From Candidatus Lustribacter sp. (GTDB lineage: Bacteria; Vulcanimicrobiota; Vulcanimicrobiia; Vulcanimicrobiales; Vulcanimicrobiaceae), in contig OZ255842.1 of NCBI GenBank assembly GCA_965277805.1, positions 2,784,001 to 2,848,000 of the forward strand: a stretch of 64,000 nucleotides of DNA, in the 5' to 3' direction. Positions 1 through 64,000 of this stretch are shown piece by piece (the first letter of the stretch is position 1; each line of letters starts with the position of its first letter). Below the pieces are notes generated by a model, which saw only the letters and a program-made list of their open reading frames with translations, did no database searches and was not told the DNA's origin. The translations under genes and the position numbers were made by a program.

Positions 1-92
1 CCCAACCGCGGATCCTTAAGATCCTCGGAGATAACTTTCGCCACGGCCCGCTGCATCTCGTGATCGATGCGAGCCTGCCGCTGCTGCTTCAT
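1..92 (-). CDS. rbfA: Ribosome-binding factor A, N-terminal part (runs off window edge)
   Basis: Manual translation MKQQRQARIDHEMQRAVAKVISEDLKDPRLG has the KDPRLG motif; directly downstream of infB. Confidence 0.9.
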   Translation of the reverse strand, partial: MKQQRQARIDHEMQRAVAKVISEDLKDPRL

Positions 93-180
93 GAAAACGC
101 TGCCGTTGCGGCGGGACGCTCGGAAAAATCAGAACGCCCCCCGCGCAGCAATGCAGCGTTCCGCCGCAACTGAGCCACGA

Positions 181-3096
181 TCAAGCCGGCTGCAGTTCTG
201 CCGGAACCAGCTCCGAGCTGTACGCCTCGATTACGTCGCCCTGCTTGAGATCAGCAAACTTGGCCACCTGAACGCCGCACTCGAAGTTCTCAGCAACTTC
301 GCGGACATCGTCCTTGAAGCGGCGGAGCGATTCGAGTTCGCCGTCCCAGACGACAGCCGAGTCGCGGATGACACGGACCTTCGCATTGCGGACGAGCTTC
401 CCGGACTGCACGTAGCAACCCGCGATCGCCCCAACCTTCGAGACCTTGAAGATCTCGCGAACTTCCGCGCGCCCGAGTATGATCTCGCGGAACTTCGGCG
501 CGAGCATGCCGACCATGGCCTTTTTCAAATCGTTCTCTACATCGTAGATGACCTGATAGAAGCGAAGATCGACTTGCTCCGAATCCGCTTGCCGTTTGAC
601 CGACTCGTCCGGACGGATGTTGAACCCAATCAACACCGCGTTCGAAGCTGAGGCCAAGTTGACGTCGTTCGGCGTAATCCCGCCGACGCCGGCGAGGATG
701 ACGCGAATGTCAACTTCAGCGGTAGAGAGCGATTCCACACGCGAGCGGAGCGCTTCGACCGAGCCTTGACCTTCGGCTTTGAGGATGAGGTTGAGGGCTT
801 TCTGTCCGCCGTCCGCGGGCATCGCCATGAACGTCTCGAGCGAGACGCGCTGACCCGATGTCGCCGCGATACGAACGTCACGCCGTTTGGTCGTACGTTT
901 CGCTGCCGCTTCGCGCGCTGCACGTTCGTCGGAAACGACCATCAGCGTGTCTCCGGCCGAGGGAACGTCGGAGAGGCCCATGACTTCGACCGGAATCGAC
1001 GGCCCGGCTTTCTTGACCTGTTTGCCCTTGTCGTCGGTAAGCGCCCGGATCTTGCCGTATGCCGAGCCGACGACGATGACGTCGCCGACACGCAGCGTGC
1101 CGTTCTGCACGAGCACCGTTGCGACGGCACCGCGTCCGCGATCGAGCGCAGATTCGATGACGACGCCGGTCGCGCGGCGCATCTTGTTGGCCTTGAGCTC
1201 TTTGAGATCGGCTTCCAAGAGGACGGTCTCGAGCAGTTTCTCGATGCCGTCACCGGTACGGGCGGAGACGGCGACCATTTCGATCTGACCGCCCCACTCG
1301 ACGGGCTGGAGGCCTTCTTCGGTGAGCTGCTGCTTGACGCGATCGGGCTGAGCGTCTTCTTTGTCCATCTTGTTGATGGCGACGACGATCGGCACTTTCG
1401 CGGCCTTGATGTGCGCGATAGCTTCTTTGGTCTGCGGCATGACGCCGTCGTCGGCCGCGACCACGAGGATCGCAACGTCGGTGACCTTCGCGCCGCGGGC
1501 GCGCATGGCGGTGAACGCTTCGTGACCGGGCGTGTCGATGAAGGTGATCTTGCGATCGTCTTTATCGACGGTGTAAGCGCCGATCTTTTGCGTGATGCCG
1601 CCGGCTTCACCGGCCGCCACGTTGGCGAAACGGATCTTGTCGAGCAGCGAGGTCTTACCGTGGTCGACGTGACCGAGCACGGTGACGACCGGCGGACGCG
1701 GCGTGAGCAGCTCCGGACGATCTTCTTCTTGCTCGACGACGACTTCATCGCCGGCCTCTTTGACGATGGCGTTGAAACCGAACTTGCGCGCGACGGCGAT
1801 GGCCTGTTCGCTCGAAATGTTCTGGTTGATCGTCGCCATGGTGCCCATGCGGAAGAGTTCCTTGATGACGTCCGCGGCGTTCACGATCATCGAGGTCGCG
1901 AGTTCTTGCACGGTGAGGACGTCGGGGATCTCGATCGACTCGAGCTTGGTCGGCGCCGGTTGAATGACGCCGTCGATCATGCGGCCGCCCTTGCGTTGAC
2001 GCTGCTTCTCGAGCAGCATCTCCGTCTCGCGGTCTTTCTTCGACTCGTCGCGGTCGCGCGCGTTGGGGCGCTGGCCGGGACGGCCGCCGCCGGACGGACC
2101 GGAGCTCGGGCTAGGGCCTTGGCCCGGGTTCAGCGGGGCGCCGGGGCCACCGCCGGTACGCGGGACGAACGGCCGGGGCGGCGCGCTGCCGCCGGGCAGG
2201 GCACGGAAAACGCCGTTGCCGGCGGGGCGCCGGACCGGGGCGCCGTTGACCGGCTGACCGGGTACGGGCGGCTGGCCCGGGCGCTGCTGTTGATAACCCT
2301 GGCCGGGAACGCCCATGCCGGGCCGCGGCGCAACGCCGGGGCGGCCGGGGATTCCGCCGACGCCGTTGGGCGAGGCCGAGTTCGGGTTGACCGGGGCCGG
2401 ACGGGGCGCAACGATCGAGGCCTGGCCGGCCGGCACGGGCCGCAGCTGCGGAACCGATTCGGTGGGCGAGAGCGGGCGGCGCGGCGGCATCGGGCCGACG
2501 GGCGGACGCGGCGGGGCGCCCGGGGCGATGCGCGGGGCGACCGAGCCCGGGATGGGGCGAGTCGGAGCTCCGGGCGCAATACGGGGCGCCGGGCTCGCAG
2601 GCCGCGGCGGCGCAACCGGGGCGGCCGGCGGTTCCTCGGGCGGCGCTTCCGGAGCGGGCGGCACGACGGCCGCCGGTGCGACGGCGACGGGCTCGGCAGC
2701 GGCCGGCTCTTCGGCGGCCGGTGCAGCGGGAGCCGCTTTCGCGCGCTTCGGTGCGGCGACCGGCTTCAGCCCAGGCACCGGCTCGGCCGCAACGGCGGCA
2801 GCAGCCGGCGGCGCAGCGGCGACGGGCGCAGCCTCGGCGGGGGCAGCCGCCGCGGGAGCAGCGACGGCAGCAGCCGGGGGGGCGGCTGCGGGGGCCTTGG
2901 CGGCCGGAGCCGCTTTGGGGGCGGGCTTAGCCGCGCCCTTGAGCTGGGCGCGAAGAAGGTCGGCGACCTTCGGTTCGACGACGCTCAGCTGGCTTTTCGC
3001 CTCGAGACCCAAACGCCCAAAGAGCGCCATGAGGTCTTTCGACGACATGTTGAGCTCCTTAGCGAGCTCGAAAATCCGTACCTTACCGGTTGCCAT
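181..3096 (-). CDS. infB: Translation initiation factor IF-2 with long Pro/Ala-rich N-terminal linker
   Basis: [16 protein letters not shown] and NKMD GTPase motifs; IF2-N motif [11 protein letters not shown]-terminal [11 protein letters not shown]. Confidence 0.99.
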
Positions 3097-3148
3097 AGTG
3101 TCCTTTATCGTAACTCGGCCTGGCCCGAAAAGGCTGCGGCCGACTCCC

Positions 3149-3391
3149 TCAATCGCTCATGTGTGTGTCCTGAAGTTCGTAGTGCGTGATCGCAAACGCG
3201 CCGAGACCCGGAAATCTCTTGTTCTTGATGACGGCGCCCGCACACTGCACGCCGCAGAGATAAACTCCGCGTCCCGCACTGCGCCGGGCCCCATCGGCGG
3301 ACCAGCCGTCGTCGCGCCGGACGAAGCGCTGCAGCCGGGGCTGCTCGCGCCGTGTCCGGCAACCAACGCACGTCCGCGCCGGTGTCGCCAT
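3149..3391 (-). CDS. ylxR: YlxR/DUF448 family RNA-binding protein
   Basis: RTCVGCR and GRGVYLC motifs; lies between nusA and infB. Confidence 0.9.
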   Translation of the reverse strand: MATPARTCVGCRTRREQPRLQRFVRRDDGWSADGARRSAGRGVYLCGVQCAGAVIKNKRFPGLGAFAITHYELQDTHMSD

Positions 3392-4602
3392 TACTCGCTG
3401 CCGAATTGCTCCCGCTTGAACTCTTCAAGCCGGCGCAGCAACTCGTCGTCAATCGTCAACGCGGTTTCGCCCTCTTCCGTTTCAGCCGGCACCTCTTCGG
3501 CGACCGCATCGTCGGCCGCGTAGCCCTCGGCCGGGACGGCTTCGCGCTCGGCGAGGTAGCGGGCCCGTGCCTCCGCCGCTTCGGAATCGCTGGTGATGTC
3601 CAGGCGCCAGCCGGTCAGCCGGGCAGCGAGCCGGACGTTCTGCCCTTCGCGACCGATCGCGAGGGAGAGCTGATGGTCGGGGACGGTGACGAGCGCGATG
3701 CCGTCGTCCTCGAAGAGTTCGACCGCAAGCACCTTCGCCGGCGCCAGCGCGTTCGAGATGAACGTCTGCAAGTCGGGCGCGTAGCGGATCACGTCGATCT
3801 TCTCACCGCGCAGTTCGTCGGAGACGTTGGCTACGCGGCTCGACTTCGGTCCGAGGCACGCGCCGACCGCGTCGATCTCGGGGCGTTTGGAGTGCACGGC
3901 GACCTTCGTGCGCGAACCGGGTTCGCGCGCGATCGCCATGATCTCGACGATGTCGTCTTGGATCTCCGGCACCTGGAACTCAATCAAGCGCTGCACGAGG
4001 CCTTCGGCCGCGCGCGAGAGCACGACCAGCGGTCCCTTGTTCGTCTTGCGCACGTCGAGCACGTAGGCGCGAATGCGATCGTTGATGCGGAAGTTTTCGC
4101 GTGGCACTTGTTCGGAGAACGGCAGCAGCGCTTCGTTCTTGTTATCGAGCAGCACGTACATGTTGCGTTGCTCGTAACGCTGAACCGAGCCCATCACGAT
4201 GTCGTGCAGCTTTGCGGAGTACGTGTTGTAGACGGTGTCGCGCTCGGCTTCTCGGATGCGCTGGACGATCACTTGCTTCGCAGTTTGCGCGGCGATGCGC
4301 CCGAAGTCTTTCGGCGTGACTTCCTTATCGAAGAAGTCGCCGGCCTCGTACTTCGAACCGGCTTCCGCCTTGGAGATTTCGAGCTTGGGATCTTCCGGCT
4401 CGCCCTCGACTACGTTGCGGCGATGATAGACTTTGTAGTCGCCGGTTTGCCGGTCGATCGCGACGATCGCGTTCGCATCGGGACCGAAATTCCGCTTGTA
4501 CGCGGAGATCAGCGCCGATTCGAGCGCTTCGAGAAGGCTTTCGAAGCTGATGTTCCGTTCGTTCTCGATCTCGCGGAGGGCCGCGATCATCTCTGCGTTC
4601 AT
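3391..4602 (-). CDS. nusA: Transcription elongation factor NusA
   Basis: DFGRIAAQTAKQVI, AREPGSRTKVAV, LSLAIGREGQNVRLA; start placed at ATG 4602 (MNAEMI). Confidence 0.98.
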   Translation of the reverse strand: MNAEMIAALREIENERNISFESLLEALESALISAYKRNFGPDANAIVAIDRQTGDYKVYHRRNVVEGEPEDPKLEISKAEAGSKYEAGDFFDKEVTPKDFGRIAAQTAKQVIVQRIREAERDTVYNTYSAKLHDIVMGSVQRYEQRNMYVLLDNKNEALLPFSEQVPRENFRINDRIRAYVLDVRKTNKGPLVVLSRAAEGLVQRLIEFQVPEIQDDIVEIMAIAREPGSRTKVAVHSKRPEIDAVGACLGPKSSRVANVSDELRGEKIDVIRYAPDLQTFISNALAPAKVLAVELFEDDGIALVTVPDHQLSLAIGREGQNVRLAARLTGWRLDITSDSEAAEARARYLAEREAVPAEGYAADDAVAEEVPAETEEGETALTIDDELLRRLEEFKREQFGSE

Positions 4603-4658
4603 GTTCTGCTCTGCTTCATTGGCAAACGTCGGGGGGCCGGGGGAGGCCCCGACACAAC

Positions 4659-4686
4659 AGAAGCGCGGGCAAGTGCCCACGCTTCT
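4659..4686 (-). promoter_or_regulatory. Leader hairpin upstream of nusA (rimP/nusA-leader-like attenuator)
   Basis: 12-bp stem AGAAGCGUGGGC-ACUU-GCCCGCGCUUCU with one G-U pair on the minus strand, located between the promoter and nusA. Confidence 0.6.
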
Positions 4687-4703
4687 AGCGTACTCTGGCT
4701 CGA

Positions 4704-4732
4704 ATTATGGCATGCCGGACGCGGTTTGGCAA
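4704..4732 (-). promoter_or_regulatory. sigma70-type promoter for the nusA-infB operon
   Basis: TTGCCA-17 nt-CATAAT with TGn extension on the minus strand. Confidence 0.7.
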
Positions 4733-4761
4733 GGCGAGGCCTGCGGTGAGACCCTACAAAC

Positions 4762-5750
4762 ATGCCGTCCCTTGCCCGAAGAGCTTTCGTCACCGGCGCC
4801 GCTGCGCTGGCCACCACCGCCCTCTGGAGACCCGCCCTCGCAAGCGAGCAGCGGGTCAACAATGTCCTCATCGAAGACGACCGGTGGCTGCTGCCGGGCT
4901 GGGAAACCCTGACCGACCCCGACGCCGCCGGGACGGCAAAAACGCTCGATCTCGTCGGCGAAACGGCCAAAATGCTCGCGGCGAAAGGCATCGGCTTGTT
5001 GCTGATGTCGATCCCGTTCAAGGCGCGCTACTGTCCCAATCTCCCGGCGGGCTCTCTGGCCCCGGTGATTGCATCGCGTTACGCGGCGTCGCTGACCGCC
5101 TTGCAGTCGCGCGGCCTGAAGACCGTCGATCTCGAGGGCGCATTGCGGCCCGTCCAAGCGGCCTACTATCCGACCGATCAGCACTGGACGTGGGAGAGCG
5201 TCGACGCCGCCGGTGATGCGCTGGCGGCCGCGTTGCGCGCCAACTGGAGCGTTCCCGACAAAGGGAAACACACGCCGCTGCAGCCGTTCGTCATCGACAA
5301 ACGCTTGGGCGATCTCGCAACGTTACTTCCGCCGGCATTGCAAAAGGAGGTCGGACCCGAGACATACCGCCTCCGCACCGCGTACGGCGGCAACTTGAAC
5401 GCTACAGCGAGTACACCGGTTCGACCGATCCGCAGCCGAAAGACACGCCGGCCGTGCAGCTCGTCGGCAGCGGTTTCGTGCGCCCGATGTGGGGCTTGCC
5501 GCAGAAGCTTCCCAACGTGCTCGGCACCGACGTTGGGCTGACGTTCTTCAACGGCGACGCCGGGCCGTATCATGCGCTGCTGATGAATCTTCGCTCCACG
5601 CTGCCCAAACGCGCTCCCGCCGTCGTGGTCTGGCAGATGACCGAAGCGAACTTGCATCTCGGTTCCGATGCAAAGGGCTGGTGGGGCATCACCTCGCTCA
5701 TGAGCCCCGACTTCTTCCTCTCGCACGTGCAAGCCGCGATCAGCGCTTAA
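4762..5750 (+). pseudogene. AlgJ/AlgX-family SGNH-like O-acyltransferase with Tat signal, frameshifted near 5385-5400
   Basis: ARRAFV Tat-like signal; IPFKARY; YYPTDQHWT (D-x-H); C-terminal half (VQLVGSGF...PAVVVWQMTE) continues in a different frame to stop 5750. Confidence 0.75.
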
Positions 5751-6714
5751 TTAGTTCGGGTCGCCGGTAACCTCGACGTTAACGACCGACGCATCGTTGC
5801 GGTCGGCAGAGAGAACGCTGCACGTGCGATGAAGGACGCGGCGGTGGCGTAACGCTGACCGCGCCGCGCGCTGATCTGCTGGTCACGAAGATCGTCGAGA
5901 GCCCGCCCAGTTTCAGCCGCAAACCTGTCTGGTAATCCTCGGTCAGCGTTTGACTCGGGAAAACATCCTCGGCCGTGACGGAGATGATCTTGAGCGCCGG
6001 CCGGCTGAATGCGCAACCCGCGTCGGCCGACGGCACGAAGCTGCCCATCGCCTCGCGGATGATCATGTCTTTCTGATGATTTTCGGCGAACTCGTCGGCG
6101 TAGGTCCACGACGTCCACTCGAACGGCGGGCGCTCGAGCGGCAAAACGGGGAGCTGAATCATCTGCCGTTGCGGCATCAAGAAGTTGTACATGCGCAGCG
6201 AGAGCGGATGGATCACGTCTTCCGTATCGTGGAGGACCATGATCTCGTACTGCTCCGCACCTTCGGTGCGCTCGATCTCGGCGAAGATCGAGTTGAGGTT
6301 CTGCGCCTTCGTCGTCGGGCCGGGCATCGGGTTGATCACCGGTTTGACCTGCGAGTGGCGCGCGGCCGCCCGTTGTACGGCGGCGACCGTTTCTTCGTCG
6401 TTCGGATACACGCCCACGAAAATATCGTAGCGATGGTATTCGAGCGACGTGGTCGCGAACTCCAGCATGCGTTCGACGACCGGCGACTCGTGCCAGCACG
6501 GAATCATGATCGCAATGCGTTGCTCGGGCTTGGAGCGCAATTTCTCGATGGTCAGCTTGGGAAACTTGTGGCGCTCGAAGCTGCGGATGATCTGGCGAGA
6601 CCAGAACGCCAGGTCGACGACGACATCGTCGAGGCCGAGCAGAACGTACACCGCCGCAACGACGATGGTCAGGACGCTGAAGAGGGCCGCTGCGTGGTAA
6701 CTGAACTCTACCAT
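5751..6714 (-). pseudogene. NfrB-like (phage N4 glycan receptor synthase) GT2 glycosyltransferase, C-terminally truncated
   Basis: IMIPCWHES, IFVGVYPND, PGPTTKAQNLN, LHDTEDVIHP, IQLPVLP, YADEFAENHQKD and LTEDY match NfrB motifs as I recall them; no QxxRW motif or C-terminal TM helices follow. Confidence 0.8.
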
Positions 6715-8139
6715 CTAATGCGAATATCCAAAGAGCACTTCGAGGTTGATCGAGGAGTAGCTACGCGCGACCGGTATCCCGCTGCCGCGCGGCAGGTAGG
6801 TTCCGACATCGGCGTAGACGCGGTAGGTGAAGATGCCGCCGCGCGCTTGCAGCCCCGCGAGACCATCGACGGCGTTGTTGTAGAACGCGCGGCTGGTATC
6901 GAGCGCCAAATCCACCCCGGCCAAGCCCCGCACGATCTTCGAACCGATGTAGAAGTTGTGGGTCACGTCGGCGTAGCCGATGGTGTTGACGTACCGGCTG
7001 TAGTGCGTGAGGCTGGCATCGATCTGCGTTTGCGACTTGTAACCGCCCGCCCCGATGCGCGTGGAGAGGAGCACGCCATAGCGTAAGTCCGACTCGTCGT
7101 GTCCGGTAAGGAGCGACGTGGCCTGGCCGCCCTCGACGAAGGCGTACGCGATCGGTGCGATCTTCGTGCGCAGGCCGGCCGAGAGAATGATGACGTTGTC
7201 GTTAAGGATCTCGTTGGCCGGCACGCTGCTGGCCTTCGCGTCGTTGGTGAGGTGAAAGGCGATATACGGCTGAATGCGCGTGGGCGCCACGTAATAGTGC
7301 GCGTCCAAGCCGTAAAACGTGTCGTGAAAGCGGCTCTCGTTGAGGCCGTAACCGAAGGCGTCGTAGCGCGTCGGCTTGCCGCCGCCGCCGCTGCCCGCGC
7401 CGGCCGCGAGCTGGGCCTTCGCTGCGGTCACGACGTCGGGATCGGACGAATGGGTGAGGGCGTTGAGTTCGGCCGTGCCGCGGGCCGTCTCGCCTTGCCC
7501 CAACAGCGCGTATGCGCGTTCTAAGCGGGCCTTATCGTCGTCGGGGACGAGCGCGATGTACTTATCGAGCGCGGCGATTTGCGCGGGCCGGTCTTTGAGG
7601 ATGAAGTCGATATACGAAACCTGACGCCAGGCGGCGGAATCGTCCGGGTGCGTCGCGAGTGTCGCGAGAAAGGCGTCGCGCGACGCCGCGAGATCGCCGC
7701 CCGCGAGCAACTCATACGCGTTGGTGAACGGCGGCGGCGATGCCGCGGCCGTCGGCGGCAAGACCGGCTGTGCCGGCGCGGGCGCCGGCGCTTGAGCGGC
7801 GAGTTGACGCTGGGCAGCCGCGCTCACGGCTGCAACATGCGAGTTCTTCAAACGTTCGAGCAGCGCCGTCGCTTCGTCGGGCCGATGGTCGGCGATCAAC
7901 GCATAGGCGTAGTCGAGTGCGAAGCGGTCGTCGGCCGAATCGCGCTTGAGAACCAGCGCGCCTTCAGCGACCGCCGCGGAGTATCGCTTGGCGCGCACGT
8001 CCGCATAGAAGACCGCCTTCTCGCGCTCCACCATGGCGCTTTGCGTCGACCCGCTTTGCGCGGCTACCGGTTGGAAGCTCGTGAAGATCGTCGTCAGCGA
8101 CGCGATGGCCGCAATCCCGAGCGGAACGAAGGATCGCAC
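6715..8139 (-). CDS. Secreted TPR-repeat protein with C-terminal beta-barrel-like domain (NfrA/PgaA-type polysaccharide exporter)
   Basis: Signal peptide; helical repeats (DDRFALDYAYAL, DDKARLERAYAL); aromatic-rich alternating C-terminal strands ending EVLFGYSH; abuts the NfrB-like gene; GTG 8139 preceded by AGAAGG. Confidence 0.7.
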   Translation of the reverse strand: MRSFVPLGIAAIASLTTIFTSFQPVAAQSGSTQSAMVEREKAVFYADVRAKRYSAAVAEGALVLKRDSADDRFALDYAYALIADHRPDEATALLERLKNSHVAAVSAAAQRQLAAQAPAPAPAQPVLPPTAAASPPPFTNAYELLAGGDLAASRDAFLATLATHPDDSAAWRQVSYIDFILKDRPAQIAALDKYIALVPDDDKARLERAYALLGQGETARGTAELNALTHSSDPDVVTAAKAQLAAGAGSGGGGKPTRYDAFGYGLNESRFHDTFYGLDAHYYVAPTRIQPYIAFHLTNDAKASSVPANEILNDNVIILSAGLRTKIAPIAYAFVEGGQATSLLTGHDESDLRYGVLLSTRIGAGGYKSQTQIDASLTHYSRYVNTIGYADVTHNFYIGSKIVRGLAGVDLALDTSRAFYNNAVDGLAGLQARGGIFTYRVYADVGTYLPRGSGIPVARSYSSINLEVLFGYSH

Positions 8140-8162
8140 TACACCTTCTACCCAAGGTTGAA

Positions 8163-9130
8163 GCATTCAAGCCCTTACCACGTACGTTTTTTCTGCGCGC
8201 CCTCGGTGCGGCGGCCCTCAGCCTTACTGCCCGGCCGGCGTTCGCGGCCGACCTGATCATCCAAGGAAAGGGCGACTGGCTCTTTCCGGCGTGGGAAAGC
8301 CTCACGGATCCCGGCACGGCCGGCATCGCCGCGGCAACGAAAATCATCGCAGCGGCAAATCGTACATTTAAAGCCGCCGGAATCGGGCTGCTCGTCGAGG
8401 TTGTGCCGATGAAAGCACGTTATTACCCCGACCGCCTACCGGACGGGGTCGCAATGACGCCCGCGGTCACGGCCCGCTACGGCGCGATTCTCGCGGGCCT
8501 CACCGCGGCGGGCGTCGCCAACCTCGACGTCGATGCCGTGCTGCGCACCGTCACTCAGCAGATGTTTCTGCGCACCGACTATCATTGGACCGAGTGGAGC
8601 GCCGAAGCGGTCGCACAAGCTGCCGCAAAGGCGCTGCAGTCGATGGCATCGTTGCCGCCCGCACCGACGCCGCTCCCGCCGCTCACGGCATTCTACACCG
8701 AGTCGCATGGAGGCGACCTCGAGGCGCTGCTCTCGCCCGATCGTCAAAAGAGCATCGGAGCCGAACCGATCACGACGCGCGTGATCGACGCGTCGCGCGT
8801 GCAATTGCTCGACTCCGCTAAGGCCGACGTGCACATCGTCGGCAACAGCTTCTCGATGCCCTATCTCGGCTTCCCCGAAATGCTCGCGGAGACGCTGCAC
8901 GAGCCGGTCGGCGTGACGGCAAAATTCGGCAACGCCGGACCGTGGGAAACGATGGTGCAGTATCTTGAATCGCCGGAGTTCGCGGCGCGGCGCCCGCGCG
9001 CAATCGTCTGGCAATTCGAAAAGGCCTCTTCATGCACGGCCCTGCCTCGACCGGCTTCTGGGATGTGGCCTCGCTGATGTCCGATCAGACGTTCTTGGGG
9101 CGGGTCGCAAAGGCGGTGCCCGCGTCGTGA
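8163..9130 (+). pseudogene. Second AlgJ/AlgX-family O-acyltransferase; no canonical start, frameshift near 9020
   Basis: Frame is open upstream of GTG 8403 (PRTFFLRALGAAAL...GDWLFPAWESLTDP); FLRTDYHWT and VHIVGNSFS motifs; tail GLFMHGPASTGFWDVASLMSDQTFL is in another frame and aligns with the tail of the first copy. Confidence 0.75.
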
Positions 9131-9205
9131 GCGCCGCACCGGATTGGGAAGACGCAAAAACCGTCATTACAACGCAACAGCGACCGCTATGCGGCCGCTT
9201 GGGTC

Positions 9206-9352
9206 TTGACGCGCGCGCCGTTCTGGCCGCTCGCGCGCCGCGGCGGGATCGTGGGGCCCATCGTCCTCGGGCTAGCACTCGCCGTGGTGATCGTGGCGAT
9301 GATCGTGCTGGCTCCGTCGGCTGACTCGCATTTCATCTACACCGATTTCTAG
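9206..9352 (+). CDS. 48-aa single-TM DltX-like micro-protein
   Basis: TTG-start ORF MTRAPFWPLARRGGIVGPIVLGLALAVVIVAMIVLAPSADSHFIYTDF*; ends in FIYxxF; immediately upstream of the DltD-like gene. Confidence 0.75.
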   Translation: MTRAPFWPLARRGGIVGPIVLGLALAVVIVAMIVLAPSADSHFIYTDF

Positions 9353-9407
9353 TCCGGCCGCGCAGCACGAAGCGGCGCTGCGCGCGCCGTGGCCGCTCGC
9401 GATCACC

Positions 9408-10293
9408 GTGGCTGCGGCCGTACTGATTCTGCTCGACCTCGTTTTTCGCGCGTTGTGGCACCCGCATCCCTCGCGCCTGCCCGAGCAGTTCTCGACGCCG
9501 TACTTGAAGGCGTACGTCGATGCCGAACGCGGCGCGGCACCCGTCGTCGTGCTGGGCGACTCCGCGCTTTGGGGTTACGAGTTGCCGGCCGGCGAGGCGC
9601 CGGTCGAGCAACTCGCCGCGCTGCGCAAACAGGATGCGTTCCTCAACCTCAGCTACGAGGGCGGCAGCGTGGTCAACAGCCTCTATGCGCTGCGGCTGGC
9701 GCTTTCGCGGGGCGTGCGTCCGAGCGCCGTGATCGTGAACCTCAATAGCAAGGAATTCAACGCGTCCGACAGCGCGTATAAACGCCTTTTGCCCGCGCTC
9801 GAACGCGCGATGGCGCCGACCCTCAGCGCGCACGACCGCGCGCTGCTCACGACGCTGCCCGCCCCGACGATCGCCGACCGGCTCGACGCGGCGGTATCAC
9901 GCATTTGGGCGCTCTACCGCAACCGCGTCGACGTTCGCGTCGCGCTGTTCGGGTACGACGACTTCACGGGCCTGGTGACGGCCGGCATTCACCAGCTCAC
10001 CGGTGAGACCCAACGCTACGAATCGGCGCACCGGCCGACACCCGAAGCGTTTCTCGGAACCTACAACCTCGATCCGATCGGGTCCGGTAACGTCGAGGCA
10101 ATCTATCTGGGCGAATTGCGCAACGAACTCGTGCGCGCACACATTCCCACCATCGCCTTTCTCACGCCGACGAACCATCGTTTGCTATCCGACACGACGA
10201 GCGACCCGGCCTACGCCGCGAACCTGAAGCACATCGCTAGCTTGATGGCCGGTCCCGGCATTCACGTCGTCGACCTCGATCGCCTCGACGTCG
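9408..10293 (+). pseudogene. DltD-like membrane-anchored SGNH protein, truncated before the catalytic D-x-x-H
   Basis: N-terminal TM; VVVLGDS; FLNLSYEGG; VIVNLNSKEF; FLTPTN; protein-like sequence ends at VVDLDRLDVG. True start may be slightly upstream. Confidence 0.65.
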
Positions 10294-10467
10294 GCCTGGG
10301 GCGAGTTCGTCGTGCCCCGCTTTCCGTTTCTCGCCCGGGGCGCGTACTGGCACGGCGCATCCGTTGCAGCGACGTTTACGTTTGTGGCGCTCGGGTGGGT
10401 GCTCTTCGCGTCGCCGTCAATTCCAACCGCGATGATCGTCTTCAGCAACCTCATCCCGCATCGTTAG
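10294..10467 (+). pseudogene. C-terminal remnant of an MBOAT (DltB/AlgI-type) acyltransferase
   Basis: Manual translation AWGEFVVPRFPFLARGAYWHGASVAATFTFVALGWVLFASPSIPTAMIVFSNLIPHR*; TFxFVxLGWVLF is typical of the last MBOAT helix. Confidence 0.65.
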
Positions 10468-10982
10468 GTTTTTTTCTCGCGCTTCGCGCGCTGCAGGTCG
10501 GCGCGGATGTCGTATTCGAGATTGGCCGACTTGATTGCGGCGAGCGGGATCGCGAGTTCGGTTTCGCCCTTGGCGCCGGTGTGCAGGATGACGTCGCTGC
10601 CGCGCACGCCGCGCAACACGCCGCGGTGCGTTTTGGCATTGCCGATCGCGAGCGTGGTGACGATCTTCGCATTGCGTCCGCTGAAGCGGTCGTAGTCGGA
10701 TTCTTTGACCAGCGGCCGGTCGACGCCGGCCGAACTGACCTCGAGCGTGTATTCATCCGGAAACGCATCGAGCGCCACGTTGATACGCGCGGCGATGCGC
10801 TCGCACGTTTCGATGTCGACGCCGCCTTCGCGATCGACCATCACAATCAGGGCCGACGTGCGTCCCGGGCGGATTCCCGATGTGACGATCTCGATCGCAC
10901 GAAAGGCCGGCTCGTGCGGAATGGCGCGAACGATACGCTCGAAGGCTTCGGCGAAGGGTGTTGCGTTCGCGGATTCATGCAT
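10464..10982 (-). CDS. rimP: Ribosome maturation factor RimP
   Basis: VDREGGVDIETCERI and YTLEVSSAGVDRPL motifs. Confidence 0.93.
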   Translation of the reverse strand: MHESANATPFAEAFERIVRAIPHEPAFRAIEIVTSGIRPGRTSALIVMVDREGGVDIETCERIAARINVALDAFPDEYTLEVSSAGVDRPLVKESDYDRFSGRNAKIVTTLAIGNAKTHRGVLRGVRGSDVILHTGAKGETELAIPLAAIKSANLEYDIRADLQRAKREKKT

Positions 10983-10993
10983 GCCGGCGTGTT

Positions 10994-12268
10994 CTACGGA
11001 CGGCGGCGCGGCACCGGGGTCGTGATGCTGCCGGGTTCGACCTTGATCATCCCGGGCGTATCGCACGGGATCTCGACCGTTTCGATGTCGGGCTTCACGT
11101 CGCGCAAGGGACCCGGCAGCGTGAGGGCGCCGGGTTTGGAGACGTCGGGCGCGGAGTCGACCGGGCGCAGGGGGTGCTCGGTGATCTTGTATGCGCGGCA
11201 CACATCCTTACCCAGCAGCCCGTGGACGTGTTCGTAGACGTACTCCACTGAGTCTGCCCGGCTGACCGTGCGGGTGGTGTAAATCAAACCGAAGGTCTTC
11301 GCCAGGATCTCAAGCGGCGGCGCGAGCGCGGCTTCGTAGGCGTCGAGGACGCGGTTGGTGGTGTAGCCCGAGCCGAGGTCGACCTTCTGCATGCCGGCCG
11401 TCGGTTTGGTCGGCAGCGCGGCGCGCAGCCGATCGTTCAAATTGCCCAGTCCCGCGGCGGGCGCCGTCGTGGCCGCTGGCCGGGGCACCGCTGACGGCGT
11501 CGTCAGTGCAACCGGAACGTGGACGGGCGCCGGAATCGGCGTGGCCGGCAGTGCAACGCGCAGCGGTGCGGGCCCGGCGGTGGCGGGCCCCGGTGCAGCG
11601 ACGGCGGCGGGACGCGGCACCGCACGTTCGGCGACGGCCGTCGCTACAGCCGTTGGTACTGCGGTCGGGGCGGCGGTGGCGCGCGTCGTCGGGGCGGCGG
11701 TCGGCGCGACCGTGGGGACCGCGGCCGGTGCTTGTGTCGGGCGTTCCGTCGGCTCGGGCGTGGGCCGCACGGTCGGCTCGGGCGTCGGCCTGATCGTCGG
11801 TTCGGGCGTCGGGCGGACGGTCGGTTCCGGCGTTGGTTCCGGCGTCGGACGGATCGTGGGTTCCGGCGTTGGACGGACGGTGGGTTCCGGCGGAAGCGGC
11901 TCGGGCGCAATGACTGGCGGCGGGCTTGGTGGTTGCGGCGTTGCGTTCGGAACGATGCGCGCGAGTTCGCGCGCCACCGGCGGAACGGTCGGAACGATTT
12001 TCGGTCGCGGACGCGGCGGAACGGGAACCGGTACCACACGCGGACGCACGACCGGCGCGGCGGTGTGGATGACGACCGGCGGCGGCGACGTCACGGGCGG
12101 CGCGGTCTCCGTGTGAATCGTCAGTTGCGTGTCGGCCACGACCGATTCGGGCGCGCCGCCTTCGATGAGCGCGCGCAAGACGAACGCGGCCAACAGCACG
12201 AGCGCGACGGCATGAATGAGGATCGAGCAGAGATACGCCACGGCGAATCGTCGCCGGTCGCCGGGCAT
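10994..12268 (-). CDS. Membrane-anchored Pro/Thr-rich protein with TonB-like anchor and unknown C-terminal domain
   Basis: TM helix with SILIH (SxxxH); long PTPEPT-repeat linker; ~140-aa globular C-terminus. Confidence 0.7.
   Translation of the reverse strand: MPGDRRRFAVAYLCSILIHAVALVLLAAFVLRALIEGGAPESVVADTQLTIHTETAPPVTSPPPVVIHTAAPVVRPRVVPVPVPPRPRPKIVPTVPPVARELARIVPNATPQPPSPPPVIAPEPLPPEPTVRPTPEPTIRPTPEPTPEPTVRPTPEPTIRPTPEPTVRPTPEPTERPTQAPAAVPTVAPTAAPTTRATAAPTAVPTAVATAVAERAVPRPAAVAAPGPATAGPAPLRVALPATPIPAPVHVPVALTTPSAVPRPAATTAPAAGLGNLNDRLRAALPTKPTAGMQKVDLGSGYTTNRVLDAYEAALAPPLEILAKTFGLIYTTRTVSRADSVEYVYEHVHGLLGKDVCRAYKITEHPLRPVDSAPDVSKPGALTLPGPLRDVKPDIETVEIPCDTPGMIKVEPGSITTPVPRRRP
11737..11895 (-). 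repeat. Coding tandem repeat of ~24 nt (PEPT[V/I/E]RPT, about 6 copies)
   Basis: Repeat visible in protein and DNA, with synonymous variation between copies. Confidence 0.85.
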
Positions 12269-12365
12269 GCGACGCACGCCGCAGTCTACCGTCCGGGCAG
12301 GTCGATGGCCTTTCCAAGTATGTGACACAAAATGGCTGCGCGCTTTTGTTCCGAACGCAGGGGCA

Positions 12366-13799
12366 ATGACTAAGCGGACCAAGATCGTGGCCACGATCGG
12401 GCCGGCGTCCCGCGAACCGAACATGCTGCGCGAGCTGTTTCGGGCCGGCGTCAACGTCGCGCGGCTGAACTTCTCGCACGGAACGCACGCGGAGCACGCG
12501 GCCGTCATCGCCGACGTCCGCGCGATCGCAGCCGAACTGGGGATGCACGTCGCGGTGCTGCAAGATCTGCCCGGACCCAAAGTGCGCACCGGTCCGCTGG
12601 CCGACGGTGCACCGTCGGTGCTGCTCGCCAACGGCGCGCCGTTTACGCTCACGACCGATGCCGTCTCCGGCACGGCTGCGCGCGTCAGCGTTTCGTACGC
12701 CGGTTTGGCGGCCGACGTCGAAGCCGGCAAACACATCTATCTCGCCGACGGCGCGATCTCGCTCGTCATCGAATCGGTCGTGGGCAGCGACGTTCACACC
12801 CGGGTCGAAAGCGGCGGCGCGCTGCGGCCGATGCAAGGCATCAACTATCCCGACGGCACGCTCAAACTCGATGCGGTCACCGATCGCGACTTCGAACATC
12901 TCGCCTTCGGCCTCGACGCCGGCGTCGACTGGGTGGGCGTCTCGTTCGTGCGCAGCGCAGCCGACATCGAGCGCGTGCGGGCGTTCATGGACGAGCGCGG
13001 CAAACGCGTTCCGATCATGGCCAAGATCGAAAAGCACGAAGCGCTCGAAGACATCGACAACATCGTGCTGGCTGCCGACGGCATCATGGTGGCGCGCGGC
13101 GACCTCGGCATCGAGGTCCGGCTCGAAGACGTGCCGCTGATCCAGAAAGACCTGATCGCGCGCGCCAATCGCGCCTCGAAGCCGGTGGTCACCGCGACGC
13201 AGATGCTCGAGTCGATGATTTCGAGTTCGCGCCCGACACGCGCCGAAGCCACCGACGTCGCCAACGCGATCCTCGACGGCACCGATGCGGTCATGCTCAG
13301 CGGCGAAACGGCACGCGGCGAATATCCGCTCGAAGCGGTGCGCACGATGGCGACGATCGCTGCCGCGGTCGAGAAGCAGTATCCGCACGGGCGCTTCTTC
13401 CGCCGTCACCAAAGCGACGTGGACATTCGCGCCAGCGACGATATCGCCACAGCGATCGCCGAAGCGGCCGCCAGCAGCGCCGAGCGATTGAACCTAAAGC
13501 TGATCGTGACCGGTACGACCACCGGCAACACCGCGCGTTACATCTCGTCGTTCCGCCCGAAGGCGATGATCATCGGGCTCACGCCGTTACCGGAGATCGC
13601 GCGCCAGATGACGATGGCGTGGGGCGTCGAGTCGGTCCTCGTGCAGAACTATCGCTATTTTGAAACGCTGATCGAGATCGCCGAACAGCGCGTCATCACC
13701 GACGGCCTCGCCCAGCCCGGCGAAACCATCGCCATCACCAGCGGCATGCCCGTCGGCGCCGGCGGCACGAACGTCTTAAAAATTCACCGCCTCCCGTAA
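12366..13799 (+). CDS. pyk: Pyruvate kinase
   Basis: RTKIVATIGPAS, ARLNFSHG, MVARGDLG, ATQMLESM, DAVMLSGETA. Confidence 0.98.
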   Translation: MTKRTKIVATIGPASREPNMLRELFRAGVNVARLNFSHGTHAEHAAVIADVRAIAAELGMHVAVLQDLPGPKVRTGPLADGAPSVLLANGAPFTLTTDAVSGTAARVSVSYAGLAADVEAGKHIYLADGAISLVIESVVGSDVHTRVESGGALRPMQGINYPDGTLKLDAVTDRDFEHLAFGLDAGVDWVGVSFVRSAADIERVRAFMDERGKRVPIMAKIEKHEALEDIDNIVLAADGIMVARGDLGIEVRLEDVPLIQKDLIARANRASKPVVTATQMLESMISSSRPTRAEATDVANAILDGTDAVMLSGETARGEYPLEAVRTMATIAAAVEKQYPHGRFFRRHQSDVDIRASDDIATAIAEAAASSAERLNLKLIVTGTTTGNTARYISSFRPKAMIIGLTPLPEIARQMTMAWGVESVLVQNYRYFETLIEIAEQRVITDGLAQPGETIAITSGMPVGAGGTNVLKIHRLP

Positions 13800-14768
13800 T
13801 TAGTTCGCGATTGACGAAGGTCGAGTGTCGGTCAAAGATACGTCATCAAAGATATGGGTTTTGTGCGCTTCGACGGCGTCGATGAGGACTTTGCCGTAGA
13901 CGGACTGGTCGAGTTTGCGGTAGCCGGCTTGGATCGCTTGTTCGAAGCATTGCAGGTTGGCAGCGTTTTGCGCGACCGGGATGTCGAGCGAGCGCGCGAA
14001 TTGCAGCGAGAGAAATAGGTCTTTCGCCATCCACTCCGTGGCGAAGCCGGCCTGCCAGCCGTTGGTGGCCGGGCTGTTCGGCAGCACGCCCGGCACCGGC
14101 ACGCGCTGCTGGATCGCGACGCAATTGGCGGTCGACACCGCGAACACGTCGGTCGCGAGCTTCGCATCCACGCCGGCTGCGTGCAAGATCGCGTACGCCT
14201 CGGCGAGCGCGATCGTCTGCGCGCCGGCGATCATCTGATTGCAGAGCTTGAGCGTCTGCCCCATGCCCGGGCCGCCGATGTGGAAGATGTTCTTGGCCAT
14301 CGATTCCAGCACCGGACGCACGCGCTCGAGAATCGCCGCCTCACCGCCGATCATCATCGTCAGCGTGCCCGATTTCGCGCCGATCGTGCCGCCGGAGAGC
14401 GGCGCTTCGATCATGTCGACGCCGCGTTCCGCACACAAGGCGATCAGCTGCTGCGAAGCCGACGGATCGATCGTCGACGTATCGACGAACGCCGCGCCGC
14501 GCGCGAAGCCGGCGAGCAAACCATCGGCGCGCGTCAGCACGTCGCGCACTTCATCCTGCGTCGGCAGACAGGTCAGGATCACGTCGGCATTTTGCGCGGC
14601 CTCGCGCGGGGTCGCGGCGCGCACGGCCCCGGCGGCAACCAGCGCGTCGGCCTTCGCAGCGGTACGGTTCCAAACCGTCAGCGGGAAGCCGGCGGCCAAG
14701 ATGTGTTCCGACATCGGCAACCCCATCGCCCCCAAGCCGAGAAACGCGACGCGCGTTTTGTCCGCCAC
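13800..14768 (-). CDS. NAD(P)-dependent beta-hydroxyacid dehydrogenase (MmsB/GarR family)
   Basis: FLGLGAMGLPM, EAPLSGG, GQTLKLCNQ, MAKDL. Confidence 0.9.
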   Translation of the reverse strand: MADKTRVAFLGLGAMGLPMSEHILAAGFPLTVWNRTAAKADALVAAGAVRAATPREAAQNADVILTCLPTQDEVRDVLTRADGLLAGFARGAAFVDTSTIDPSASQQLIALCAERGVDMIEAPLSGGTIGAKSGTLTMMIGGEAAILERVRPVLESMAKNIFHIGGPGMGQTLKLCNQMIAGAQTIALAEAYAILHAAGVDAKLATDVFAVSTANCVAIQQRVPVPGVLPNSPATNGWQAGFATEWMAKDLFLSLQFARSLDIPVAQNAANLQCFEQAIQAGYRKLDQSVYGKVLIDAVEAHKTHIFDDVSLTDTRPSSIAN

Positions 14769-15598
14769 TACTTCGATCCCTTCGCTGCTTGTGTGACGCC
14801 GATCGCCGCATAGCGATCCGCCAATCCTTCGTACATCTTTTCCACGCCGGGCTCAATCTTGCCGAACGATGCGATCTCGCGCATCTCGCCGTCCCAGCGG
14901 TAGGCCTTCGGATACATCCGCGGGATCTGACGCGTGAGCCACGCGTACAGCTCCGGTTGACTCGTGCCGAATTCGTTCTTGAGCGCTTCGCTTACGCCGC
15001 CGTATTCGGCGCACGCGAACATCGCCGAGCCGATGCCCGTGATGCCTTTGGTCAAACCGCCGTAGCACATCTTGAGCGCCGAAGCGATTCCGATGTCGCC
15101 GGCCAGCGGGAGGACGAAGAGCCCGTGAGCGTTCAGCACTTCGAACGCCGCGACGTCGGGGCCGCACGCGTAGATGTGCGGACCGTCGTAGCCGTCGTGC
15201 GGCGGTCCGCCGATGATCCCGGCATCGACGTACCCCATCCCTGCACGCACGATCACCTCGCCGATTGCCGCCGCCGTTTCGGGAGCGATCGCGTTGCAGT
15301 CGACGTAGACGAGCCGCGCCGAGCCGCGCACGAAAGCCGCCGCAAAACCGCGCGCGACCTCGAGCGCCTTGTCCGGCGGAACGATCGACAACACCAGCGG
15401 GCAGGTCCGCGCAACGGCGGCGAGATCTTCGACCGTGCCGATCCCGGCTCGATGGACGCGCTCGGCGCTGGCCGCACTGCGGCCGGCGAGCGTCGTTCGA
15501 ACATCGGCGCCGTGCGCCGCAAGCCATCCGCCGATGCCGCTGCCCATCTCGCCGGCGCCGATGAGCCCGACCCGCGTGTAGCTCGCTTTTGCATCCAT
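14768..15598 (-). CDS. NAD(P)-dependent oxidoreductase with DUF1932-type C-terminus
   Basis: GLIGAGEMG, YVDAGIIGGPP, ASALKMCYGGLTKG, KAYRWDGEMREIA. Confidence 0.85.
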   Translation of the reverse strand: MDAKASYTRVGLIGAGEMGSGIGGWLAAHGADVRTTLAGRSAASAERVHRAGIGTVEDLAAVARTCPLVLSIVPPDKALEVARGFAAAFVRGSARLVYVDCNAIAPETAAAIGEVIVRAGMGYVDAGIIGGPPHDGYDGPHIYACGPDVAAFEVLNAHGLFVLPLAGDIGIASALKMCYGGLTKGITGIGSAMFACAEYGGVSEALKNEFGTSQPELYAWLTRQIPRMYPKAYRWDGEMREIASFGKIEPGVEKMYEGLADRYAAIGVTQAAKGSK

Positions 15599-15655
15599 GT
15601 CCGCCTACTTTGGGACTTCTATCCCTCCCTCATGCCGGCGCGCCGGGAGGCCGCG

Positions 15656-16330
15656 TTAGCGATCGTTGACGGTGGCGAACATCGGCGTATCGACGACGAC
15701 GTTGGTGTAGGTCGCGGTGAGCTCGGCGCGCATGTGCGGGATGTCGAACGTCGCGTGCTGCGCGGTAACGACATCGTTCGGACCGATCGGCGCATAGGTC
15801 TGCGTCAGCACGATCGTTCCGCCGTCGCGGCGCTTCCACGTCGCTTGGAGCATGCGTCCGTTCTTGTTGTCGGTTTGGATGTCCAAGTAGGTTACCATAC
15901 CGCCGGGCTTCTTCGGCGTCAGCCGCAGCACGGGCGCGTCTGAGGTACTCAGCGGCGACATCGTGATGTCGTAGCGCGCGGTCCACGTTTCCGGATCGCC
16001 CAAATCGTAATGCAGGTCGTTGAACTTCGCCGCGATGTGTGGCAAGTTCTGAAGCTGATAATGGTAGAGCCCCGGTTTGCGGTAGGTGCTCGTGCCGTGA
16101 ACGGTGAGCCCGATGAACGGAAACGAATGCAGCTTTACGTGCAGCTCGAGATCCGCCGAGTACCCTTCGGGCGTACGCGGATCGGCGGACAGGCGCGCCA
16201 GCACGATGGCCGGTGCGGCGGCGGCCGCTCCCAGCGGGCCGATCTCGTCGGCGCGAACGGCGCTCCCATAGAACAGCAGGCCGGCGAGAAGCACGGCAAT
16301 TCGGCGATAGCGAAACGGCTGACGCCCCAT
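15656..16330 (-). CDS. Secreted hypothetical protein, possibly LolA-like beta-rich fold
   Basis: Signal peptide ending AVRA; beta-strand pattern; VLRLTPK motif. Confidence 0.6.
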   Translation of the reverse strand: MGRQPFRYRRIAVLLAGLLFYGSAVRADEIGPLGAAAAAPAIVLARLSADPRTPEGYSADLELHVKLHSFPFIGLTVHGTSTYRKPGLYHYQLQNLPHIAAKFNDLHYDLGDPETWTARYDITMSPLSTSDAPVLRLTPKKPGGMVTYLDIQTDNKNGRMLQATWKRRDGGTIVLTQTYAPIGPNDVVTAQHATFDIPHMRAELTATYTNVVVDTPMFATVNDR

Positions 16331-16408
16331 GGCGCGATAGTACGTCAGGCCGCCATCCGATTCAAGCGTTCGCAATCATTTTCTCATCCGGCCGCCCGGG
16401 CAAGCGGC

Positions 16409-18085
16409 CTAGCGACCGCCGCGAGTTGAGGCCACCAGCGTCGCCGCGTGTTCGAGCGAAATGCGCTTCGTATCGCCGGAGAGCATGCGCGCGATCTCGG
16501 CCAGGCGGTCGTCATCCGCCTGAAGCGGCACGACCTCAATCGTCGTTTCGCCGCCGTCGTCGTACTTGCGCAAAACGTAGTGCGTGTCGGCCCACGATGC
16601 GATCTGCGCGAGATGCGTCACGCACACGACCTGCGCGACACCCGCGAGCCGTTGCAAGCGGGCACCGACCGCAACCGCCGTTGCGCCGCCGATCCCCGCG
16701 TCGATCTCGTCGAAGACGAACGTGCGCGCATCGTGACGATCGGCGAGCACGACGACGAGCGCGAGCAACACGCGCGAGCGCTCGCCGCCCGATGCGATGC
16801 GCGCAAGCGCGCGTTCCGGTTCGCCCGGATTGGCGGAAAAGCGAAATTCGATCCGCTCGCCGCCGTGAGCGGCAATCTCATCGAGTGGTTCGAGCGCGAC
16901 GGCGAAGCGCGCGGCCGGCATCGCCAGCGCGTGCAGTTCGTCCGCCACGCGCTCTTCGCAGAGCGGAATCGCGGCGGAACGCTCTGCGCGCAGCGCCGCG
17001 GCGTCGCGCGCGATCGCCGCATCGAGCGCCGTCAGTTCGCGCTCGAGCGCGGCCAGACGTTCGTCGCGGCCGACGTCTTGCTCGAGCGTCGCGGCGAAGC
17101 GGTCGCGTGCGGCGAGGACCGCCTCGATCGACGCCCCGTACTTCTTCTTCAGCGTTTCGATCGCGTCGAGTCGCTCGCTCACCGCTTCGAGTTCGCCCGG
17201 ATCGAGTTCCACGTCGTCGAGCGCGCGCGCGATTTCCGCCGCGAGCACGTTCGCGTCGGCCTGGAGCGCACCCGCGCTCTCGGCCAGCGTGGCAAAGGCC
17301 GCGCCGAAGCGCGCGATCGACGTCAACCCGTGGGTGGCATCGCCGAGCGCGTCGACCGCACCGCGTTCGTCTTCGAGTGCGGCGCGCGCACGCGTGAGCG
17401 CATCCGCGATGCGTTCGGCGTTGCCGAGAACGTCGCGGCGCTCGCGCAAGCGATCGTCTTCGCCCGCTTCGAGCGTCGCCGCTTCGATCTCGGCCAGCGC
17501 AAAGCGCGCGAACTCGCGCTCCGCGAGTGCCCGGTCACCGCCCTGCGCCAGCGCATCGCGCTCTTCGCGCAGCGCCCGCCGCGTCTCGTAACTCTCGCGC
17601 AAGGCCTCGCGCAGCGCGAGCGCGCGTTCGCCGGCGAAACGATCGAGCAAATCGCGCGCAAAGGCCGGCTCGAGCAGCCGGTGCGCTTCGCCTTGCCCGA
17701 CCGTATCGACAACGTGAGCACCGAGCGCGCGCAGTTGGCTCGCGCTCACCGCGATGCCGTTGATGCGCGCTTGCGAGCGGCCCGCCGCGGTCACCTCGCG
17801 CACGATCACGACGTCGTCGCCGGCTTCGAGGTCGATACCCATGCTCGTTAGCAGCGCGCGCAGGCCATCGTCGGCCGCGATCTCGAGCGCGACGCGCAGC
17901 CGCTCGCCGTGCACCAGCTCGCGTTCGACGCGGGCGCCGAGGGCCGCGTCCAACGCCCCCAGCAGCATCGTCTTGCCCGTCCCCGTCTCCCCGGTGAAGG
18001 CCGTGAAGGTGTCGCCGAACTCGACCTGCGCGTGTGCGATCAAGCCGACACCATCGATCGTCAAGCGCAGCAGCGTGGACTTCAT
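16409..18085 (-). CDS. recN: DNA repair protein RecN
   Basis: FTGETGTGKT, IASGGERSR, FVFDEIDAG, VTHLAQIAS. Confidence 0.96.
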   Translation of the reverse strand: MKSTLLRLTIDGVGLIAHAQVEFGDTFTAFTGETGTGKTMLLGALDAALGARVERELVHGERLRVALEIAADDGLRALLTSMGIDLEAGDDVVIVREVTAAGRSQARINGIAVSASQLRALGAHVVDTVGQGEAHRLLEPAFARDLLDRFAGERALALREALRESYETRRALREERDALAQGGDRALAEREFARFALAEIEAATLEAGEDDRLRERRDVLGNAERIADALTRARAALEDERGAVDALGDATHGLTSIARFGAAFATLAESAGALQADANVLAAEIARALDDVELDPGELEAVSERLDAIETLKKKYGASIEAVLAARDRFAATLEQDVGRDERLAALERELTALDAAIARDAAALRAERSAAIPLCEERVADELHALAMPAARFAVALEPLDEIAAHGGERIEFRFSANPGEPERALARIASGGERSRVLLALVVVLADRHDARTFVFDEIDAGIGGATAVAVGARLQRLAGVAQVVCVTHLAQIASWADTHYVLRKYDDGGETTIEVVPLQADDDRLAEIARMLSGDTKRISLEHAATLVASTRGGR

Positions 18086-18924
18086 CCGCGTTTGATCGGG
18101 ACGCCCCATTGCAGTTTGTCTTCGAGACGGGCGAAGAACGCCTGATCGGCGACGCGCGCGAATTTCACCGCGTGCGGTGCGCGCACCACGGTTACGAGAT
18201 CGCCGGAAGAGAGGTCGCTGACGACCGTGCCGTCGGTCTCGAGGTTCGCGTGCACGATTTCGGAATCGCACGTGATCTGGATCGTCGAGGACGTCGGCAC
18301 GATGATCGGGCGTGCGAAGAGCGTGTGCGGCAAGAGCGCGGCGACGCCGAACGCATCGACGGCCGGCGCGATGATTGGGCCGCCGGCGGAGAGGAAGTAC
18401 GCCGTCGAGCCGGTCGGCGTCGCGACGACGATGCCGTCGGCGGAGATGTGCGTCGTTCGTTCGCCGTCGAGCGACAGACCGAACGGCGCCATGCGCGCTT
18501 CCGCGCCGCGCCGCACCACGACGTCGTTGAGCGCGAAGTGCGGCGGCCCACCGTTGACCGACGCTTGCAGCCCGAGCCGCTCCTCAACCACGAAGTCGCC
18601 GTGCAACACGCGGCGCACGCGCGCCATTCCCTCGGCAGTCGTCTCGATCTCCGTCAGAAAACCCAAACGCCCCGTGTTGACCCCGAGCAGCGGCACGTCG
18701 AGCGGCACCGCGATGCGCACGCCGCGCAACAGGGTGCCGTCGCCGCCGATCGTGATGACCAGTTCGGCCGCATCCAGCAGCGCGCCGCGCGCGGCGGCAA
18801 GACCGGGCGCGTCGTCACCGATCGCGACCGCGACCCCGGCATCTTTCGCCATCCGGATGATCTGGTTCGCGCATTCGAGGGCCTTCGGCCGGTCGGCGCT
18901 GACCAGGATCGCAATGGTCTTCAC
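18082..18924 (-). CDS. nadK: NAD(+) kinase
   Basis: GGDGTLL, GRLGFL, ATPTGSTAY.LSAGGPI. Confidence 0.96.
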   Translation of the reverse strand: MKTIAILVSADRPKALECANQIIRMAKDAGVAVAIGDDAPGLAAARGALLDAAELVITIGGDGTLLRGVRIAVPLDVPLLGVNTGRLGFLTEIETTAEGMARVRRVLHGDFVVEERLGLQASVNGGPPHFALNDVVVRRGAEARMAPFGLSLDGERTTHISADGIVVATPTGSTAYFLSAGGPIIAPAVDAFGVAALLPHTLFARPIIVPTSSTIQITCDSEIVHANLETDGTVVSDLSSGDLVTVVRAPHAVKFARVADQAFFARLEDKLQWGVPIKRG

Positions 18925-19733
18925 GCTGCGTTCGCTTCGGTAACTACGGTGTCGATCCGCTCGTCATCGATCGCAGCACCCTCGCGCGCGATCCGGTAGA
19001 AGAACTCGACGTTCCCGGCGGGGCCGCGCAGCGGTGAGGCGCAGGCCTCGATCGCGTGCACGCCGAGCGCTTCGAGCGCGTCGCGCACCTCACGCAAGAT
19101 CGCCGCGTGCACCGCCGGATCGCGCACGACGCCGTTGCTGCCGAGCCGGTCGCGGCCCGCTTCGAACTGCGGCTTGACGAGCGCGATCATCGTGCCGTGC
19201 GGACGCAGATACGCAATCGCACGCGCCACGATCGTGCGCAGCGAGATGAACGACGCGTCGACGACGATCAAGTCGAAACCGCCGGGAAACGCATCATCGG
19301 CCAGTAAACGGAAATTCGTCCGCTCGACCACGGTGACGCGCGGATCCTGACGCAGCTTCCACGCCAGTTGGCCGTAACCGACATCCAGCGCGACGATCGA
19401 ACGCGCACCATGCGTCAGCAGCGCATCGGTGAAGCCGCCCGTCGATGCGCCGACGTCGAGCACGTCAAGGCCGGCCGGATCGAAAGCGAACGCGGCCAGA
19501 GCCCCCTCGAGTTTTTCTCCGCCGCGGCTCACGTAGCGCGCCGGGATGTCGACGATTACTTCAGCTCCGGCTCGCACGTTCTGCCCCGGCTTGGTGCGCG
19601 GCTCACCGTCCACGCGCACGCGCCCAGCCAGAATCATGCCGCGCGCTTGCGAGCGCGTCAGCTCAGCTTGCGCCGCAACGACCTCGTCGAGCCGCCGGCT
19701 AGAACCACTCGAGGCATGCTTTGTGGCAGCCAC
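18921..19733 (-). CDS. tlyA: TlyA family rRNA methyltransferase
   Basis: S4 domain; YVSRGGEKL, DVGASTGGFT, LVKPQFEAG, GPAGNVEF. Confidence 0.96.
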   Translation of the reverse strand: MAATKHASSGSSRRLDEVVAAQAELTRSQARGMILAGRVRVDGEPRTKPGQNVRAGAEVIVDIPARYVSRGGEKLEGALAAFAFDPAGLDVLDVGASTGGFTDALLTHGARSIVALDVGYGQLAWKLRQDPRVTVVERTNFRLLADDAFPGGFDLIVVDASFISLRTIVARAIAYLRPHGTMIALVKPQFEAGRDRLGSNGVVRDPAVHAAILREVRDALEALGVHAIEACASPLRGPAGNVEFFYRIAREGAAIDDERIDTVVTEANAA

Positions 19734-19755
19734 TAACGCTCGAGGGTAGCGCGCA

Positions 19756-20004
19756 TCAGAACGGGGTCTCGTCGTCGATGCGCTCGTCGCCCGTGGGAGC
19801 GGGCCCGGCGGGTGGGCCGTCGGCGGCGCGGAGCGTCTCTTCGGCGTTCTTCAGCAAGATCTCGCATCGCGCGACGAGCGAGCGGCCTTCTTTGAAGAGT
19901 TCGACCGCGCGTTCCAAATCGACGCTTTCGCGTTCCAATTCGTCAACGACCGCCTTCAGGCGATCGAGCGAACTCTCAAAAGAGGTTGATTTGTTCTCCG
20001 CCAT
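19756..20004 (-). CDS. xseB: Exodeoxyribonuclease VII small subunit
   Basis: SFESSLDRLKAVVDELE...LERAVELFKEG; follows xseA. Confidence 0.93.
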   Translation of the reverse strand: MAENKSTSFESSLDRLKAVVDELERESVDLERAVELFKEGRSLVARCEILLKNAEETLRAADGPPAGPAPTGDERIDDETPF

Positions 20005-21418
20005 CCGTTCCTTCGCGTTCGACGCGCGCACGCAGGGTTCCGCGAGCAAGTTCGGCCTCGATGACCGTGCCCGGCGGGGCGTCGGCCGCATCGCGAATCA
20101 GGCGCCCCCCGGCTCGAACGATCGCATAACCGCGTTTCAGCAATGTTTCGTGGTTGTTGGCATCAAATCGCGCCTTGAGCATCTCCAATTTGGCCGTATC
20201 GCGGGCGACGACGCGCAGGAACGCCGGCCGCAGCCGGGCGACGAGCGGCGCGAGACGCGCGCGCCGCTTGACGGTGATCTCGCCGCCGAGCCGTTCGAGG
20301 GCGTCGCGCAGGTTCGTGACCCGGCCGCGGCGCCGCTCGAGCAGCGCGCGCGGAGATGAGAGGGTCAAGCGCCGGTCGAGGGGCTGCAGGAGCGTGCGCG
20401 AGCGCCGGATTTGCCGTTCGGCGGCGGAGTTCAGCGCGTTGCGCAACACGTCGACGGCCTGCCGGCGCGCTTGCAGCAGGCGGCCGGGATCGGCGACCGG
20501 CGAGCGGCGTTCGATGCGTTCGAGTGCCGAGCGCGCGCGCGCCAAGCGATTCGCGAACGCACGCCTCCCGGACGCCGCGCGTTCGCCGACGAGGCGCAAC
20601 AGATCGTCGCGTTTGGGCAGTACGGTTTGCGCGGCCGTCGACGGCGTCGACGCCCGCACGTCGGCCACGAGTTCGATCAACGGGACGTCGCGTTCGTGAC
20701 CGATAGCGGCCACGGTCGGCGTCGCGCACGCCGCGAACGCGCGCACGACCCGCTCGTCGGAGAAGCCGAACAGATCTTCGTACGAACCGCCGCCGCGGAC
20801 GATGACGAGCAGATCGCTGCCCGATGCATCGGCCGCGCGAATCGCGTGCACGATCTCCGGTACCGCGCCGACGCCGTTCACGGCGGTAGGAAACAACTTC
20901 AGCGCGACGTGCGGCGCACGCTGACGCGCCTGCGTGACGAAATCGCGCGTGCCGTCGCCGGTCGGCGAACCGACGAGCGCGACGCGGAACGGATAGCGCG
21001 GTACCGGCTTCTTGCGCCCGGCCGAAAAGAGGCCTTCGCGCTGCAGTTTGGCGCTGAGCTCTTCGTACTTTGCATGGAGCGCGCCGACGCCGGTCAGTTC
21101 GAGCTTCGTTGCGACGAGCTGGTAGGTCGAGGCGGCGCGCGCGTAAATCTTCACCTCGCCGTACGCGACGACGTCCGCGCCGTTGTCGAAGGCCGGAAAC
21201 GCGGCTGCACGCTCGCCGAAGGCGACGCAGTTGAGCACCGACTCTTTGTCCTTCAGCGAGAAATACACGTTGCCGTTGGGCTGCACTTTGAGGTTCGAGA
21301 CCTCGCCCTGCACGCCGACGAAGTGCAGGTGCCGGTCGTCGTTGAGTTTCTTGTCGAGGTAGCGCGAGAGCCGGCTGGGCGTAATGACCGGCGTCTTGGT
21401 ACCCGCAGACACGCTCAC
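19976..21418 (-). CDS. xseA: Exodeoxyribonuclease VII large subunit
   Basis: GEVSN, YFSLKD, VRGGGSYEDL, AIGHERD, ADVRASTPS. Confidence 0.96.
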   Translation of the reverse strand: MSVSAGTKTPVITPSRLSRYLDKKLNDDRHLHFVGVQGEVSNLKVQPNGNVYFSLKDKESVLNCVAFGERAAAFPAFDNGADVVAYGEVKIYARAASTYQLVATKLELTGVGALHAKYEELSAKLQREGLFSAGRKKPVPRYPFRVALVGSPTGDGTRDFVTQARQRAPHVALKLFPTAVNGVGAVPEIVHAIRAADASGSDLLVIVRGGGSYEDLFGFSDERVVRAFAACATPTVAAIGHERDVPLIELVADVRASTPSTAAQTVLPKRDDLLRLVGERAASGRRAFANRLARARSALERIERRSPVADPGRLLQARRQAVDVLRNALNSAAERQIRRSRTLLQPLDRRLTLSSPRALLERRRGRVTNLRDALERLGGEITVKRRARLAPLVARLRPAFLRVVARDTAKLEMLKARFDANNHETLLKRGYAIVRAGGRLIRDAADAPPGTVIEAELARGTLRARVEREGTDGGEQINLF

Positions 21419-23580
21419 GGCGTGGGCTGGGCCTGCGGTTTGTTATCCAGCGATTCGAACGTGGTGCCGTCACCGATCGAATCGTTCGGCGTCGCCGGCG
21501 CCGCCGGCTCGGCGATCGCGGCCTTGGGCACCGTTGCGGCGGCCTTCTTCACCGCGCTGCCATTCTTCGGCACGTAGGGATTCGGCGTCGCGCCGTCACC
21601 GCACACGTGCGAGGGTTCGGTGCCGCTGATGAACACTTCGGAGCGGCCGGTATCGCACAGCGTCACGCGTCGCACCTCGCCGGCCGGCAGCGTGAAATCG
21701 TGCTTCGGCGTTTTGGCCAGCGCCGCTTTCATGAAGCGCGCCCAGATACGCGCCGGCACGTCGCCGCCGTAACTCTCGTTCATGCGGTGGTAGTTGTCGT
21801 TTCCGATCCACACCGCGGCCACCAAGTCGGGCGTAAAGCCGACGAACCAAGCATCGCGAAAGTCCGAGGTCGTGCCCGTTTTGCCGGCCGCGGGCCGGCC
21901 GATCTGCGCGTTCGGATACCCGGTGCCTTCGTTGATCACCGATTGCAGCATCGAGGTCACGACGTAGGCGGTGCCGGCGCTCACGACTTCGGTCTGCTGC
22001 GGATACGAATTGTCGAGCACCGGCGTTCCGAACGAATCGCGCACGATGCGAATCGGCGTCGGATCGATGTGGATGCCGGCGTTGGCCAGCGTGGCGTAGC
22101 CCGCCGCCTGATCGAGCGGCGCGACGCCGCTGGTGCCGAGCGCGAGCGAAAGGTTGGCTTCGAGCGGCGCCTTGACGCCCATGCGCTTCGCGTACTCCAT
22201 CACTTTGTCGATGCCGAGCTGATCCGCCAGCTTCACCGCCACGACGTTGCGCGACTGCGCGAGCGCATAACGCAGCGTGATCGGACCGAGGAAGCGATGG
22301 TCGTCATCTTGCGGCGCCCAGCGCGTGCCGTCGCCCATCGGATAGGAGATCGGCGAATCGTCGATCGTCGTGGTCGGCGACATGCCGCTGTCGATCGCGG
22401 CGGTGTAAACGTACGCCTTGAACGACGAACCGGGCTGACGGCGCGCCTGCCAAGCGCGATTGAACTGGTTGTTGAGCGAGAACGGACCGGCGCCGCCGAC
22501 CATCGCCAAGATCTCACCGGTCGAGGGACGGATCGCGACGAGCGCGCCTTCGTTCGCGCCGATACCCTCGGACTTGCCCTGAGCGATGCCCCAATCGACG
22601 GCGTCCTGCGCGGCTTGCTGCATCCGAGGATCCATCGTCGTGTAGACTTGCAAGCCGCCTTCGAACGTCGCTTGCGAACCGAACTGCGCTTCGAGCAAAT
22701 GCGTCACGTACGTCGTGAAGTACGGATACTTGTAGGACTGCAAACCGGTCGGGCGTTCGTGAATGAGTCCGAGCGGTTTGGCAAGTGCCGCATCTTCCTG
22801 GTCTTGCGAGATGAAGTCGCTCGCAACCATGCGGTCGAGGACGTGGTGCTGGCGCTCCTTCGCGCGATCGAGATTGACGAATGGCGAATAGTCCGACGGC
22901 GCCGCCGGCAAACCGGCCAGCATCGCGGCCTGACCGATCGTCAAGTGCGAGACGTCGGTGCCGAAATACGTATGCGCGGCCGCCTGAATGCCGTAGGCAC
23001 CCGAACCGAAGTAGATGATGTTGAGGTAGCGCTCGAGGATCTCGTCCTTCGTGTAGTAGCGCTCGATCTCGATCGCCAGCAGCGCTTCCTGCACTTTGCG
23101 CGAGAGCGACACCTCACCGTTGAGAAACAGACGGCGCGCTAACTGCTGCGTGATCGTCGAGGCGCCCTGGAACTGTTCGTGGCGCCAGTCGGCGATGCCG
23201 GCGCGCAGAATGCCGCCGAAATCCACGCCGTGATGCTGGTAGAAATGCTGATCTTCGGTGGCGATGAACGCGTTGCGGACCGGTACCGGGATCTGCGCGA
23301 TCGGCACCCAGATCCGGTTCTCGGTATAGAGGTTCGCGAGCTGCGAGCCGTCGCGCGCGAAGACGCGCGTCGAACGCGAGGGCTGATAGTCCGCCATCCG
23401 GTTGATGTCGGGCAAGTTGCGCGAGTACGACGCGACGAGGCCCGCGACGATGCCCGCGCCGAGCAGCACCACGAACATCGCGATGAGCCCGATGATGCGC
23501 AGAACGCTGCTCCCCGGCCGGCCCGGAGCGCGCTTGCGCGTGCGCGACTTCGCGCGGGGCCGCGCCGCGCTACGCGCCAC
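21415..23580 (-). CDS. Class A penicillin-binding protein (PBP1A family)
   Basis: EDQHFYQHHG, GASTITQQLAR, RQPGSSFK, SRN, GKTGT. Confidence 0.96.
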   Translation of the reverse strand: MARSAARPRAKSRTRKRAPGRPGSSVLRIIGLIAMFVVLLGAGIVAGLVASYSRNLPDINRMADYQPSRSTRVFARDGSQLANLYTENRIWVPIAQIPVPVRNAFIATEDQHFYQHHGVDFGGILRAGIADWRHEQFQGASTITQQLARRLFLNGEVSLSRKVQEALLAIEIERYYTKDEILERYLNIIYFGSGAYGIQAAAHTYFGTDVSHLTIGQAAMLAGLPAAPSDYSPFVNLDRAKERQHHVLDRMVASDFISQDQEDAALAKPLGLIHERPTGLQSYKYPYFTTYVTHLLEAQFGSQATFEGGLQVYTTMDPRMQQAAQDAVDWGIAQGKSEGIGANEGALVAIRPSTGEILAMVGGAGPFSLNNQFNRAWQARRQPGSSFKAYVYTAAIDSGMSPTTTIDDSPISYPMGDGTRWAPQDDDHRFLGPITLRYALAQSRNVVAVKLADQLGIDKVMEYAKRMGVKAPLEANLSLALGTSGVAPLDQAAGYATLANAGIHIDPTPIRIVRDSFGTPVLDNSYPQQTEVVSAGTAYVVTSMLQSVINEGTGYPNAQIGRPAAGKTGTTSDFRDAWFVGFTPDLVAAVWIGNDNYHRMNESYGGDVPARIWARFMKAALAKTPKHDFTLPAGEVRRVTLCDTGRSEVFISGTEPSHVCGDGATPNPYVPKNGSAVKKAAATVPKAAIAEPAAPATPNDSIGDGTTFESLDNKPQAQPTP

Positions 23581-23971
23581 GTGCCGCTCGCGAGAGCACG
23601 CCGTTGACGAACCGGCCCGAATCCTCGGTGGAAAACTTCTTCGCCAACTCGACGGCTTCGTTGATCACGACGGGCTGCGGGGTTTCGGTGCGATGGCGCA
23701 ACTCGAACACGCCCATGCGCAGCACGATGCGGTCGATCGTCGGCAAACGTTCGAGCGTCCAGCCTTCGAGCAGCGGTCCGATCAGCGCATCGCTCTCCTC
23801 GGCGAACTCGAGCGTGCCGAACACGAGGTCTTTCACGAACGCGCGGCCGTCGGCGCCGTCGATGCGGGCCGTCGTTTCGACGAGCATATCCTCGGCGGTG
23901 CGGTGACCGACTTCGGTACCGTACAACGTCTGCAAAGCCAGCTCACGCGCAAACCGCCGCGACGAGCTCAT
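23570..23971 (-). CDS. nusB: Transcription antitermination factor NusB
   Basis: RRFARELALQTLY, VINEAVELAK, FVNGVL. Confidence 0.96.
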   Translation of the reverse strand: MSSSRRFARELALQTLYGTEVGHRTAEDMLVETTARIDGADGRAFVKDLVFGTLEFAEESDALIGPLLEGWTLERLPTIDRIVLRMGVFELRHRTETPQPVVINEAVELAKKFSTEDSGRFVNGVLSRAARGA

Positions 23972-25326
23972 ACCGCTGCCGGCACGCGTTGCGCCAGGTA
24001 GCGGGGGAGCCAGTCCACGCCGAGGCCCGCGCGATGGAAATCCGGGTCGCGCATGATCTCACGGCAGAACTCGACCGTCGTCTTCACGCCCTCGATACGT
24101 GTTTCCGCGAGCGCACGTTCCATTCGCATGATCGCCGATTCGCGGGTGCGGCCGGTCACGATGATCTTGGCAAGCATCGAATCGTAGAACGGCGGCACGA
24201 CCGATCCCGAGTACACGTGCGTGTCGACTCGCACGCCCGGGCCGCCCGGGAATTCAACGCGTCCGAGCGTTCCGGCCGCCGGCGCGAAGTTGTTCTCCGG
24301 GTCCTCGGCGTTAACGCGCACTTCGATCGCGCAGCCGTGCGGCTGCAGGTCGGCCTGCGTGAAGCCGAGCCGCTCGCCGGCCGCAATGCGAATCTGTTCT
24401 TTGACGAGATCGACGCCGTACACCATCTCGGTGACCGGATGCTCGACTTGGATGCGGGTGTTCATCTCCATGAAGTACACGTTGGGACCGTCGACCAGAA
24501 ATTCCAGCGTCCCGGCGTTGGTGTATTTCACGGCGCGCGCCGCGGTGACCGCGATGTCGTGCAGGCGATCGCGCACCGCCGGATCGAGCGCCGCCGCCGG
24601 CGCTTCTTCGATCAGCTTTTGATGCGAAGGCTTCTGTACGGAACAATCGCGCTCGCCCAGATGCACGACGTCGCCGTATTGATCGCCGAGCACTTGCACT
24701 TCGATGTGCCGCGGCGAGCGGATCAGTTTTTCAACGTACATGCGGCCGTCTTTGAACGACGCCTCGGCTTCGGCCGACGCGTTTGCAAATGCCGAGGCCA
24801 TCTCGGCCGGCGACTCTACCGCGCGCATGCCCTTGCCGCCGCCGCCGGCCGTTGCCTTGAGCAGCACCGGGTAGCCGATCTCGGCGGCAAACGCGGCCGC
24901 GGCTTCGGGCGAGGTGAGGATGCCGCTGCCGGGGGTCGTCGGTACGCCCGACTCGTCCATGATGCGGCGCGCCGTCGCCTTGTCGCCCATCGCGGCGATG
25001 ACACTCGGTTCCGGCCCGATGAACGTGAGCCCGTGGTCGCGCGCGATTTCGGCGAAGCGCGCGTTCTCGGCGAGAAAACCGTATCCGGGGTGGATCGCAT
25101 CGGCGCCGCAGATCAGCCCGGTCGAGATGATGTTGGCGATGTTGAGATACGACGATGCGACCGGACCCGCACCGACGCAGAACGCTTCGTCCGCGTGGCG
25201 CACGTGCAGCGAGCCGCGATCGGCTTGGCTGAAGATCGCGACGGTCGCGACGCCGAGTTCGTGACATGCGCGATTGATGCGCAGCGCGATCTCGCCGCGA
25301 TTAGCGATGAGTACCTTACGAAACAC
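23968..25326 (-). CDS. accC: Biotin carboxylase
   Basis: KVLIANRGEIA, HPGYGFLAEN, GGGGKGMR, EMNTRIQVEHPVTE. Confidence 0.97.
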   Translation of the reverse strand: MFRKVLIANRGEIALRINRACHELGVATVAIFSQADRGSLHVRHADEAFCVGAGPVASSYLNIANIISTGLICGADAIHPGYGFLAENARFAEIARDHGLTFIGPEPSVIAAMGDKATARRIMDESGVPTTPGSGILTSPEAAAAFAAEIGYPVLLKATAGGGGKGMRAVESPAEMASAFANASAEAEASFKDGRMYVEKLIRSPRHIEVQVLGDQYGDVVHLGERDCSVQKPSHQKLIEEAPAAALDPAVRDRLHDIAVTAARAVKYTNAGTLEFLVDGPNVYFMEMNTRIQVEHPVTEMVYGVDLVKEQIRIAAGERLGFTQADLQPHGCAIEVRVNAEDPENNFAPAAGTLGRVEFPGGPGVRVDTHVYSGSVVPPFYDSMLAKIIVTGRTRESAIMRMERALAETRIEGVKTTVEFCREIMRDPDFHRAGLGVDWLPRYLAQRVPAAV

Positions 25327-25329
25327 GAG

Positions 25330-25734
25330 TTACCGTTCGATCGCGAACAGCGGCTGACCGTATTCAACCGGTTGGCCGTCGGTGACGTAGATCATGGCGA
25401 CGCGTCCCGGGCCGCGCGAACGAACCGGATTGCGGATGCCCAGCGTTTCGACGTAGGCCAGCTCGCGATCACCCTCGAGCGTCATTCCCTCGTTCACCGC
25501 AGGACGCAAGTAGCGGATGATGCCCACGACGTCGGCCAGAATCGCCTCGACGGGACGCGCGGCGGCCGGCTCCTTCGCCGGGCCGGCTGCGGCCCCGGCG
25601 CCCGTGAGCGTCGCCGGAGCGCGGCGGAATTCGACCTCGAACTCGCCATCTTTCACCCGCAGCCGCGTGAGCCCACCATCGCTGAAGGCCCTGGCCAGCG
25701 GGCGCACGCGCTCCGCAATTGTGTCTTGGAACAT
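25330..25734 (-). CDS. Biotin carboxyl carrier protein homolog lacking the biotinylated lysine
   Basis: BCCP architecture and position (N-terminal LRVKDGEFEV, Ala/Pro linker, DGQPVEYGQPLFAIE), but VETLGIRNPV replaces EAMKxxN. Confidence 0.85.
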   Translation of the reverse strand: MFQDTIAERVRPLARAFSDGGLTRLRVKDGEFEVEFRRAPATLTGAGAAAGPAKEPAAARPVEAILADVVGIIRYLRPAVNEGMTLEGDRELAYVETLGIRNPVRSRGPGRVAMIYVTDGQPVEYGQPLFAIER

Positions 25735-25821
25735 CGAAAGGCCGATTTTCGAGACAACCGGGAGCGGTCCCGCTGGGCCATATAGAATAGGCGAACGAGC
25801 GATTGTCTTCGGAGAGGGCGA

Positions 25822-27825
25822 TTGAGCGCAACTCAGGTGACCGTTAACCTCGACTCGTGGTTCCGCGTCGTCTATCCGCAAGATTTCAACTTGCCCGGTT
25901 CGCTTGCTCATGCCCTCGACGCGGCCGGTATCGCCCATCAGGCCGGAACCTTCCCCTATACCGGCGACGGCGGCGACGACGTCAGCGTCGCTTACTTGGT
26001 CGAGGCCGAGCGCTTGGCCGCACTGGGTTCGCATAAAAAGATCAGGCACGCGCTCGAATTGATCGAACACGCCGGCTCCGCGGCGACGATCGTCGTCGCC
26101 GACCCCGGCGAGATCGCGATGATGTGGCTGGCCGAGAGCGAGCACATTGCCGGCTGGCTCGTCCGTCCGCTCGATCCGGTGGCGGTCATCGCCACGATCA
26201 CCGCGGCCCGCCGCATGCTCAAAGACCGCGCCGAGGCCGGGCGCATGAGCGAGATGGCCGTGGCAATGACGGAAGAGACCGACCGCTTGCTCTCGATCGG
26301 CGTCGCACTTTCGGCCGAACGCGACATCTCGAAGCTGCACGAACTGATCGTGCGCAACGCGCGCGAACTGACGCGCGCCGACGGCGGCAGCCTTTTCCTG
26401 GTCGAAAAGGACGAGAGCGGCACCGACAAGCTGCGTTTCGCGGTGGCCCAAACCGGCCCCGACGACGCCGGTACGCATTTGGGCGCCGTGCTGCCGCTCA
26501 CGCGCGGCTCGGTCGCAGGCTACGTCGCCCTCAGCGGCGAGGTGGTGCGGCTCGACGACGCCTACGAAATTCCCGAAGAGTCGGAATTCCGCTTCAACCA
26601 ATCGTTCGACAAACAGAACGGCTACCGGTCGAAGTCGATGATGGTCGTGCCGATGCGCGACCACGAGAACGCGATCGTCGGCGTCATTCAGCTGATCAAT
26701 CGCAAACCCGAGTTCGAACTCGTGCTGACCTCGCCGACGATGACCGAGCAAGTCGTCGAGCCGTTTACCACGCGCGACGAAAGCGTCTTGCTGTCATTGG
26801 CCTCGCAGGCCGGGGTCGCGCTGGAAAACAAAGCGCTGCTCGAATCGATCCAGGACCTCTTCGAACAGTTCGTGCGCGCGTCGGTCAAGGCGATCGAAGT
26901 GCGCGACAAGTCCACGCAGGGCCACTCCTCGCGCGTCGCCGAGCTGACCGTCGCCCAAGCGATTGCCGCGAATGCGGTCGAATCCGGCAAGTTCGCGCAA
27001 CTGCACTTCAACGAAGATGCTTTGCGCGAGATGCGCTACGCCGCGCTGCTGCACGATTTCGGCAAGGTCGCCGTGCCCGAGTACATCTTCGGCAAAGCGA
27101 AGAAACTGCCCGACGGCAAACTCGACGCGATCCGCCTGCGGTTTCTCCTCGCGATCAACCAGATCGAAGCGCTCGGTGCGCGGCGCAAATTCGAACTGCT
27201 GCAATCGGGCGTCGCGCTCGACGATCACCGCATCGTGGAGATCGACGCCGATACGACCTCGCACGCGGGCGAGCTGCAGGCCCTGCTCGCGACGGTCGAG
27301 TCGGCGAACGAACCGCGCGTGGTTGCGGCGGAAATCGGCGCGCTGCTCGACTCCATCATCGGCAAGACGTATCGCGATCTCGAAGAGGAAAAGCCGCTGC
27401 TCGATACGGCCGAGTTCGATTTCCTGCGCATTCCGCGCGGCTCGCTCTCCAATGACGAACGCCAGAAGATGGAACAGCACGTCACGCAGTCGTTTTACTT
27501 CCTGCGTGAAATCCCGTGGGCCAAGACACCGTGGCGCAACGTGCCCGACCTCGCCTACGGTCATCACGAACACCTCGACGGCACCGGATATCCGCGCGGG
27601 CTCAAGGACACCGAGATCGCGCCGCAAGTACGCATGCTGACGATCGCCGACGTCTACGACGCCTTGACCGCGAAGGACCGGCCGTACAAAGCAGCGATGC
27701 CGATCGACCGCGCGCTCGACATCCTGGTCAAGGAATTTGCCCAGCGCGGCAAGGTCGATAGCGAGCTGCTCGACCTCTTCATCGCCCGCAAAGTCTACGA
27801 GACGATCGACGTCGCCAAGACATAG
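25822..27825 (+). CDS. GAF + HD-GYP cyclic-dinucleotide phosphodiesterase
   Basis: GAF (FNQSFDKQNGYRSKSMMVVPM); TQGHSSRV, LLHDFGK, HHEHLDGTGYP, IADVYDALT, RPYK. Confidence 0.92.
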   Translation: MSATQVTVNLDSWFRVVYPQDFNLPGSLAHALDAAGIAHQAGTFPYTGDGGDDVSVAYLVEAERLAALGSHKKIRHALELIEHAGSAATIVVADPGEIAMMWLAESEHIAGWLVRPLDPVAVIATITAARRMLKDRAEAGRMSEMAVAMTEETDRLLSIGVALSAERDISKLHELIVRNARELTRADGGSLFLVEKDESGTDKLRFAVAQTGPDDAGTHLGAVLPLTRGSVAGYVALSGEVVRLDDAYEIPEESEFRFNQSFDKQNGYRSKSMMVVPMRDHENAIVGVIQLINRKPEFELVLTSPTMTEQVVEPFTTRDESVLLSLASQAGVALENKALLESIQDLFEQFVRASVKAIEVRDKSTQGHSSRVAELTVAQAIAANAVESGKFAQLHFNEDALREMRYAALLHDFGKVAVPEYIFGKAKKLPDGKLDAIRLRFLLAINQIEALGARRKFELLQSGVALDDHRIVEIDADTTSHAGELQALLATVESANEPRVVAAEIGALLDSIIGKTYRDLEEEKPLLDTAEFDFLRIPRGSLSNDERQKMEQHVTQSFYFLREIPWAKTPWRNVPDLAYGHHEHLDGTGYPRGLKDTEIAPQVRMLTIADVYDALTAKDRPYKAAMPIDRALDILVKEFAQRGKVDSELLDLFIARKVYETIDVAKT

Positions 27826-27913
27826 GCATGACGCGGGTCACATGATCTAAATCACAAGCTTGGGCGCGGTCCAGGTGCTTGCCGCGGCACACCCGTACGC
27901 CGCTACCACGCCC

Positions 27914-28381
27914 ATGTTTGCTTTAGCTCTAGTCGCAGTAGCAGCAATCATTTTGGCGGTGATCTTCATCGCCGAGAGCGCTCGCCTGCGCAAAGCCGAG
28001 AAGTTGCGCGCCACGCCGCGCAGCAAAGCCCGCCGGCAACCGCACCTCGAAGACGCAATCCGCGCCGCGTTCGACGGACCGAACGAAAAGCACGGTGAGA
28101 TCTTTCTCAGCTATTCCGTCTGGAAGCGCGAGCAAGAGACGCGGCTCGAACTCCTCGCCGCCGATCCGTTCGGACGGCTCAACGAGTTCACGCGCTGCCT
28201 CATCGTACGCCATCTCTGGCGCGCACTCGAAAGTCTTTCGGCAGGCTCCGTCGTGATGGTCGATAACCCGCCGCAAACGTGGTCGGTCACGGTCGACCGC
28301 AGCTTCCACGACCACGGCATCGACCCGTGGCGTCTCCCGCCGATCAACCTCGCGCCCGCTCCGCAATTCGTCAACGACTAA
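27914..28381 (+). CDS. Hypothetical protein with N-terminal TM anchor
   Basis: Hydrophobic N-terminus; typical codon usage. Confidence 0.6.
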   Translation: MFALALVAVAAIILAVIFIAESARLRKAEKLRATPRSKARRQPHLEDAIRAAFDGPNEKHGEIFLSYSVWKREQETRLELLAADPFGRLNEFTRCLIVRHLWRALESLSAGSVVMVDNPPQTWSVTVDRSFHDHGIDPWRLPPINLAPAPQFVND

Positions 28382-28460
28382 CCCGCGGGTTTGCGTTGAT
28401 GGAGAATGAATTGATGTCATCGAGTCGATGCCGTTAATTTTCACAGCGCCCTTTCGGAAG

Positions 28461-29111
28461 TTACGGGCGGTAGACGAGGCCGATTCCGATGACGGGTTGG
28501 ATGAGGCGGGTTCGGAATTGCGAGGCGGTGGCGGCGAGGTCGGATTGAAAGACGGGGTTGGCTGCGAGCGGGCCGGTTGCCGTCGTTGAGAGCGTGCCGT
28601 TGCGCACGACGATGCCGGCGTCGAACGCGATCGTGAGGCCGCGCAGGATGCCGGTGCCGGCGCCGAAGCCGGCATAGATTGCCGGCCGCGCGTACGACAC
28701 GCGAGCGGAGACGACGCCCGCGCCGCTCACCGGATAGCTGTTGCCGTTGAGCAGGTAGTTGCCGCTGTTGCTCTGCGCGACTTTGTTGACGTAGTCACCG
28801 CCGAAGAGCAGGCCGCCCGAGAGACGCCAGCGCCCGCCGTAGGGTCGCCAGTCCATCGCGACGAGAACGTTGTTTTCGTGGAACGTCGACGTCCACGGCG
28901 CATTGTTGTACGTCTGCTGGTTCGTCGTCGAGAGCGCACCGGTCGTGACGCGCGCGCTTAGGTCGAAGAGCAGCGGGCGCTCGAGCGTCACGCCTGCCCC
29001 GAGCGTGCCGATGTGCGCGCCGATCGAGATCGGATCGAACGAATCGGCGCGCGCGGTCACCGGTATCAGGCACAGCGCGCTAAGCAGCACCGCGACGGAG
29101 CGCCATTTCAT
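28461..29111 (-). CDS. Putative outer-membrane beta-barrel protein
   Basis: Signal peptide; IGTLGAG, DWRP, PAIYAGFG and PVIGIGLVYRP amphipathic strands. Confidence 0.7.
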   Translation of the reverse strand: MKWRSVAVLLSALCLIPVTARADSFDPISIGAHIGTLGAGVTLERPLLFDLSARVTTGALSTTNQQTYNNAPWTSTFHENNVLVAMDWRPYGGRWRLSGGLLFGGDYVNKVAQSNSGNYLLNGNSYPVSGAGVVSARVSYARPAIYAGFGAGTGILRGLTIAFDAGIVVRNGTLSTTATGPLAANPVFQSDLAATASQFRTRLIQPVIGIGLVYRP

Positions 29112-29590
29112 CACGGCCCCCCTTCGCTCTCGAACGCTCCGATTCGTTCAACCGCAGCGAGATCGTCCGGCGGCAACGCGTCGCGAGCGGCGGCATACGA
29201 CGGTTCGATCTCGGCGAGCGGCACGAGTGCGAACGCACGCTCGTAGAGGCGAGCATGCGGGATCGTCAGGTTGGGATCGTCGCGCTTCACGCCTTCGGCA
29301 TCGAGAATGTCGACGTCGATCGCGCGCGGACCCCAGCGCACGCTCGCCACGCGGCCCAGTTCGCGTTCGAGCGCCTTGAGCGCGAGCAGCAGCGCATCGG
29401 GGTCGAGTGCCGTCTCGAGCGCGAGCGCGGCGTTCACGAAGGGCGGCTGTTCGGTGACGCCCCACGGCGGCGTGCGATAGAGCGATGACACGGCAGTGAC
29501 CCGGCCGAGCGCCGCCAGCCGTCCCTTCGCTTCATTGAGCGTAGCGACCGGATCGCCGAGATTGGCGCCCAATCCCAGGAACGCTTTCAC
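29111..29590 (-). CDS. folK: 6-hydroxymethyl-7,8-dihydropterin pyrophosphokinase
   Basis: FLGLGANLGD, RWGPRAIDVDIL, LTIPH, RAFALVPL. Confidence 0.96.
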   Translation of the reverse strand: MKAFLGLGANLGDPVATLNEAKGRLAALGRVTAVSSLYRTPPWGVTEQPPFVNAALALETALDPDALLLALKALERELGRVASVRWGPRAIDVDILDAEGVKRDDPNLTIPHARLYERAFALVPLAEIEPSYAAARDALPPDDLAAVERIGAFESEGGP

Positions 29591-29940
29591 GCGCGGGCAG
29601 CGTGCAAGACCACCGCCGGCGTCGCGCCGCCGAGCAGTCCGGGCTTCGCAATGCGCACGCGCGCGCGTTGCACGCGCGGATCGGCGAGGATCGCATCGAG
29701 CAGGTCGGCTCCCAGGCGTTCGATCAGATCGTACGAGCGCTCGCGCACCAGGCGCACGATCGTCGCATGCAACGTCGAGTAATCGAGCGTGTCGTCTAGC
29801 GCATCGCTCGCGCGCGCGGCCGCGAGATCGATCTCCAAGCTAACGTCGATGTCGAACGGCTGTGCGACGATCTTCTCGCCGGGATCCGCGCCATGATGTC
29901 CGAACGCGCGGATCCCGTTCAGTTCGATCGTGTCGAGCAT
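29587..29940 (-). CDS. folB: Dihydroneopterin aldolase
   Basis: FGHHG, SDALDDTLDY, LIERL, RIAKP. Confidence 0.94.
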   Translation of the reverse strand: MLDTIELNGIRAFGHHGADPGEKIVAQPFDIDVSLEIDLAAARASDALDDTLDYSTLHATIVRLVRERSYDLIERLGADLLDAILADPRVQRARVRIAKPGLLGGATPAVVLHAARA

Positions 29941-30803
29941 CAGCGGAGACGATCCGCCCAGCCGGGCGGACGCCAACCGCGCACGATCGCGTCGGTGACG
30001 CGCACGACGTCGGTTTGCTCCGCGACGTCGTGCACGCGCACGATATCGATTCCGGCGGCCGCAGCGAGCGCGATCGTCGCGGCGGTGCCGAACGCGCGGC
30101 CGTCGACGTCGCGTCCCGTCAGACGCCCGATCGTCGACTTGCGTGAGGTGCCGAGCAGCGTCGGAAAGCCGAGCGCTACCAGCCGCGGCAGCGCGCCGAG
30201 CACGCTGATGTTGTGTTCGGGCGTTTTGCCGAAGCCGATCCCCGGATCGAGGATCACGTGTTCGGGGGGAATGCCCGCGCGCACGCAGCGTTCTGCCGAT
30301 GCACCCAGACTCGCCAAGACCTCGTCGACGACGTCGCCTTCATAGATCGCAACGGCCTTGTTGTGCATCACGACGATCGGCGAACGCGTTTCGACGCACG
30401 CCGCAATCAGCTCGTCGCTCGCACCCCAGATCGAGTTGAGCAGATCGCCGCCGGCAGCGTGCGCACGGCGATAGACGCCGGCCTTGAACGTGTCGACGGA
30501 AACGATCGTGGTGCGATCGCGCGCGCGCAGCCCTTCGATTACCGGTACCAGGCGCGCGATTTCGGTCGGCGCATCGATCGGATCGTAGCCCGGCCGTGTC
30601 GACTCCCCGCCGATGTCGACCAGATCGCAGCCCGCGTCGCGCTGCTCGAACGCGCGCGTAACCGCCGTCGCCGTGTCGATTGCGCCGTCGCCCGAGAACG
30701 AATCGGGCGAGACGTTGACGATCCCCATGACGTAGGTGCGTTGCCCCCAGGGGAGGCTTCGACCGCGGACGCGCAACGCGCCGCGCGTCGCGGATTCAGA
30801 CAC
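29940..30803 (-). CDS. folP: Dihydropteroate synthase
   Basis: MGIVNVSPDSFS, DIGGESTRPG, DPGIGFGK, SRKS, RVHDV. Confidence 0.97.
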   Translation of the reverse strand: MSESATRGALRVRGRSLPWGQRTYVMGIVNVSPDSFSGDGAIDTATAVTRAFEQRDAGCDLVDIGGESTRPGYDPIDAPTEIARLVPVIEGLRARDRTTIVSVDTFKAGVYRRAHAAGGDLLNSIWGASDELIAACVETRSPIVVMHNKAVAIYEGDVVDEVLASLGASAERCVRAGIPPEHVILDPGIGFGKTPEHNISVLGALPRLVALGFPTLLGTSRKSTIGRLTGRDVDGRAFGTAATIALAAAAGIDIVRVHDVAEQTDVVRVTDAIVRGWRPPGWADRLR

Positions 30804-32118
30804 CCGAACTCACGACGTTGGTGAACCACCACTCGCGTAGCGTTCCGACGACGAAGGTCGAGCCCGTGACCACGACGATGTCGCTCGCATCGGCATTGCG
30901 CCGCGCGATCGAAAACGCATCGACCGGATCGCCGATCGCGCGGCCCCAGATCCCCAAATCTTCGGCAATGCTCGCGAGGCGTTGCGGACGGATTGCCGTC
31001 CGGCCCGGAATGCCGAAGAAGCCGGTGAACGTGAACGTTGCCGGCAATCCCGCGAACGGCTGCAGAATCGTCGTGACGTCCTTGCTGTCGACGATCGCGA
31101 TGACGAACGAGAAACGCCGGTCCGGAAACGCGGCTTTGAGGGCATCGACGAGGTGACCGGTTTTGTCGGCGTTGTGCGCGACGTCGAAGACCACGCTCGG
31201 GTGCGACGGAAAGAACTCCATGCGTCCGGGGATCACGAGCCGCGCGAAGCCTTCCTCGATCTGCGCGCGCGTTGGCCGCAGGCCGTCGCCGAGCAATTCC
31301 AGGGCGCGGATCGCGGTCGCGGCGTTTTCTTGCTGGAACGTTCCGAGCACCGGCAACGAGAGCTCGTAGCGGTCGATCGGCGTGATGACGTCGAACGATT
31401 GGCCGTAGCGCTCGCCGCTGCGCGGCTCGACCGTCACGGTATCGGCGACCGAAACGAACGGTGCGCCGGCCTGCGCGCATTCGGCTTCGATCTCGCGGCG
31501 CGCGTCGGCATCGCGCGCGTTCGAGACGAGCGGCACGCCGCGCTTCGCAATGCCGGCTTTGTCGCGCGCGATCAGCGCGGTGGTATCGCCCAGGATCTCG
31601 GTATGATCGAGCGAGACGTTGGTGATGATCGCGACCTGCGGCTGCAGCACGTTCGTGCCGTCGAGGCGTCCGCCGATGCCGGCTTCGATCACCGCCACAT
31701 CGACGCCGGCGCGCGCGAACGCGACGAACGAGAGCGCCAGCAGCACTTCGTAGTACGATGGGCTGCCGTGTTCGCGCGCCACCGATTCGATCGCCGGCAT
31801 CATGTCGGTGAGCAGCTCACCGAAGGCATCTTCGGAGATCGGCGTGCCGTTGATGCGAATCCGCTCGGTCGGCGAGATGAGGTGGGGCTTCGTATGCAGC
31901 CCCACCCGCTTACCGCTCGCCTCGAGCGCTGCGGCCAGCATCGTAGCCGTCGAACCTTTGCCGCTGGTACCCGCGACGTGCAGCGTGGGGTACTGCAGCT
32001 GCGGATCGCCCAGCGCGGCGACGAACGCACGAATGCGGTCGAGACGGTTCGGCGAACGGCGGGAGGCGTGCTCGTTGATGAGACCGAGTAGATAGGATTG
32101 CGCGCTGGCGAAATTCAC
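30796..32118 (-). CDS. folC: Folylpolyglutamate/dihydrofolate synthase
   Basis: HVAGTSGKGST, EAGIGGRLDGTN, DVAHN; start placed at GTG 32118. Confidence 0.95.
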   Translation of the reverse strand: MNFASAQSYLLGLINEHASRRSPNRLDRIRAFVAALGDPQLQYPTLHVAGTSGKGSTATMLAAALEASGKRVGLHTKPHLISPTERIRINGTPISEDAFGELLTDMMPAIESVAREHGSPSYYEVLLALSFVAFARAGVDVAVIEAGIGGRLDGTNVLQPQVAIITNVSLDHTEILGDTTALIARDKAGIAKRGVPLVSNARDADARREIEAECAQAGAPFVSVADTVTVEPRSGERYGQSFDVITPIDRYELSLPVLGTFQQENAATAIRALELLGDGLRPTRAQIEEGFARLVIPGRMEFFPSHPSVVFDVAHNADKTGHLVDALKAAFPDRRFSFVIAIVDSKDVTTILQPFAGLPATFTFTGFFGIPGRTAIRPQRLASIAEDLGIWGRAIGDPVDAFSIARRNADASDIVVVTGSTFVVGTLREWWFTNVVSSGV

Positions 32119-32159
32119 GGCTACGTCATTTCTACGTGATTCACGTCGCCGCTCCCGTT

Positions 32160-32657
32160 TTAACCGTCTTTGACTGTGCCGCCCAGCAGGTCGAGTGCGT
32201 GGGGCAGGACCGGGAGAATCACCGCGAGGGTCTCGCGGACGGCCTTCGGGCTGCCGGGCAGGTTCACGATCAGCGTCCGGTCGCGTACGCCGGCCACGGC
32301 GCGCGAAAGCATTGCCGTCTTGACGATCGCGAGCGAGGCAGCGCGCATCGCCTCCGCGATTCCCGGCACCTCGTAATCGAGCACGGCGCTCGTCGCCTGC
32401 GGCGTGCGGTCGCGGGGACCAAGTCCGGTGCCGCCGCTGGTAAGGATCAGACCCACGCCGCGGTCGCACAATTCGATCAGCGCCGCTTGCAGCGCGGCCG
32501 CATCGTCGGCGATCACCCGCTCGTCGGCGATCGTAAACGCCTCACCGAGGCCGTCGCGAATGACCGGGATACATGCATCGGGGCGCTCGCCGCTCGCCGC
32601 GCGATCGGAGAGCACGATGACCGCCGCGGTGTACGGCTTACCCGGCGTGGAAGTCAC
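32160..32657 (-). CDS. mog: Molybdopterin adenylyltransferase (MogA/MoaB family)
   Basis: [26 protein letters not shown]. Confidence 0.9.
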
Positions 32658-33120
32658 CGCTCTTGCCTCCGGTCTTCTCCAGCAGGTGCGTTTGCTCGAT
32701 CACGATGCCCTTATCGACCGACTTGCACATATCGTAGATCGTCAATGCCGCGACGCTCGCCGCAACCATCGCTTCCATCTCGACGCCGGTTTTCGCGCTG
32801 GTAATCGCCCGCGTCTCGATGCGCAGCACCGTATCCGAATCCCACGAGAAGCGCACTTCGACCGCATCCAACGGCAACGGGTGACACAGCGGGATCAGTT
32901 CGCCGGTTCGTTTCGCCGCGAAGATGCCCGCAATCTGGGCGGCCACGAACGCATCACCCTTCGGCAGCGTCGCGGAACGCAGCGCTTCGGCTGCGGCCGG
33001 CGGCAGGCGCACGAGCGCAGCGGCGCGAGCGGTGCGGCGCGTAACGTCCTTCGCGCCCACGTCAACCATCGTGACGGAGCCGTCGGCCGCGATGTGCGAG
33101 GACCGCTCGCCGGAGCTCAA
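32638..33120 (-). CDS. moaC: Cyclic pyranopterin monophosphate synthase
   Basis: [36 protein letters not shown]. Confidence 0.96.
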
Positions 33121-33323
33121 CGCGCGGGCGCTGCCGATTGAAAGCGCAGCCAGATCAACGCGAGCACCGCCAGCACGAGATAGAGGAACGGATGCTTCGC
33201 GTGCGCCTTGTCGCTCGAGAAACCGAGCGCGCGCGTCATCTCGTTGGGCTCCAGCGGATGCATGATCGAGAGCACGGCGCACAGCGCGAAGATCACGGCG
33301 AGCGCGATGGCGAGAGACTTCAT
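33117..33323 (-). CDS. Small two-TM membrane protein
   Basis: Two hydrophobic segments; 4-bp overlaps with both neighbours. Confidence 0.7.
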
Positions 33324-34168
33324 AAAACTACTTTCGTACTAAAGAGGATCAGCGCCGCGGCTCCGGCGAGCAAGCAGTACCAGCCGAACGGGCGCAAGTC
33401 GTTGTGTTGGAAATACCGGGTCAGAAATACTACCGACGCGTACGCGGTGATCCCCGCCACCACGCAGCCGGCTATTGCTTCGACAGGGCCAATGGTGACG
33501 CCCGGTTTGAACAGCGTCGGGATCTCGAGCACCGAGGCCAGCAGAATCACCGGGGTCGCGAGCAGAAACGAATAGTTTGCCGCGTCTTCGTGATCGAGAT
33601 CGATCAGCAGACCGGCCACGATCGATGCCCCCGAACGCGAGATCCCGGGCAGCAGCGCCAGGCTCTGCGCGAAGCCGACGCCCACGCCCTCGAGCCACGT
33701 AACGCGCTCGATCGGTTTCGTGCTGCGCCCGCTCTGGCGGCGCCGCAACGCTTCGCCGCCGAACATCACGAGCGCGTTGATCATGAGAAAGATCGCCACC
33801 GGTATCGGCGAGGCGAACAATCCGCGCACGCTGTCTTGAAAGAGCACTCCGAGCAGTCCCACCGGAATCGTGCCGGCAACCAAGAGCCAGCCGAGGCGCT
33901 CGTCGCGCGAGCCGTCGAGCCGGCCGCGCACGATGCTCCCAATGACGGCGCGCACGATGCGTACCCACTCTTTGCGGTAGAACGTCAAGAGCGCGAGCGC
34001 CGTACCGAGGTGCAAGACCACGACGAACGCCAGAAACGACTCGTCGCGCTCGTCGACGTTCCAATGCAGCAACGGCGGGATCAGCACGGTATGTCCGAGG
34101 CTCGAGATCGGAAAGAGTTCGCTGACGCCCTGCAAGACCGCCAGGAACATCGCTTCCGCGAAGGTCAT
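33320..34168 (-). CDS. uppP: Undecaprenyl-diphosphate phosphatase
   Basis: [25 protein letters not shown]. Confidence 0.95.
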
Positions 34169-34178
34169 GACGCTGCGA

Positions 34179-34937
34179 CTATTGCGACTGGAATTCTACG
34201 ATGAAGCGGTACGAATCCGCGACCGGTTTGCAATTCACGACCCGGGTTTGAAACTTGCTGGCCTTGGCGGCATTGATCGCGGCGTTGTTCAGCAAGGCGC
34301 TGGGCGATTTCTGTACCGTCGCGGAGACGAGTTTGCTGTTCTCATCGAGCGACACGACGACGGTCACCTCGCCGCTAATGCCCTGTTGTTGCGCGATCGG
34401 CGGCGTTTCGGCTTGCACGGCATTGGTCGTCTTCGCATCGGAGTTCGGCACCGCACAGCTCGGCGTGGGCGGCGGCGTCGGCGGCACCGGCGTCGGGGCG
34501 AGCGTCGGCGGTGCGGTCGCAGCCGACGTTGCGGGACCGGTCGGCGAGCCGTTCGGAACGCCGGTGGTCGAGCCTTGGGTGTGCGTGTTCGCCTCTTCGG
34601 ACGGACCGCCGGCATGGGCGTTCGTCTTGAGCGTGTTGATCTTGATTTCTTTGGGCTTCGGCGGCTCCGGCGTTTGATGCGGCGGAGGCGTGGGCGGCGG
34701 CGTCGGCGGCGGAGTGGGCGGCGGCGTCGGCGTGGGCTTCGGCGTCGGCGGCGGCGTCGGCATCTTGTCGACCTTGATGGTCTCGACTTTTTCCGCGGTT
34801 TCCGGCGTGCGGTTGAACTTGATCAGCGGCCCGACGAGCAAATGCAGCAGAATCGAGAGCGCAAAACCGTAGAGCAGAAAATTCTGCGTCCGTTCTCGCA
34901 CGGTCGGCGGCGTTTTCGTCGGGGGCTTAGCACTCAT
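34179..34937 (-). CDS. tonB: Energy transducer TonB
   Basis: SILLH TM; PPPT-repeat linker; TonB-C domain (AQQQGISGEVTVVV...LNNAAINAA...F). Confidence 0.9.
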   Translation of the reverse strand: MSAKPPTKTPPTVRERTQNFLLYGFALSILLHLLVGPLIKFNRTPETAEKVETIKVDKMPTPPPTPKPTPTPPPTPPPTPPPTPPPHQTPEPPKPKEIKINTLKTNAHAGGPSEEANTHTQGSTTGVPNGSPTGPATSAATAPPTLAPTPVPPTPPPTPSCAVPNSDAKTTNAVQAETPPIAQQQGISGEVTVVVSLDENSKLVSATVQKSPSALLNNAAINAAKASKFQTRVVNCKPVADSYRFIVEFQSQ

Positions 34938-34938
34938 G

Positions 34939-35364
34939 CTATTGAGACTGGCCTTCCGGTTGGCCTTCGATGTGATTGGCCAGACCGAAGCCGGTAAGGC
35001 CCTCGTTTTTGGCGGAATCCATCACGCGCAAGATCGTGCCGAAGTCGGCGTGCGGATCGGCCTTGATGATCACGGTCTTCAGCCGTCCGCCGGTCTGCTG
35101 CACGAGGTCGTGAAAGACGCGGCCGGCATCGGTTTGATCGACGACCTGCGAGCCGACCTGGACCTTGTTGTCCTTGCTGACGAGCACGACGATTTCCGAC
35201 GGTTGAACTTTCAACACGTTCTTGGCATCGGGCAGCTTCGGTTCTTTGGTGACCGACGCCAGAATGATGAAGATGATCAAGAGCACCAGCAGCACGTCCG
35301 TAAAGGGCGTGATGTTGATGGTCGACATCACCTCATCTTCAGCCGGCCCGGTATTGACGGCCAT
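34939..35364 (-). CDS. exbD: ExbD/TolR family protein
   Basis: INITPFTDVLLVLLIIF, IKAD. Confidence 0.93.
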   Translation of the reverse strand: MAVNTGPAEDEVMSTINITPFTDVLLVLLIIFIILASVTKEPKLPDAKNVLKVQPSEIVVLVSKDNKVQVGSQVVDQTDAGRVFHDLVQQTGGRLKTVIIKADPHADFGTILRVMDSAKNEGLTGFGLANHIEGQPEGQSQ

Positions 35365-35777
35365 TACGAGGTCACGAACCCGACGTCGTCGAGGCCGTTG
35401 AGGCGCGCGGCGTCTAATACGGTGATGACGGCCTGATATGGCGCCTTGACGTCGGCGGTCAGCGAAACGTGTTTGTTCCCGCGGTGGCGCTTGACCTCGG
35501 CCATGTCGGCGTAGATGTGATCGGTGTCGGTCTTCTTGTTATCGATGTAGATCACGCCTTTTTCGCTGACCAGGATTTGGATGTTGTCGTTCTTCTTCAG
35601 TTGCGTGATCGGCGAATTATCGGATTTGTCCGGCAGATTCTTTTGGAAGCCGGGCGGCGTTACGAGAGCTGCGAGGATCATGAAGATGATGAGCAAGACC
35701 AGCAGCACGTCGGTAAACGGCGTAATGTTGATCTCCGCCATCACTTCGTCGTCGCCGGCCGAAGAGAGCATCGACAT
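35364..35777 (-). CDS. exbD: ExbD/TolR family protein (second copy)
   Basis: EINITPFTDVLLVLLIIFMI, LTAD. Confidence 0.93.
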   Translation of the reverse strand: MSMLSSAGDDEVMAEINITPFTDVLLVLLIIFMILAALVTPPGFQKNLPDKSDNSPITQLKKNDNIQILVSEKGVIYIDNKKTDTDHIYADMAEVKRHRGNKHVSLTADVKAPYQAVITVLDAARLNGLDDVGFVTS

Positions 35778-35809
35778 CGGGGGTTATCCCTTGGAGCGGT
35801 TGCGGGCGA

Positions 35810-36484
35810 TCAGCGCGCGGGAGTCGGGGAGGGCTGATACAGCTCGGTCGGAATCGGCGCACCCGTGTTGTGGAAGTGCAGCATCTCGGCGAGCTGGTTG
35901 GCCGCAACGATCATCTCTTGGTTATACGACTTGATACGCGACTTGAAGTAGTTGAAGAAAATAACCGAGACGACGGCCACGAACAAACCGGCGGCCGTCG
36001 TGATCAACGCTTCCGATACGCCGGCGGCCACGACGGCGGGCGTCGAGTTGCCCTTCAGCGCGATGTCTTGGAAGGCGCGGATGATACCGAGCACCGTTCC
36101 GAACAAACCGACGAACGGCGAGATGACGGCGATCGTTCCGATGATGCCCAGATTTCGCTCGAGCGCGTTGAGATGTTCCATAAGCGCGATCGACAGAGCG
36201 TCGGTGATGTCGGCGCGGTTTTTCTCACCGCGCTTGAGACCGAACTCGAGGATTTTCGGCAGCATGCCCTTATTTTGCTGACACACTTTGATCGCGCCGG
36301 CTAAGTCGTTCGCGGCGATCTTTTGTCCCAGCGCGCGCAGCAGGCCCTTGGAATCAGAGTGCTGGCTCGAAAAGAACAGCAACCGCTCGATGACGATCGC
36401 GATAGCCACGACGGACAGCACGAGCAAGATCCACATGGCCGGGCCGCCGCTAATGATTGTTTGTAAAAATCCACCGATATCCAC
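35810..36484 (-). CDS. exbB: MotA/TolQ/ExbB proton channel protein
   Basis: SPFVGLFGTVLGII.AF, GVSEALITTAAGL.VA. Confidence 0.93.
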   Translation of the reverse strand: MDIGGFLQTIISGGPAMWILLVLSVVAIAIVIERLLFFSSQHSDSKGLLRALGQKIAANDLAGAIKVCQQNKGMLPKILEFGLKRGEKNRADITDALSIALMEHLNALERNLGIIGTIAVISPFVGLFGTVLGIIRAFQDIALKGNSTPAVVAAGVSEALITTAAGLFVAVVSVIFFNYFKSRIKSYNQEMIVAANQLAEMLHFHNTGAPIPTELYQPSPTPAR

Positions 36485-36626
36485 GGTTGCTCCCAGGGCC
36501 TCCTACGTTTGGCGTCTGCGAATGCGGCAACAGGAAAACTCTCAGGGCAAGGTCCCGGCCGGCGAGGACGTGTGAGTTATCCCATAGGGTGCCGATTCCT
36601 CGTCACCCTAGGAGCGCCCGGCCGTT

Positions 36627-37931
36627 CTACATTGGCGCTTTGCCCGTACCGTTTAGCTTGGTTAACGCGTCGTTTATCTGTTTGGCCAAAGACGGGTCGG
36701 AGCCGTATGCAGGCGACGCCTTGGCCTTGTTCATGTAGTCGAGTGCCGTCTTCGGATCGTTTTTTTGCGATGCGACAACCCCGAGGACGAAATCGGCCTT
36801 GCCTGCATTCGGGTCGAGGTCGAGCGCTTTTTGGGCCTCGGCTTTGACTTTATCCCAATCGGGCTTCTTATCGATGGCCATGATGTACGCGGCCTCGGCT
36901 GTCAGGGCGGCCGCGTCGTTCGGAAATGCCGCCGCACCCGATTCCAAACGGCTGATCGCATTGGGGTTTTGGCCGGCATTTGCAAGAGTGATCGCCGCGT
37001 TCATCGCGGCCGTGTATGCGTACTTGTCGAGTTGGGCCGAGCGGCTGGTATCGTTACGGTAGAGATCTTTTGCCGTCTGCGCGGCTTCGCCGAACTGTCC
37101 GGCGTCGATCTGCGCGACCGCCAGCGTGAACGCCAGTGTCGACATCGTTTGCGCGTCGCTCTTGGCGGTAACCGCGATAGATATTGCTTTTTGCAAGTCG
37201 GCGATGGCGGCGGTATAATTTTCCGCGCCCATCTGGGCCTGGCCGCGCGTGTAGTATGCCTGCAGGCTTTGCGGGCTCAGCGCGATCGCGTGGTTGGCCG
37301 CATCGATCGCGTCGGAATACTTCTTGTTTTCGAGCGCGGCGTTGGCATATTTTTGGTACGACTGCAGGGCGAGCGTCTGGTACTGCTCCGGAACCGTGCC
37401 GGCCTTCGCGAAGGCAGCCGACGCTGCGGCCGGATCGCCGCCGAATGCATTCGCCACGCCCAGCAGCGTATAGGCTTGCGTGTCGTTGGGGTTCGTTTGC
37501 AGGTAGGTTGCCAAATCGGTTTTCGCTTGATCGTACTTGCCGGCCCGGATTTCCGCGAGGATCGACGCCAGCGGTCCCGATCCGATCGCGGCCGTATCGC
37601 CCGCAAACGAAACCTTGAAATCGTAGTATTCATCGACCGGCGCGCCGCCGTTCGTTGCCGGACGGTACTTCGAGGTCTGCGCGATTTCGAGCGCCGCAGT
37701 ATTGTCGCCGGGGTTCGAAGACTTTATGACTTTATTAACTTTGAACGTGCCGTCTTTTTTGACGAAGACCTGGATCATCACGTCGCCGGCGCCGGCCGGA
37801 GCGGTGGTGTTCGTTCCGCGCTTCAGCAGTTTCGGCGCGATGTGCGCCGGTTGGGTTTGTGCGCCGGCGACGAGCGGCGCGCCGAACGCGGCGATGCAGA
37901 CACAAGCGATCAGGCGAAACGGCTGGTTCAA
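36627..37931 (-). CDS. Secreted protein with TonB-C-like domain followed by multiple TPR repeats
   Basis: Signal peptide; GDVMIQVFVKKDG...SS...AALEIAQTSKYRPA..GGAPV; TPR repeats; TTG start at 37931. Confidence 0.8.
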   Translation of the reverse strand: MNQPFRLIACVCIAAFGAPLVAGAQTQPAHIAPKLLKRGTNTTAPAGAGDVMIQVFVKKDGTFKVNKVIKSSNPGDNTAALEIAQTSKYRPATNGGAPVDEYYDFKVSFAGDTAAIGSGPLASILAEIRAGKYDQAKTDLATYLQTNPNDTQAYTLLGVANAFGGDPAAASAAFAKAGTVPEQYQTLALQSYQKYANAALENKKYSDAIDAANHAIALSPQSLQAYYTRGQAQMGAENYTAAIADLQKAISIAVTAKSDAQTMSTLAFTLAVAQIDAGQFGEAAQTAKDLYRNDTSRSAQLDKYAYTAAMNAAITLANAGQNPNAISRLESGAAAFPNDAAALTAEAAYIMAIDKKPDWDKVKAEAQKALDLDPNAGKADFVLGVVASQKNDPKTALDYMNKAKASPAYGSDPSLAKQINDALTKLNGTGKAPM

Positions 37932-37935
37932 CTTC

Positions 37936-38814
37936 TTACCCCTTAGGTACGGCATACGGTAGAGAACGGGCGGCGCCGGTGGAACGTTCCAGTGCGTCGA
38001 CCGCCCGGTGAGCTCCCTCGAATGCTGCGAGCAATGAGTCGATATTTCCGGCTTGCAGACCGGCCGCCGTCGCTTGCAGCGCCGACGCTACGTCTTCCAG
38101 CGCACTGGCGAGGGCGCTCGCATTGGCCTGCGCGATTCCCGCCCACAGTGCTGCGTCCGAATGCGCGAGCCGCAGCATCGATTGCATACCCGGACCGCAC
38201 AGATCGTACACCCGCCCGTCGGCATCGCCGGTCGCGGCGAGAACGGCGCCGAGCGCGACCGACAGCATTTGCGGGAGATGCGAGCTGACCGCAACGAGCC
38301 GATCGTGGTCGGCCGCGGTCACGATAAGCGGCCGGGCGCCCAGTGCCGTCACGAGCGCTTCGAGCCGCGTCTGCACGGCCGGGTCGAGTGCCGGAACGAT
38401 CGCCCACGTGCGGCCCTCGAAGAGCGTTGCGTCGGCCGCGCCGAAGCCGCCGACTTCGCGCCCGGCCAGCGGATGCGAGGCAACGAACCGCGGCAAACCG
38501 ACGGCCGCCGCCACGACCGGCAGCTTGACCGATGCGACATCGAACACCATCTCCGCGCGCGCGAGCGCCGCGGCGTTTGCCAAAACGTCGATCGTTGCAT
38601 CGACCGGCAACGCGATCGCGACGACCGCGCAGCGTTCCGCAAGTTCGTCCATCCCGCGCGCGGTTGCGTCGAGCGCGCCGGCAGCGGTTGCGGCGCGCAG
38701 CGCTTCCGGATCGTTATCGTAACCGATCACCGTTGCGCCCGCGGCATGCGCCCGCAACGCGAGCGAACCGCCGATCAGCCCGATACCGGCTATGCCGAGG
38801 ACGGTACCTTTCAC
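37936..38814 (-). CDS. tyrA: Prephenate/arogenate dehydrogenase
   Basis: GIGLIGGSLA, DVASVK, SHPLAG.E, HDRLVAVSSHLPQ. Confidence 0.92.
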   Translation of the reverse strand: MKGTVLGIAGIGLIGGSLALRAHAAGATVIGYDNDPEALRAATAAGALDATARGMDELAERCAVVAIALPVDATIDVLANAAALARAEMVFDVASVKLPVVAAAVGLPRFVASHPLAGREVGGFGAADATLFEGRTWAIVPALDPAVQTRLEALVTALGARPLIVTAADHDRLVAVSSHLPQMLSVALGAVLAATGDADGRVYDLCGPGMQSMLRLAHSDAALWAGIAQANASALASALEDVASALQATAAGLQAGNIDSLLAAFEGAHRAVDALERSTGAARSLPYAVPKG

Positions 38815-39179
38815 GAGCGCTCGAGGTCCGGGCGCAACACGCGCGCGCCGTCGAGATAGACATGGACGATTTCGTCTTGCCGCTTCTCGGTGTTGATGTG
38901 CAGCAGCACGCGAATCACGCGCGGCAACCCGCCCGGCACCGCGATCTCGGTGAAGTTCAACAGCGGCACGCGCGTCCAGCCCATGCGCCGCGCGGCTGCC
39001 GCCGGGAATTGCGAGACGAGATCGGGCGTGAGCGTGAAGAGCGCTGAGGCCACGTCGTCGGAATCGATCCCGTTCTCGGTCACGATTTCGCGCAGCAGCC
39101 GTTCGGTCGCGCTCAGCAGCAACTCCGCATCGTCGCGTTCGACGGTGATTGCACCGCGCACGCCGCGCACCGCGCTCAT
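38811..39179 (-). CDS. aroH: Chorismate mutase, AroH class
   Basis: VRGVRGAITV, FPAAAAR, HVYLDGA.VLRPD. Confidence 0.95.
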   Translation of the reverse strand: MSAVRGVRGAITVERDDAELLLSATERLLREIVTENGIDSDDVASALFTLTPDLVSQFPAAAARRMGWTRVPLLNFTEIAVPGGLPRVIRVLLHINTEKRQDEIVHVYLDGARVLRPDLERS

Positions 39180-39922
39180 GATTCTGCTCCCTCTTCGGCC
39201 TTCGCGACGTCGGCAATCACGCGCAGGGCGGAGACCTCACGTTTCGTCGCTTCACGGATCTCGCCCGGTGCGAGCGTGCCGAGGCCGATCGGGCCGAAAT
39301 GTAAACGCGTCAAACCGATCACGGGATGACCGAGTTCCTCGAACATGCGCCGCACTTGCCGGTTGCGCCCTTCGTGGATCGTGACGTCGACGCTCGACGC
39401 GTCGCGACGCGCGGCGACGACGCGCAAGCGCGCCGGTTGCGCCGGCCCGTCATCGAGCTTCATGCCGCGCTGCATCTCCGCAACTTGTTCCGTGCTCAAG
39501 CGCCCGCGCAATGTCGCGCGATAGGTTTTCTCGACGCCGAAGCGCGGGTGCGTGAGGACGTGCGCGAGCGTGCCGTCGTCGGTGAGCAGCAGCACGCCGG
39601 CGGTGTCGTAATCGAGCCGGCCGACGGGAACGACGCGCCGCTCCCAGCCGTTGCGCTTCAACACGTCGGCGATCGTACGCCGGCCTTCGGGATCGCGCAT
39701 CGTGGTGACGACGCCGAGTGGTTTGTTCATGACGATGTACGCCGGTTCGAGCGCGGGCGCGACGATCCGCCCGCCGAACTCGACGACGTCTTTGTCTTCG
39801 ACCGAGGTGCCGAGCTCCCGGACCACGCGTCCGTTCACCCGCACCAGACCCGCGACGATCAACTCTTCCGAGCGCCGCCGCGACGCGACCCCGCTCGCCG
39901 CGAGGTAACGCTGAAGTCTCAT
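39176..39922 (-). CDS. rluB: rRNA pseudouridine synthase (RluB/RsuA family)
   Basis: MRLQRYLA..GVASRR, PVGRLD, EGRNRQVRRM. Confidence 0.9.
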   Translation of the reverse strand: MRLQRYLAASGVASRRRSEELIVAGLVRVNGRVVRELGTSVEDKDVVEFGGRIVAPALEPAYIVMNKPLGVVTTMRDPEGRRTIADVLKRNGWERRVVPVGRLDYDTAGVLLLTDDGTLAHVLTHPRFGVEKTYRATLRGRLSTEQVAEMQRGMKLDDGPAQPARLRVVAARRDASSVDVTIHEGRNRQVRRMFEELGHPVIGLTRLHFGPIGLGTLAPGEIREATKREVSALRVIADVAKAEEGAES

Positions 39923-39924
39923 GG

Positions 39925-41262
39925 CTAGCCGGCGATGAGCGCGGCGACGTCCAGCGACGAGCGCGTCGCAAACGACGTTCGCTTCTCGCGTACTCCGTTG
40001 AGCTCGGATTCGGTCAGCAGCAATTCGTCGTCGCGCGTTCCGGAGAGACGCAGATCGATCGGCGGTTCGACGCGCGCACCGGCAAGTTCGCGCGAGAGCG
40101 CGATCTCGCAGTTCGCGATCGCCGTCGCTTCTTCGGCGATGACGGCGTCGAACGTCGACGGACCATCGACCGCGACCGTCGCAACGATCGTGAGCGAACC
40201 GCCCTCTTCGCACGCGCGCGCCGAACCGAAGAACCGCTTCGGCTTCGCCGCGACGGTGAAGTCGTTGATCGGGCGGCCTTGGGCCGGTCCCGTGCCGAAC
40301 GCGCGCGCCAGACGCGTGAGCGAATCGAGCAAGATCACGACGTCGGAGCCGAGTTCGACCAGCCGCTTCGCGCGTTCCATGACGAGTTCGGCAGTCGCGA
40401 CGTGATGGTCGGGATGTTCGTCGAAGGTGGTCGCGACGATCTCGCAGTCGATGCGCCGCTGCAGCGTCGCCGCATCTTCGGGCCGTCCGTCGATCGAGAG
40501 CACGATCAAGTGCGCGTCCGGCGCGTTGGCCAGAATTCCGAGCGCGAGCGTGACCAGCGTCGAGGTGGCGTCGACCCGCGGCGGCACGGTGACGAGCGCG
40601 CGCTGGCCTTTGCCGAGCGGCGCGTAGAGATCGAGTGCGCGCGTGGCCGGATCGCCCTTGACGGTGAGCTTCCAGCGCGACGCCGGCACCATCGCGTTGA
40701 GATCTTCAAACGAGCGGCGCGTGCGGATCGATTCGGGGTCGTAGCCGTTGACCGTCTCGACCTTGACGATGCCGTAGTACTTCTCGTTGTCTTTGGGGCG
40801 GCGGACTTGGCCCGCCACCAGGTCGCCGCGGCGCAATTCGAATCGCCGGATCTGCGACTGGCTGATGTATATGTCGTCGGCGCCGAGCAGGTAGCCCTCG
40901 CGCCGCAAGAACCCGTAGCCCTCGGGCAAGATGTCGAGTACGCCGTTCGCGTTCTCGACGCCGGAGCGCTGCGCTTGGCTCTCGAGGATCTCCGCGACCA
41001 GTTCGTCCTTCTTGATCTTGACCGGGGTCGCGATGTCGAACGTCTTGGCCAGCTCGTTGAGTTCGGCTTTGCTCATCTCGCCGAGCTGCTCGGCGGAGAG
41101 CTGCGGCGGCCCGACCGGCTGGGGGAATTCGGGTTGGGCGAAGACGTCGGCTTGCGACGGCGCGCCGTTTTCGTTGCGGTTGCGGTGGCGGCGCGAACGT
41201 CGGCGGCGCTGGCCACCACCTTCGGGGCGGCCATTTTGCGGGGGTCGATTATCGTATTGCAG
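39925..41262 (-). CDS. rho: Transcription termination factor Rho homolog with degenerate ATPase motifs
   Basis: GYGFLR, DIYISQSQIRRF, GKGQR, LLDSLTRLARA, PKRFFGSAR, SGTR; frame stays open upstream of ATG 41076 to CTG 41262. Confidence 0.88.
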   Translation of the reverse strand: MQYDNRPPQNGRPEGGGQRRRRSRRHRNRNENGAPSQADVFAQPEFPQPVGPPQLSAEQLGEMSKAELNELAKTFDIATPVKIKKDELVAEILESQAQRSGVENANGVLDILPEGYGFLRREGYLLGADDIYISQSQIRRFELRRGDLVAGQVRRPKDNEKYYGIVKVETVNGYDPESIRTRRSFEDLNAMVPASRWKLTVKGDPATRALDLYAPLGKGQRALVTVPPRVDATSTLVTLALGILANAPDAHLIVLSIDGRPEDAATLQRRIDCEIVATTFDEHPDHHVATAELVMERAKRLVELGSDVVILLDSLTRLARAFGTGPAQGRPINDFTVAAKPKRFFGSARACEEGGSLTIVATVAVDGPSTFDAVIAEEATAIANCEIALSRELAGARVEPPIDLRLSGTRDDELLLTESELNGVREKRTSFATRSSLDVAALIAG

Positions 41263-41397
41263 CGGAGTCGCTCTCTCGCGGAAGGGTGGGCCCGCATGCG
41301 TGGGGATCGACCGGTGAGGCTACCGGGATCCATCACGACGCGAAACGCCGTTAGGAACATGCCAACGTGGACGGGGTCTTACGCCCGGCAACGCAAG

Positions 41398-41408
41398 GAC
41401 TATAGCAC
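41398..41408 (-). promoter_or_regulatory. Extended -10 element upstream of rho
   Basis: TGcTATAGT on the minus strand about 140 nt upstream of the proposed start. Confidence 0.45.
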
Positions 41409-41416
41409 ACCGCAAT

Positions 41417-42070
41417 TCACGGCGACAAGGACCGCCGGCCGCTGACCGCCCGGCTTCCGCGCGCGTAAAAGCGGTGCGGACGCTCGGCCGCCTTCGTTAT
41501 ACCGATCCGTACGCTGGTCCCGATCGCCGGCGCGGCGCCGTCGTCGGCTATCACGACGCGGTCACCGGCATCGAGGTCGAGCCCGTCGAGCGCGGGCCCG
41601 ATGCCGAAGGCCCGGCAGACGTTGCCAGGCCCGCGCGCGAGTTCGTCATCGCGCAGCCCGTCGCGCCCGCGCTGACTGCGCATCCGGTCGAGACCGGTCA
41701 GCGGCTCGATCGCCCGGATCAACACCGCGGCACCGATCCCGGGCGCTTCGGTGCTGACGTTGACGCAATACGACGTACCATAGATAAGGTACACGTAGAG
41801 ATGCGCGTGCGGTTCGAACATCGCGCGGTTGCGCTTGGTCTCACCGCGATAGGCGTGCGAGGCGGGGTCGTCGATCCCGTACGCCTCGGTCTCGACGATG
41901 CGGCCGGACAATACCGTGCCGTCGTCGAGCCGGCGAATCAGCAGTTTGCCGATGAGGAAGCGCGCGAGTTCCAGCGTTTCCGCCGGAAGGTCGGCGCGCC
42001 GGAGACGTCTATGCGGCGGTGCGAAGCTGGAGCTCGGCGCGGGCGCGCCCTTCGAGATCGGCGATTTCAC
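41417..42070 (-). CDS. mpg: 3-methyladenine DNA glycosylase (MPG/AAG family); exact start uncertain
   Basis: GRIVETEAY, DPASHAYRG, YVYLIYG, AVLIRAIEP, GPGNVC, RIGI. Confidence 0.93.
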   Translation of the reverse strand: MKSPISKGAPAPSSSFAPPHRRLRRADLPAETLELARFLIGKLLIRRLDDGTVLSGRIVETEAYGIDDPASHAYRGETKRNRAMFEPHAHLYVYLIYGTSYCVNVSTEAPGIGAAVLIRAIEPLTGLDRMRSQRGRDGLRDDELARGPGNVCRAFGIGPALDGLDLDAGDRVVIADDGAAPAIGTSVRIGITKAAERPHRFYARGSRAVSGRRSLSP

Positions 42071-42431
42071 GCGGGTCGGCGCGTTCGACGCGGGCGGCCG
42101 CGAAGCCGTTGAGCGCGCAGCGCGCCTTCACGTACGGCATGCCCAGGGCCGGCGGAACGTGGGCCGGCGAAGAGAGGTCCCGCACGACCCGCTCATCGCC
42201 TACCCGCACGCGGATGCGGGCGAACCCCCGTTTGCGCAGCTCGCCGGCCAGGGCCGCAACCGCGGCATAACCGTATTCGAGGCCCCCGTAGAGAGCGAGC
42301 GGCGTGGCACTGAACGGGATCCGCATCACGCCCCGGCCGCTGCCGTTGGCGACCGCGGCATATGCGATCCCCCGGCCGGTGCCGTCGTGGGCGAAGCCGA
42401 TGAGGACGTCGGCAGCTGAATTGCGATTCAC
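42009..42431 (-). CDS. Hypothetical protein, probable degenerate RNase H-like fold
   Basis: GTG start after AGGAG; EYGYAAV..LA...G...I.V.VGD..VV..L pattern resembles small RNase HI-like proteins. Confidence 0.6.
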   Translation of the reverse strand: MNRNSAADVLIGFAHDGTGRGIAYAAVANGSGRGVMRIPFSATPLALYGGLEYGYAAVAALAGELRKRGFARIRVRVGDERVVRDLSSPAHVPPALGMPYVKARCALNGFAAARVERADPREIADLEGRARAELQLRTAA

Positions 42432-42451
42432 GTTCGGTACTCCTGATTTAC

Positions 42452-42480
42452 ATTGTAGATCGAACATACGTTCGAGTCAA
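42452..42480 (-). promoter_or_regulatory. sigma70 promoter with a LexA (Cheo-type) SOS box in the spacer
   Basis: TTGACT-17 nt-TACAAT; TCGAACATACGTTCGA (GAAC-N4-GTTC) at 42460-42475. Confidence 0.85.
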
Positions 42481-43661
42481 CGGTAGGTCTTGCTTCCAGG
42501 AGCATATTCTCGCACCGGAGTGCCAAATGTACGGCACAGTGAAACCGACTGGTAGACATTCGTGACGGATTCGGCCTGACGGGCCCGGCCGAAGCGCGCC
42601 CGGGCGGATTCCACCCCGGCCGGGTCGCGCGCGGCGCCGGCGGCGGCCGTCAGGGCATCGGCGTAGGCCTGCGGGTCGGGCGGCACGAGCCGGCCGAATC
42701 CGCCCAGCACTTCCCGGTTGACCGCCCCGTCGGCGGCGACCACCGGCAGCCCGGCGGCCAACGCTTCGGCCAGCACCAGGCCCTGCGTTTCGGTCGGACT
42801 CGGAAACACGAACGCATCGCTCGACGCATAGATGTCCGGCAGCGCCGACGGATCAAGTGCGCCGGTGAAGCGCACGCGATCGCGCACGCCGAGCGCGCTC
42901 GCGCGCCGTTCTAAACGCGCCCGATCGGGACCGTCACCCACGATTGCCAAATGCAGATCGCGCGTGCGTCCGAGCGCATCGAGCGCGAGTTCGAGATGTT
43001 TTTCTTTTGCAATGCGCGACACCGTCAACACGATGCGCGCGTCGTCATTGCCGCCGAGCAGCGCGCGCACTTCACGCGTGCGGCGTCCGGCGGCGAAGCG
43101 CTCGACATCGATCGAACTCGGCACGATCGCGATCGGAACGTGAACGCCGAAATCGCGCAAACGCTGATGCATTGCAGCGGTCGGCACGATCACCGCATCC
43201 GCACGATTGGCGAACGTGCGCGTCAGCGCCGTCAGCGCCGCGCGCGCGACGTGCGGTTCGAACGGCGCGTAGTGCGCGTACTCATCGATGCGCGTATGAT
43301 ACGTGAAGACGAGCGGAACGCGAGACCGGCGCGCAAAATTCGCACCGAGCCAGCCCGTAACAAACGGTGAGTGCACGTGCACGAGCGCTGCGCTGCCGAT
43401 GCGCTCGCGTACCGTGCGCGAGAGATACGGAACGCACAAACGATAACCGGTCGATGTCGGTAACGGCAGCGATTGCAAACGCACGATCGCATCGTTTGCA
43501 TCGCGTTCGTGTGGAAAATGCGGCGCGACGATCGTCACGCCGACGTTCACGCTTGCGAGCGCATCGCGCAGCCCATCGATGCTGGCAACCACTCCATTGA
43601 TGACCGGACGATAGCATTCCGTGAAGAATGCGACTGCGGTTGAATGTAGGGGTGCGCGCAT
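42477..43661 (-). CDS. GT4 glycosyltransferase (diacylglycerol glucosyltransferase-like)
   Basis: FTECYRPVINGV, VFTYHT, RIAKEK, ETQGLVLAEALAAG.PVV. Confidence 0.9.
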   Translation of the reverse strand: MRAPLHSTAVAFFTECYRPVINGVVASIDGLRDALASVNVGVTIVAPHFPHERDANDAIVRLQSLPLPTSTGYRLCVPYLSRTVRERIGSAALVHVHSPFVTGWLGANFARRSRVPLVFTYHTRIDEYAHYAPFEPHVARAALTALTRTFANRADAVIVPTAAMHQRLRDFGVHVPIAIVPSSIDVERFAAGRRTREVRALLGGNDDARIVLTVSRIAKEKHLELALDALGRTRDLHLAIVGDGPDRARLERRASALGVRDRVRFTGALDPSALPDIYASSDAFVFPSPTETQGLVLAEALAAGLPVVAADGAVNREVLGGFGRLVPPDPQAYADALTAAAGAARDPAGVESARARFGRARQAESVTNVYQSVSLCRTFGTPVREYAPGSKTYR

Positions 43662-43717
43662 CAACAGCTCATATATTACAAAGGTCGCATGAAGCATGAT
43701 CTGGAGCACTTGTCAAA

Positions 43718-43746
43718 TCGACACCCTTGACGACGTGTGTTATTAT
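43718..43746 (+). promoter_or_regulatory. sigma70 promoter for yabE-like gene and rsmA
   Basis: TCGACA-17 nt-TATTAT with TGn extension. Confidence 0.55.
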
Positions 43747-43873
43747 CCCCAGGTCGCGCGGCCTTGGGCTGCCGGCAAACCGACCGAGCAATCAGCTTGC
43801 TCGCTCGTCGAGTTCCCTCTAAAGGGCAGAACGGCCTCATTTATCCGGCACGCATGCATGGATAGATTATCGT

Positions 43874-44950
43874 TTGCCTCCACCAGGAAAGGAGACGGGT
43901 ATCGGACGCGACTCCGCGTCGCCGATCGCAGCTATCGGCGTCCTCTCGCTCGGGCTACTGTTGCCCTTAGGCGCTGGACCTCTCACCGACCGGGCCGTCG
44001 GCATGCTTACGAGCAGCGTCGAAGGCCAGACCAAAACCATCACGCTCGTTCGCAACGGGCAGGCCGAGCCGGTTCGCACGCGAGCCATGACGGTCAAAGA
44101 TCTTCTCAGCGAACAGAACATCGAGCGCGCGCCGGACGACGCCCTTGATGTCGACCCCTCGTCCCCGCTCTCTGACGGCGAGACCATCGCGTATCGCGCG
44201 GCCGTACCGGTCACGCTGGTGGTCGACGGGAAGACCCAAACCGTCCAGACATCCGCCGAGACCGTCGGCGAGGTTCTGGCCCAGCAAGCGGTCGCCTTCG
44301 ACGCGCATGACAGCGTCATGCCCACAGTGCCCACCGCCGTTACGGCCGACGGCACGATCCGGGTCGACCACGTCAGTTCGTGGGTCGAACGGGTGAGCAA
44401 GCCCGTCGCCCCGCCGACCGAGCACCTGATCTCGTTCAAGCTGGCCGTCGGTCACATCAAAGTCCTGAAGAACGGGACGCCGGGCATCCGCGAGATCTCA
44501 TACCGGGTCACGCGCAGCGACGACCGGTCCGAGAAGCCCCGCCACGTTCAGCTCGCCTCGCGGATCGTCCGCAAGCCCCAGCCGCGCATCATTGCGGCCG
44601 GCATCGGCGACTACAGCTCCCTCGCCGCCTTCGCGCAGCGCGGGATCGACGGGACGATCAAACTGGCCAAGGACGCCATCTCGATGGTGGCCACCGCCTA
44701 CACCGCGAATTGCTACGGCTGTTCCGGCCTGACCGCCTCCGGGCAGCACGCCGGCCACGGGATCGTGGCGGTCGACCCACGGGTTATCCCGCTCGGCTCC
44801 CACCTCTATATCCCCGGCTACGGCCAAGCCATCGCCGGTGACACCGGCGGCGCCATCCACGGCAACCGGGTCGACCTCGGCTTCAACAGCAACTCCGACG
44901 CCATGCAATTCGGACGCCGGTCTGTTACCGTCTACGTATTACACCCGTAG
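43874..44950 (+). CDS. YabE-like cell-wall protein (DUF348 + G5 + 3D domains); start may be ATC 43901
   Basis: TVKDLL and TVGEVL repeats; G5-like GTPG; 3D domain ATAYT, VAVDPRVIPLG, AGDTGGAI.GNRVD; upstream of rsmA. Confidence 0.9.
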   Translation: MPPPGKETGIGRDSASPIAAIGVLSLGLLLPLGAGPLTDRAVGMLTSSVEGQTKTITLVRNGQAEPVRTRAMTVKDLLSEQNIERAPDDALDVDPSSPLSDGETIAYRAAVPVTLVVDGKTQTVQTSAETVGEVLAQQAVAFDAHDSVMPTVPTAVTADGTIRVDHVSSWVERVSKPVAPPTEHLISFKLAVGHIKVLKNGTPGIREISYRVTRSDDRSEKPRHVQLASRIVRKPQPRIIAAGIGDYSSLAAFAQRGIDGTIKLAKDAISMVATAYTANCYGCSGLTASGQHAGHGIVAVDPRVIPLGSHLYIPGYGQAIAGDTGGAIHGNRVDLGFNSNSDAMQFGRRSVTVYVLHP

Positions 44951-44960
44951 ATAGAAGCTC

Positions 44961-45779
44961 ATGAACCCGCGGGCACTCCTGGGTGCTCGCGGGCTGCGCC
45001 CCAAGAAGTCGCTCGGACAGAACTTCCTCATGGACGCCGGCACGTCGGCCCGCATCGCGCGGCTGACGGTCGACGCACCCGGTGACCGGGTGCTCGAAGT
45101 CGGTGCCGGAACCGGCTCGCTCACCGCCGCGCTGCTCGCGGCCGGGGCCGATCTCACCGCCTTCGATCTCGACGACAGCCTGGTCGACATCTTGCGTTCG
45201 CGCGACGATCTCACGAACGTTCGCATCGAGCACGGCGACGCGCTGGATTTCGATTATGCGGAGTACGGCGGCGAACAGCCGTGGCGCGTCGCCGGCAACC
45301 TTCCCTATAACATCGCGACGCCGCTGCTGATCAAACTCGCCCAAATGGAGCGCCCGCCGGAGCGCATCGTGGCGATGATTCAGAAAGACGTCGCCGATCG
45401 GTTGCTCGCGCAGCCGGGGACCGCCGCGTACGGCAGCCTCACCGTGGCGCTGTCGGTCACGATGCGCGTCGAACGCGCGTTCAACGTTTCGCCCGGACAG
45501 TTTTTTCCGCGGCCGAAAGTCGTCTCGTCGGTCGTCGTCTTGCACCGCCTGGAGGCGCCGCTGGTCGACGTGCGCGATCGGCAACGCTTCGAACAGGTCG
45601 TGCGCGGCGCGTTCGCGTACCGCCGCAAGACGCTCGCCAACTCGCTTTCGCTCGCACTCGCACTCCCGCGTGAGCAGATCGCAGCGGCGCTGCTCGCCCT
45701 CGAATTGGACGCCGACATCCGTGGAGAAGCCCTCGATCTCCGAACCTTCGCCGCTCTCGCCGACGCGCTGGCCGGCTGA
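44961..45779 (+). CDS. rsmA: 16S rRNA adenine dimethyltransferase
   Basis: KKSLGQNFL, LEVGAG.G, NLPYNI, MIQKDVA, F.PRPKV.S, RRKTL.N. Confidence 0.96.
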   Translation: MNPRALLGARGLRPKKSLGQNFLMDAGTSARIARLTVDAPGDRVLEVGAGTGSLTAALLAAGADLTAFDLDDSLVDILRSRDDLTNVRIEHGDALDFDYAEYGGEQPWRVAGNLPYNIATPLLIKLAQMERPPERIVAMIQKDVADRLLAQPGTAAYGSLTVALSVTMRVERAFNVSPGQFFPRPKVVSSVVVLHRLEAPLVDVRDRQRFEQVVRGAFAYRRKTLANSLSLALALPREQIAAALLALELDADIRGEALDLRTFAALADALAG

Positions 45780-46476
45780 CGCCTTCGCCTGGCAGCGCTC
45801 GCTGGCCGTGCTCGTGGCGCTGGGGCTCGCGTTCTATCTCGGGCTTCGGCTCGACGCCACGATCGCCGTGTACTTGGGGTCGACGCGCCACGATTTCAGC
45901 GCGTCGAACCTCACCTGGGGCATCGCGATCGGCCAGTATGTCAGCTACGTGCCGCTGCTCGTGGTGCTGCTGATTGCGATGCCGTGGCTGAGCCGCCGGT
46001 CACTGCGCGAACTCGGACTGCGCGGCTTCGGCCGCACGACCGTGATCGCGGGCGTGCTCGGCGCGCTCGCGATGTACGTGGTGACGATCGGCATCGCGAA
46101 CGTGCAGTTTCTGATCACGCATCAGAAGCCCGAAGAAGCCGCGATCTCGCTCTTCACCTCAACCCACGACACCGCGCTGATCGTGACGTTCACGTTCTTG
46201 GCGGCCGTCGTTGCGCCGTTCATGGAAGAGTTCGTCTTCCGCGGCTTCCTCTTCAACGCGCTGCTGCGCTACATGCCGATCTGGGCCGCGGCCGTGATCA
46301 GCGGCATCATCTTCGGCGCGTCACACGGCTCGCCGAGCGCCTTTCTCCCGCTTGCCGCGAGCGGCGTCGTCCTCGCCTACGTCTACGAACGCAGCGGTTC
46401 GCTGACCGCCGCGATGCTGACCCACGCGCTCTTCAACCTCATCAACGTCGCCCTGATCTCGGTGGCGAAAACCTAA
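45721..46476 (+). CDS. CPBP (CAAX protease/Abi) family intramembrane metalloprotease
   Basis: APFMEEFVFRG, FGASH, HALFN. Confidence 0.9.
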   Translation: MEKPSISEPSPLSPTRWPADAFAWQRSLAVLVALGLAFYLGLRLDATIAVYLGSTRHDFSASNLTWGIAIGQYVSYVPLLVVLLIAMPWLSRRSLRELGLRGFGRTTVIAGVLGALAMYVVTIGIANVQFLITHQKPEEAAISLFTSTHDTALIVTFTFLAAVVAPFMEEFVFRGFLFNALLRYMPIWAAAVISGIIFGASHGSPSAFLPLAASGVVLAYVYERSGSLTAAMLTHALFNLINVALISVAKT

Positions 46477-48080
46477 CCTCCCTGGTGGGGATAGCGCCAG
46501 TCGCGGATGGGAACGAGTTGCTCCTTGATGGTGCGCGGCGACGTCCAGCGAAGCAGGTTGAGCATCGATCCGGCCTTGTCATTTGTGCCTGAAGCACGCG
46601 AGCCGCCGAACGGCTGTTGACCGACGACGGCTCCGGTGGGCTTGTCGTTGATGTAGAAATTGCCGGCGGCACCGCGCAACTGCTTCGTCGCGGCGGCCGG
46701 CACCGCAGGCTCGGTCGCAAATACTGCACCGGTCAGCGCATATGGGGTCGTGCTTACAGCCAATTCGACCGTGCGTTCCCAATCGGCGTCTTCGTAGACG
46801 AACACCGTAAGGATCGGGCCGAACAACTCGCGCGTCATGCCCTCGGAATGCGGATCGTCCGTGCGCAACACCGTCGGTTCGATGAACCAGCCTGCGTTGT
46901 CGTTGGCGGCGCCACCGCAGACGAGCTCGTCGCGGCGGTTTCGTGCGGCGGCCAGCGCGCCCGCGAGGCGCTCGAAGGCCGCGCGGTTGATGACGGCGCC
47001 GAGAAACGTGCGCGGATCGGCCACGTCGCCCATCCGCATTTCGCCGGCAATATCCGCGAGCTCGTCGCGAACGCGCGGCCAAAGGCTGCGTGGAATATAG
47101 GCTCGGGAGGCGGCGGAACATTTCTGGCCTTGATACTCGAAGGCGCCGCGCGCGAGGCCGACCACCAAGGCTTCTACGTCGGCCGAGGGATGCGCGAGCA
47201 CGAAATTCTTGCCGCCCGTTTCGCCAACCAGGCGCGGGTACGTGCTTTGCGCGTTGAGGTTATTTCCAATCAGCCGCCACAGCGAGCTGAAGACGGCGCT
47301 CGAACCGGTAAAGTGCAGACCGGCAAACTTCGGATCGGCGATCGCGATTTCAGCCGCCAGCGCGCCGTCGCCGTGCACGAGATTTATCACGCCGTCGGGC
47401 AAGCCGGCCTCGCGCAGCAGCAGCATCGTGTAGTGCGCGGACAACGCCTGACCGACGGACGGCTTCCACACGACGGTGTTGCCCATCAACGCCGGAGCGC
47501 TCGGCAAGTTGCCGCCGATCGCGGTGAAGTTGAACGGCGAAATGGCCAGCACGAACCCATCGAGCGGACGATAATCGAGCGTGTTCGTGACTTCGGGCGG
47601 CGAGAACGGCTGCTCGGCTTCGATGCGCTCGGCGAAGTAGGCGTTGAAGCGCCAGAAGTCGGCGAGTTCGCACGCGGCGTCGATTTCCGCTTGATGCACC
47701 GATTTCGATTGACCCAACATCGTCGCGGCATTGAGACGCGCGCGCCATGGGCCGGAAAGCAGATCGGCCGCGCGCCGGAAGATCGCCGATCGTTCCGAGA
47801 GTGGCAGCCCTGCCCAATCCGATGCGGCTGCAATGGCCGCGGCAGTCGCGTTTCGAATATCCCATTCGTTCGCTTGATGAACGTGCGCGACGACCAGCTT
47901 GTGATTGTGCGGCGCCGTGAGCTTCAGCACGTCCTTCGAGGCGACGTCGTGATCGCCGATCCGCATCAGCGCCTCGGCCGGCTGCTGCGAAAGCGCGGCC
48001 AGCTCGAGTCGTAACGTCTCGATTGCCGGGCTTCCGGGCGCGTAGGTCGCCACAGGTTCGTTCGCCGGCCGTTCCGTCAT
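46473..48080 (-). CDS. pruA: L-glutamate gamma-semialdehyde (P5C) dehydrogenase
   Basis: AEIDAACEL.DFWRFN, SPFNFTAI, GETGGKN, FEYQGQKCSA, NFYINDKPTGAVVGQQPFGG. Confidence 0.95.
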   Translation of the reverse strand: MTERPANEPVATYAPGSPAIETLRLELAALSQQPAEALMRIGDHDVASKDVLKLTAPHNHKLVVAHVHQANEWDIRNATAAAIAAASDWAGLPLSERSAIFRRAADLLSGPWRARLNAATMLGQSKSVHQAEIDAACELADFWRFNAYFAERIEAEQPFSPPEVTNTLDYRPLDGFVLAISPFNFTAIGGNLPSAPALMGNTVVWKPSVGQALSAHYTMLLLREAGLPDGVINLVHGDGALAAEIAIADPKFAGLHFTGSSAVFSSLWRLIGNNLNAQSTYPRLVGETGGKNFVLAHPSADVEALVVGLARGAFEYQGQKCSAASRAYIPRSLWPRVRDELADIAGEMRMGDVADPRTFLGAVINRAAFERLAGALAAARNRRDELVCGGAANDNAGWFIEPTVLRTDDPHSEGMTRELFGPILTVFVYEDADWERTVELAVSTTPYALTGAVFATEPAVPAAATKQLRGAAGNFYINDKPTGAVVGQQPFGGSRASGTNDKAGSMLNLLRWTSPRTIKEQLVPIRDWRYPHQGG

Positions 48081-48083
48081 CGC

Positions 48084-48953
48084 TTATTTACTCCCCATGC
48101 CCAACGCAGCCCGCAGAGCAAAGACCGTGTTCTCCCTGCGTTCGAGCATCCGGCGGCGAAAGTATCTCGCCCAATGTGATCCGAACGGCACGTATATTCG
48201 CACCGAATACCCGTCTTTCGCGAGCGAGCGCTGCAGATCGGGGCGAACGCCGTAGAGCATTTGGAATTCAAACGCGGTCTTGGGAATGTCGCGTTCATCG
48301 GCGAACCGGCGCAAGCGGTCGATGAGATAGGTGTCGTGCGTTGCAAATGCCGGCAAGTGTCCGCCGCCGAACAGCGCGATCGCGCATTTCAGAAAGTTCG
48401 CGCGGATCTCCGCCACATCGCGCATCGCAACGTGGGCCGGTTCGCGATAGGCGCCTTTGCAAAGACGAACGCGCATGCCCAACCTCGTTACCGTTTCGAC
48501 ATCATCGTACGTCCGATAGAGCGCCGCCTGGAGAACCGGTCCGGTATTCGAATGCTCTGCGAACGCCGACGTCACCGTTTCCAGCGTGCTGTTGACCAGC
48601 GCGGACCCTTCCATATCGACCCGGACGAACGGGTCGGCCAAGACCTCGGCGCCGTTCAGAATCGCCTCGTAGCGCCCCATCGTGCCGGCATCGCCCAGTG
48701 TCAAGCCGAGTGCGCTGAGCTTCAGCGAAAGGTTCGTCGTTTTCAAACCTTCGTTCCGGATCGACTCGATGAGCGCGAGGTAGGCGTCGCGCGTGCCGTC
48801 GGCATCAGCAGCGCTTTTGACATCCTCGCCGAGGACGTCGATGGTTGCCTTCAGGCCGTCGCCGTTCAACCGCCGAACGGCTCGAATCGCATCGTCGCTC
48901 GAGTCTCCCGCGACGAAACGCGCCGCTAATGGAAACAACAGCTGTTGCAGCAC
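48084..48953 (-). CDS. Proline dehydrogenase
   Basis: RFVAG, RVDME, RLCKGAY.E, ATHD, EFQMLYG, YF.RR..ER. Confidence 0.94.
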   Translation of the reverse strand: MLQQLLFPLAARFVAGDSSDDAIRAVRRLNGDGLKATIDVLGEDVKSAADADGTRDAYLALIESIRNEGLKTTNLSLKLSALGLTLGDAGTMGRYEAILNGAEVLADPFVRVDMEGSALVNSTLETVTSAFAEHSNTGPVLQAALYRTYDDVETVTRLGMRVRLCKGAYREPAHVAMRDVAEIRANFLKCAIALFGGGHLPAFATHDTYLIDRLRRFADERDIPKTAFEFQMLYGVRPDLQRSLAKDGYSVRIYVPFGSHWARYFRRRMLERRENTVFALRAALGMGSK

Positions 48954-48962
48954 GACGGCTCG

Positions 48963-50066
48963 CTAGGCCGGACGAAGCTCTTGCCCGCCCCCGGCCGCAG
49001 AGCGAACGTCGTCGACGATCGCACGCAAGCGTGCGATGAAGCGCGGCGGAGCGAATGTTTCGGCGTGCGCGCGCAGGGTTTGTGCGTTGAAGCGGGTGCG
49101 GTCGAAGGCGGTGATGGCGGCGGCGAGCGATGCGTCGTTGGGGTCGTCGAAGAACGTGCCGGTTTGGCCCTCGACGATCGTTTCGAGCGCGCCGCCGGCG
49201 CGCAGGGCGATCGTGGGTGTGCCCGCGGCGGCGGCCTCGAGCGGGACGAGGCCGAAGTCTTCTTCGCCCGGCAGAATCACGGCGCGCGCGTCGCCCGCCA
49301 GCGCGTTGACCGCCGCATCGTCGATATAGCCGTGGAATGTCGTCTGCGTGCCGGCGGCGAGCGCGCGCAGTGCGGCCTCGTGCGGTCCGCTGCCGACGAC
49401 GTGCAACGCTACGCCGGCCTGCGCGCACGCGCGGATCGCCCGGTCGACCGCCTTGTACGAGAGCAAGCGCGAGATCACGACGAAGTAGTCGCCGCGGCCG
49501 GCGCCCGGCGTGAAGCGATCGACGTCGACCGCGCACGGGAGCACGTCGGCGTCGCGTCCGTAGTAGCGGCGAATGCGATCGGCGACGTTGCGCGAGTTGG
49601 CGACGAAGCGGGTCGGGCGCTGCGCGGCGCGCACGTCCCACTTCGCCAGCGCGGCGACGACCGGACGCGCCAGCGGGTTGCCGGTGAGGCCGCCGACGTA
49701 GCGTCCTTCATCGAAAACGAAACGGCTCACGGTGTTGATGTAGCACACGTGCACGGCGCCGGGCGGCACGATCACGCCCTTCGCCCACGATGTCGTGGAA
49801 CTGACGATCGTGTCGTAACCGCGCAGGTCGAACGACTCGAACGCCGCCGGATAGAACGGCGCATAAGCGCGAAAAAGCCTTTGTTTTAAAGGAAAATTCT
49901 GCAGGAACGACGTGTGCACGAGCGCTTGCGGAACGATGTCGGCGAGGTCGGGCGAGTAGATCGAGGTGTACACCGGAGCACCGGGGTACGCCGTGAGAAA
50001 ATGTGCGAAGACCCGCTCCGCGCCGCCGCGCTGGTTGAGGTAATCGTGAACGAGTGCGACGCGCAG
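48963..50066 (-). CDS. GT4 glycosyltransferase; start extended to CTG 50066
   Basis: In-frame LRVALVHDYLNQRGGAERV upstream of the tracked ORF; EDFGLVPLEA. Confidence 0.88.
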   Translation of the reverse strand: MRVALVHDYLNQRGGAERVFAHFLTAYPGAPVYTSIYSPDLADIVPQALVHTSFLQNFPLKQRLFRAYAPFYPAAFESFDLRGYDTIVSSTTSWAKGVIVPPGAVHVCYINTVSRFVFDEGRYVGGLTGNPLARPVVAALAKWDVRAAQRPTRFVANSRNVADRIRRYYGRDADVLPCAVDVDRFTPGAGRGDYFVVISRLLSYKAVDRAIRACAQAGVALHVVGSGPHEAALRALAAGTQTTFHGYIDDAAVNALAGDARAVILPGEEDFGLVPLEAAAAGTPTIALRAGGALETIVEGQTGTFFDDPNDASLAAAITAFDRTRFNAQTLRAHAETFAPPRFIARLRAIVDDVRSAAGGGQELRPA

Positions 50067-50076
50067 GGGTCTAGGA

Positions 50077-51327
50077 TTAGGACTTGCGCGGGAGGACGAG
50101 CGCTACCGTGTAGTGCTGCAGATAAACTTTGGCCATGCGCTGGAGGTCTGCTGGGGTGACGCGATCGATCTGCGCGCCGATCGTTTGCGCGAGCGCCGGA
50201 TCCGCGCCTTCGTTGACGGCGGCGCCGATTTGCCACGCGCGATCGTTCAGGGTCACTGCTTCGAGCGCCCAATCGCCGCGCGCGCTTTCCTTGTAGCGCT
50301 TGATCACGTCCGCCCCAAGCGGCTTGGTCACCGCGCTCTTGAGGATCGCTTGCAGCACGGTCAGGCCGGCGCTCGGATCGACCTGGCTGCCGTTGATCGC
50401 GACGATGAACGACGACGGTTTGACGTCGTAGGTGTAGACGACGTTGATCCCGCGCTCGAAGGCCTCGGGCGTCGTCGTGCTCTGGCGCGAGGCAACGTCG
50501 TTGAGCATCGAACGCAGCACCAGCATCGCGCCGAAGTCGGGATCGTTCATGGCGGGCGCGGCAAAACCGACGAACGCGAACGGAACGCCGATCTCACGCG
50601 AGGTCACGAGGTGCTTGGGTTGGGGACCGAAGGCTTGAGCGGCGAGTACCGGCGGCGCCTCACTGCCGGCGGGCAGCGCGCCGATCACGGCGTTGATCGC
50701 GGTATTCGATGCGTCGTCGACCGCCCCGGTCGCGGTCGCGAAGGCATCGCCGCGCAGGTAGTGGGCGGCGAAGAACGCGGCGACGTCCGCCGGCCCGAGT
50801 TGCGCCAACGACGCGCTCGTGCCGAATGACGGCGCGCCGGCGGTGCCGCGATAATAGGAGTTGCGCAGCATCTCAACGCCGACGGTTACCGGATTCTGCT
50901 CGTCGTCGCCGATGCGATCGGTGAGCCGCGCGCGGGCGGCATTCACCGTCTCGGGCGACGTGTCGAGCGATGCCAACGCGCGCGCGATATCCGCACTCAC
51001 GGCGGGCAGCGCGCTCGGCAGCACTTCAAACGAAAACCGCACGACGCCCGGATCGACCGCGTAGTCGACCGATCCGCCGGCGGCCGCGATGCGGTCGGTC
51101 AGGCGCGTGCCGTCGATCTTGGTGAAGAGCAGCGTCTGCGCGGTCAACGCCGCGAGGCCGTTTTGGGCTGCGATCTGACGCGCGGTGCCGGCACTTACCA
51201 CGAGATCGATGCCGACGAGTTGCGCGCCGGCGTCGCTTTGCGCGTAGAACTTCGTTGCGCCGAGATCGACGGCGTGCGGCGGACCGGAAAGGGCGACGGC
51301 TGCGGCCAGCAGCAGCGGCAGCATCAT
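50077..51327 (-). CDS. Secreted M16 (insulinase) peptidase-like protein lacking HxxEH
   Basis: Signal peptide; GLAALT, GTSASLAQL...V..F...Y, VTPADLQRMAKVYL. Confidence 0.75.
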   Translation of the reverse strand: MMLPLLLAAAVALSGPPHAVDLGATKFYAQSDAGAQLVGIDLVVSAGTARQIAAQNGLAALTAQTLLFTKIDGTRLTDRIAAAGGSVDYAVDPGVVRFSFEVLPSALPAVSADIARALASLDTSPETVNAARARLTDRIGDDEQNPVTVGVEMLRNSYYRGTAGAPSFGTSASLAQLGPADVAAFFAAHYLRGDAFATATGAVDDASNTAINAVIGALPAGSEAPPVLAAQAFGPQPKHLVTSREIGVPFAFVGFAAPAMNDPDFGAMLVLRSMLNDVASRQSTTTPEAFERGINVVYTYDVKPSSFIVAINGSQVDPSAGLTVLQAILKSAVTKPLGADVIKRYKESARGDWALEAVTLNDRAWQIGAAVNEGADPALAQTIGAQIDRVTPADLQRMAKVYLQHYTVALVLPRKS

Positions 51328-52640
51328 TGGGGGATCGCCGGTTGCGGCGCGACGCTGATCGAGACGCCGGGCCGATCGAGGTATTTGGCGGCCGTCGCCG
51401 CGACGAACTCAGGCGTGAGCCCGTTCGCCGCGCTCAGGTAAGCGCCGGAAATTCCGCCTTCGCCGGGCGCGTAGCTCGCATTGCCTTCCACAGCGTACCA
51501 GCCGTAGGTGTCGGCCAGTTCGGCCGGGGTCTCGCCGTCGCTGAGGATGTGGTAGATGAATTGATGGCGCGCCGCTTCGAACGCCGCGCTGCTCAGCGGC
51601 CGGCGGATCGCCTGCAGCGCCGCATCGACCGCGGTGCGCGCAGCGGCTTGGTCGCCGCCGCTGGCCGTCATCAAAAACACGCCGGGATCGTGATAGGTCA
51701 CGAACGTTCCGACGACGCTCGAACCCGAGCTGCGAACGGCCTTTTGCACGACACCGGTCTCCGGATAAAACAGGTAGTCGGCGATGAAATCGAACGCCGT
51801 CGCCTCGCGTTCGTTGCTGATCGGCGGCCCGGCCCAGCCGAGTCCAAAACCCGGCTCGACCCCGCGGGCCGAAACCGGACCGCTGATGGGGGCCAGTGTT
51901 TCCGGAGCGGGCTTCTCGGCTCCGGCCGCCGCGTCTTCACGTCCCGGCAACGCTGAAGCGAGCACCGACGTGTCGACCGCACCGGTGACGACGAGGACCG
52001 CGTTCGCGGGCCGGAACGCGCGCTCGGCATAGGAACGCACCGCATCGATCGTGAGCGTAGAAAACGAACCGCTCGAACCATAGGGCGGAATCTTCGCCGG
52101 ACCGGCCGCGAAGAGTGCCGCGTAGATGGCATCGGTGATGGCCGCGCCGCGATCGTAGGCGCGCACCGTGCCGTCTTGGATCACGCTGCGGCGCGCCGCG
52201 ACGAGGCCGGGCTCGCTCATGACGGGTGAAAAATACGAGCGCGTCATTGCGCGCACCGCGTCGGCCGCGCGATCGGCCGGCACCACCACCGAAATCGCGA
52301 TGCTCTCCGGGTACGTGCTGATCCTGAGCCGTCCGCCGGCTTGGTGCACGAAGGCCGAGAGCGACGTGCCGGTGACCGGCTGCGAGGCGGCGACCGCCGA
52401 GGCCGCGAGACGGCCGAGACCCGGCACCGCATCGCCCGCAAAGCCGGCGGCCGGTGCACGGTACCAGAGCGCGACGGCCGCGACCGAGGCGCCGCCTTCG
52501 GGCCGCACCAGATACGTGCCGCCGCCGGCCAGCGAGCCCGTGAGCGCCGCCGGTGCCGCTGGATCCGGGCCCGCGCCGGCCGTAGAAACAACGAGGGCCG
52601 CGCCAACCAGCGCGGCCCTCACGACGGCGCCGATGCGCAC
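51324..52640 (-). CDS. Secreted M16 peptidase-like protein lacking HxxEH
   Basis: Signal peptide; VALWYRA, FRPANAVLVVTG, DPGVF, LTPEFVAATAAKYL. Confidence 0.75.
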   Translation of the reverse strand: MRIGAVVRAALVGAALVVSTAGAGPDPAAPAALTGSLAGGGTYLVRPEGGASVAAVALWYRAPAAGFAGDAVPGLGRLAASAVAASQPVTGTSLSAFVHQAGGRLRISTYPESIAISVVVPADRAADAVRAMTRSYFSPVMSEPGLVAARRSVIQDGTVRAYDRGAAITDAIYAALFAAGPAKIPPYGSSGSFSTLTIDAVRSYAERAFRPANAVLVVTGAVDTSVLASALPGREDAAAGAEKPAPETLAPISGPVSARGVEPGFGLGWAGPPISNEREATAFDFIADYLFYPETGVVQKAVRSSGSSVVGTFVTYHDPGVFLMTASGGDQAAARTAVDAALQAIRRPLSSAAFEAARHQFIYHILSDGETPAELADTYGWYAVEGNASYAPGEGGISGAYLSAANGLTPEFVAATAAKYLDRPGVSISVAPQPAIPQ

Positions 52641-52642
52641 CG

Positions 52643-54559
<1,917 letters not shown>

Positions 54560-54650
54560 GGTTGGTGAGACTTTCGTACCGTTCTTTCTGACCGAACGTT
54601 TCTCGCTTCAACCCATGTCGGCGGCATACCGTGGCAAGATCTCAGAGCTC

Positions 54651-55241
54651 CTATTCGGGATCTGAGAAGATGTCCGGGCGGAGTTTCGCGATGTAGGGCA
54701 GAGTCCGGTACCGTTCTTGATAGTCCAAACCGTACCCTACGATAAACTCGTCAGGACATGTCAATCCCACGTAATCGGCCTTAACGTTGGCGATCCGGCG
54801 GTAGGGCTTGTCGAGCAAGACCGCCGAGCGCAAGGACAGCGGCTTCCGGGCCGAGAGCAGCGCGTTGAGGTACGAAAGGGTGAGACCATTGTCGATGATG
54901 TCCTCGACGATGACCACGCGGCGCCCCTCAATAGCGTGGGTGGTATCCTGGATGAGGCGCACCTCACCGGAGGAGCGGCTGGCGTTGCCGTAGCTCGAGA
55001 CCGCGATCACGTCGAGGTAGACCCGGGCCGGGCCCGGTTGGAGCCCGTCGAGCTCCCGGGCGAGGTCGGAGAGCACGTGGACTGCGCCCTTGAGGACCCC
55101 GAGCAGCAGCACGTCCTCGCCGACGTGGTCGCGGGCGATTTGCTCGGCGAGCGAGCGGATCGCGGCGGCGATCTCGGCCTCGCTGAACAGCACGCATTCC
55201 AGATCGGGGTGGAGCGCTCGCGCCGAAGGCTGTGACGTCAT
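54651..55241 (-). CDS. hpt: Hypoxanthine phosphoribosyltransferase
   Basis: GVLKGA, SSYG, IVEDIIDNGLT, FIVGYGLDY..YR.LP. Confidence 0.95.
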   Translation of the reverse strand: MTSQPSARALHPDLECVLFSEAEIAAAIRSLAEQIARDHVGEDVLLLGVLKGAVHVLSDLARELDGLQPGPARVYLDVIAVSSYGNASRSSGEVRLIQDTTHAIEGRRVVIVEDIIDNGLTLSYLNALLSARKPLSLRSAVLLDKPYRRIANVKADYVGLTCPDEFIVGYGLDYQERYRTLPYIAKLRPDIFSDPE

Positions 55242-55259
55242 CCCCGGGCCTTCGCGAAA

Positions 55260-56459
55260 CTAGCCGAGCGTTGCCTTCGCCGTCGCGGCCGCGGGCGTAA
55301 CGACACGCAGCACGACGACGGCGATCGCCAGCGCCGCGGTCAGCACCAGCGCGACCGCGATCACGGTGCCGGTCCATCCGCTCGCACCGTATACGATGCC
55401 GCCGAGCGAACCGAGCACGCTCGACCCCAAATAGTAGGCGAAGAGATAGAGTGCGGTCGCGTGCGCCCGGCCCTGCATTGCGCGGCGCCCGACCCAGCTG
55501 CTTGCAACCGAATGTGCGCCGAAGAACCCGATCGTCAGCACCGTGATGCCGCCGATGATGGTGATCAGATTGCCGGCGAGCGTGATCAGCACGCCGGCGA
55601 GAAAGATCAGCTCGCTGATCCAAAGCACGTTGCGCCGGCCGAAGCGATCGGCGAGCCGCCCCGCGACTGCCGATGCGGCACTGCCGAGCAGATACACGAC
55701 GAAGATCGCGCCGATCGCGGATTGGCTGAGCGCGAACGGCGGCAAGGCCAAGCGAAAGCCGACATAATTGTAGATCGTCACGAACGCGCCCATGATGAGG
55801 AAGCTCGTCACGTAGAGCCACGGCAAACCGGCGTCGGCGATGTGCGCGCGGTATGCGGCGACGTGTTCGCGCGGCGACTGCGGACGCGGCGTGAAGTTGC
55901 TCGACGCGGGCAGCAACAGCGCGACCGCGATCGCGCAGGCGATGCCGACCGCACCGATCGCCACGAGCGCCATCCGCCAGCCCGCCGCATCGGCAACGAA
56001 GCCGACGATGAAGCGCCCCGACATGCCGCCGAGCGCGGTGCCCGCAACGTAGAGGCCCATCGAGAATCCGAGCGCCGCGGGCGCCACCTCTTCGCTGATG
56101 TAGGCCATCGCGATCGCGGGCACGCCGCTGATCGCAACGCCTTCGAGCAGCCGCAGCCCGAGCAGCGTGGGGAAGTTCGGTGCGGCCGCGCACAAGAACG
56201 TGATCGCGCTCGAGATCGCGAGCGACGCAACGATCGGGAGCTTGCGGCCGAGCGTCTCCGAGAGCGAGCCCGCGACGAATAGCGCGACGGCGAGCGCCAG
56301 CGTGGTGGCCGAGAGCACCAGGCTCGCAGTCGCCGGCGCAACCGCGAACTCGCGCGCGAGCGCGGGCAGCAGCGGCTGCACGTCGTAGAGCGCCGCAAAC
56401 GTTGCAAAACCAGCCAGCAGCAACGCAAAGCTGGCTAGCCAATACCGCCGCGTGTTCAC
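55260..56459 (-). CDS. MFS transporter (YnfM-like)
   Basis: 12-TM pattern; LYDVQPLLP, AMAYISEE, LADRFGRR. Confidence 0.9.
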   Translation of the reverse strand: MNTRRYWLASFALLLAGFATFAALYDVQPLLPALAREFAVAPATASLVLSATTLALAVALFVAGSLSETLGRKLPIVASLAISSAITFLCAAAPNFPTLLGLRLLEGVAISGVPAIAMAYISEEVAPAALGFSMGLYVAGTALGGMSGRFIVGFVADAAGWRMALVAIGAVGIACAIAVALLLPASSNFTPRPQSPREHVAAYRAHIADAGLPWLYVTSFLIMGAFVTIYNYVGFRLALPPFALSQSAIGAIFVVYLLGSAASAVAGRLADRFGRRNVLWISELIFLAGVLITLAGNLITIIGGITVLTIGFFGAHSVASSWVGRRAMQGRAHATALYLFAYYLGSSVLGSLGGIVYGASGWTGTVIAVALVLTAALAIAVVVLRVVTPAAATAKATLG

Positions 56460-57319
56460 GCGCCGGGTTCGATCTCGCCGTTGACCGCTTCGACGCCGGG
56501 CTTCAGAAACACGCGCGCGCCGGGCGCCGCGTCGAGCGCGGCTTCGATGCGCTCGAACGGAATGTCGCGCAAGAGGTCGCGCTCGCGCAGGCGCTCGCGC
56601 AGATCCTTGCGCGCGCGCGCACGCTCGTCGCCCGAACGTTCGGCGCGCACGATCTCGGCGCAGCGCGCGACCGATACATCGAGTTGCGGAAAGTCGGCCC
56701 GCAAATCGTCGAGCCGCGCGCGCAGCGCGTTGCGCCGGTAGCGCACGTGCGCGTTCGTCGGATCGAGCGCGTACGGCAATCCGATCCGCCGCAGTTCGGC
56801 GTGCAGTTCGGCGTGCGTGACGCGCAGGAACGGACGCACGAGATCGATGCCCTCGGCAAGCGGGCGGCGCGGCGGCATGCCCGCGAGGCCGTCGAGTCCG
56901 CTGCCGCGGAAGAGCGCGAGCAGCACCGTCTCGGTTTGATCTTCCGCGCAGTGCGCGGTCGCGATCGCGGTTGCGCCGCAGTCGCGCGCGATCGCCTCCA
57001 GCGCCGCATAGCGCGCCGTGCGCAGCGCGGCTTCATCATCGTCCGCGCTCACGGCCGCAACGCGCACCGGACGGTCGAGGCGCGCGCCGAGCGAGAGCAC
57101 GACGCATTCATCTTGCCACGCCGACGCGCGCAATCCGTGATTGACGTGCGCGAGCACGACCGAGAAATCATCGGCCCGCCCGATGCGGTCGAGCACGGCC
57201 GCCAGCACGACCGAGTCCGGGCCGCCCGACGTCGCGACGACGACGGTCGCGCCCGCGGGCACGCGCAGCGTGCGCCGCACGCGGTTATCGAGAAACGCGC
57301 CCGGCCGCGCGCCGCGCAT
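56456..57319 (-). CDS. tilS: tRNA(Ile) lysidine synthetase, short form
   Basis: SGGPDS, HVNHGLR, AH..DQTET, RP, DPTN, RN.LR. Confidence 0.93.
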   Translation of the reverse strand: MRGARPGAFLDNRVRRTLRVPAGATVVVATSGGPDSVVLAAVLDRIGRADDFSVVLAHVNHGLRASAWQDECVVLSLGARLDRPVRVAAVSADDDEAALRTARYAALEAIARDCGATAIATAHCAEDQTETVLLALFRGSGLDGLAGMPPRRPLAEGIDLVRPFLRVTHAELHAELRRIGLPYALDPTNAHVRYRRNALRARLDDLRADFPQLDVSVARCAEIVRAERSGDERARARKDLRERLRERDLLRDIPFERIEAALDAAPGARVFLKPGVEAVNGEIEPGA

Positions 57320-57813
57320 TAGCTGGTCGCGCGCTCCAGGTCGCGCTTCGCGTCGCGCTCGGCGATCGTGCGGCGCTTGTCCCAGATCTTCTTGCCGCGC
57401 ATCAGTCCCAGTTCGAGCTTCACCCGCCCGCGCTTGAAGTACAGCCGCAGCGGGATCAGCGTGAGGCCCTTTTCGGCCGCGCGTCCGGTCAGCCGTTCGA
57501 GCTGCTCCTTGTGCAAGAGCAGCTTGCGCGGGCGGCCGGGCTCGTGGTTGAAGATGCTGCCTTCCTTATACGGGGGAATGGTGAAGTTGACGAGCCACAG
57601 CTCGCCGTCGCGCACGCGGGCAAAGCCCTCGTTGAGGCTGAGGTTGCCGTTGCGAATCGACTTGATCTCGGTGCCGCTGAGCGCAACGCCGACCTCGAGC
57701 GACTCGAGTTTCTCGTATTCGAAGCGCGCCCGGCGATTGTCGAACGTCGGCTCCTTTGCTGCGCTCTTCTGCTCGCCCGCGGCCGCCGCTTTGCGCGCGA
57801 CTTTGGATTTCAT
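57319..57813 (-). CDS. smpB: SsrA-binding protein
   Basis: NRRARFEY, L.GTEIKSIR, RKLLLHK, GKK..DKR. Confidence 0.97.
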   Translation of the reverse strand: MKSKVARKAAAAGEQKSAAKEPTFDNRRARFEYEKLESLEVGVALSGTEIKSIRNGNLSLNEGFARVRDGELWLVNFTIPPYKEGSIFNHEPGRPRKLLLHKEQLERLTGRAAEKGLTLIPLRLYFKRGRVKLELGLMRGKKIWDKRRTIAERDAKRDLERATS

Positions 57814-58217
57814 AGCGGACCAAGAGACACGAAGGTGCCCTCGGCGGTTGCGAGGACCGTGCCGTCTTCGAGCGTCAGGCTTGCTTCGAGGAAGAGGACG
57901 TTGCGGCGGCGCTCCTTGTAGCGGCCGCGCATCACGAGCGTTTCGCCGAGCGGCACGGGCTTGCGAAAGCGGATCTCGCACGACGCGGTCGTCGCCCGCT
58001 CGCCGATGAAACGGCACGCGTGCGCCATCGCTTCGTCGAGCAGCATCATCACGATCCCGCCGTGGGTCACGCCGCGATAGCCCTGCAGGCGCGGGCCCAG
58101 CATCACTTGGCTGCGCGCGCCGTCGCTGCCGTCCGGCTCGAACTCCAAATGCAGGCCGTCGGGGTTATGCGGCCCGCACGCAAAGCAGCGCCGGTCGTCA
58201 ACAAATTCTTCGATCAT
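57810..58217 (-). CDS. PaaI family hotdog thioesterase
   Basis: CFACGPHNPDGL, QGY.GVTHGG, LLDEAM. Confidence 0.9.
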   Translation of the reverse strand: MIEEFVDDRRCFACGPHNPDGLHLEFEPDGSDGARSQVMLGPRLQGYRGVTHGGIVMMLLDEAMAHACRFIGERATTASCEIRFRKPVPLGETLVMRGRYKERRRNVLFLEASLTLEDGTVLATAEGTFVSLGPL

Positions 58218-59083
58218 TTGGGCAGCTTCGCCAGCAGCGTCCGCGCGTATTCTACGTCGACCCCGGCCGCGATCGATGCATTCAAGACGCGGCGCGCGTC
58301 GGCCGGGCGCTTCTCGTCCAAGTAAATGCGGGCCAGGAGTGTATAGCCGTGCCGGCCGGCCTCACCGACGTGACCGACGTCGATCTCGAGACCGCGCGTC
58401 GCATAGTCGGCGGCGGCGGGATACTGCCGCAGATCGTCCAGCAGCGAGGCGATGTGGAAGTCGATGTCGGCGTACTGCGGCACGACGTTGGGCACGTCGA
58501 TCGCGTAGCTCAGGCCGCGCTGCGGATCCTTGAGATCGACTTGATAGAGCGTGGCGAGGTATTCGCGCGCCAGCACGTCGTTCGGATCGTGCGCGAGCGC
58601 GGCGAGGAACTCCACCTTGGCCCGGTTCGCGCTGCGCTCGTTCATGCGCAGGATGCCGAGGCCGACGTGCGCGCCGGCCGCGTCCGGAGCGGCGGCCAAC
58701 GCGGCCGTGAAGGCTTCGCGCGCATCGGCGTCGCGATCGCGTCCGGCCGCAGTCGCGAACAAGTACGAGAAACCCAATCGCAGCTGCGTCGTGTAGCCGT
58801 GCGGATCGGCGACGAGCCGGTCTTCTTCCGTCGCGATCAACGCGTCCAAATTGCCCGGGGATTGCGCTGCCGCGGCATTGAGAAATGCGATCGCGAGCGT
58901 GTTGTCGGGTGCGGCGGCGAGGGCTGCTTCGAACTTCGTGCTCGCCGCGGTGAAATCGCGCTGATAGAACGCGCGCAGACCGCTATCGAGCGGCGCGTTG
59001 AAGGCCGCGTCGGCATACGCGCCGCCGGTCACAACCGCGAATGCCAGGGTCGCGTGTGCGAAGAGCGTTCCCACGGCGGTCAT
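58214..59083 (-). CDS. Secreted TPR protein
   Basis: Signal peptide ending AYA; TPR repeats (AHVGLG, LAREYLA). Confidence 0.8.
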   Translation of the reverse strand: MTAVGTLFAHATLAFAVVTGGAYADAAFNAPLDSGLRAFYQRDFTAASTKFEAALAAAPDNTLAIAFLNAAAAQSPGNLDALIATEEDRLVADPHGYTTQLRLGFSYLFATAAGRDRDADAREAFTAALAAAPDAAGAHVGLGILRMNERSANRAKVEFLAALAHDPNDVLAREYLATLYQVDLKDPQRGLSYAIDVPNVVPQYADIDFHIASLLDDLRQYPAAADYATRGLEIDVGHVGEAGRHGYTLLARIYLDEKRPADARRVLNASIAAGVDVEYARTLLAKLPK

Positions 59084-59808
59084 CGGCCGACGAGCAAACG
59101 GCGCGCCAGCGCTTCGGGCAGGTGCGCGGAGACGATCTTCTCCTGCACTTGCGCGATCGGATAATCGAAGCGCACGATGTCGACCGTTCGCGCATCGGAG
59201 TCGTAGAGGGCGAACGACGAACGCGGGTTGAGATCGCGCGGCTGCCCGACGCTGCCGACGTTGACGATGTAGCGCGTACCCGGCTCCAGCACCACCTGGC
59301 CGCCCTGCTGGAGATGCTTGTGCGAAATCGTGCCGTCGGGCTCGAGCCCGTAGTATTCGGCGATGTGCGTGTGGCCGATGAAGATGATCGGCGCATCCGT
59401 CGCCGCGAACGCCCGCCCGGCGCCGGCCTTGTCGAGGATGTACTCGAAGTAGTTCTTCGGCGCGCCGTGCACGAGCAAGAACTCGGGCATGCGGAATTCG
59501 TAACCCAGCGAATTCAGCCACGCTTTGCTCTCGGCGCTGATGACGCGCTGCGTCCAGCGCATCGCTTCGCGCGCCGCGGGGTTGAAGTAATTCAAGCCGA
59601 AATTGTCGATCGCCGCGACATCGTGATTGCCGAGCACGACCGCGGTCGCGAGGTGGCGGATCTTGGCGACGCACTCGTTCGGATTGGGACCGTAGCCGAC
59701 GATATCTCCCAGACACAGGAGCTTGTCGTCCGGCCGCGTTAGCGCGAGCGCAGCGTCGAGAGCCTCGATGTTCGAGTGAACGTCCGAGAGGACCGCGTAA
59801 CGCGGCAC
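59080..59808 (-). CDS. Metallophosphoesterase (calcineurin-like)
   Basis: SDVHSN, LGDIVGYG, GNHD, GHTH, NVGSVGQPRD. Confidence 0.93.
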   Translation of the reverse strand: MPRYAVLSDVHSNIEALDAALALTRPDDKLLCLGDIVGYGPNPNECVAKIRHLATAVVLGNHDVAAIDNFGLNYFNPAAREAMRWTQRVISAESKAWLNSLGYEFRMPEFLLVHGAPKNYFEYILDKAGAGRAFAATDAPIIFIGHTHIAEYYGLEPDGTISHKHLQQGGQVVLEPGTRYIVNVGSVGQPRDLNPRSSFALYDSDARTVDIVRFDYPIAQVQEKIVSAHLPEALARRLLVGR

Positions 59809-59809
59809 G

Positions 59810-60925
59810 TCAGCTCACGCGTTCGCGCAAAGCGTCGAGCGCGGCGGAAAACTCTTCGTAGAACAGCTCCCGCTCTTCGGCGGTACCGACGGTCACGCGG
59901 ATGTAGCCGTTGATCGGCGGTTCGCCCGGCTTACGCACGAACACGCCGCGTTCGAGCAGCGCGTGCATCATCGCTTCGGCCGCTTGGCGCGAGCCGATCT
60001 CGAAGCACACGAAGTTGGTTTGCGACGGCAGCGTGCGCACGCCGGTCCGCGCCGCGAACGCCTGGTACTCATCGCGCCCGCGCACCACCTCGGCCACGAC
60101 GTGTTTCGCGAACGCGCGATCGTCGAGCGCGGCGAGCGCGCCGATCTGGGCCGTGCGGTTCACTCCGAAGTGGTTGCGAATCTTCTGGAAGGTAGCGATG
60201 GCCTCGCGCGAGGCGAGTGCGTAGCCGACGCGCGCTCCGGCCATGCCGTACATCTTGGAGAACGTATAGAGGCGGATCGTGCGCTCGTCGATGCCCTCGG
60301 GCAAACGCGTTCCGCTGGTGACGAAATCCGCGTATGCCTCGTCGAGCACGAACAGCGTCTGCGGCGGCAAGCCGTCGCGCAGGCGCACGACATCAGCGGC
60401 GTCGATGAAGGTGCCGCTCGGGTTGTCGGGATTCGCCAGATAGACGATCTTCGGCTGGAGTTCATGGGCCCGCGCGAGCATCGCATCGACGTCGACCCGG
60501 CCATCGGAAAACGGCGGCACCGTGTGCAGTTCGAGTCCGTGCCCGCGTACCTGAAAGGCGAAGGTGGCATAGCTGCCGTGCGACATCAGCACCGGATCGC
60601 CGAGCGCACCGTAGGTGCGGCAGATCAGGCCGAGCAGTTCATCGACGCCCGAGCCGACGACGATGTTCTCGATCTTGCAGCCGTGGCGTGCCGCCAGCGC
60701 CGTGCGCAAATCGACAGATTCCGGGTCGCCGTAATGGGAGATCAGCGGCAGCGCGGCTTGCATCGCGGCGAGCGCTTTGGGCGAGGGCCCGAACGCGCTC
60801 TCGTTCGCCCCGAGCCGAACCAGCGTCGCGCGGCCGACGCGGCGCGCGAGTTCTTCCGGCGCGACGAACGGCGTCGTCGCCGGCACGGCGCGGATCGCCG
60901 GCGCGGGCTGCGGGTGAACGGACAT
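59810..60925 (-). CDS. PLP-dependent class I/II aminotransferase (HisC-like)
   Basis: LGANES, NPDNPSG, LDEAY, TFSKMYGMAG.RVGY, IRVTVG. Confidence 0.9.
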   Translation of the reverse strand: MSVHPQPAPAIRAVPATTPFVAPEELARRVGRATLVRLGANESAFGPSPKALAAMQAALPLISHYGDPESVDLRTALAARHGCKIENIVVGSGVDELLGLICRTYGALGDPVLMSHGSYATFAFQVRGHGLELHTVPPFSDGRVDVDAMLARAHELQPKIVYLANPDNPSGTFIDAADVVRLRDGLPPQTLFVLDEAYADFVTSGTRLPEGIDERTIRLYTFSKMYGMAGARVGYALASREAIATFQKIRNHFGVNRTAQIGALAALDDRAFAKHVVAEVVRGRDEYQAFAARTGVRTLPSQTNFVCFEIGSRQAAEAMMHALLERGVFVRKPGEPPINGYIRVTVGTAEERELFYEEFSAALDALRERVS

Positions 60926-62193
60926 CAGCGGCCGCCGCTGCTGTAGCGCCGCACGCTGACGGTTTCGCCGGCGTCGATCCTCGCATTGCCGGGCCCGACC
61001 ACGACGTAGCCGTGCGTGCGCGCCAACAGGCTCGTGTTCGCCGAGTGCAACGCCAAGGGCGACGTGTACACGTGGCCGCCGGCGTAGCGAATTTCAGCCG
61101 GAATGAACCACGTCCAGCCGTCGCGCCCGGCGAACGGCCGCTCGACGACGGCAGCGATCGAGTTGTCCGGGGTCGCCGACTCGCCGGCGAGGCGCGAGAA
61201 GACCGGGGCCGCCACGGCTTCCAGGATCATCAACGAGGAAGCGGGGTTGCCGGGCAAACCGATGACCGGCTTGCCGTCGAGCATCGCGAACACCGTCGGC
61301 TTGCCGGGCTTCACCCGCAGGCCGTGGACGATGACGCCGGGCTTTCCCAATTGGTCGATGACGCGCGGGGTCAGATCGCGCACGCCGACCGACGATCCGC
61401 CCGTCAGCACGACCGCATCGGCAACGGCGAGGGCCGAGCGCAGTGCATCGGCCAGGGCTTCGGGCGTATCGATGGCCACCGGACGCTGTACGGGCAGGCA
61501 GCCGAGAGCGATCAGCGAGCCGGCGATGGCCCAGCGGTTCGAATCGCGCACCTGGCCGCGGCCCGGTTTGCTGGCGGCGTCGACCAGCTCGTCGCCGGTG
61601 GAAACGATGGCCACCCGGGGTTGCCGGTACACCGGTACGCTGGCGATCCCGAGCGTGGCCAGCACGGCCAACTCCGGCCCGCCGATCCGGCGGCCGGCTT
61701 CGAGCACGCAGTCGCCCGGACGCATGTCCGACCCGGCGGGCGTGATGTTCTCGCCGGGCTCGAGGGTTTCGATCGGAACGATCATTGGGGCGTCACCGGC
61801 CTGCGTTTCGACCGTGTCTTCTACCGGAACGACCGCGTCGGCCCCGGCCGGGACGACGCCGCCGGTCGGAATGCGCATCGCCTCGCCCGGGCGGATGCCC
61901 GCCGGCGGCGCATGGCCCATCCGTACTTCCCCCGTAACCCGGCGCCCGCTGCGGCCATCGGCCGCGACCACGGCAAAGCCGTCCATCGTCGAACGCGCAT
62001 CGGCGGGATAATCGGAATCGGCCACGGCTGCGACGGCGAGGATGCGGCCGGCCGCATCCGCGAGCCCAACGTACTCAACTGCCGGCGGCGCGATCGTGAC
62101 GGCTGCGAAGTACGCGGCGCGGGCTTCCTCCGGCGTGAGGAGCTGCTCGACGTCGAACCCCTCGCCCGGTTTGAGAACTTGCGGTGCGGCCAT
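60925..62193 (-). CDS. moeA: Molybdopterin molybdenumtransferase
   Basis: STMDGFAV, STGDEL, TGGSSVG.RD, KPGKP, LPGNP. Confidence 0.95.
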   Translation of the reverse strand: MAAPQVLKPGEGFDVEQLLTPEEARAAYFAAVTIAPPAVEYVGLADAAGRILAVAAVADSDYPADARSTMDGFAVVAADGRSGRRVTGEVRMGHAPPAGIRPGEAMRIPTGGVVPAGADAVVPVEDTVETQAGDAPMIVPIETLEPGENITPAGSDMRPGDCVLEAGRRIGGPELAVLATLGIASVPVYRQPRVAIVSTGDELVDAASKPGRGQVRDSNRWAIAGSLIALGCLPVQRPVAIDTPEALADALRSALAVADAVVLTGGSSVGVRDLTPRVIDQLGKPGVIVHGLRVKPGKPTVFAMLDGKPVIGLPGNPASSLMILEAVAAPVFSRLAGESATPDNSIAAVVERPFAGRDGWTWFIPAEIRYAGGHVYTSPLALHSANTSLLARTHGYVVVGPGNARIDAGETVSVRRYSSGGR

Positions 62194-62253
62194 GAAACCA
62201 AAATTCTGCGTTGCACGCAAATACCCGTGCTCCGGCGAAAGCGGGTGCCCTTA

Positions 62254-63567
62254 ATGCTGGACCTCAACCTTTTGCGCAGCGATCCCGAGCGCGTCCGTAT
62301 CTCGGCGCGCCGGCGCGGCCAAAGCGACGCTTTCGTCGATCGCATCCTCGAACTCGACGCCGAGCGCCGCGCCGCGCTCACCAGCGCCGAAGGCCTCAAA
62401 GCTGAGAAGAATGCGCTGACGGCCTCGATCTCCAAAGCTGCCGATCGCGCCGCCGAGGCCGCGCGGCTCAAGCCGGAAATCGCGGCGCTCGACGCGCGCA
62501 TCGCGGCAGCGGCCGAAAAGCTGCCGGACTTCGACGAACGGATGAACGCCTTGCTGAGCGAGGTTCCCAACGTGCTCGACCCGACCGTGCCCGACGGCAC
62601 GGGCGAAGAGCAAAACGCGCTCGTGCGCAAGTGGGGCACCCCGCAAACGTTTGCGTTCGAACCCAAGCCGCATTGGGAGATCGCCGAAGCGCTGGGGATT
62701 CTCGACACCGAACGCGCGGCGAAGATCTCCGGCAGCCGGTTTGCGATCCTGCGCGGCCCGGGGGCGCGGCTCTCGCGCGCGATCGCGGCCTTCTTCCTCG
62801 ATCGCGCCGCCCGCGCCGGCTATCTCGAAATCGAGCCGCCGGTGCTCGTGACGAAGTCGACGATGTGGTCGACCGGCCAATTGACGAAGTTCGCCGATGC
62901 GATGTTCAGCGATCCGACGGTGGATCTGTTCCTGATTCCGACGGCCGAAGTGCCGCTGACCGCAATGCATCGCGACGAGATCCTCAGCGCCGACGCGCTG
63001 CCGCTGCAGTACGCCGCGCACACGCCGTGTTTTCGCAAAGAAGCCGGCGCCGCCGGCAAAGACACGCGCGGCTTGATCCGCCAGCACCAGTTCGAGAAAG
63101 TCGAACTCGTGTGGTTGACGCAGCCGGAGCGTTCGTTCGACGACCTCGAAGGGCTCACGGCGCACGCATCGTCGCTGCTCGCCGAGCTCGGCCTCGCCCA
63201 TCGCGTGATGCTGCTGTGCGCGGGCGACACGGGCTTCAATTCTGCGAAGACGTACGATCTGGAAGTCTGGCTGCCCAGCGGCGGCGGTGTGTTTCGCGAG
63301 ATCAGCTCGTGTTCGAACTGCACCGATTTTCAAGCGCGGCGCTCGGCGATTCGTTTCCGGCGCGACGCGAAGGCGAAGCCCGAGTTCGTGCACACGCTCA
63401 ACGGCTCAGGTTTGGCGATTGGGCGCACGCTCGTCGCGATCATCGAGAACTACCAGCGCGCCGACGGCGGTATCGACATCCCGCCCGCATTGCAGCCGTT
63501 TGCCGGCTTCACGTCGATCGAGCCCGGCGGCGGCACGCGCGGAGAACCCCCGTCGACGCCGCGGTAA
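62254..63567 (+). CDS. serS: Serine--tRNA ligase
   Basis: MLDLNLLR, LIPTAEVPL, FRKEAG, GLIRQHQFEKVE, EISSCSNCTDFQARR, HTLNGSGLA. Confidence 0.98.
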   Translation: MLDLNLLRSDPERVRISARRRGQSDAFVDRILELDAERRAALTSAEGLKAEKNALTASISKAADRAAEAARLKPEIAALDARIAAAAEKLPDFDERMNALLSEVPNVLDPTVPDGTGEEQNALVRKWGTPQTFAFEPKPHWEIAEALGILDTERAAKISGSRFAILRGPGARLSRAIAAFFLDRAARAGYLEIEPPVLVTKSTMWSTGQLTKFADAMFSDPTVDLFLIPTAEVPLTAMHRDEILSADALPLQYAAHTPCFRKEAGAAGKDTRGLIRQHQFEKVELVWLTQPERSFDDLEGLTAHASSLLAELGLAHRVMLLCAGDTGFNSAKTYDLEVWLPSGGGVFREISSCSNCTDFQARRSAIRFRRDAKAKPEFVHTLNGSGLAIGRTLVAIIENYQRADGGIDIPPALQPFAGFTSIEPGGGTRGEPPSTPR

Positions 63568-64000
63568 TCGTCTACGCCGCGCGGCTCTTGCAGGCCGGCG
63601 GCGTGGTCGCACTTCCCACGGAGACGGTCTACGGTCTCGCGGCCGACGTGACGAACGCGGCCGCCGTGCGCCGCATCTACGCGATCAAAGGCCGGCCGCT
63701 CGATCACCCGTTGATCGTGCACTTGCCGGGCGCGGAGCTGCTCGAACGGTACGCCGTCGACGTACCGGACGCGGCGCACAAACTCGCCGCGGCGTTCTGG
63801 CCGGGGCCGCTGACGATCGTGCTGCGTAAGGCGGAGGAAGTTCCGTTCTATGTCACGGGCGGACAATCGACGGTCGCGCTGCGCACGATCGATCATCCGC
63901 TCACGCGCGCCATTCTCGCGCGCTTCGGCAGCGCAGTTGCGGCGCCGTCGGCGAATCGCTTCGGACGCGTCAGCCCGACCACCGCCGAACACGTGCACGC
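63552..64000 (+). CDS. tsaC: L-threonylcarbamoyladenylate synthase (Sua5/TsaC), partial; start uncertain
   Basis: Manual translation: VVALPTETVYGL, IYAIKGRPLDHPLIVH, FWPGPLTIVL, AAPSANRFG..SPT. Confidence 0.93.

Follow-up and report, generated by a model that had tools for sequence, protein, structure and literature searches.

A separately encoded tyrosine-tailed microprotein as the probable acyl shuttle of a short MBOAT protein, with a broken copy in Candidatus Lustribacter sp.

Introduction

The systems closest to the locus described here are the DltX/DltB/DltD proteins of teichoic-acid D-alanylation in Firmicutes and the O-acetyltransferases PatA/PatB and AlgI/AlgJ/AlgX (also WssH and CcsH). 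The former share with our module a separate single-transmembrane (TM) microprotein ending in F-x-Y-x-x-F, a short MBOAT protein without that motif, and a membrane-anchored SGNH protein with a DltD-like fold. The latter share with it an AlgI-like MBOAT, an SGNH partner, and the lack of a carrier or ligase gene; in PatA and AlgI, however, the motif sits on two extra C-terminal helices, whereas in the module it lies on a separate gene. The available part of PMC12148441 (2025) demonstrates acetylation of the tyrosine in the fused motif of PatA, and describes MBOAT/SGNH pathways other than Dlt as having no DltX-like microprotein, with the motif fused instead. In the accessible portions of PMC13653941 and PMC5541007, DltX is treated as Gram-positive, and dlt genes are noted in Dickeya and Pectobacterium. 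The latter operons, as cited in the accessible portion of PMC5541007, resemble the module in placing Dlt-type genes in a diderm, with LPS thought to be the target, but they are dlt operons proper, whereas the module lacks genes for a ligase or carrier. In a body of literature containing few subscription papers, the searches returned no report of a split non-Dlt system, so that novelty in print is only partly checked.

Herein, we analyzed a window of 64,000 nucleotides from Candidatus Lustribacter sp. (contig OZ255842.1), in which an earlier note had proposed a DltX-like microprotein belonging to a split Dlt-type relay. The conservation of the microprotein, the distribution of split and fused MBOATs, the catalytic motifs, the missing matches to Dlt ligase and carrier, and the decay of the locus were computed here. 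By analogy with the described systems, we consider it likely that the microprotein acts in trans as the tyrosine shuttle of a motif-less MBOAT, in a carrier-less split relay probably fed by acetyl-CoA. The copy in the window is a broken remnant.

Results

Microprotein gene in the window

The features of the locus are given below in window coordinates; G002 and G003 are genomes of the same genus, and G000 is the genome of the window.

4762–5750, plus strand: AlgX-family SGNH gene 1 (PF16822); frameshift at ~5400; GSSF in G002 and G003 reads GSGF here
5824–6714, minus strand: NfrB-type GT2 synthase, N-terminal ~300 of ~760 residues; frameshift at ~5875; remainder, including MshEN, deleted (~2.2 kb at 5824)
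6715–8166, minus strand: TPR plus probable outer-membrane barrel protein (NfrA-like lead); frame intact
8145–8148, no strand: deletion junction; the 2.4 kb lost held a BcsB-like gene (G002: 604 aa) plus the gene of a 143–163-aa exported protein
8145–9130, plus strand: AlgX-family SGNH gene 2 (PF16822); 5′ end lost to the 2.4-kb deletion; frameshift at ~9020
9127–9352, plus strand: putative acyl-shuttle microprotein gene, full extent; 75 codons in G002 and G003; 2-nt deletion at ~9171; GTG start overlapping the stop codon of AlgX-family gene 2
9206–9352, plus strand: 48-codon ORF, residues 28–75 of the microprotein; TM helix ~9257–9316; FIYTDF 9332–9349; Tyr codon 9338–9340
9375–10296, plus strand: SGNH transferase, membrane-anchored; weak DUF1574 match; DltD-like fold in the G002 orthologue; GDS Ser codon 9561–9563; C-terminal DxxH deleted
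10297–10467, plus strand: MBOAT remnant, residues 344–399 of a short motif-less MBOAT (399–400 aa); 1116 bp deleted relative to G003

The ORF with one TM helix and a terminal FIYTDF is present as the earlier note had claimed: it encodes 48 aa from a TTG start, ends in FIYTDF-stop, and has a single hydrophobic segment (Kyte–Doolittle 19-mer maximum of 3.0, starting at residues 18–19). The start given for it was wrong. In G002 and G003, the GTG start of the 75-codon gene corresponds to position 9127 of the window, and the two nucleotides absent at ~9171 put the gene in this genome out of frame. Translation from GTG 9127 yields 15–16 correct residues and junk thereafter, residues 1–17 and 16–75 of the G002 microprotein match the window in different frames, and the 48-codon ORF is the in-frame rest of the gene. 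No obvious Shine–Dalgarno sequence was seen upstream of the TTG on inspection by eye.

F-x-Y-x-x-F-stop ends only 3 of the 202,787 stop-to-stop frames in the six frames of the 5.53-Mb genome, and only one of the three, the ORF at 9206–9352, contains a TM stretch. Searching 8000 candidates with a microprotein profile built on 8 sequences returned 219 clusters at E ≤ 0.01, and profile A4 matched G000 with an E value of 3.3e-26. When the gene was compared between G002 and G003, differences at codon positions 1, 2, and 3 numbered 9, 3, and 30, with 24 synonymous versus 11 nonsynonymous codons, which fits a protein gene under selection. A chance ORF was ruled out by the rarity of the motif genome-wide, the 219 homologue clusters, and the codon-position pattern.

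L28, G49, P64, S68, F70, I71, Y72, D74, and F75 were invariant in all 73 aligned members. Across phyla, F, Y, and F of the motif were the sole invariant residues (33 of 33 aligned, from 34 locus-linked members); together with the 219 clusters, this answers the objection, raised in the earlier note, that the ORF might not be conserved. The microprotein could also be a structural or stabilizing subunit of the MBOAT whose tyrosine carries no acyl group. Its N-terminal 27 residues are conserved within Eremiobacterota, which would suit such a role, and its acyl-tyrosine function is proposed by analogy. Against a structural role, only the three motif residues hold across phyla, and the available part of PMC12148441 presents the same motif as a demonstrated acylated intermediate in PatA and DltX. 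We give the structural role hardly any credence and prefer the tyrosine shuttle.

The DltX family model PF12459 matched neither the window protein nor the G002 microprotein, and gave a weak match in 2 of 33 locus-linked members (best E 0.031). Unlike DltX, the microprotein thus falls below the PF12459 cut-off, and it has a conserved N-terminal extension and a length of 61–86 aa in Eremiobacterota. By analogy, it is best read as working like DltX, yet outside PF12459 and Dlt operons. No solved structure matched the microprotein profile (best E 0.2). An Atlas search returned its own cluster at 0.93 and, as a lead only, a Verrucomicrobiota cluster at 0.87 with PF12459 on 45% of its members. A DltX-like ORF ending in FIYNEF lies upstream of dltA at L132:~400–540 and is missing from the gene table of that record.

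Of 301 genomes from the phylum, 20 gave profile matches, indicating that the module is patchy there. Against 1.84 billion representatives, the profile gave 28 matches only, indicating that it fails to reach the microproteins of other phyla. When 13 loci were fetched around the SGNH homologue, a motif ORF lay directly upstream in 7; the remaining 6 comprised one with the ORF cut by N's, one at a contig end, and four FkbH/ACP loci.

Split and fused MBOAT loci

From 499 genome loci with relatives of the short MBOAT, the best 80 were taken and sorted according to whether the MBOAT ends in the motif. These loci are kin, picked by similarity to the split MBOAT, and the counts are not independent events. 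Among these 80, 34 of the 38 motif-less MBOATs (316–429 aa) were accompanied within 2.6 kb by a same-strand TM micro-ORF ending in F-x-Y-x-x-F, the kind of small ORF that the earlier note had suggested looking for beside MBOAT and SGNH genes in relatives. The contigs of the other four end 12–661 bp upstream. None of the 42 motif-bearing MBOATs (465–578 aa) in the same set had a neighbouring micro-ORF, with ~3 kb of flank on both sides in 31 of the 42.

The 38 split loci consist of an Eremiobacterota block of 22 (five records with another or no taxon label), 6 Chthonomonadales, 4 Firmicutes including Cohnella boryungensis, 3 Coriobacteriia, and 1 each from Binatia, Deltaproteobacteria, and Peregrinibacteria. 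Their gene orders were X-S-M, M-X-S, and S-M-X (X, microprotein; S, SGNH; M, MBOAT), and the intact Eremiobacterota relatives have the order microprotein, DltD-fold SGNH, MBOAT. The MBOAT remnant in the window ends without the motif, as the earlier note had stated, and so do the intact MBOATs of 397–401 aa in relatives. G002 and G003 each have a second MBOAT, which bears its own motif (NPFIYFRF, KVFIYFRF). That the ORF might be the broken tail of an AlgI-like gene, the other objection of the earlier note, was excluded by the gene order and the intact short MBOATs: in relatives the gene lies upstream of SGNH and MBOAT genes, and these MBOATs are motif-less.

The locus at L072:10001–13844 holds both kinds: a split MBOAT with its microprotein and, tail-to-tail with it, a fused MBOAT. 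At L038:9755–11191 and L053:9722–11195, the microprotein gene is immediately 5′ of the MBOAT gene, and there was no SGNH homologue in the fetched locus.

Partner proteins and acyl donor

G-x-W-H-G was found in 38 of 38 split MBOATs, and the catalytic His of the MBOAT and the Ser/Asp/His of the SGNH protein are present in relatives. In an alignment of 28 SGNH sequences, D-x-x-H was 100% conserved and the GDS serine 93%; the SGNH query missed the partner in 8 of 36 split loci. The DltD Pfam model did not match the SGNH partner, and the SGNH profile reached two DltD sequences at E 0.08–0.10. In the model of the G002 SGNH orthologue (pLDDT 89.9), DltD occupied the top 11 Foldseek rows and came first by VIA-align (Z 15.8, rmsd 4.5, 279 aligned), with generic GDSL chains tying on Z at ~175 aligned residues.

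Modelling the complex with an intact MBOAT, a check proposed in the earlier note, gave a score of 0.40 for MBOAT plus microprotein versus 0.00 for the best control, which lends weak support, with no interface reported. The runs shared at least 77% of contacts, with a partner pLDDT of at least 57. In calibration, 116 of 157 solved pairs attained this mark, against 2 of 215 mismatched ones; passes at ≤0.60 comprised 18 of the 157 solved pairs and both passing mismatches.

No dltA or dltC had been visible to the earlier note, which was confirmed for the window; neither was found in the genome. DltA, DltC, and the DltX family (PF12459) were over cut-off in 0 of 5 genomes, and the TagF family (PF04464) was also found in 0 of 5; controls rang (G002 is 79% and G003 72% complete). 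DltC queries miss FkbH-linked ACPs, so a distant carrier could escape detection. Around the 38 split loci, only 18 of which have at least 5 kb on both sides, there was no DltA, DltC, or AlgF (one query), and ACP/FkbH was near 1 of the 38. FkbH was not found in G000, G002, G003, G010, G011, G024, or G054, and was found in G009, G019, and G021, which served as the positive control. The MBOAT scored 188.9 bits against the DltB model TIGR04091 (cut-off 375), with identities of ~39–44% to fused AlgI-type proteins and ~28–31% to annotated DltB.

Unlike Dlt systems, the module thus comes without DltA, DltC, or TagF found, belongs to a diderm host, has an MBOAT nearer in sequence to AlgI-type proteins than to DltB, and varies in gene order. 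Unlike the PatA and AlgI systems, it has no AlgF in the loci searched, its SGNH protein is DltD-like rather than AlgJ-like, and an extra exported protein co-occurs. A true DltX/Dlt operon was excluded by the TIGR04091 score, the absent DltA, DltC, and DltX matches, and the PF12459 result. An FkbH-fed system was rejected because FkbH was not found in the seven genomes named above.

In this phylum, fused MBOATs fed by FkbH/ACP have partners from the same SGNH family (E 3e-98). At the four FkbH/ACP loci (L028:8520–12907, L029:11500–15711, L030:7962–12900, and L031:7880–12791), the SGNH gene stands with that of a very distant MBOAT (26–27% identity). The MBOATs of three of these loci end in a fused variant motif with the first Phe replaced (HIVYKAF, HVIYKAF, and RLVYKGF), and such loci are a probable glyceryl-transfer version of the relay.

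A quick full-length tree had 76 rows, namely 63 of the 80 loci and 13 added sequences, with 17 near-duplicate, truncated, or frameshifted ones left out. All but one of its 34 split MBOATs fell into a single clade (SH-aLRT 96), and DltB was joined by a long branch to FkbH-type proteins. In a core-only tree of 32 rows, 15 fused rows lay on one side (90/98) and DltB was among the split rows. The two trees disagree on whether the split state arose by independent fission or from an ancestry shared with DltB. With the microprotein profile and a 43-sequence set, fused MBOAT tails scored at best E ~1e-6, above one DltX (E 8e-4); these scores mostly reflect the TM segment and the motif.

The same relay might be fed by a carrier encoded elsewhere, such as a general ACP or an unlinked peptidyl carrier, and transfer a non-acetyl group (amino acid, glyceryl, or fatty acyl), which would make it a distant cousin of DltB-DltX-DltD. 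The DltD-like SGNH fold would suit this, as would the related SGNH serving FkbH/ACP-linked MBOATs and the many AMP-binding enzymes that the genomes have below the DltA cut-off. The trees pull in opposite directions, the core-only tree attaching DltB on the split side and the full-length tree placing it elsewhere, and both the lack of DltC and FkbH in the genomes tested and the closer identity of the MBOAT to fused AlgI-type proteins argue against it. We regard a carrier-fed relay as unlikely. In the accessible text of PMC12148441, a missing carrier is reasoned to point to an acyl-CoA donor; since no carrier gene was found, the same reasoning suggests an acyl-CoA donor here, and acetyl as the group is suggested because the MBOAT is AlgI-like and AlgX genes lie alongside. 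By this analogy, the donor of the carrier-less relay that we favour is probably acetyl-CoA.

A co-occurring exported protein

An exported protein of 143–180 aa was encoded within ~4 kb of 16 of the 22 split loci of the Eremiobacterota block and at 3 of 4 FkbH loci; none of the 42 fused loci had it nearby. When 60 relatives were searched whole, 9 of the 10 carrying the SGNH gene also had the exported protein (8 of 9 leaving out G026), as against 0 of the 50 lacking that gene. Tyr110 was invariant in 23 sequences. No Pfam or PDB sequence match was found, and the model (pLDDT 84.7) had no clear fold match (Foldseek best E 0.26; VIA best Z 5.5, rmsd 3.8, 97 aligned). The gene lies at L020:5687–6175 on the minus strand and is deleted in this genome at window position 8145. 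The protein is a candidate fourth subunit of the module.

Host and genomic context

Named homologues were mostly from Ca. Eremiobacterota. The diderm host that the earlier note had held probable was supported by Omp85 in 3 of 3 genomes tested; the available part of PMC9758169 describes the cultured representative of the phylum as having a Gram-negative wall with LPS. In G002, the locus comprises AlgX-family gene 1, followed on the minus strand by genes for a 287-aa protein, an NfrB-type GT2 with MshEN, the TPR plus barrel protein, a BcsB-like protein, and a 163-aa protein, and on the plus strand by AlgX-family gene 2 and the genes for the microprotein, the SGNH protein, and a 400-aa MBOAT, the whole cluster lying between nusA and rimP. 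In this genus, the NfrB/NfrA-like cluster, which also takes in two AlgX-family genes and a BcsB-like gene, is inserted between nusA and rimP; its window counterpart spans 4762–10467.

The G002 GT2 orthologue matched PF05157, NF053729, and PRK14716.1–3 over the cut-off and PRK11234 under it, and scored 517 bits against the NfrB equivalog (cut-off 1170). The TPR plus probable barrel protein gave TPR matches, and its top Atlas hit was NfrA_C (0.93, 141 shared features), with other barrels at 0.91–0.92. NfrB/NfrA of E. coli, the N4 glycan receptor synthase, is described in the available part of PMC8669472 as a synthase-dependent exopolysaccharide system; it resembles the cluster in having a GT2 with an MshEN c-di-GMP domain beside a TPR plus barrel protein, as in the G002 orthologues. 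Unlike NfrB/NfrA, the cluster has a GT2 well under the equivalog cut-off, a BcsB-like gene and the acylation module attached, and a truncation in this genome. As in AlgI/AlgJ/AlgX, two AlgX-family genes of this genus adjoin a synthase-dependent exopolysaccharide cluster.

The context of AlgX plus NfrB was found in 2 of 38 split loci, both from this genus. At other loci, glycosyltransferase or sugar-nucleotide genes made up 60 of 166 candidate neighbours scanned; with glycan genes so frequent, the module looks portable and its acceptor probably varies. For this genus, analogy points to the exopolysaccharide made by the neighbouring NfrB-type synthase as the probable acceptor. The polymer that the earlier note called unknown is thus less unknown than stated, the module flanking an NfrB-type synthase cluster here.

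Several further observations were made around the cluster. Both AlgX-family proteins start with twin-arginine-like signals, as judged by eye. A second NfrB-type GT2 (two frames) lies at G000:C1:470910–472914 without the other cluster genes alongside, and a BcsB-like paralogue lies away from them at G000:C1:3957262–3958854. The 287-aa exported protein downstream of the G002 GT2 (L123:13218–14078, minus strand) has no Pfam match and is absent from the window region. Upstream of rimP, the window encodes a 580-aa membrane-anchored protein with Pro/Thr repeats (10994–12736, minus strand), which is conserved in G002 and G003.

Decay of the locus

Measured against G003, the window has lost ~2.2 kb at 5824, 2.4 kb at 8145, and 1116 bp at 10296, and its frame is shifted in AlgX-family gene 1, the GT2 gene, AlgX-family gene 2, and the microprotein gene. 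The deletion at 10296 takes out the D-x-x-H of the SGNH protein and MBOAT residues 1–343, including the catalytic His321. A partner MBOAT acting in trans was excluded, as no other MBOAT (PF03062) was found in G000, a single contig that is 95% complete, nor does G000 contain a counterpart of the second, motif-bearing MBOAT of G002 or G003.

The breaks might be sequencing or assembly errors, with the module intact and working in this organism. G003 also differs from the window by 1-nt indels in housekeeping genes, and deletions of one or two bases can be systematic read errors. However, all three deletions (1.1–2.4 kb) and four frameshifts fall within one 5.7-kb locus, whereas all nine flanking genes tested are intact, each aligning in one frame. 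Moreover, the deleted MBOAT, BcsB-like, and small exported-protein genes have no orthologues elsewhere in G000. Contigs from four sequencing runs agreed with the window at 0 differences, each large junction being bridged by three runs and position 9171 by two. These four runs come from one sample, possibly the source of the window assembly, so an error at the assembly step is better excluded than a systematic read error of 1–2 nt. We consider errors a very unlikely explanation. Judged from its sequence, the module in this genome is non-functional, the locus is decaying, and this copy of the microprotein gene is a pseudogene. The split relay in a probable diderm therefore holds for the family, on the loci of relatives, but this broken copy is not supported as a working relay.

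Discussion

By analogy with DltX and PatA, the module of microprotein, SGNH protein, and MBOAT is probably a relay in which a separate tyrosine-tailed peptide carries an acyl group across the inner membrane. All the chemical steps, the topology, the donor, and the acceptor of the following scheme take PMC12148441 as the template. A 75-aa single-pass inner-membrane microprotein would supply the shuttle hexapeptide in trans to the short MBOAT, which would receive a cytoplasmic acyl thioester, most likely acetyl-CoA. His321 of the MBOAT would activate transfer to Tyr72 of the microprotein at the periplasmic face, and the DltD-fold SGNH protein would accept the group on its GDS serine and hand it on to a glycan of the envelope. 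In this genus, the two AlgX-family proteins would perhaps relay the group onto the NfrB-type exopolysaccharide.

A broader picture can be drawn, which as a whole we regard as speculative and rather doubtful. In it, the acyl-CoA-fed relay with a free shuttle and a DltD-fold transferase would form one mobile, multi-phylum MBOAT lineage linking fused AlgI/PatA and Dlt systems; Eremiobacterota would add the exported tyrosine protein as an adaptor or second shuttle; and this genus would O-acylate an Nfr-type exopolysaccharide under c-di-GMP control.

Since the copy in the window is a pseudogene, it is a pointer to the system and not a working example. The complementary pattern of split and fused loci describes a carrier-less lineage that breaks the rule stated in the available part of PMC12148441, in records named Eremiobacterota, Armatimonadota, Binatia, Deltaproteobacteria, Firmicutes, Coriobacteriia, and Peregrinibacteria. 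It also provides an annotation rule, in that an MBOAT of ~400 aa without the motif predicts a small neighbouring gene. The three-protein system of the cultured species Cohnella boryungensis could be used to test a free shuttle with acyl-CoA, and a function could be assigned to DUF1574-like SGNH proteins, a family listed without known function in the accessible portion of PMC9487903.

Follow-up and report, generated by a model that had tools for sequence, protein, structure and literature searches.

Bacteria of the group represented here probably possess an extra, non-catalytic subunit of acetyl-CoA carboxylase (ACC) resembling the BADC proteins of plants. In a 64,000-nucleotide stretch of the Candidatus Lustribacter sp. 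genome (the window), the gene directly upstream of accC, which encodes biotin carboxylase (BC), specifies a protein built like the biotin carboxyl carrier protein (BCCP, or AccB) but with glycine where the carrier has its biotinyl-lysine. On balance we favour the reading that this protein, here termed pseudo-BCCP, is a non-catalytic, AccC-binding subunit that works like plant BADC, with an AccB encoded elsewhere in the genome as the carrier proper.

In published passages, among them those of PMC11926652 and PMC7212373, BADCs figure as inactive BCCP analogues that carry no biotin and that either mediate or cap the BC–BCCP interaction or displace BCCP. The same passages treat BADC as a trait that separates the plant ACCase from the bacterial enzyme; whether its role is that of an inhibitor or an assembly factor is disputed. 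Our full-text searches, which covered mostly abstracts and passages and had the primary BADC papers outside their scope, returned no published description of a Lys-less BCCP paralogue in bacteria. A paper on the fused BC–BCCP of Chloroflexus contains no description of a Lys-less BCCP. A bacterial counterpart would offer a simple system in which to settle the inhibitor-versus-assembly question, since its four or five proteins are small and soluble and could be produced in Escherichia coli.

The window is part of a single 5.53-Mb contig, and the genus is placed by NCBI in Vulcanimicrobiota (= Eremiobacterota). The features of the locus are given in Table 1. The TAA stop codon of the pseudo-BCCP gene (25330–25332) and the GTG start codon of accC (25324–25326) are separated by a spacer of 3 nt. 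The string of BCCP-like gene, accC and nusB is conserved, with the BCCP-like gene followed by accC in 41 of 41 related genomes and nusB 3′ of accC in most of these loci. A scan of positions 21000–26200 returned no sigma-70-like promoter sites and none with the consensus in the presumed promoter region; the terminator-like sites in the same range number two, both on the + strand, which is fewer than in shuffled sequences.

Table 1 Features of the pseudo-BCCP locus, in window coordinates
Feature	Position	Strand	Evidence or remark
Pseudo-BCCP gene (134 aa, stop included)	25330..25734	-	Open reading frame and translation; Biotin_lipoyl; alignment to 4hr7_B
N-terminal domain, residues 1-38	25621..25734	-	AlphaFold2 helix 3-19 and beta-hairpin 24-37; pLDDT 56-61
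Ala/Pro-rich flexible linker, residues 39-60	25555..25620	-	Sequence; pLDDT <50 at 40-52
Biotinyl-type beta-barrel, residues 61-134	25333..25554	-	AlphaFold2 pLDDT 93-97; no Lys
Hairpin-tip motif ETLGIRN, replacing EAMKMMN	25429..25449	-	Codons GAA ACG CTG GGC ATC CGC AAT
accC, biotin carboxylase, 452 aa	23968..25326	-	TIGR00514 631.6 bits (cut-off 626.5)
nusB	23570..23971	-	Pfam NusB 114.4 bits; 4-nt overlap with the accC end
Intergenic region, 87 nt, between the BCCP-like gene and a divergent GAF-HD gene	25735..25821	.	Presumed operon promoter region

The original prediction, made from the DNA letters, had described a BCCP architecture, accC 3 nt downstream, the ETLGIRN codons and a barrel devoid of lysine, and the open reading frame, its translation and the alignment to E. 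coli BCCP (4hr7_B) bear out each of these. That alignment, made with the family profile, is full length (profile positions 8–139 on 4hr7_B residues 24–176; E 2.5e-18) and sets 'vEaLgirn' over 'VEAMKMMN', so that Gly99 (codon GGC, 25438–25440) falls on the residue that we take to be the biotinyl-lysine of the E. coli protein. Pseudo-BCCP has just two lysines: K28 lies in the N-terminal domain, and K54, which is not conserved in the family alignment, lies in the linker; residues 61–134 have none. Because glycine occupies the biotinyl-lysine position and the barrel is without lysine, pseudo-BCCP should be incapable of biotinylation, which for the Gly forms of the family we regard as nearly certain. 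Two further departures accompany the change. Leucine, not methionine, precedes the Lys position in 39 of 39 rows of the class alignment, and the BCCP 'thumb' is shortened, with a five-residue gap opposite E. coli 'tpspd'; the canonical AccB of the same genome retains its thumb (APSPGADPF), and some accC-linked members outside the class keep the thumb length. Pseudo-BCCP passes the Pfam Biotin_lipoyl model (27.8 bits; cut-off 22.1) and does not reach the cut-off of the AccB equivalog TIGR00531 (43.7 bits; cut-off 115.2).

An AlphaFold2 model built with a 39-row alignment places this divergent sequence within the BCCP fold. Foldseek matches the barrel to 1bdo, the biotinyl domain of E. coli BCCP (TMt 0.81; r.m.s.d. 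1.8 Å), with further matches to 4hr7_G and to Arabidopsis BCCP1 (9a87). The N-terminal domain matches the BC-interacting N-terminal domain of BCCP, in a part of the model that is of low confidence (pLDDT 56–61).

A true accB had been predicted to lie elsewhere, and a genome search for an AMK-containing BCCP located it 1.4 Mb from accC (G000:C1:4241806-4242270). The gene encodes 154 aa with the motif LEAMKLMNEI (LCILEAMKLMNEI), scores 111.4 bits on TIGR00531 (cut-off 115.2) and sits in a tightly packed run of hisS, accB, a SIS (GmhA-like) gene and a HAD (GmhB-like) gene. The genome also contains accD–accA and birA, the latter an open frame of 266 aa whose match covers the ligase core only. Two Biotin_carb_C matches were found genome-wide, accC and one long frame that fuses a BC and a BCCP domain. 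AccC is thus the only free-standing biotin carboxylase of the genome, and pseudo-BCCP and canonical AccB must therefore share it. AccC itself looks active, given a score above its equivalog cut-off and an alignment whose invariant columns include what we take to be the catalytic residues of E. coli BC. The same pairing recurs among the relatives: a canonical AccB (about 100–133 bits) accompanies a weakly scoring accC-linked copy in 39 of 41, and the two that have no canonical match are assemblies 89–90% complete. Among 19 hisS-linked accB loci, all have EAMK and hisS upstream, and 18 have the SIS gene downstream.

Loss of the lysine is a property of the lineage. Glycine occupies the position in all 67 intact orthologues of the two families that make up the window's order (f1 and f2), which span more than 50 genera: 28 of the 28 f1 and f2 sequences in the 39-row alignment and 39 of 39 further f1 orthologues from 39 further genera (66 of 66 when an unpublished genome, G015, is left out). 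Across the 67, the hairpin reads E[AST]LG[IV]R[NT] with almost no variation. Because the same glycine recurs in every one of them, a sequencing error as the source of the loss is ruled out, in agreement with the earlier view that the change is no single-base error. Conservation of the Lys-to-Gly change across the phylum, put forward originally as a check, holds in part: the change is fixed in the window's order, but the sister family f3 has lysine in 13 and arginine in 6 of 19 sequences (one of the arginines from an unpublished genome, G036), and N, R, S, G or K stands at the position in other classes. Within f3, K can give way to R, or R to K, even among species that pair closely on the 77-row tree, and 17 of the 19 proteins carry an extra conserved C-terminal tail ending in EPPR[LIM].

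The gene is under purifying selection. Across 21 within-genus pairs, dN/dS (Nei–Gojobori) is 0.11–0.30 for the whole gene and 0.04–0.25 for the barrel; between G000 and G005 it is 0.268 for the Lys-less gene, 0.236 for canonical accB and 0.097 for accC. Strain-specific decay, which the original prediction had named as an outcome that would refute it, is ruled out by the lineage-wide loss of the lysine together with this purifying selection, since the Lys-less gene is as constrained as that of the real carrier (in round figures, 0.27 against 0.24). The copies in two relatives, G003 and G012, seem frameshifted, which could reflect assembly error or dispensability. The reading put forward originally—a non-catalytic, BADC-like subunit co-expressed with accC—is supported in what could be computed from it; its binding and function we infer.

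The trees suggest that the two copies parted long ago. In a quick IQ-TREE analysis of bacterial sequences (87 rows, 158 columns), the accC-linked proteins of the class group in a starred clade (98) whose stem is long, and the unlinked canonical AccBs of the phylum form a starred clade of 28 (97), which has an internal order that matches taxonomy and is placed among the canonical AccBs of other phyla; the accC-linked rows from outside the class lie on long, unresolved branches. When the 27 accC-linked rows were constrained together, the log-likelihood was 33.8 above that of the free quick tree and p-AU was 0.931, so that a single origin of the accC-linked copies is not rejected, a result in which long-branch attraction could favour the joined rows. 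A second tree of 77 rows, rooted on 13 unlinked copies and with the Lys column kept as one of 157, has the accC-linked rows on one side of a branch with support of 94, and requires at least 13 changes between K and non-K, 4 of them forced by starred branches. Both trees were obtained from short alignments by quick searches and have many long branches; read accordingly, they suggest that the paralogue pair is old, that the accC-linked copy occupies the ancestral accB slot, and that the lysine may have been lost or swapped many times in this copy and never in the unlinked one. That the biotinyl-lysine goes repeatedly from a BCCP paralogue that is itself kept would point to a role of the BCCP–BC contacts in which biotin has no part. 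The origin of pseudo-BCCP is probably independent of that of plant BADC, the protein grouping with bacterial accC-linked copies in these bacterial-only trees, and common descent of the two is unlikely.

The accC-linked copy extends well beyond the order. When 401 genomes of the phylum, 15 unpublished ones among those tallied, were searched with the profile, strong matches, mostly at E 1e-33 or better, came up in 295 of 296 f1, 5 of 5 f2 and 30 of 30 f3 genomes, with weaker matches in other families; the 'stops inside' flags in this search probably arise where the profile was read past the natural stop. Ten genomes sampled from ten other families in other classes of the phylum (among them one labelled 'Armatimonadetes bacterium' and one 'Bacillota bacterium' by NCBI) all have a BCCP-like gene adjacent to accC, with N in five at the Lys position, G in two, and R, S and K in one each. 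In each of the ten, an EAMK gene is also present apart from accC, and hisS adjoins it in six.

A second phylum was sampled around an NCBI-labelled Armatimonadota MAG, with no genome common to the first sample, and at least two BCCP-type matches were found in 60 of its 61 genomes. Of the best 30 loci, 17 have K and 13 lack it, the latter with G (6), R (3) or, once each, T, S, A and D; accC is within the locus in 26 of the 30. The unlinked copy reads [AT]MK in all 16 cases fetched, none of them beside hisS or accC. Overall, the unlinked copy retains its lysine in 45 of 45 cases examined, and the residues seen at this position in accC-linked copies comprise G, R, N, S, T, A, D, H and K. The Lys-bearing members in f3 and the second phylum could still be biotinylated carriers, and the family is thus not uniformly 'dead'.

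In a library of 1.84 billion representatives, the family profile matches 41 proteins at E 1e-30 or better. The best 150 matches divide into 76 Lys-less (G 39, R 21, N 7, S 6, A 2, H 1) and 74 Lys-bearing forms. Organism labels are present on four of 30 representative clusters, two being Armatimonadetes/Armatimonadota with Lys-less forms and one Chromatiaceae, on a 1.4-kb contig, with a Lys-bearing form. Species genomes were scanned as well, and the 80 loci obtained, mainly canonical accB of Planctomycetota, Nitrospirota, Bacillota, Pseudomonadota, Cyanobacteriota and further phyla, served for contrast and as outgroups. They have the lysine in 79 (77 as AMK) and accC downstream in 70; the sole Lys-less locus is a contig of the pseudo-BCCP family itself, and these 80 loci do not show the family outside its clade.

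How pseudo-BCCP might engage AccC was modelled with alignments of 34 rows for AccC and 39 for pseudo-BCCP. The predicted complex scores 0.76, against 0.52 for the best of three controls, on a measure whose mark is attained by 116 of the 157 solved complexes and by 2 of the 215 mismatched pairs. Two points call for caution: the score of 0.52 was still obtained with pseudo-BCCP kept and AccC swapped for an unrelated 479-aa protein, and, as the similar E. coli BC–BCCP complex (4HR7) is already solved, the pass may show likeness only. The runs have at least 81% of contacts in common, with a partner pLDDT of at least 72. The modelled interface involves AccC residues 34, 49–53, 59, 64–69, 71–72 and 98, and, on the pseudo-BCCP side, V69–I72, T97, L98, I100, P122 and E124–Q127. 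These contacts take in the class-invariant V70, G71, L98 and G126 and the PVEYGQ motif characteristic of the accC-linked family.

From these observations we infer a structural or regulatory role, and propose the following mechanism. Pseudo-BCCP and AccC would be produced jointly, their genes being translationally coupled, and pseudo-BCCP would bind AccC by way of the barrel and the N-terminal domain that it has kept, taking some of the BCCP sites on biotin carboxylase, while the canonical AccB of the hisS–accB operon would serve as the carboxyl carrier proper. Occupancy of these sites would then organize the BC–BCCP subcomplex, or set its activity, as BADC does in the plastid ACCase. The sequence data would fit scaffolding and damping of the subcomplex alike.

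The main rival, which we consider unlikely though worth serious attention, gives the same contact the opposite sense: pseudo-BCCP would compete with holo-AccB for AccC sites and lower ACC flux, as a brake and not as a structural subunit. Its structural basis is the same, namely the absent lysine, the retained barrel and N-terminal domain, and the modelled contact with AccC, and it corresponds to the inhibitor model first put forward for plant BADC: according to a review passage (PMC7212373), BADCs had been suggested to inhibit by displacing BCCP. An unvarying gene order and the 3-nt coupling to accC, however, imply a fixed ratio to AccC and argue for a stoichiometric structural partner over a conditional inhibitor; an inhibitor made constitutively along with an essential enzyme would be less economical than a structural partner; and, in passages of PMC11926652, structural data argue against the inhibitory model even in plants.

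Somewhat less probable still is a function away from ACC catalysis, with pseudo-BCCP regulating its own operon, serving as a BirA or PII decoy, or linking AccC to another partner as an adaptor. In E. coli, the N-terminal domain of AccB autoregulates accBC transcription, and pseudo-BCCP retains this domain; the EPPR[LIM] tail of f3, moreover, resembles a docking peptide for another partner. Against this, the most conserved family-specific residues map to the modelled AccC interface, and neither Pfam nor NCBIfam detects a DNA-binding feature in pseudo-BCCP. A BirA-repressor circuit is unlikely, as BirA is short and, its frame matching the ligase core only, probably has no DNA-binding domain.

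It is very improbable that pseudo-BCCP is a decaying relic of the ancestral accB, kept only for the expression signals of accC (translational coupling or promoter). Its place in the ancestral slot, the long branches and the two apparent frameshifts would fit such a history, but the barrel is constrained to a level like that of the real accB, its fold is predicted with high pLDDT, the gene has been kept across two phyla and the hairpin motif is near-invariant in 67 orthologues, where a mere spacer would not conserve protein sequence. Least credible of all is that pseudo-BCCP is still a carrier, through biotin or another group on a non-canonical residue or by working with free biotin: beyond the canonical-position lysine kept in some members of other lineages nothing specific speaks for it, and against it stand a barrel without lysine, the placement of K28 and K54 outside the barrel with K54 not conserved, and the canonical accB present in nearly all relatives.

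The preferred reading, a non-catalytic partner of AccC, can be extended, more tentatively and with the balance tilting slightly against it, to the whole of a large clade. Pseudo-BCCP would then be an obligate fifth subunit of ACC in Eremiobacterota/Vulcanimicrobiota and in the second, Armatimonadota-labelled phylum, one that gave up biotin repeatedly, each time independently, after a second accB took over the carrier role and was retained as a structural partner of BC. If so, the BCCP sites on BC would have a biotin-independent architectural function, and plants and bacteria would have converged on one division of labour, BCCP plus BADC.

Compared with the BADCs of plants and green algae (Arabidopsis BADC1–3 in the plastid heteromeric ACCase), pseudo-BCCP is likewise BCCP-like and, as judged from its residues, non-biotinylated; it coexists with AccB and AccC as BADC does with a true BCCP and a single BC, and binding to the BC–BCCP subcomplex is proposed for both. 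Unlike BADC, it is found in bacteria, its gene shares an operon with accC and holds the ancestral accB slot, its family varies at the Lys position by lineage and, in the window's form, the thumb is shortened. With bacterial AccB (E. coli AccB, 1BDO, 4HR7, TIGR00531) it has in common the three-part architecture, the barrel fold and the slot directly upstream of accC, as in 70 of the 80 loci from other phyla; it differs from AccB in having no biotinyl-lysine, a Leu for the preceding Met, a five-residue thumb deletion and a TIGR00531 score below the cut-off. A looser parallel is found in the actinobacterial AccE/PccE, which are small and non-catalytic and help to assemble a bacterial biotin-dependent carboxylase, as is proposed here for pseudo-BCCP. 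We take these proteins to be unrelated to it in sequence and fold, acting at the interface of the carboxyltransferase and alpha subunits and not being BCCP paralogues. A passage of PMC11926652 draws a parallel between such epsilon 'glue' subunits and BADC.

The finding would also correct the JGI annotation of the accC-linked Lys-less proteins: their present name, 'acetyl-CoA carboxylase biotin carboxyl carrier protein', would lead metabolic reconstructions astray for Eremiobacterota and Armatimonadota.

On the nusB side, the gene string that begins with the BCCP-like gene and accC may not end with nusB. A frame for a putative class A penicillin-binding protein (PBP) shares 11 nt with the end of nusB, and the string may therefore extend to BCCP-like gene–accC–nusB–PBP. 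At the opposite end, 87 nt separate the BCCP-like gene from a divergent gene whose GAF and HD domains suggest a phosphohydrolase of the signalling type.

Features flanking the string or located elsewhere in the genome (G000)
Feature	Position	Strand	Remarks
667-aa protein, GAF + HD_5/HD domains	window 25822-27825	+	divergent from BCCP-like gene
721-aa ORF, putative class A PBP	window 21415-23580	-	identity assigned by eye
hisS–accB–SIS (GmhA-like)–HAD (GmhB-like) string	G000:C1:4240312-4243749 (L001)		outside window; tightly packed
Second biotin carboxylase domain	G000:C1:5118131-5118964 (L002, L011, L064)		one long open frame shared with biotinyl domain

The spacing to accC is not constant: the spacer is 3 nt in the window, whereas at numerous second-phylum loci (L242-L271) the BCCP-like gene is separated from the first aligned accC residue by about 350–600 nt, where another small gene may lie. 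The protein itself also varies at its C terminus. In f3, the sister family to those of the window's order, the accC-linked BCCP-like proteins (L050-L060, L234-L241) carry an extension of 20–40 residues that is absent from their counterparts in the window's order; it terminates in a conserved (I/L/A)EPPR(L/I/M) motif in 17 of the 19 f3 members and looks like a short docking peptide. In two relatives, the accC-linked gene appears frameshifted (L028 in G003 and L061 in G012), each being recovered by tblastn as two pieces in different frames. Both assemblies comprise few contigs, and the apparent frameshifts may reflect either sequencing error or real inactivation.

The canonical, Lys-bearing accB of G000 resides in a separate string within which stop and start codons overlap. 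Its linkage to hisS was observed in all 19 loci of the window's class and in 6 of 10 out-of-class loci, and in none of the 16 loci of the second phylum. Besides accC, G000 encodes a single biotin carboxylase domain, and the frame joining it to a biotinyl domain presumably encodes an acyl-CoA carboxylase alpha chain. In the relative G020, two additional small BCCP paralogues bear an EVMK motif (L107 and L108, at two places on G020:C4), bringing the BCCP-type genes of that genome to four with the hisS-linked accB and the accC-linked Gly form.

Follow-up and report, generated by a model that had tools for sequence, protein, structure and literature searches.

The rho locus and its product

Within the window (the whole 64,000-nucleotide stretch of DNA that we analyzed), a rho ORF lies on the minus strand, as do all other features described here, at positions 39925 to 41076. 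As annotated, it encodes 383 amino acids from an internal ATG, ends in a TAG stop (39927 to 39925), and is free of interruptions in the ORF list. Both neighbors are conserved: a gene for a 3-methyladenine glycosylase-like protein lies upstream (mpg-like; 41417 to 42070) and an rluB-like pseudouridine synthase gene lies downstream (39176 to 39922), its ATG 2 nt past the rho stop. The mpg-rho-rluB neighborhood recurs in 66 of 69 loci, among them both canonical and degenerate forms of rho, and the Rho and RpoB trees concur on the branching ((A,B),C,D) of the sequence types discussed below. Each of the eight genomes of the genus carries one rho copy. The gene is vertically inherited, is the genome's only rho, and is the ortholog of its relatives' rho.

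The product has the three-part Rho family architecture in Pfam order: a Rho_N helix bundle (residues 2 to 39; 40960 to 41073; PF07498, 28.2 bits), a Rho_RNA_bind OB fold (residues 44 to 115; 40732 to 40947; PF07497, 111.7 bits, E value of 1.4e-32), and a RecA-type ATPase-like domain (ATP-synt_ab, residues 145 to 345; 40042 to 40644; PF00006, 57.6 bits). It is ∼42% identical to Escherichia coli Rho over residues 5 to 361 in the alignment to chain 1pv4_A. Its score with the NF006886 profile (404.3 bits) is above the cutoff of 315, and that with TIGR00767 (407.3 bits) is below the cutoff of 509.45. The match to paralog_Rho2 (NF041509), the short second paralog, is partial and, at 318 bits, far below the cutoff of 628; such short second copies are described as retaining their catalytic residues (PMC11347177). 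An AlphaFold2 model of the monomer (pLDDT, 88.9; pTM, 0.84) drops below a pLDDT of 50 only at Q-loop residues 264 to 266, and the top 50 Foldseek matches to this model are all Rho proteins (TMq, 0.77 to 0.87). Prediction of a homodimer from two copies gave a score of 0.00, which counts neither for nor against an oligomer. The RecA-type domain has kept its fold and lost its motor residues.

The initial annotation gave the gene extent as 39925 to 41076, which is correct for the ORF but probably not for the 5′ limit of the gene. An in-frame N-terminal extension of 62 codons (41077 to 41262), Arg-rich with 10 R and containing GGGQRRRRSRRHRNR, reaches upstream to a CTG at 41262 to 41260; a product initiated there would be 445 amino acids long. 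The protein sequence of this extension is conserved in 19 loci from two families, and in 19 of 19 the CTG is preceded by GAGAG(A/G)G and a spacer (here a Shine-Dalgarno-like GAGAGAG at 41271 to 41277, 8 nt before the CTG). With a dN/dS of 0 to 0.10 and a dS like that of the rest of the gene, it is under purifying selection. No upstream in-frame ATG, GTG, or TTG was found in the ORF data. On this comparative evidence, rho probably starts at the conserved CTG (41262), and it is doubtful that the ATG at 41076 is the sole, or even the true, start. Farther upstream lies a promoter-like TTGTCG-18-TATAGT with a TG element (41399 to 41428), a consensus match only. Logan contigs from soil RNA library X19 contain short pieces that are 90 to 98% alike (for example, at 41154 to 41314, with 3 differences); these contigs show neither strand nor ends, and such libraries can contain DNA. 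An Rfam scan of the whole 64-kb window gave no matches.

Motor motifs and RNA-binding residues

We assigned motif states by aligning the protein position by position with E. coli Rho (chain 1pv4_A). The alignment bore out the changes to Walker A, the catalytic motif, and the Q-loop that the initial annotation had reported in an uninterrupted ORF. The P-loop PPKAGKT (E. coli residues 179 to 185) is replaced by PPRVDAT (residues 165 to 171; the segment PPRVDATS spans 40561 to 40584), with the substitutions K181R, A182V, G183D, and K184A, and no GK(T/S) is present. Among 64 sequences of the same type (type A), the residue at G183 is Asp in 97%, and position 184 is variable; R353 and F355, which with K184 make up the adenine- and phosphate-side positions, vary as well. 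IDERPEE (E. coli 209 to 215) reads IDGRPED (residues 195 to 201; 40474 to 40494), in which the catalytic glutamate, E211, is Gly and the Arg valve, R212, is kept. The glutamate is also absent from all 61 of the best protein clusters (66 to 91% identity), of which 60 carry Gly and one carries Cys at this position; every cluster consists of full-length Rho-like proteins.

The Q-loop (E. coli 278 to 290) contains gaps of 1 and 3 residues and reads GTGPAQGRPINDF; in the segment FGTGPAQGRPINDF (40258 to 40299), 4 residues are gone, K283 is replaced by R, and the T286 position is N. What the initial annotation called the R-loop change, EEFKGTGN to EEATAIAN (residues 315 to 322; 40111 to 40134), is a genuine change under a misapplied label: EEFKGTGN corresponds to E. 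coli residues 333 to 340, and the R-loop is assigned to residues 322 to 326 in PMC1950744. The true R-loop is altered too. It is DTGSK in E. coli and ETGSK or DTGSK in canonical relatives; because DGPST replaces it here (40153 to 40167), the R-loop lysine, K326, is lost. The secondary RNA-binding site, comprising the Q-loop and the R-loop with K326, is not preserved. According to PMC4499133, K326A lowers the ATPase activity of E. coli Rho by ∼75%, and Mycobacterium tuberculosis Rho is functional with Thr at this position.

Other parts of the active site remain, as the initial annotation had noted for Walker B and the arginine finger: Walker B (VVILLDS; 40321 to 40341) keeps the aspartate D251 (E. 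coli D265), the SGTR arginine finger (40033 to 40044) keeps R348 (E. coli R366), and R269 and R272 are retained alongside the Arg valve. Its statement that the primary RNA-binding motifs persist also stands. GYGFLR, Y70, E98, and Y100 align with the GFGFLR-type motif, Y80, E108, and Y110 of E. coli, which we take to be primary RNA-binding site residues of Rho. Of 48 N-terminal-domain positions that are invariant in 46 canonical relatives, 46 are unchanged across the 64 type-A sequences; the corresponding count for the ATPase-like domain is 75 of 162.

This protein shares with canonical Rho (E. coli type; TIGR00767/NF006886; PDB 1pv4 and 3ice) its three-part architecture and fold, its primary RNA-binding residues, and, within the active site, the Arg finger, the Arg valve, and the Asp of Walker B; its gene occupies the locus that holds the canonical rho in relatives. 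Unlike canonical Rho, it has lost the Gly-Lys of the P-loop, the catalytic Glu, the R-loop Lys, and the 333-to-340 motif; its Q-loop is shorter by 4 residues, and it ends ∼35 to 40 residues before the C terminus of its canonical relatives. It also resembles two engineered proteins that lack the catalytic Glu, E. coli E211A and its M. tuberculosis equivalent E386A. According to PMC4499133, E211A by itself eliminates ATP hydrolysis and leaves ATP binding and oligomerization unaffected, E386A likewise kills hydrolysis, and the mutants still oligomerize and bind both ATP and RNA. Both are point mutants made in the laboratory from an enzyme that is essential, whereas the present Rho is natural, fixed, and the sole copy, and, unlike them, it additionally lacks its nucleotide-binding loop and the loops that thread RNA.

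Selection and the fate of rho in the family

We estimated dN/dS by domain, as the initial annotation had proposed, using NG86 on 21 pairs among seven sequences of the genus; this pairwise method is a simple estimator, and within-genus pairs are not independent. The median is 0.040 for the N-terminal domain, which comprises the conserved part of the protein, and 0.175 (range, 0.043 to 0.304) for the ATPase-like domain. This inverts the usual pattern of constraint: two canonical genera have values of 0.054 and 0.035 for the N-terminal domain and 0.012 and 0.017 for the ATPase domain. The RNA-binding N-terminal part is under selection as strong as that in a working Rho; the ATPase-like domain evolves ∼10 times faster than in a working Rho, yet far below neutrality, and these domain-wise values rule out neutral decay. 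Part of the protein may nevertheless be drifting: constraint on the ATPase-like domain is strongly relaxed, and dN/dS in the last 33 codons reaches 0.2 to 0.6 (1.17 in one pair). At 21 ATPase-domain positions, the residue switched and then became fixed in type A; G183D, present in 97% of sequences, and E211G, present in 98%, are examples. The selective loss of ATP hydrolysis and RNA-threading elements from a protein with an intact RNA-binding domain, as put forward in the initial annotation, is supported by these rates and by the invariant positions kept in each domain. The same dead motifs are present in eight of eight genomes of the genus. The ORF is open in seven of these eight, which differ by a dS of 0.1 to 1.0; in the eighth (G002), the gene changes frame near codon 333 and so lies in two frames, which reflects either misassembly or a genuine disruption.

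On the RpoB tree, the genus falls into a single clade within an Eremiobacterota family. The Rho tree, RpoB tree, and motif states show that members of this clade have either deleted Rho or carry a form whose motor has degenerated, by at least two independent routes. Types B to E share ancestry and a conserved N-terminal domain with type A, and their ATPase-like domains are relaxed too (dN/dS, 0.138 to 0.232), but the residues affected differ. The catalytic Glu survives in type B, but GKT, the Arg finger, and the Asp of Walker B do not; in type C every catalytic motif is still present; type D retains GKT and has a short Q-loop; and type E has lost GKT, has Ala for the catalytic Glu, and has a deletion of 17 Q-loop residues.

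Of the 201 family genomes, 52 yielded no rho; among the 122 of good quality, 24 yielded none. In five near-complete Rho-less relatives searched for a Rho_RNA_bind domain, none had one, and in all four Rho-less relatives whose locus we inspected, mpg sits directly next to rluB and nothing of rho is left between them. These emptied loci show that the family removes a rho it can do without; the present rho, in contrast, has been kept intact. Many sister genera have deleted rho outright, which shows that the ancestral Rho function was dispensable, and whatever function the present Rho retains may be minor.

Interpretation and alternatives

We consider it likely, from the sequence comparisons above, that this protein is an ATPase-dead, RNA-binding Rho derivative, that is, a sole rho turned pseudo-enzyme in a clade where the motor is dispensable. 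Its OB-fold clefts and Arg-rich N-terminal tail would still bind single-stranded, C-rich RNA, and the dead RecA-like domain would serve as a scaffold for oligomerization, which we infer, or for partner binding. Such a derivative would be unable to bind or hydrolyze ATP, to close on RNA, or to translocate, although an unorthodox site might conceivably still bind ATP; because it could not use ATP, any effect on transcripts or on RNA polymerase would have to be ATP independent. It may act as an RNA-binding scaffold or as an ATP-independent termination factor, two of the options named in the initial annotation. It may resemble a Rho ring locked open and catalytically inactive, and it would have originated where the Rho motor had become dispensable, its sisters having deleted rho or inactivated it through other residues.

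A different explanation of the same family pattern is that rho function was lost in the clade and that this copy is a decaying relic awaiting deletion. The frequent absence of rho, the cleanly emptied loci, the ∼10-fold-raised dN/dS of the ATPase-like domain, the shortened C-terminal tail, and the split frame in one genome would all fit. We nonetheless judge it improbable, given reading frames that have stayed open across a dS of up to 1.0 in seven of eight genomes, low dN/dS in both the N-terminal domain and the extension, 46 of 48 N-terminal positions held across 64 sequences, ATPase-domain substitutions that became fixed, and best-matching clusters that are full-length in 61 of 61 cases. 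An unorthodox active site that still works as an NTPase or translocase would account for the retained Walker B Asp, R212, R269/R272, and R366. Catalytic residues of pseudoenzymes sometimes migrate (PMC10211241), and M. tuberculosis Rho works with Thr at the K326 position (PMC4499133). This is quite improbable in our estimation: the P-loop Gly-Lys has become Asp-Ala, with position 184 unconserved even within type A; 98% of type-A sequences have Gly in place of the catalytic Glu, the residue whose replacement in E211A and in E386A is reported to kill hydrolysis (PMC4499133); R353 and F355 vary; the Q-loop is shortened and poorly modeled; and sister type B has lost the Walker B Asp and Arg finger, as expected of an already dead site.

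Because Rho assembles from six identical subunits, mixed rings can be imagined, and the initial annotation had suggested a dominant-negative partner of a second Rho. Some bacteria do carry two rho genes (PMC11347177). The search for a second canonical rho that the annotation had called for instead returned one Rho-level match and one PF07497 match in this 5.53-Mb single-contig genome; two full-length copies occur in none of the 201 family genomes, in which the rare double matches are contig-end fragments or split frames. With a single copy in all eight genomes of the genus as well, we reject a regulatory or dominant-negative subunit of this kind as very improbable. An assembly or sequencing artifact of a normal rho is scarcely credible: identical states in eight of eight independent genomes and in 61 protein clusters from several sources show that the motif changes are not sequencing noise, and they consist of substitutions and in-frame indels, with no frameshifts.

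Beyond the single protein, the pseudo-enzyme reading can be extended, tentatively and with considerable doubt, to the whole Eremiobacterota clade. Judging from the sequences, the clade might have given up the Rho motor altogether, either by deleting rho or by converting it, at least twice and independently, into a selected, ATP-independent RNA-binding ring that acts on transcription, for example, in an open "stand-by" state on nascent RNA and RNA polymerase.

To our knowledge, Rho is commonly regarded as a universally conserved, ATP-driven motor. We found no published case of this kind of Rho derivative in the literature searched. Across 2,730 species surveyed in 2024, the ATPase domain was concluded to be highly conserved among functional Rho factors (PMC11347177). 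If our reading is correct, the Rho scaffold would be useful beyond motor-driven termination, and this would be a natural ATPase-dead protein with which to probe the disputed "stand-by," or allosteric, model, in which an open, inactive Rho ring binds RNA polymerase (PMC12360218). An ATP-independent ring, if real, would offer a natural test of whether Rho can influence elongation or termination without translocation. The family itself forms a graded series of Rho (canonical, fast-evolving but intact, variously dead, and deleted) that could be used to ask what renders Rho dispensable. A warning attaches to database surveys of such proteins, which automatic annotation labels "transcription termination factor Rho."

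Fold and motor motifs of the window Rho

The rho ORF (39925..41076, minus strand) encodes 383 residues and reads through without interruption, as the initial annotation had proposed. Its product carries Pfam-type Rho_N, Rho_RNA_bind (E 1.4e-32), and ATP-synthase alpha/beta-type nucleotide-binding domains, and it scores 404 bits against NCBIfam NF006886 (cut-off 315) and 407 bits against TIGR00767, the latter below the cut-off of 509. E. coli Rho aligns over residues 5-361. The Rho fold is established: the AlphaFold2 model (61-row alignment) has a mean pLDDT of 88.9 and a pTM of 0.84, is poorly defined only in the Q-loop stretch (pLDDT <50 at residues 264-266), and finds Rho chains alone among its best 50 Foldseek matches in the PDB (TMq 0.77-0.87).

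Motifs were numbered from an alignment with E. coli chain 1pv4_A. The P-loop is PPRVDAT where E. coli has PPKAGKT (179-185), the Q-loop has two gaps relative to E. coli (1 and 3 residues), and IDERPEE has become IDGRPED, so that the catalytic E211 is Gly. These Walker A, catalytic Glu, and Q-loop changes had been read from the sequence before and are borne out by the alignment, as is retention of Walker B (LLDS, D265) and the SGTR Arg finger (R366). The initial annotation also described EEFKGTGN, now EEATAIAN, as the R-loop; the change is real but the label is not, because the sections of PMC1950744 used here place the P-loop at 179-183, the Q-loop inside 278-290, and the R-loop at 322-326, which makes EEFKGTGN residues 333-340. 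The true R-loop is altered too: it reads DGPST, where E. coli has DTGSK and canonical relatives have either ETGSK or DTGSK, and thus K326 is also gone. According to the portions of PMC4499133 consulted, E211A by itself stops ATP hydrolysis by E. coli Rho, leaving ATP binding and oligomerization unaffected, and K326A cuts its ATPase activity by ∼75%. The C terminus falls ∼35-40 residues short of the end of canonical relatives.

Copy number, selection, and a possible role

The genome is a single 5.53-Mb contig in which a search for a second canonical rho, as the initial annotation had suggested, came back empty: TIGR00767 finds a single Rho-level match, the runners-up (E 2e-17 and weaker) are restricted to the ATPase part, and there is one Rho_RNA_bind domain. 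NusG is present. Sole copy and orthology are both established; in 66 of the 69 loci compared, canonical and degenerate alike, rho lies between an mpg-like gene upstream and an rluB-like gene downstream, and in the window the rluB-like ATG lies 2 nt past the rho stop. Named close homologs are labeled Candidatus Eremiobacteraeota, Velthaea, or Elarobacter, which indicates the phylum.

The dead motif states are fixed, being identical in 8/8 genomes of the genus (78-100% identity). In one of these (G002) the gene lies in two frames with a break near codon 333. Of the best 61 protein clusters, at 66-91% identity, none has the catalytic Glu: Gly takes its place in 60 and Cys in one. Outside the genus, the same sample has 19 Rho sequences (other genera of the family, order, and class), and these are canonical; unpublished genomes G015, G038, G069, G117, G158, G178, and G185 are counted in this genus-to-class sample and in the family genome tallies.

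Pairwise Nei-Gojobori dN/dS for the genus (7 sequences, 21 pairs) had a median of 0.040 in the N-terminal domain (residues 1-125) and 0.175 (range, 0.043-0.304) in the ATPase-like domain (126-350). Values for two canonical genera were 0.054 and 0.035 for the N-terminal domain and 0.012 and 0.017 for the ATPase domain. The N-terminal half is therefore constrained as in a working Rho, whereas the ATPase-like half is relaxed about ten-fold, yet clearly not neutral. Neutral decay, an alternative raised by the initial annotation, does not fit these values by domain. The C-terminal 33 codons gave 0.07-0.6, except that a single pair reached 1.17 and the most similar pair gave zero. We also compared positions ≥95% invariant in 46 canonical relatives with 64 type A (window genus) sequences, comprising 7 loci and 57 of the 61 clusters, the 4 clusters without the N-terminal string being excluded. 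Type A leaves 46 of 48 such N-terminal positions unchanged; of 162 in the ATPase-like domain, 75 are unchanged, 21 have switched and then become fixed, including G183D (97%) and E211G (98%), and the residue varies at the other 66, among them K184, K326, K336, R353, and F355.

A Rho of this kind would be unable to bind or hydrolyze ATP or to thread RNA; RNA binding would persist via the OB fold and an Arg-rich tail, and the dead ATPase-like domain would be retained as a scaffold for assembly or partner binding. According to the parts of the review PMC12360218 consulted, the open Rho ring has no catalytic activity, and it is in this form that Rho is seen on RNA polymerase in disputed "stand-by" complexes; a ring unable ever to close would be similar. 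A crude scan of window positions 1-40000 and 44001-64000 found 52 terminator-like T-run hairpins (9 + 25 + 18) versus 50.6 expected from shuffles; classical intrinsic terminators are thus not in excess here, in a genome without a Rho motor. According to the main-text parts of PMC11347177, functional Rho proteins have a highly conserved ATPase domain; Rho-less phyla are given there, and a motor-dead sole Rho is not. Among the matches listed, searches for pseudo-ATPase or pseudoenzyme with Rho factor yielded no paper about Rho, and those for "Eremiobacterota" with "Rho" were apparently ecological by title; "Eremiobacterota" combined with "transcription termination" found none.

Loss and degeneration of Rho in the family

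Clade-wide context for the window Rho is likewise established. A Rho match (E ≤ 1e-40) occurs in 149 of 201 family genomes, 98 of the 122 of good quality, and 46 of 78 genera; 52 genomes have no match, and none of the 201 has two full-length copies. A Rho_RNA_bind domain is likewise missing from all five near-complete genomes (95-99%) that lack a match and were searched for it; each is from a different genus. Four of these gave an mpg match, and none of the four has a rho remnant between mpg and rluB, the gap being 0, 98, 77, and ∼670 nt in G032, G011, G041, and G033 (L078-L081): the deletions in these four relatives are clean.

Of the 69 loci in our motif table, 46 are canonical; the others are non-canonical and fall into five types, of which type A (8 rows) is the window genus. 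Type B (7 rows) has lost GKT and the Arg finger and has Ser for the Walker B Asp, but retains the catalytic Glu; type C (5 rows) has all catalytic motifs intact and residues 333-340 changed; type D (1 row) retains GKT with a short Q-loop; and type E (2 rows) has lost GKT and 17 Q-loop residues and has Ala for the catalytic Glu. Types B, C, and E also have a relaxed ATPase-like domain (dN/dS 0.232, 0.138, and 0.168), and relaxation therefore came before motif loss. By inspection of our tables, larger genomes tend to go with degenerate-Rho genera (type A, 3.4-5.8 Mb; B, 3.4-5.0; C, 3.8-5.4; E, 3.3-4.4) compared with most canonical-Rho genera of the family, many of which have 2.1-3.3 Mb.

Non-canonical forms make a single group (SH-aLRT 85) in our 66-row Rho tree, from which a fragment, a frameshifted row, and one misaligned row were excluded, with support of 99 for A+B and 95 for D+(A,B); placement of type E is unsure because of its very long branch. 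An RpoB tree of 60 genomes, five of them outgroups from other families, shows two clades within the family: clade I, whose 25 rows are canonical without exception (bootstrap/SH-aLRT 97/89), and clade II (30 rows; 95/91). Every Rho-less genome sampled (16) and every non-canonical one (13) falls in clade II, together with one "canonical" genome, G092. The G092 rho is probably contamination: its contig (L147, G092:C252) is 5.9 kb long, the bin is 6% contaminated, and a clade I genus has a rho 96% identical to it. Types A and B are sisters in this tree (94/94) and A+B+C+D are grouped (85/92), while type E is placed with Rho-less genera. Since types C and D retain GKT, there were at least two losses of the P-loop, one in A/B and one in E; for the catalytic Glu, too, at least two losses are needed, one in A and one in E.

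Canonical state in the RpoB tree was motif-checked for 12 rows; the others are in the 69-locus table or share a genus with a checked row. Genomes flagged as unpublished (G030, G040, G047, G048, G126, and G150) give canonical rows in the motif table, Rho tree, and 46-sequence set; G126 and G150 also make up half of a four-sequence canonical dN/dS group, and the other such group has none. Claims on the window genus, types A-E, and the RpoB tree are independent of unpublished genomes. In one clade I single-contig genome, canonical rho lies in two reading frames split at about residue 143 (L153, G034:C1:298300-300600), through either an indel from assembly or a break of recent origin.

Translation start and 5′ region

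The reading frame stays open 5′ of the ATG at 41076, and its translation is conserved in 19 loci from two families. Within the genus, the 62-codon extension has a dN/dS of 0-0.10 with dS resembling the rest of the gene, which argues that it is translated. We found no in-frame ATG, GTG, or TTG between the upstream stop and 41076 in the window. All 19 loci (L006-L024) have a CTG codon after GAGAG(A/G)G and a 7- to 8-nt spacer, and 5′ of this CTG conservation is nucleotide-level and does not follow the reading frame. Judged from this comparison, rho probably starts at CTG 41262..41260 (minus strand), giving 445 amino acids with an Arg-rich tail; with its GAGAGAG at 8-nt spacing, the arrangement spans 41260-41277 (minus strand). 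Such a non-canonical start may have a regulatory role in the order. By pattern search the CTG was recovered in 7/7 type A, 7/7 type B, 2/5 type C, 0/1 type D, and 0/2 type E loci; the pattern did not fit the remaining three type C loci, which read P-L-H-F-D-N-R.

Canonical relatives have Lys at the position of the ATG, which from the alignment is a derived feature. The Lys-to-Met change (41074-41076, minus strand), where the Arg-rich tail meets the helix bundle, makes an internal ATG common to types A-D and not present in canonical relatives; gene callers pick it in most cases. Two Rho isoforms, with and without the Arg-rich tail, are possible. In the type D locus (L046, G077), the region 5′ of the conserved QPEFPQPVGPP stretch, which in relatives codes for the Arg-rich tail, reads in a different frame, and the tail may have been lost in that lineage. 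A promoter-like consensus match, TTGTCG-18-TATAGT with an extended −10 TG (41399-41428, minus strand), lies ∼130 nt 5′ of the rho CTG, where it overlaps the mpg-like gene at its end.
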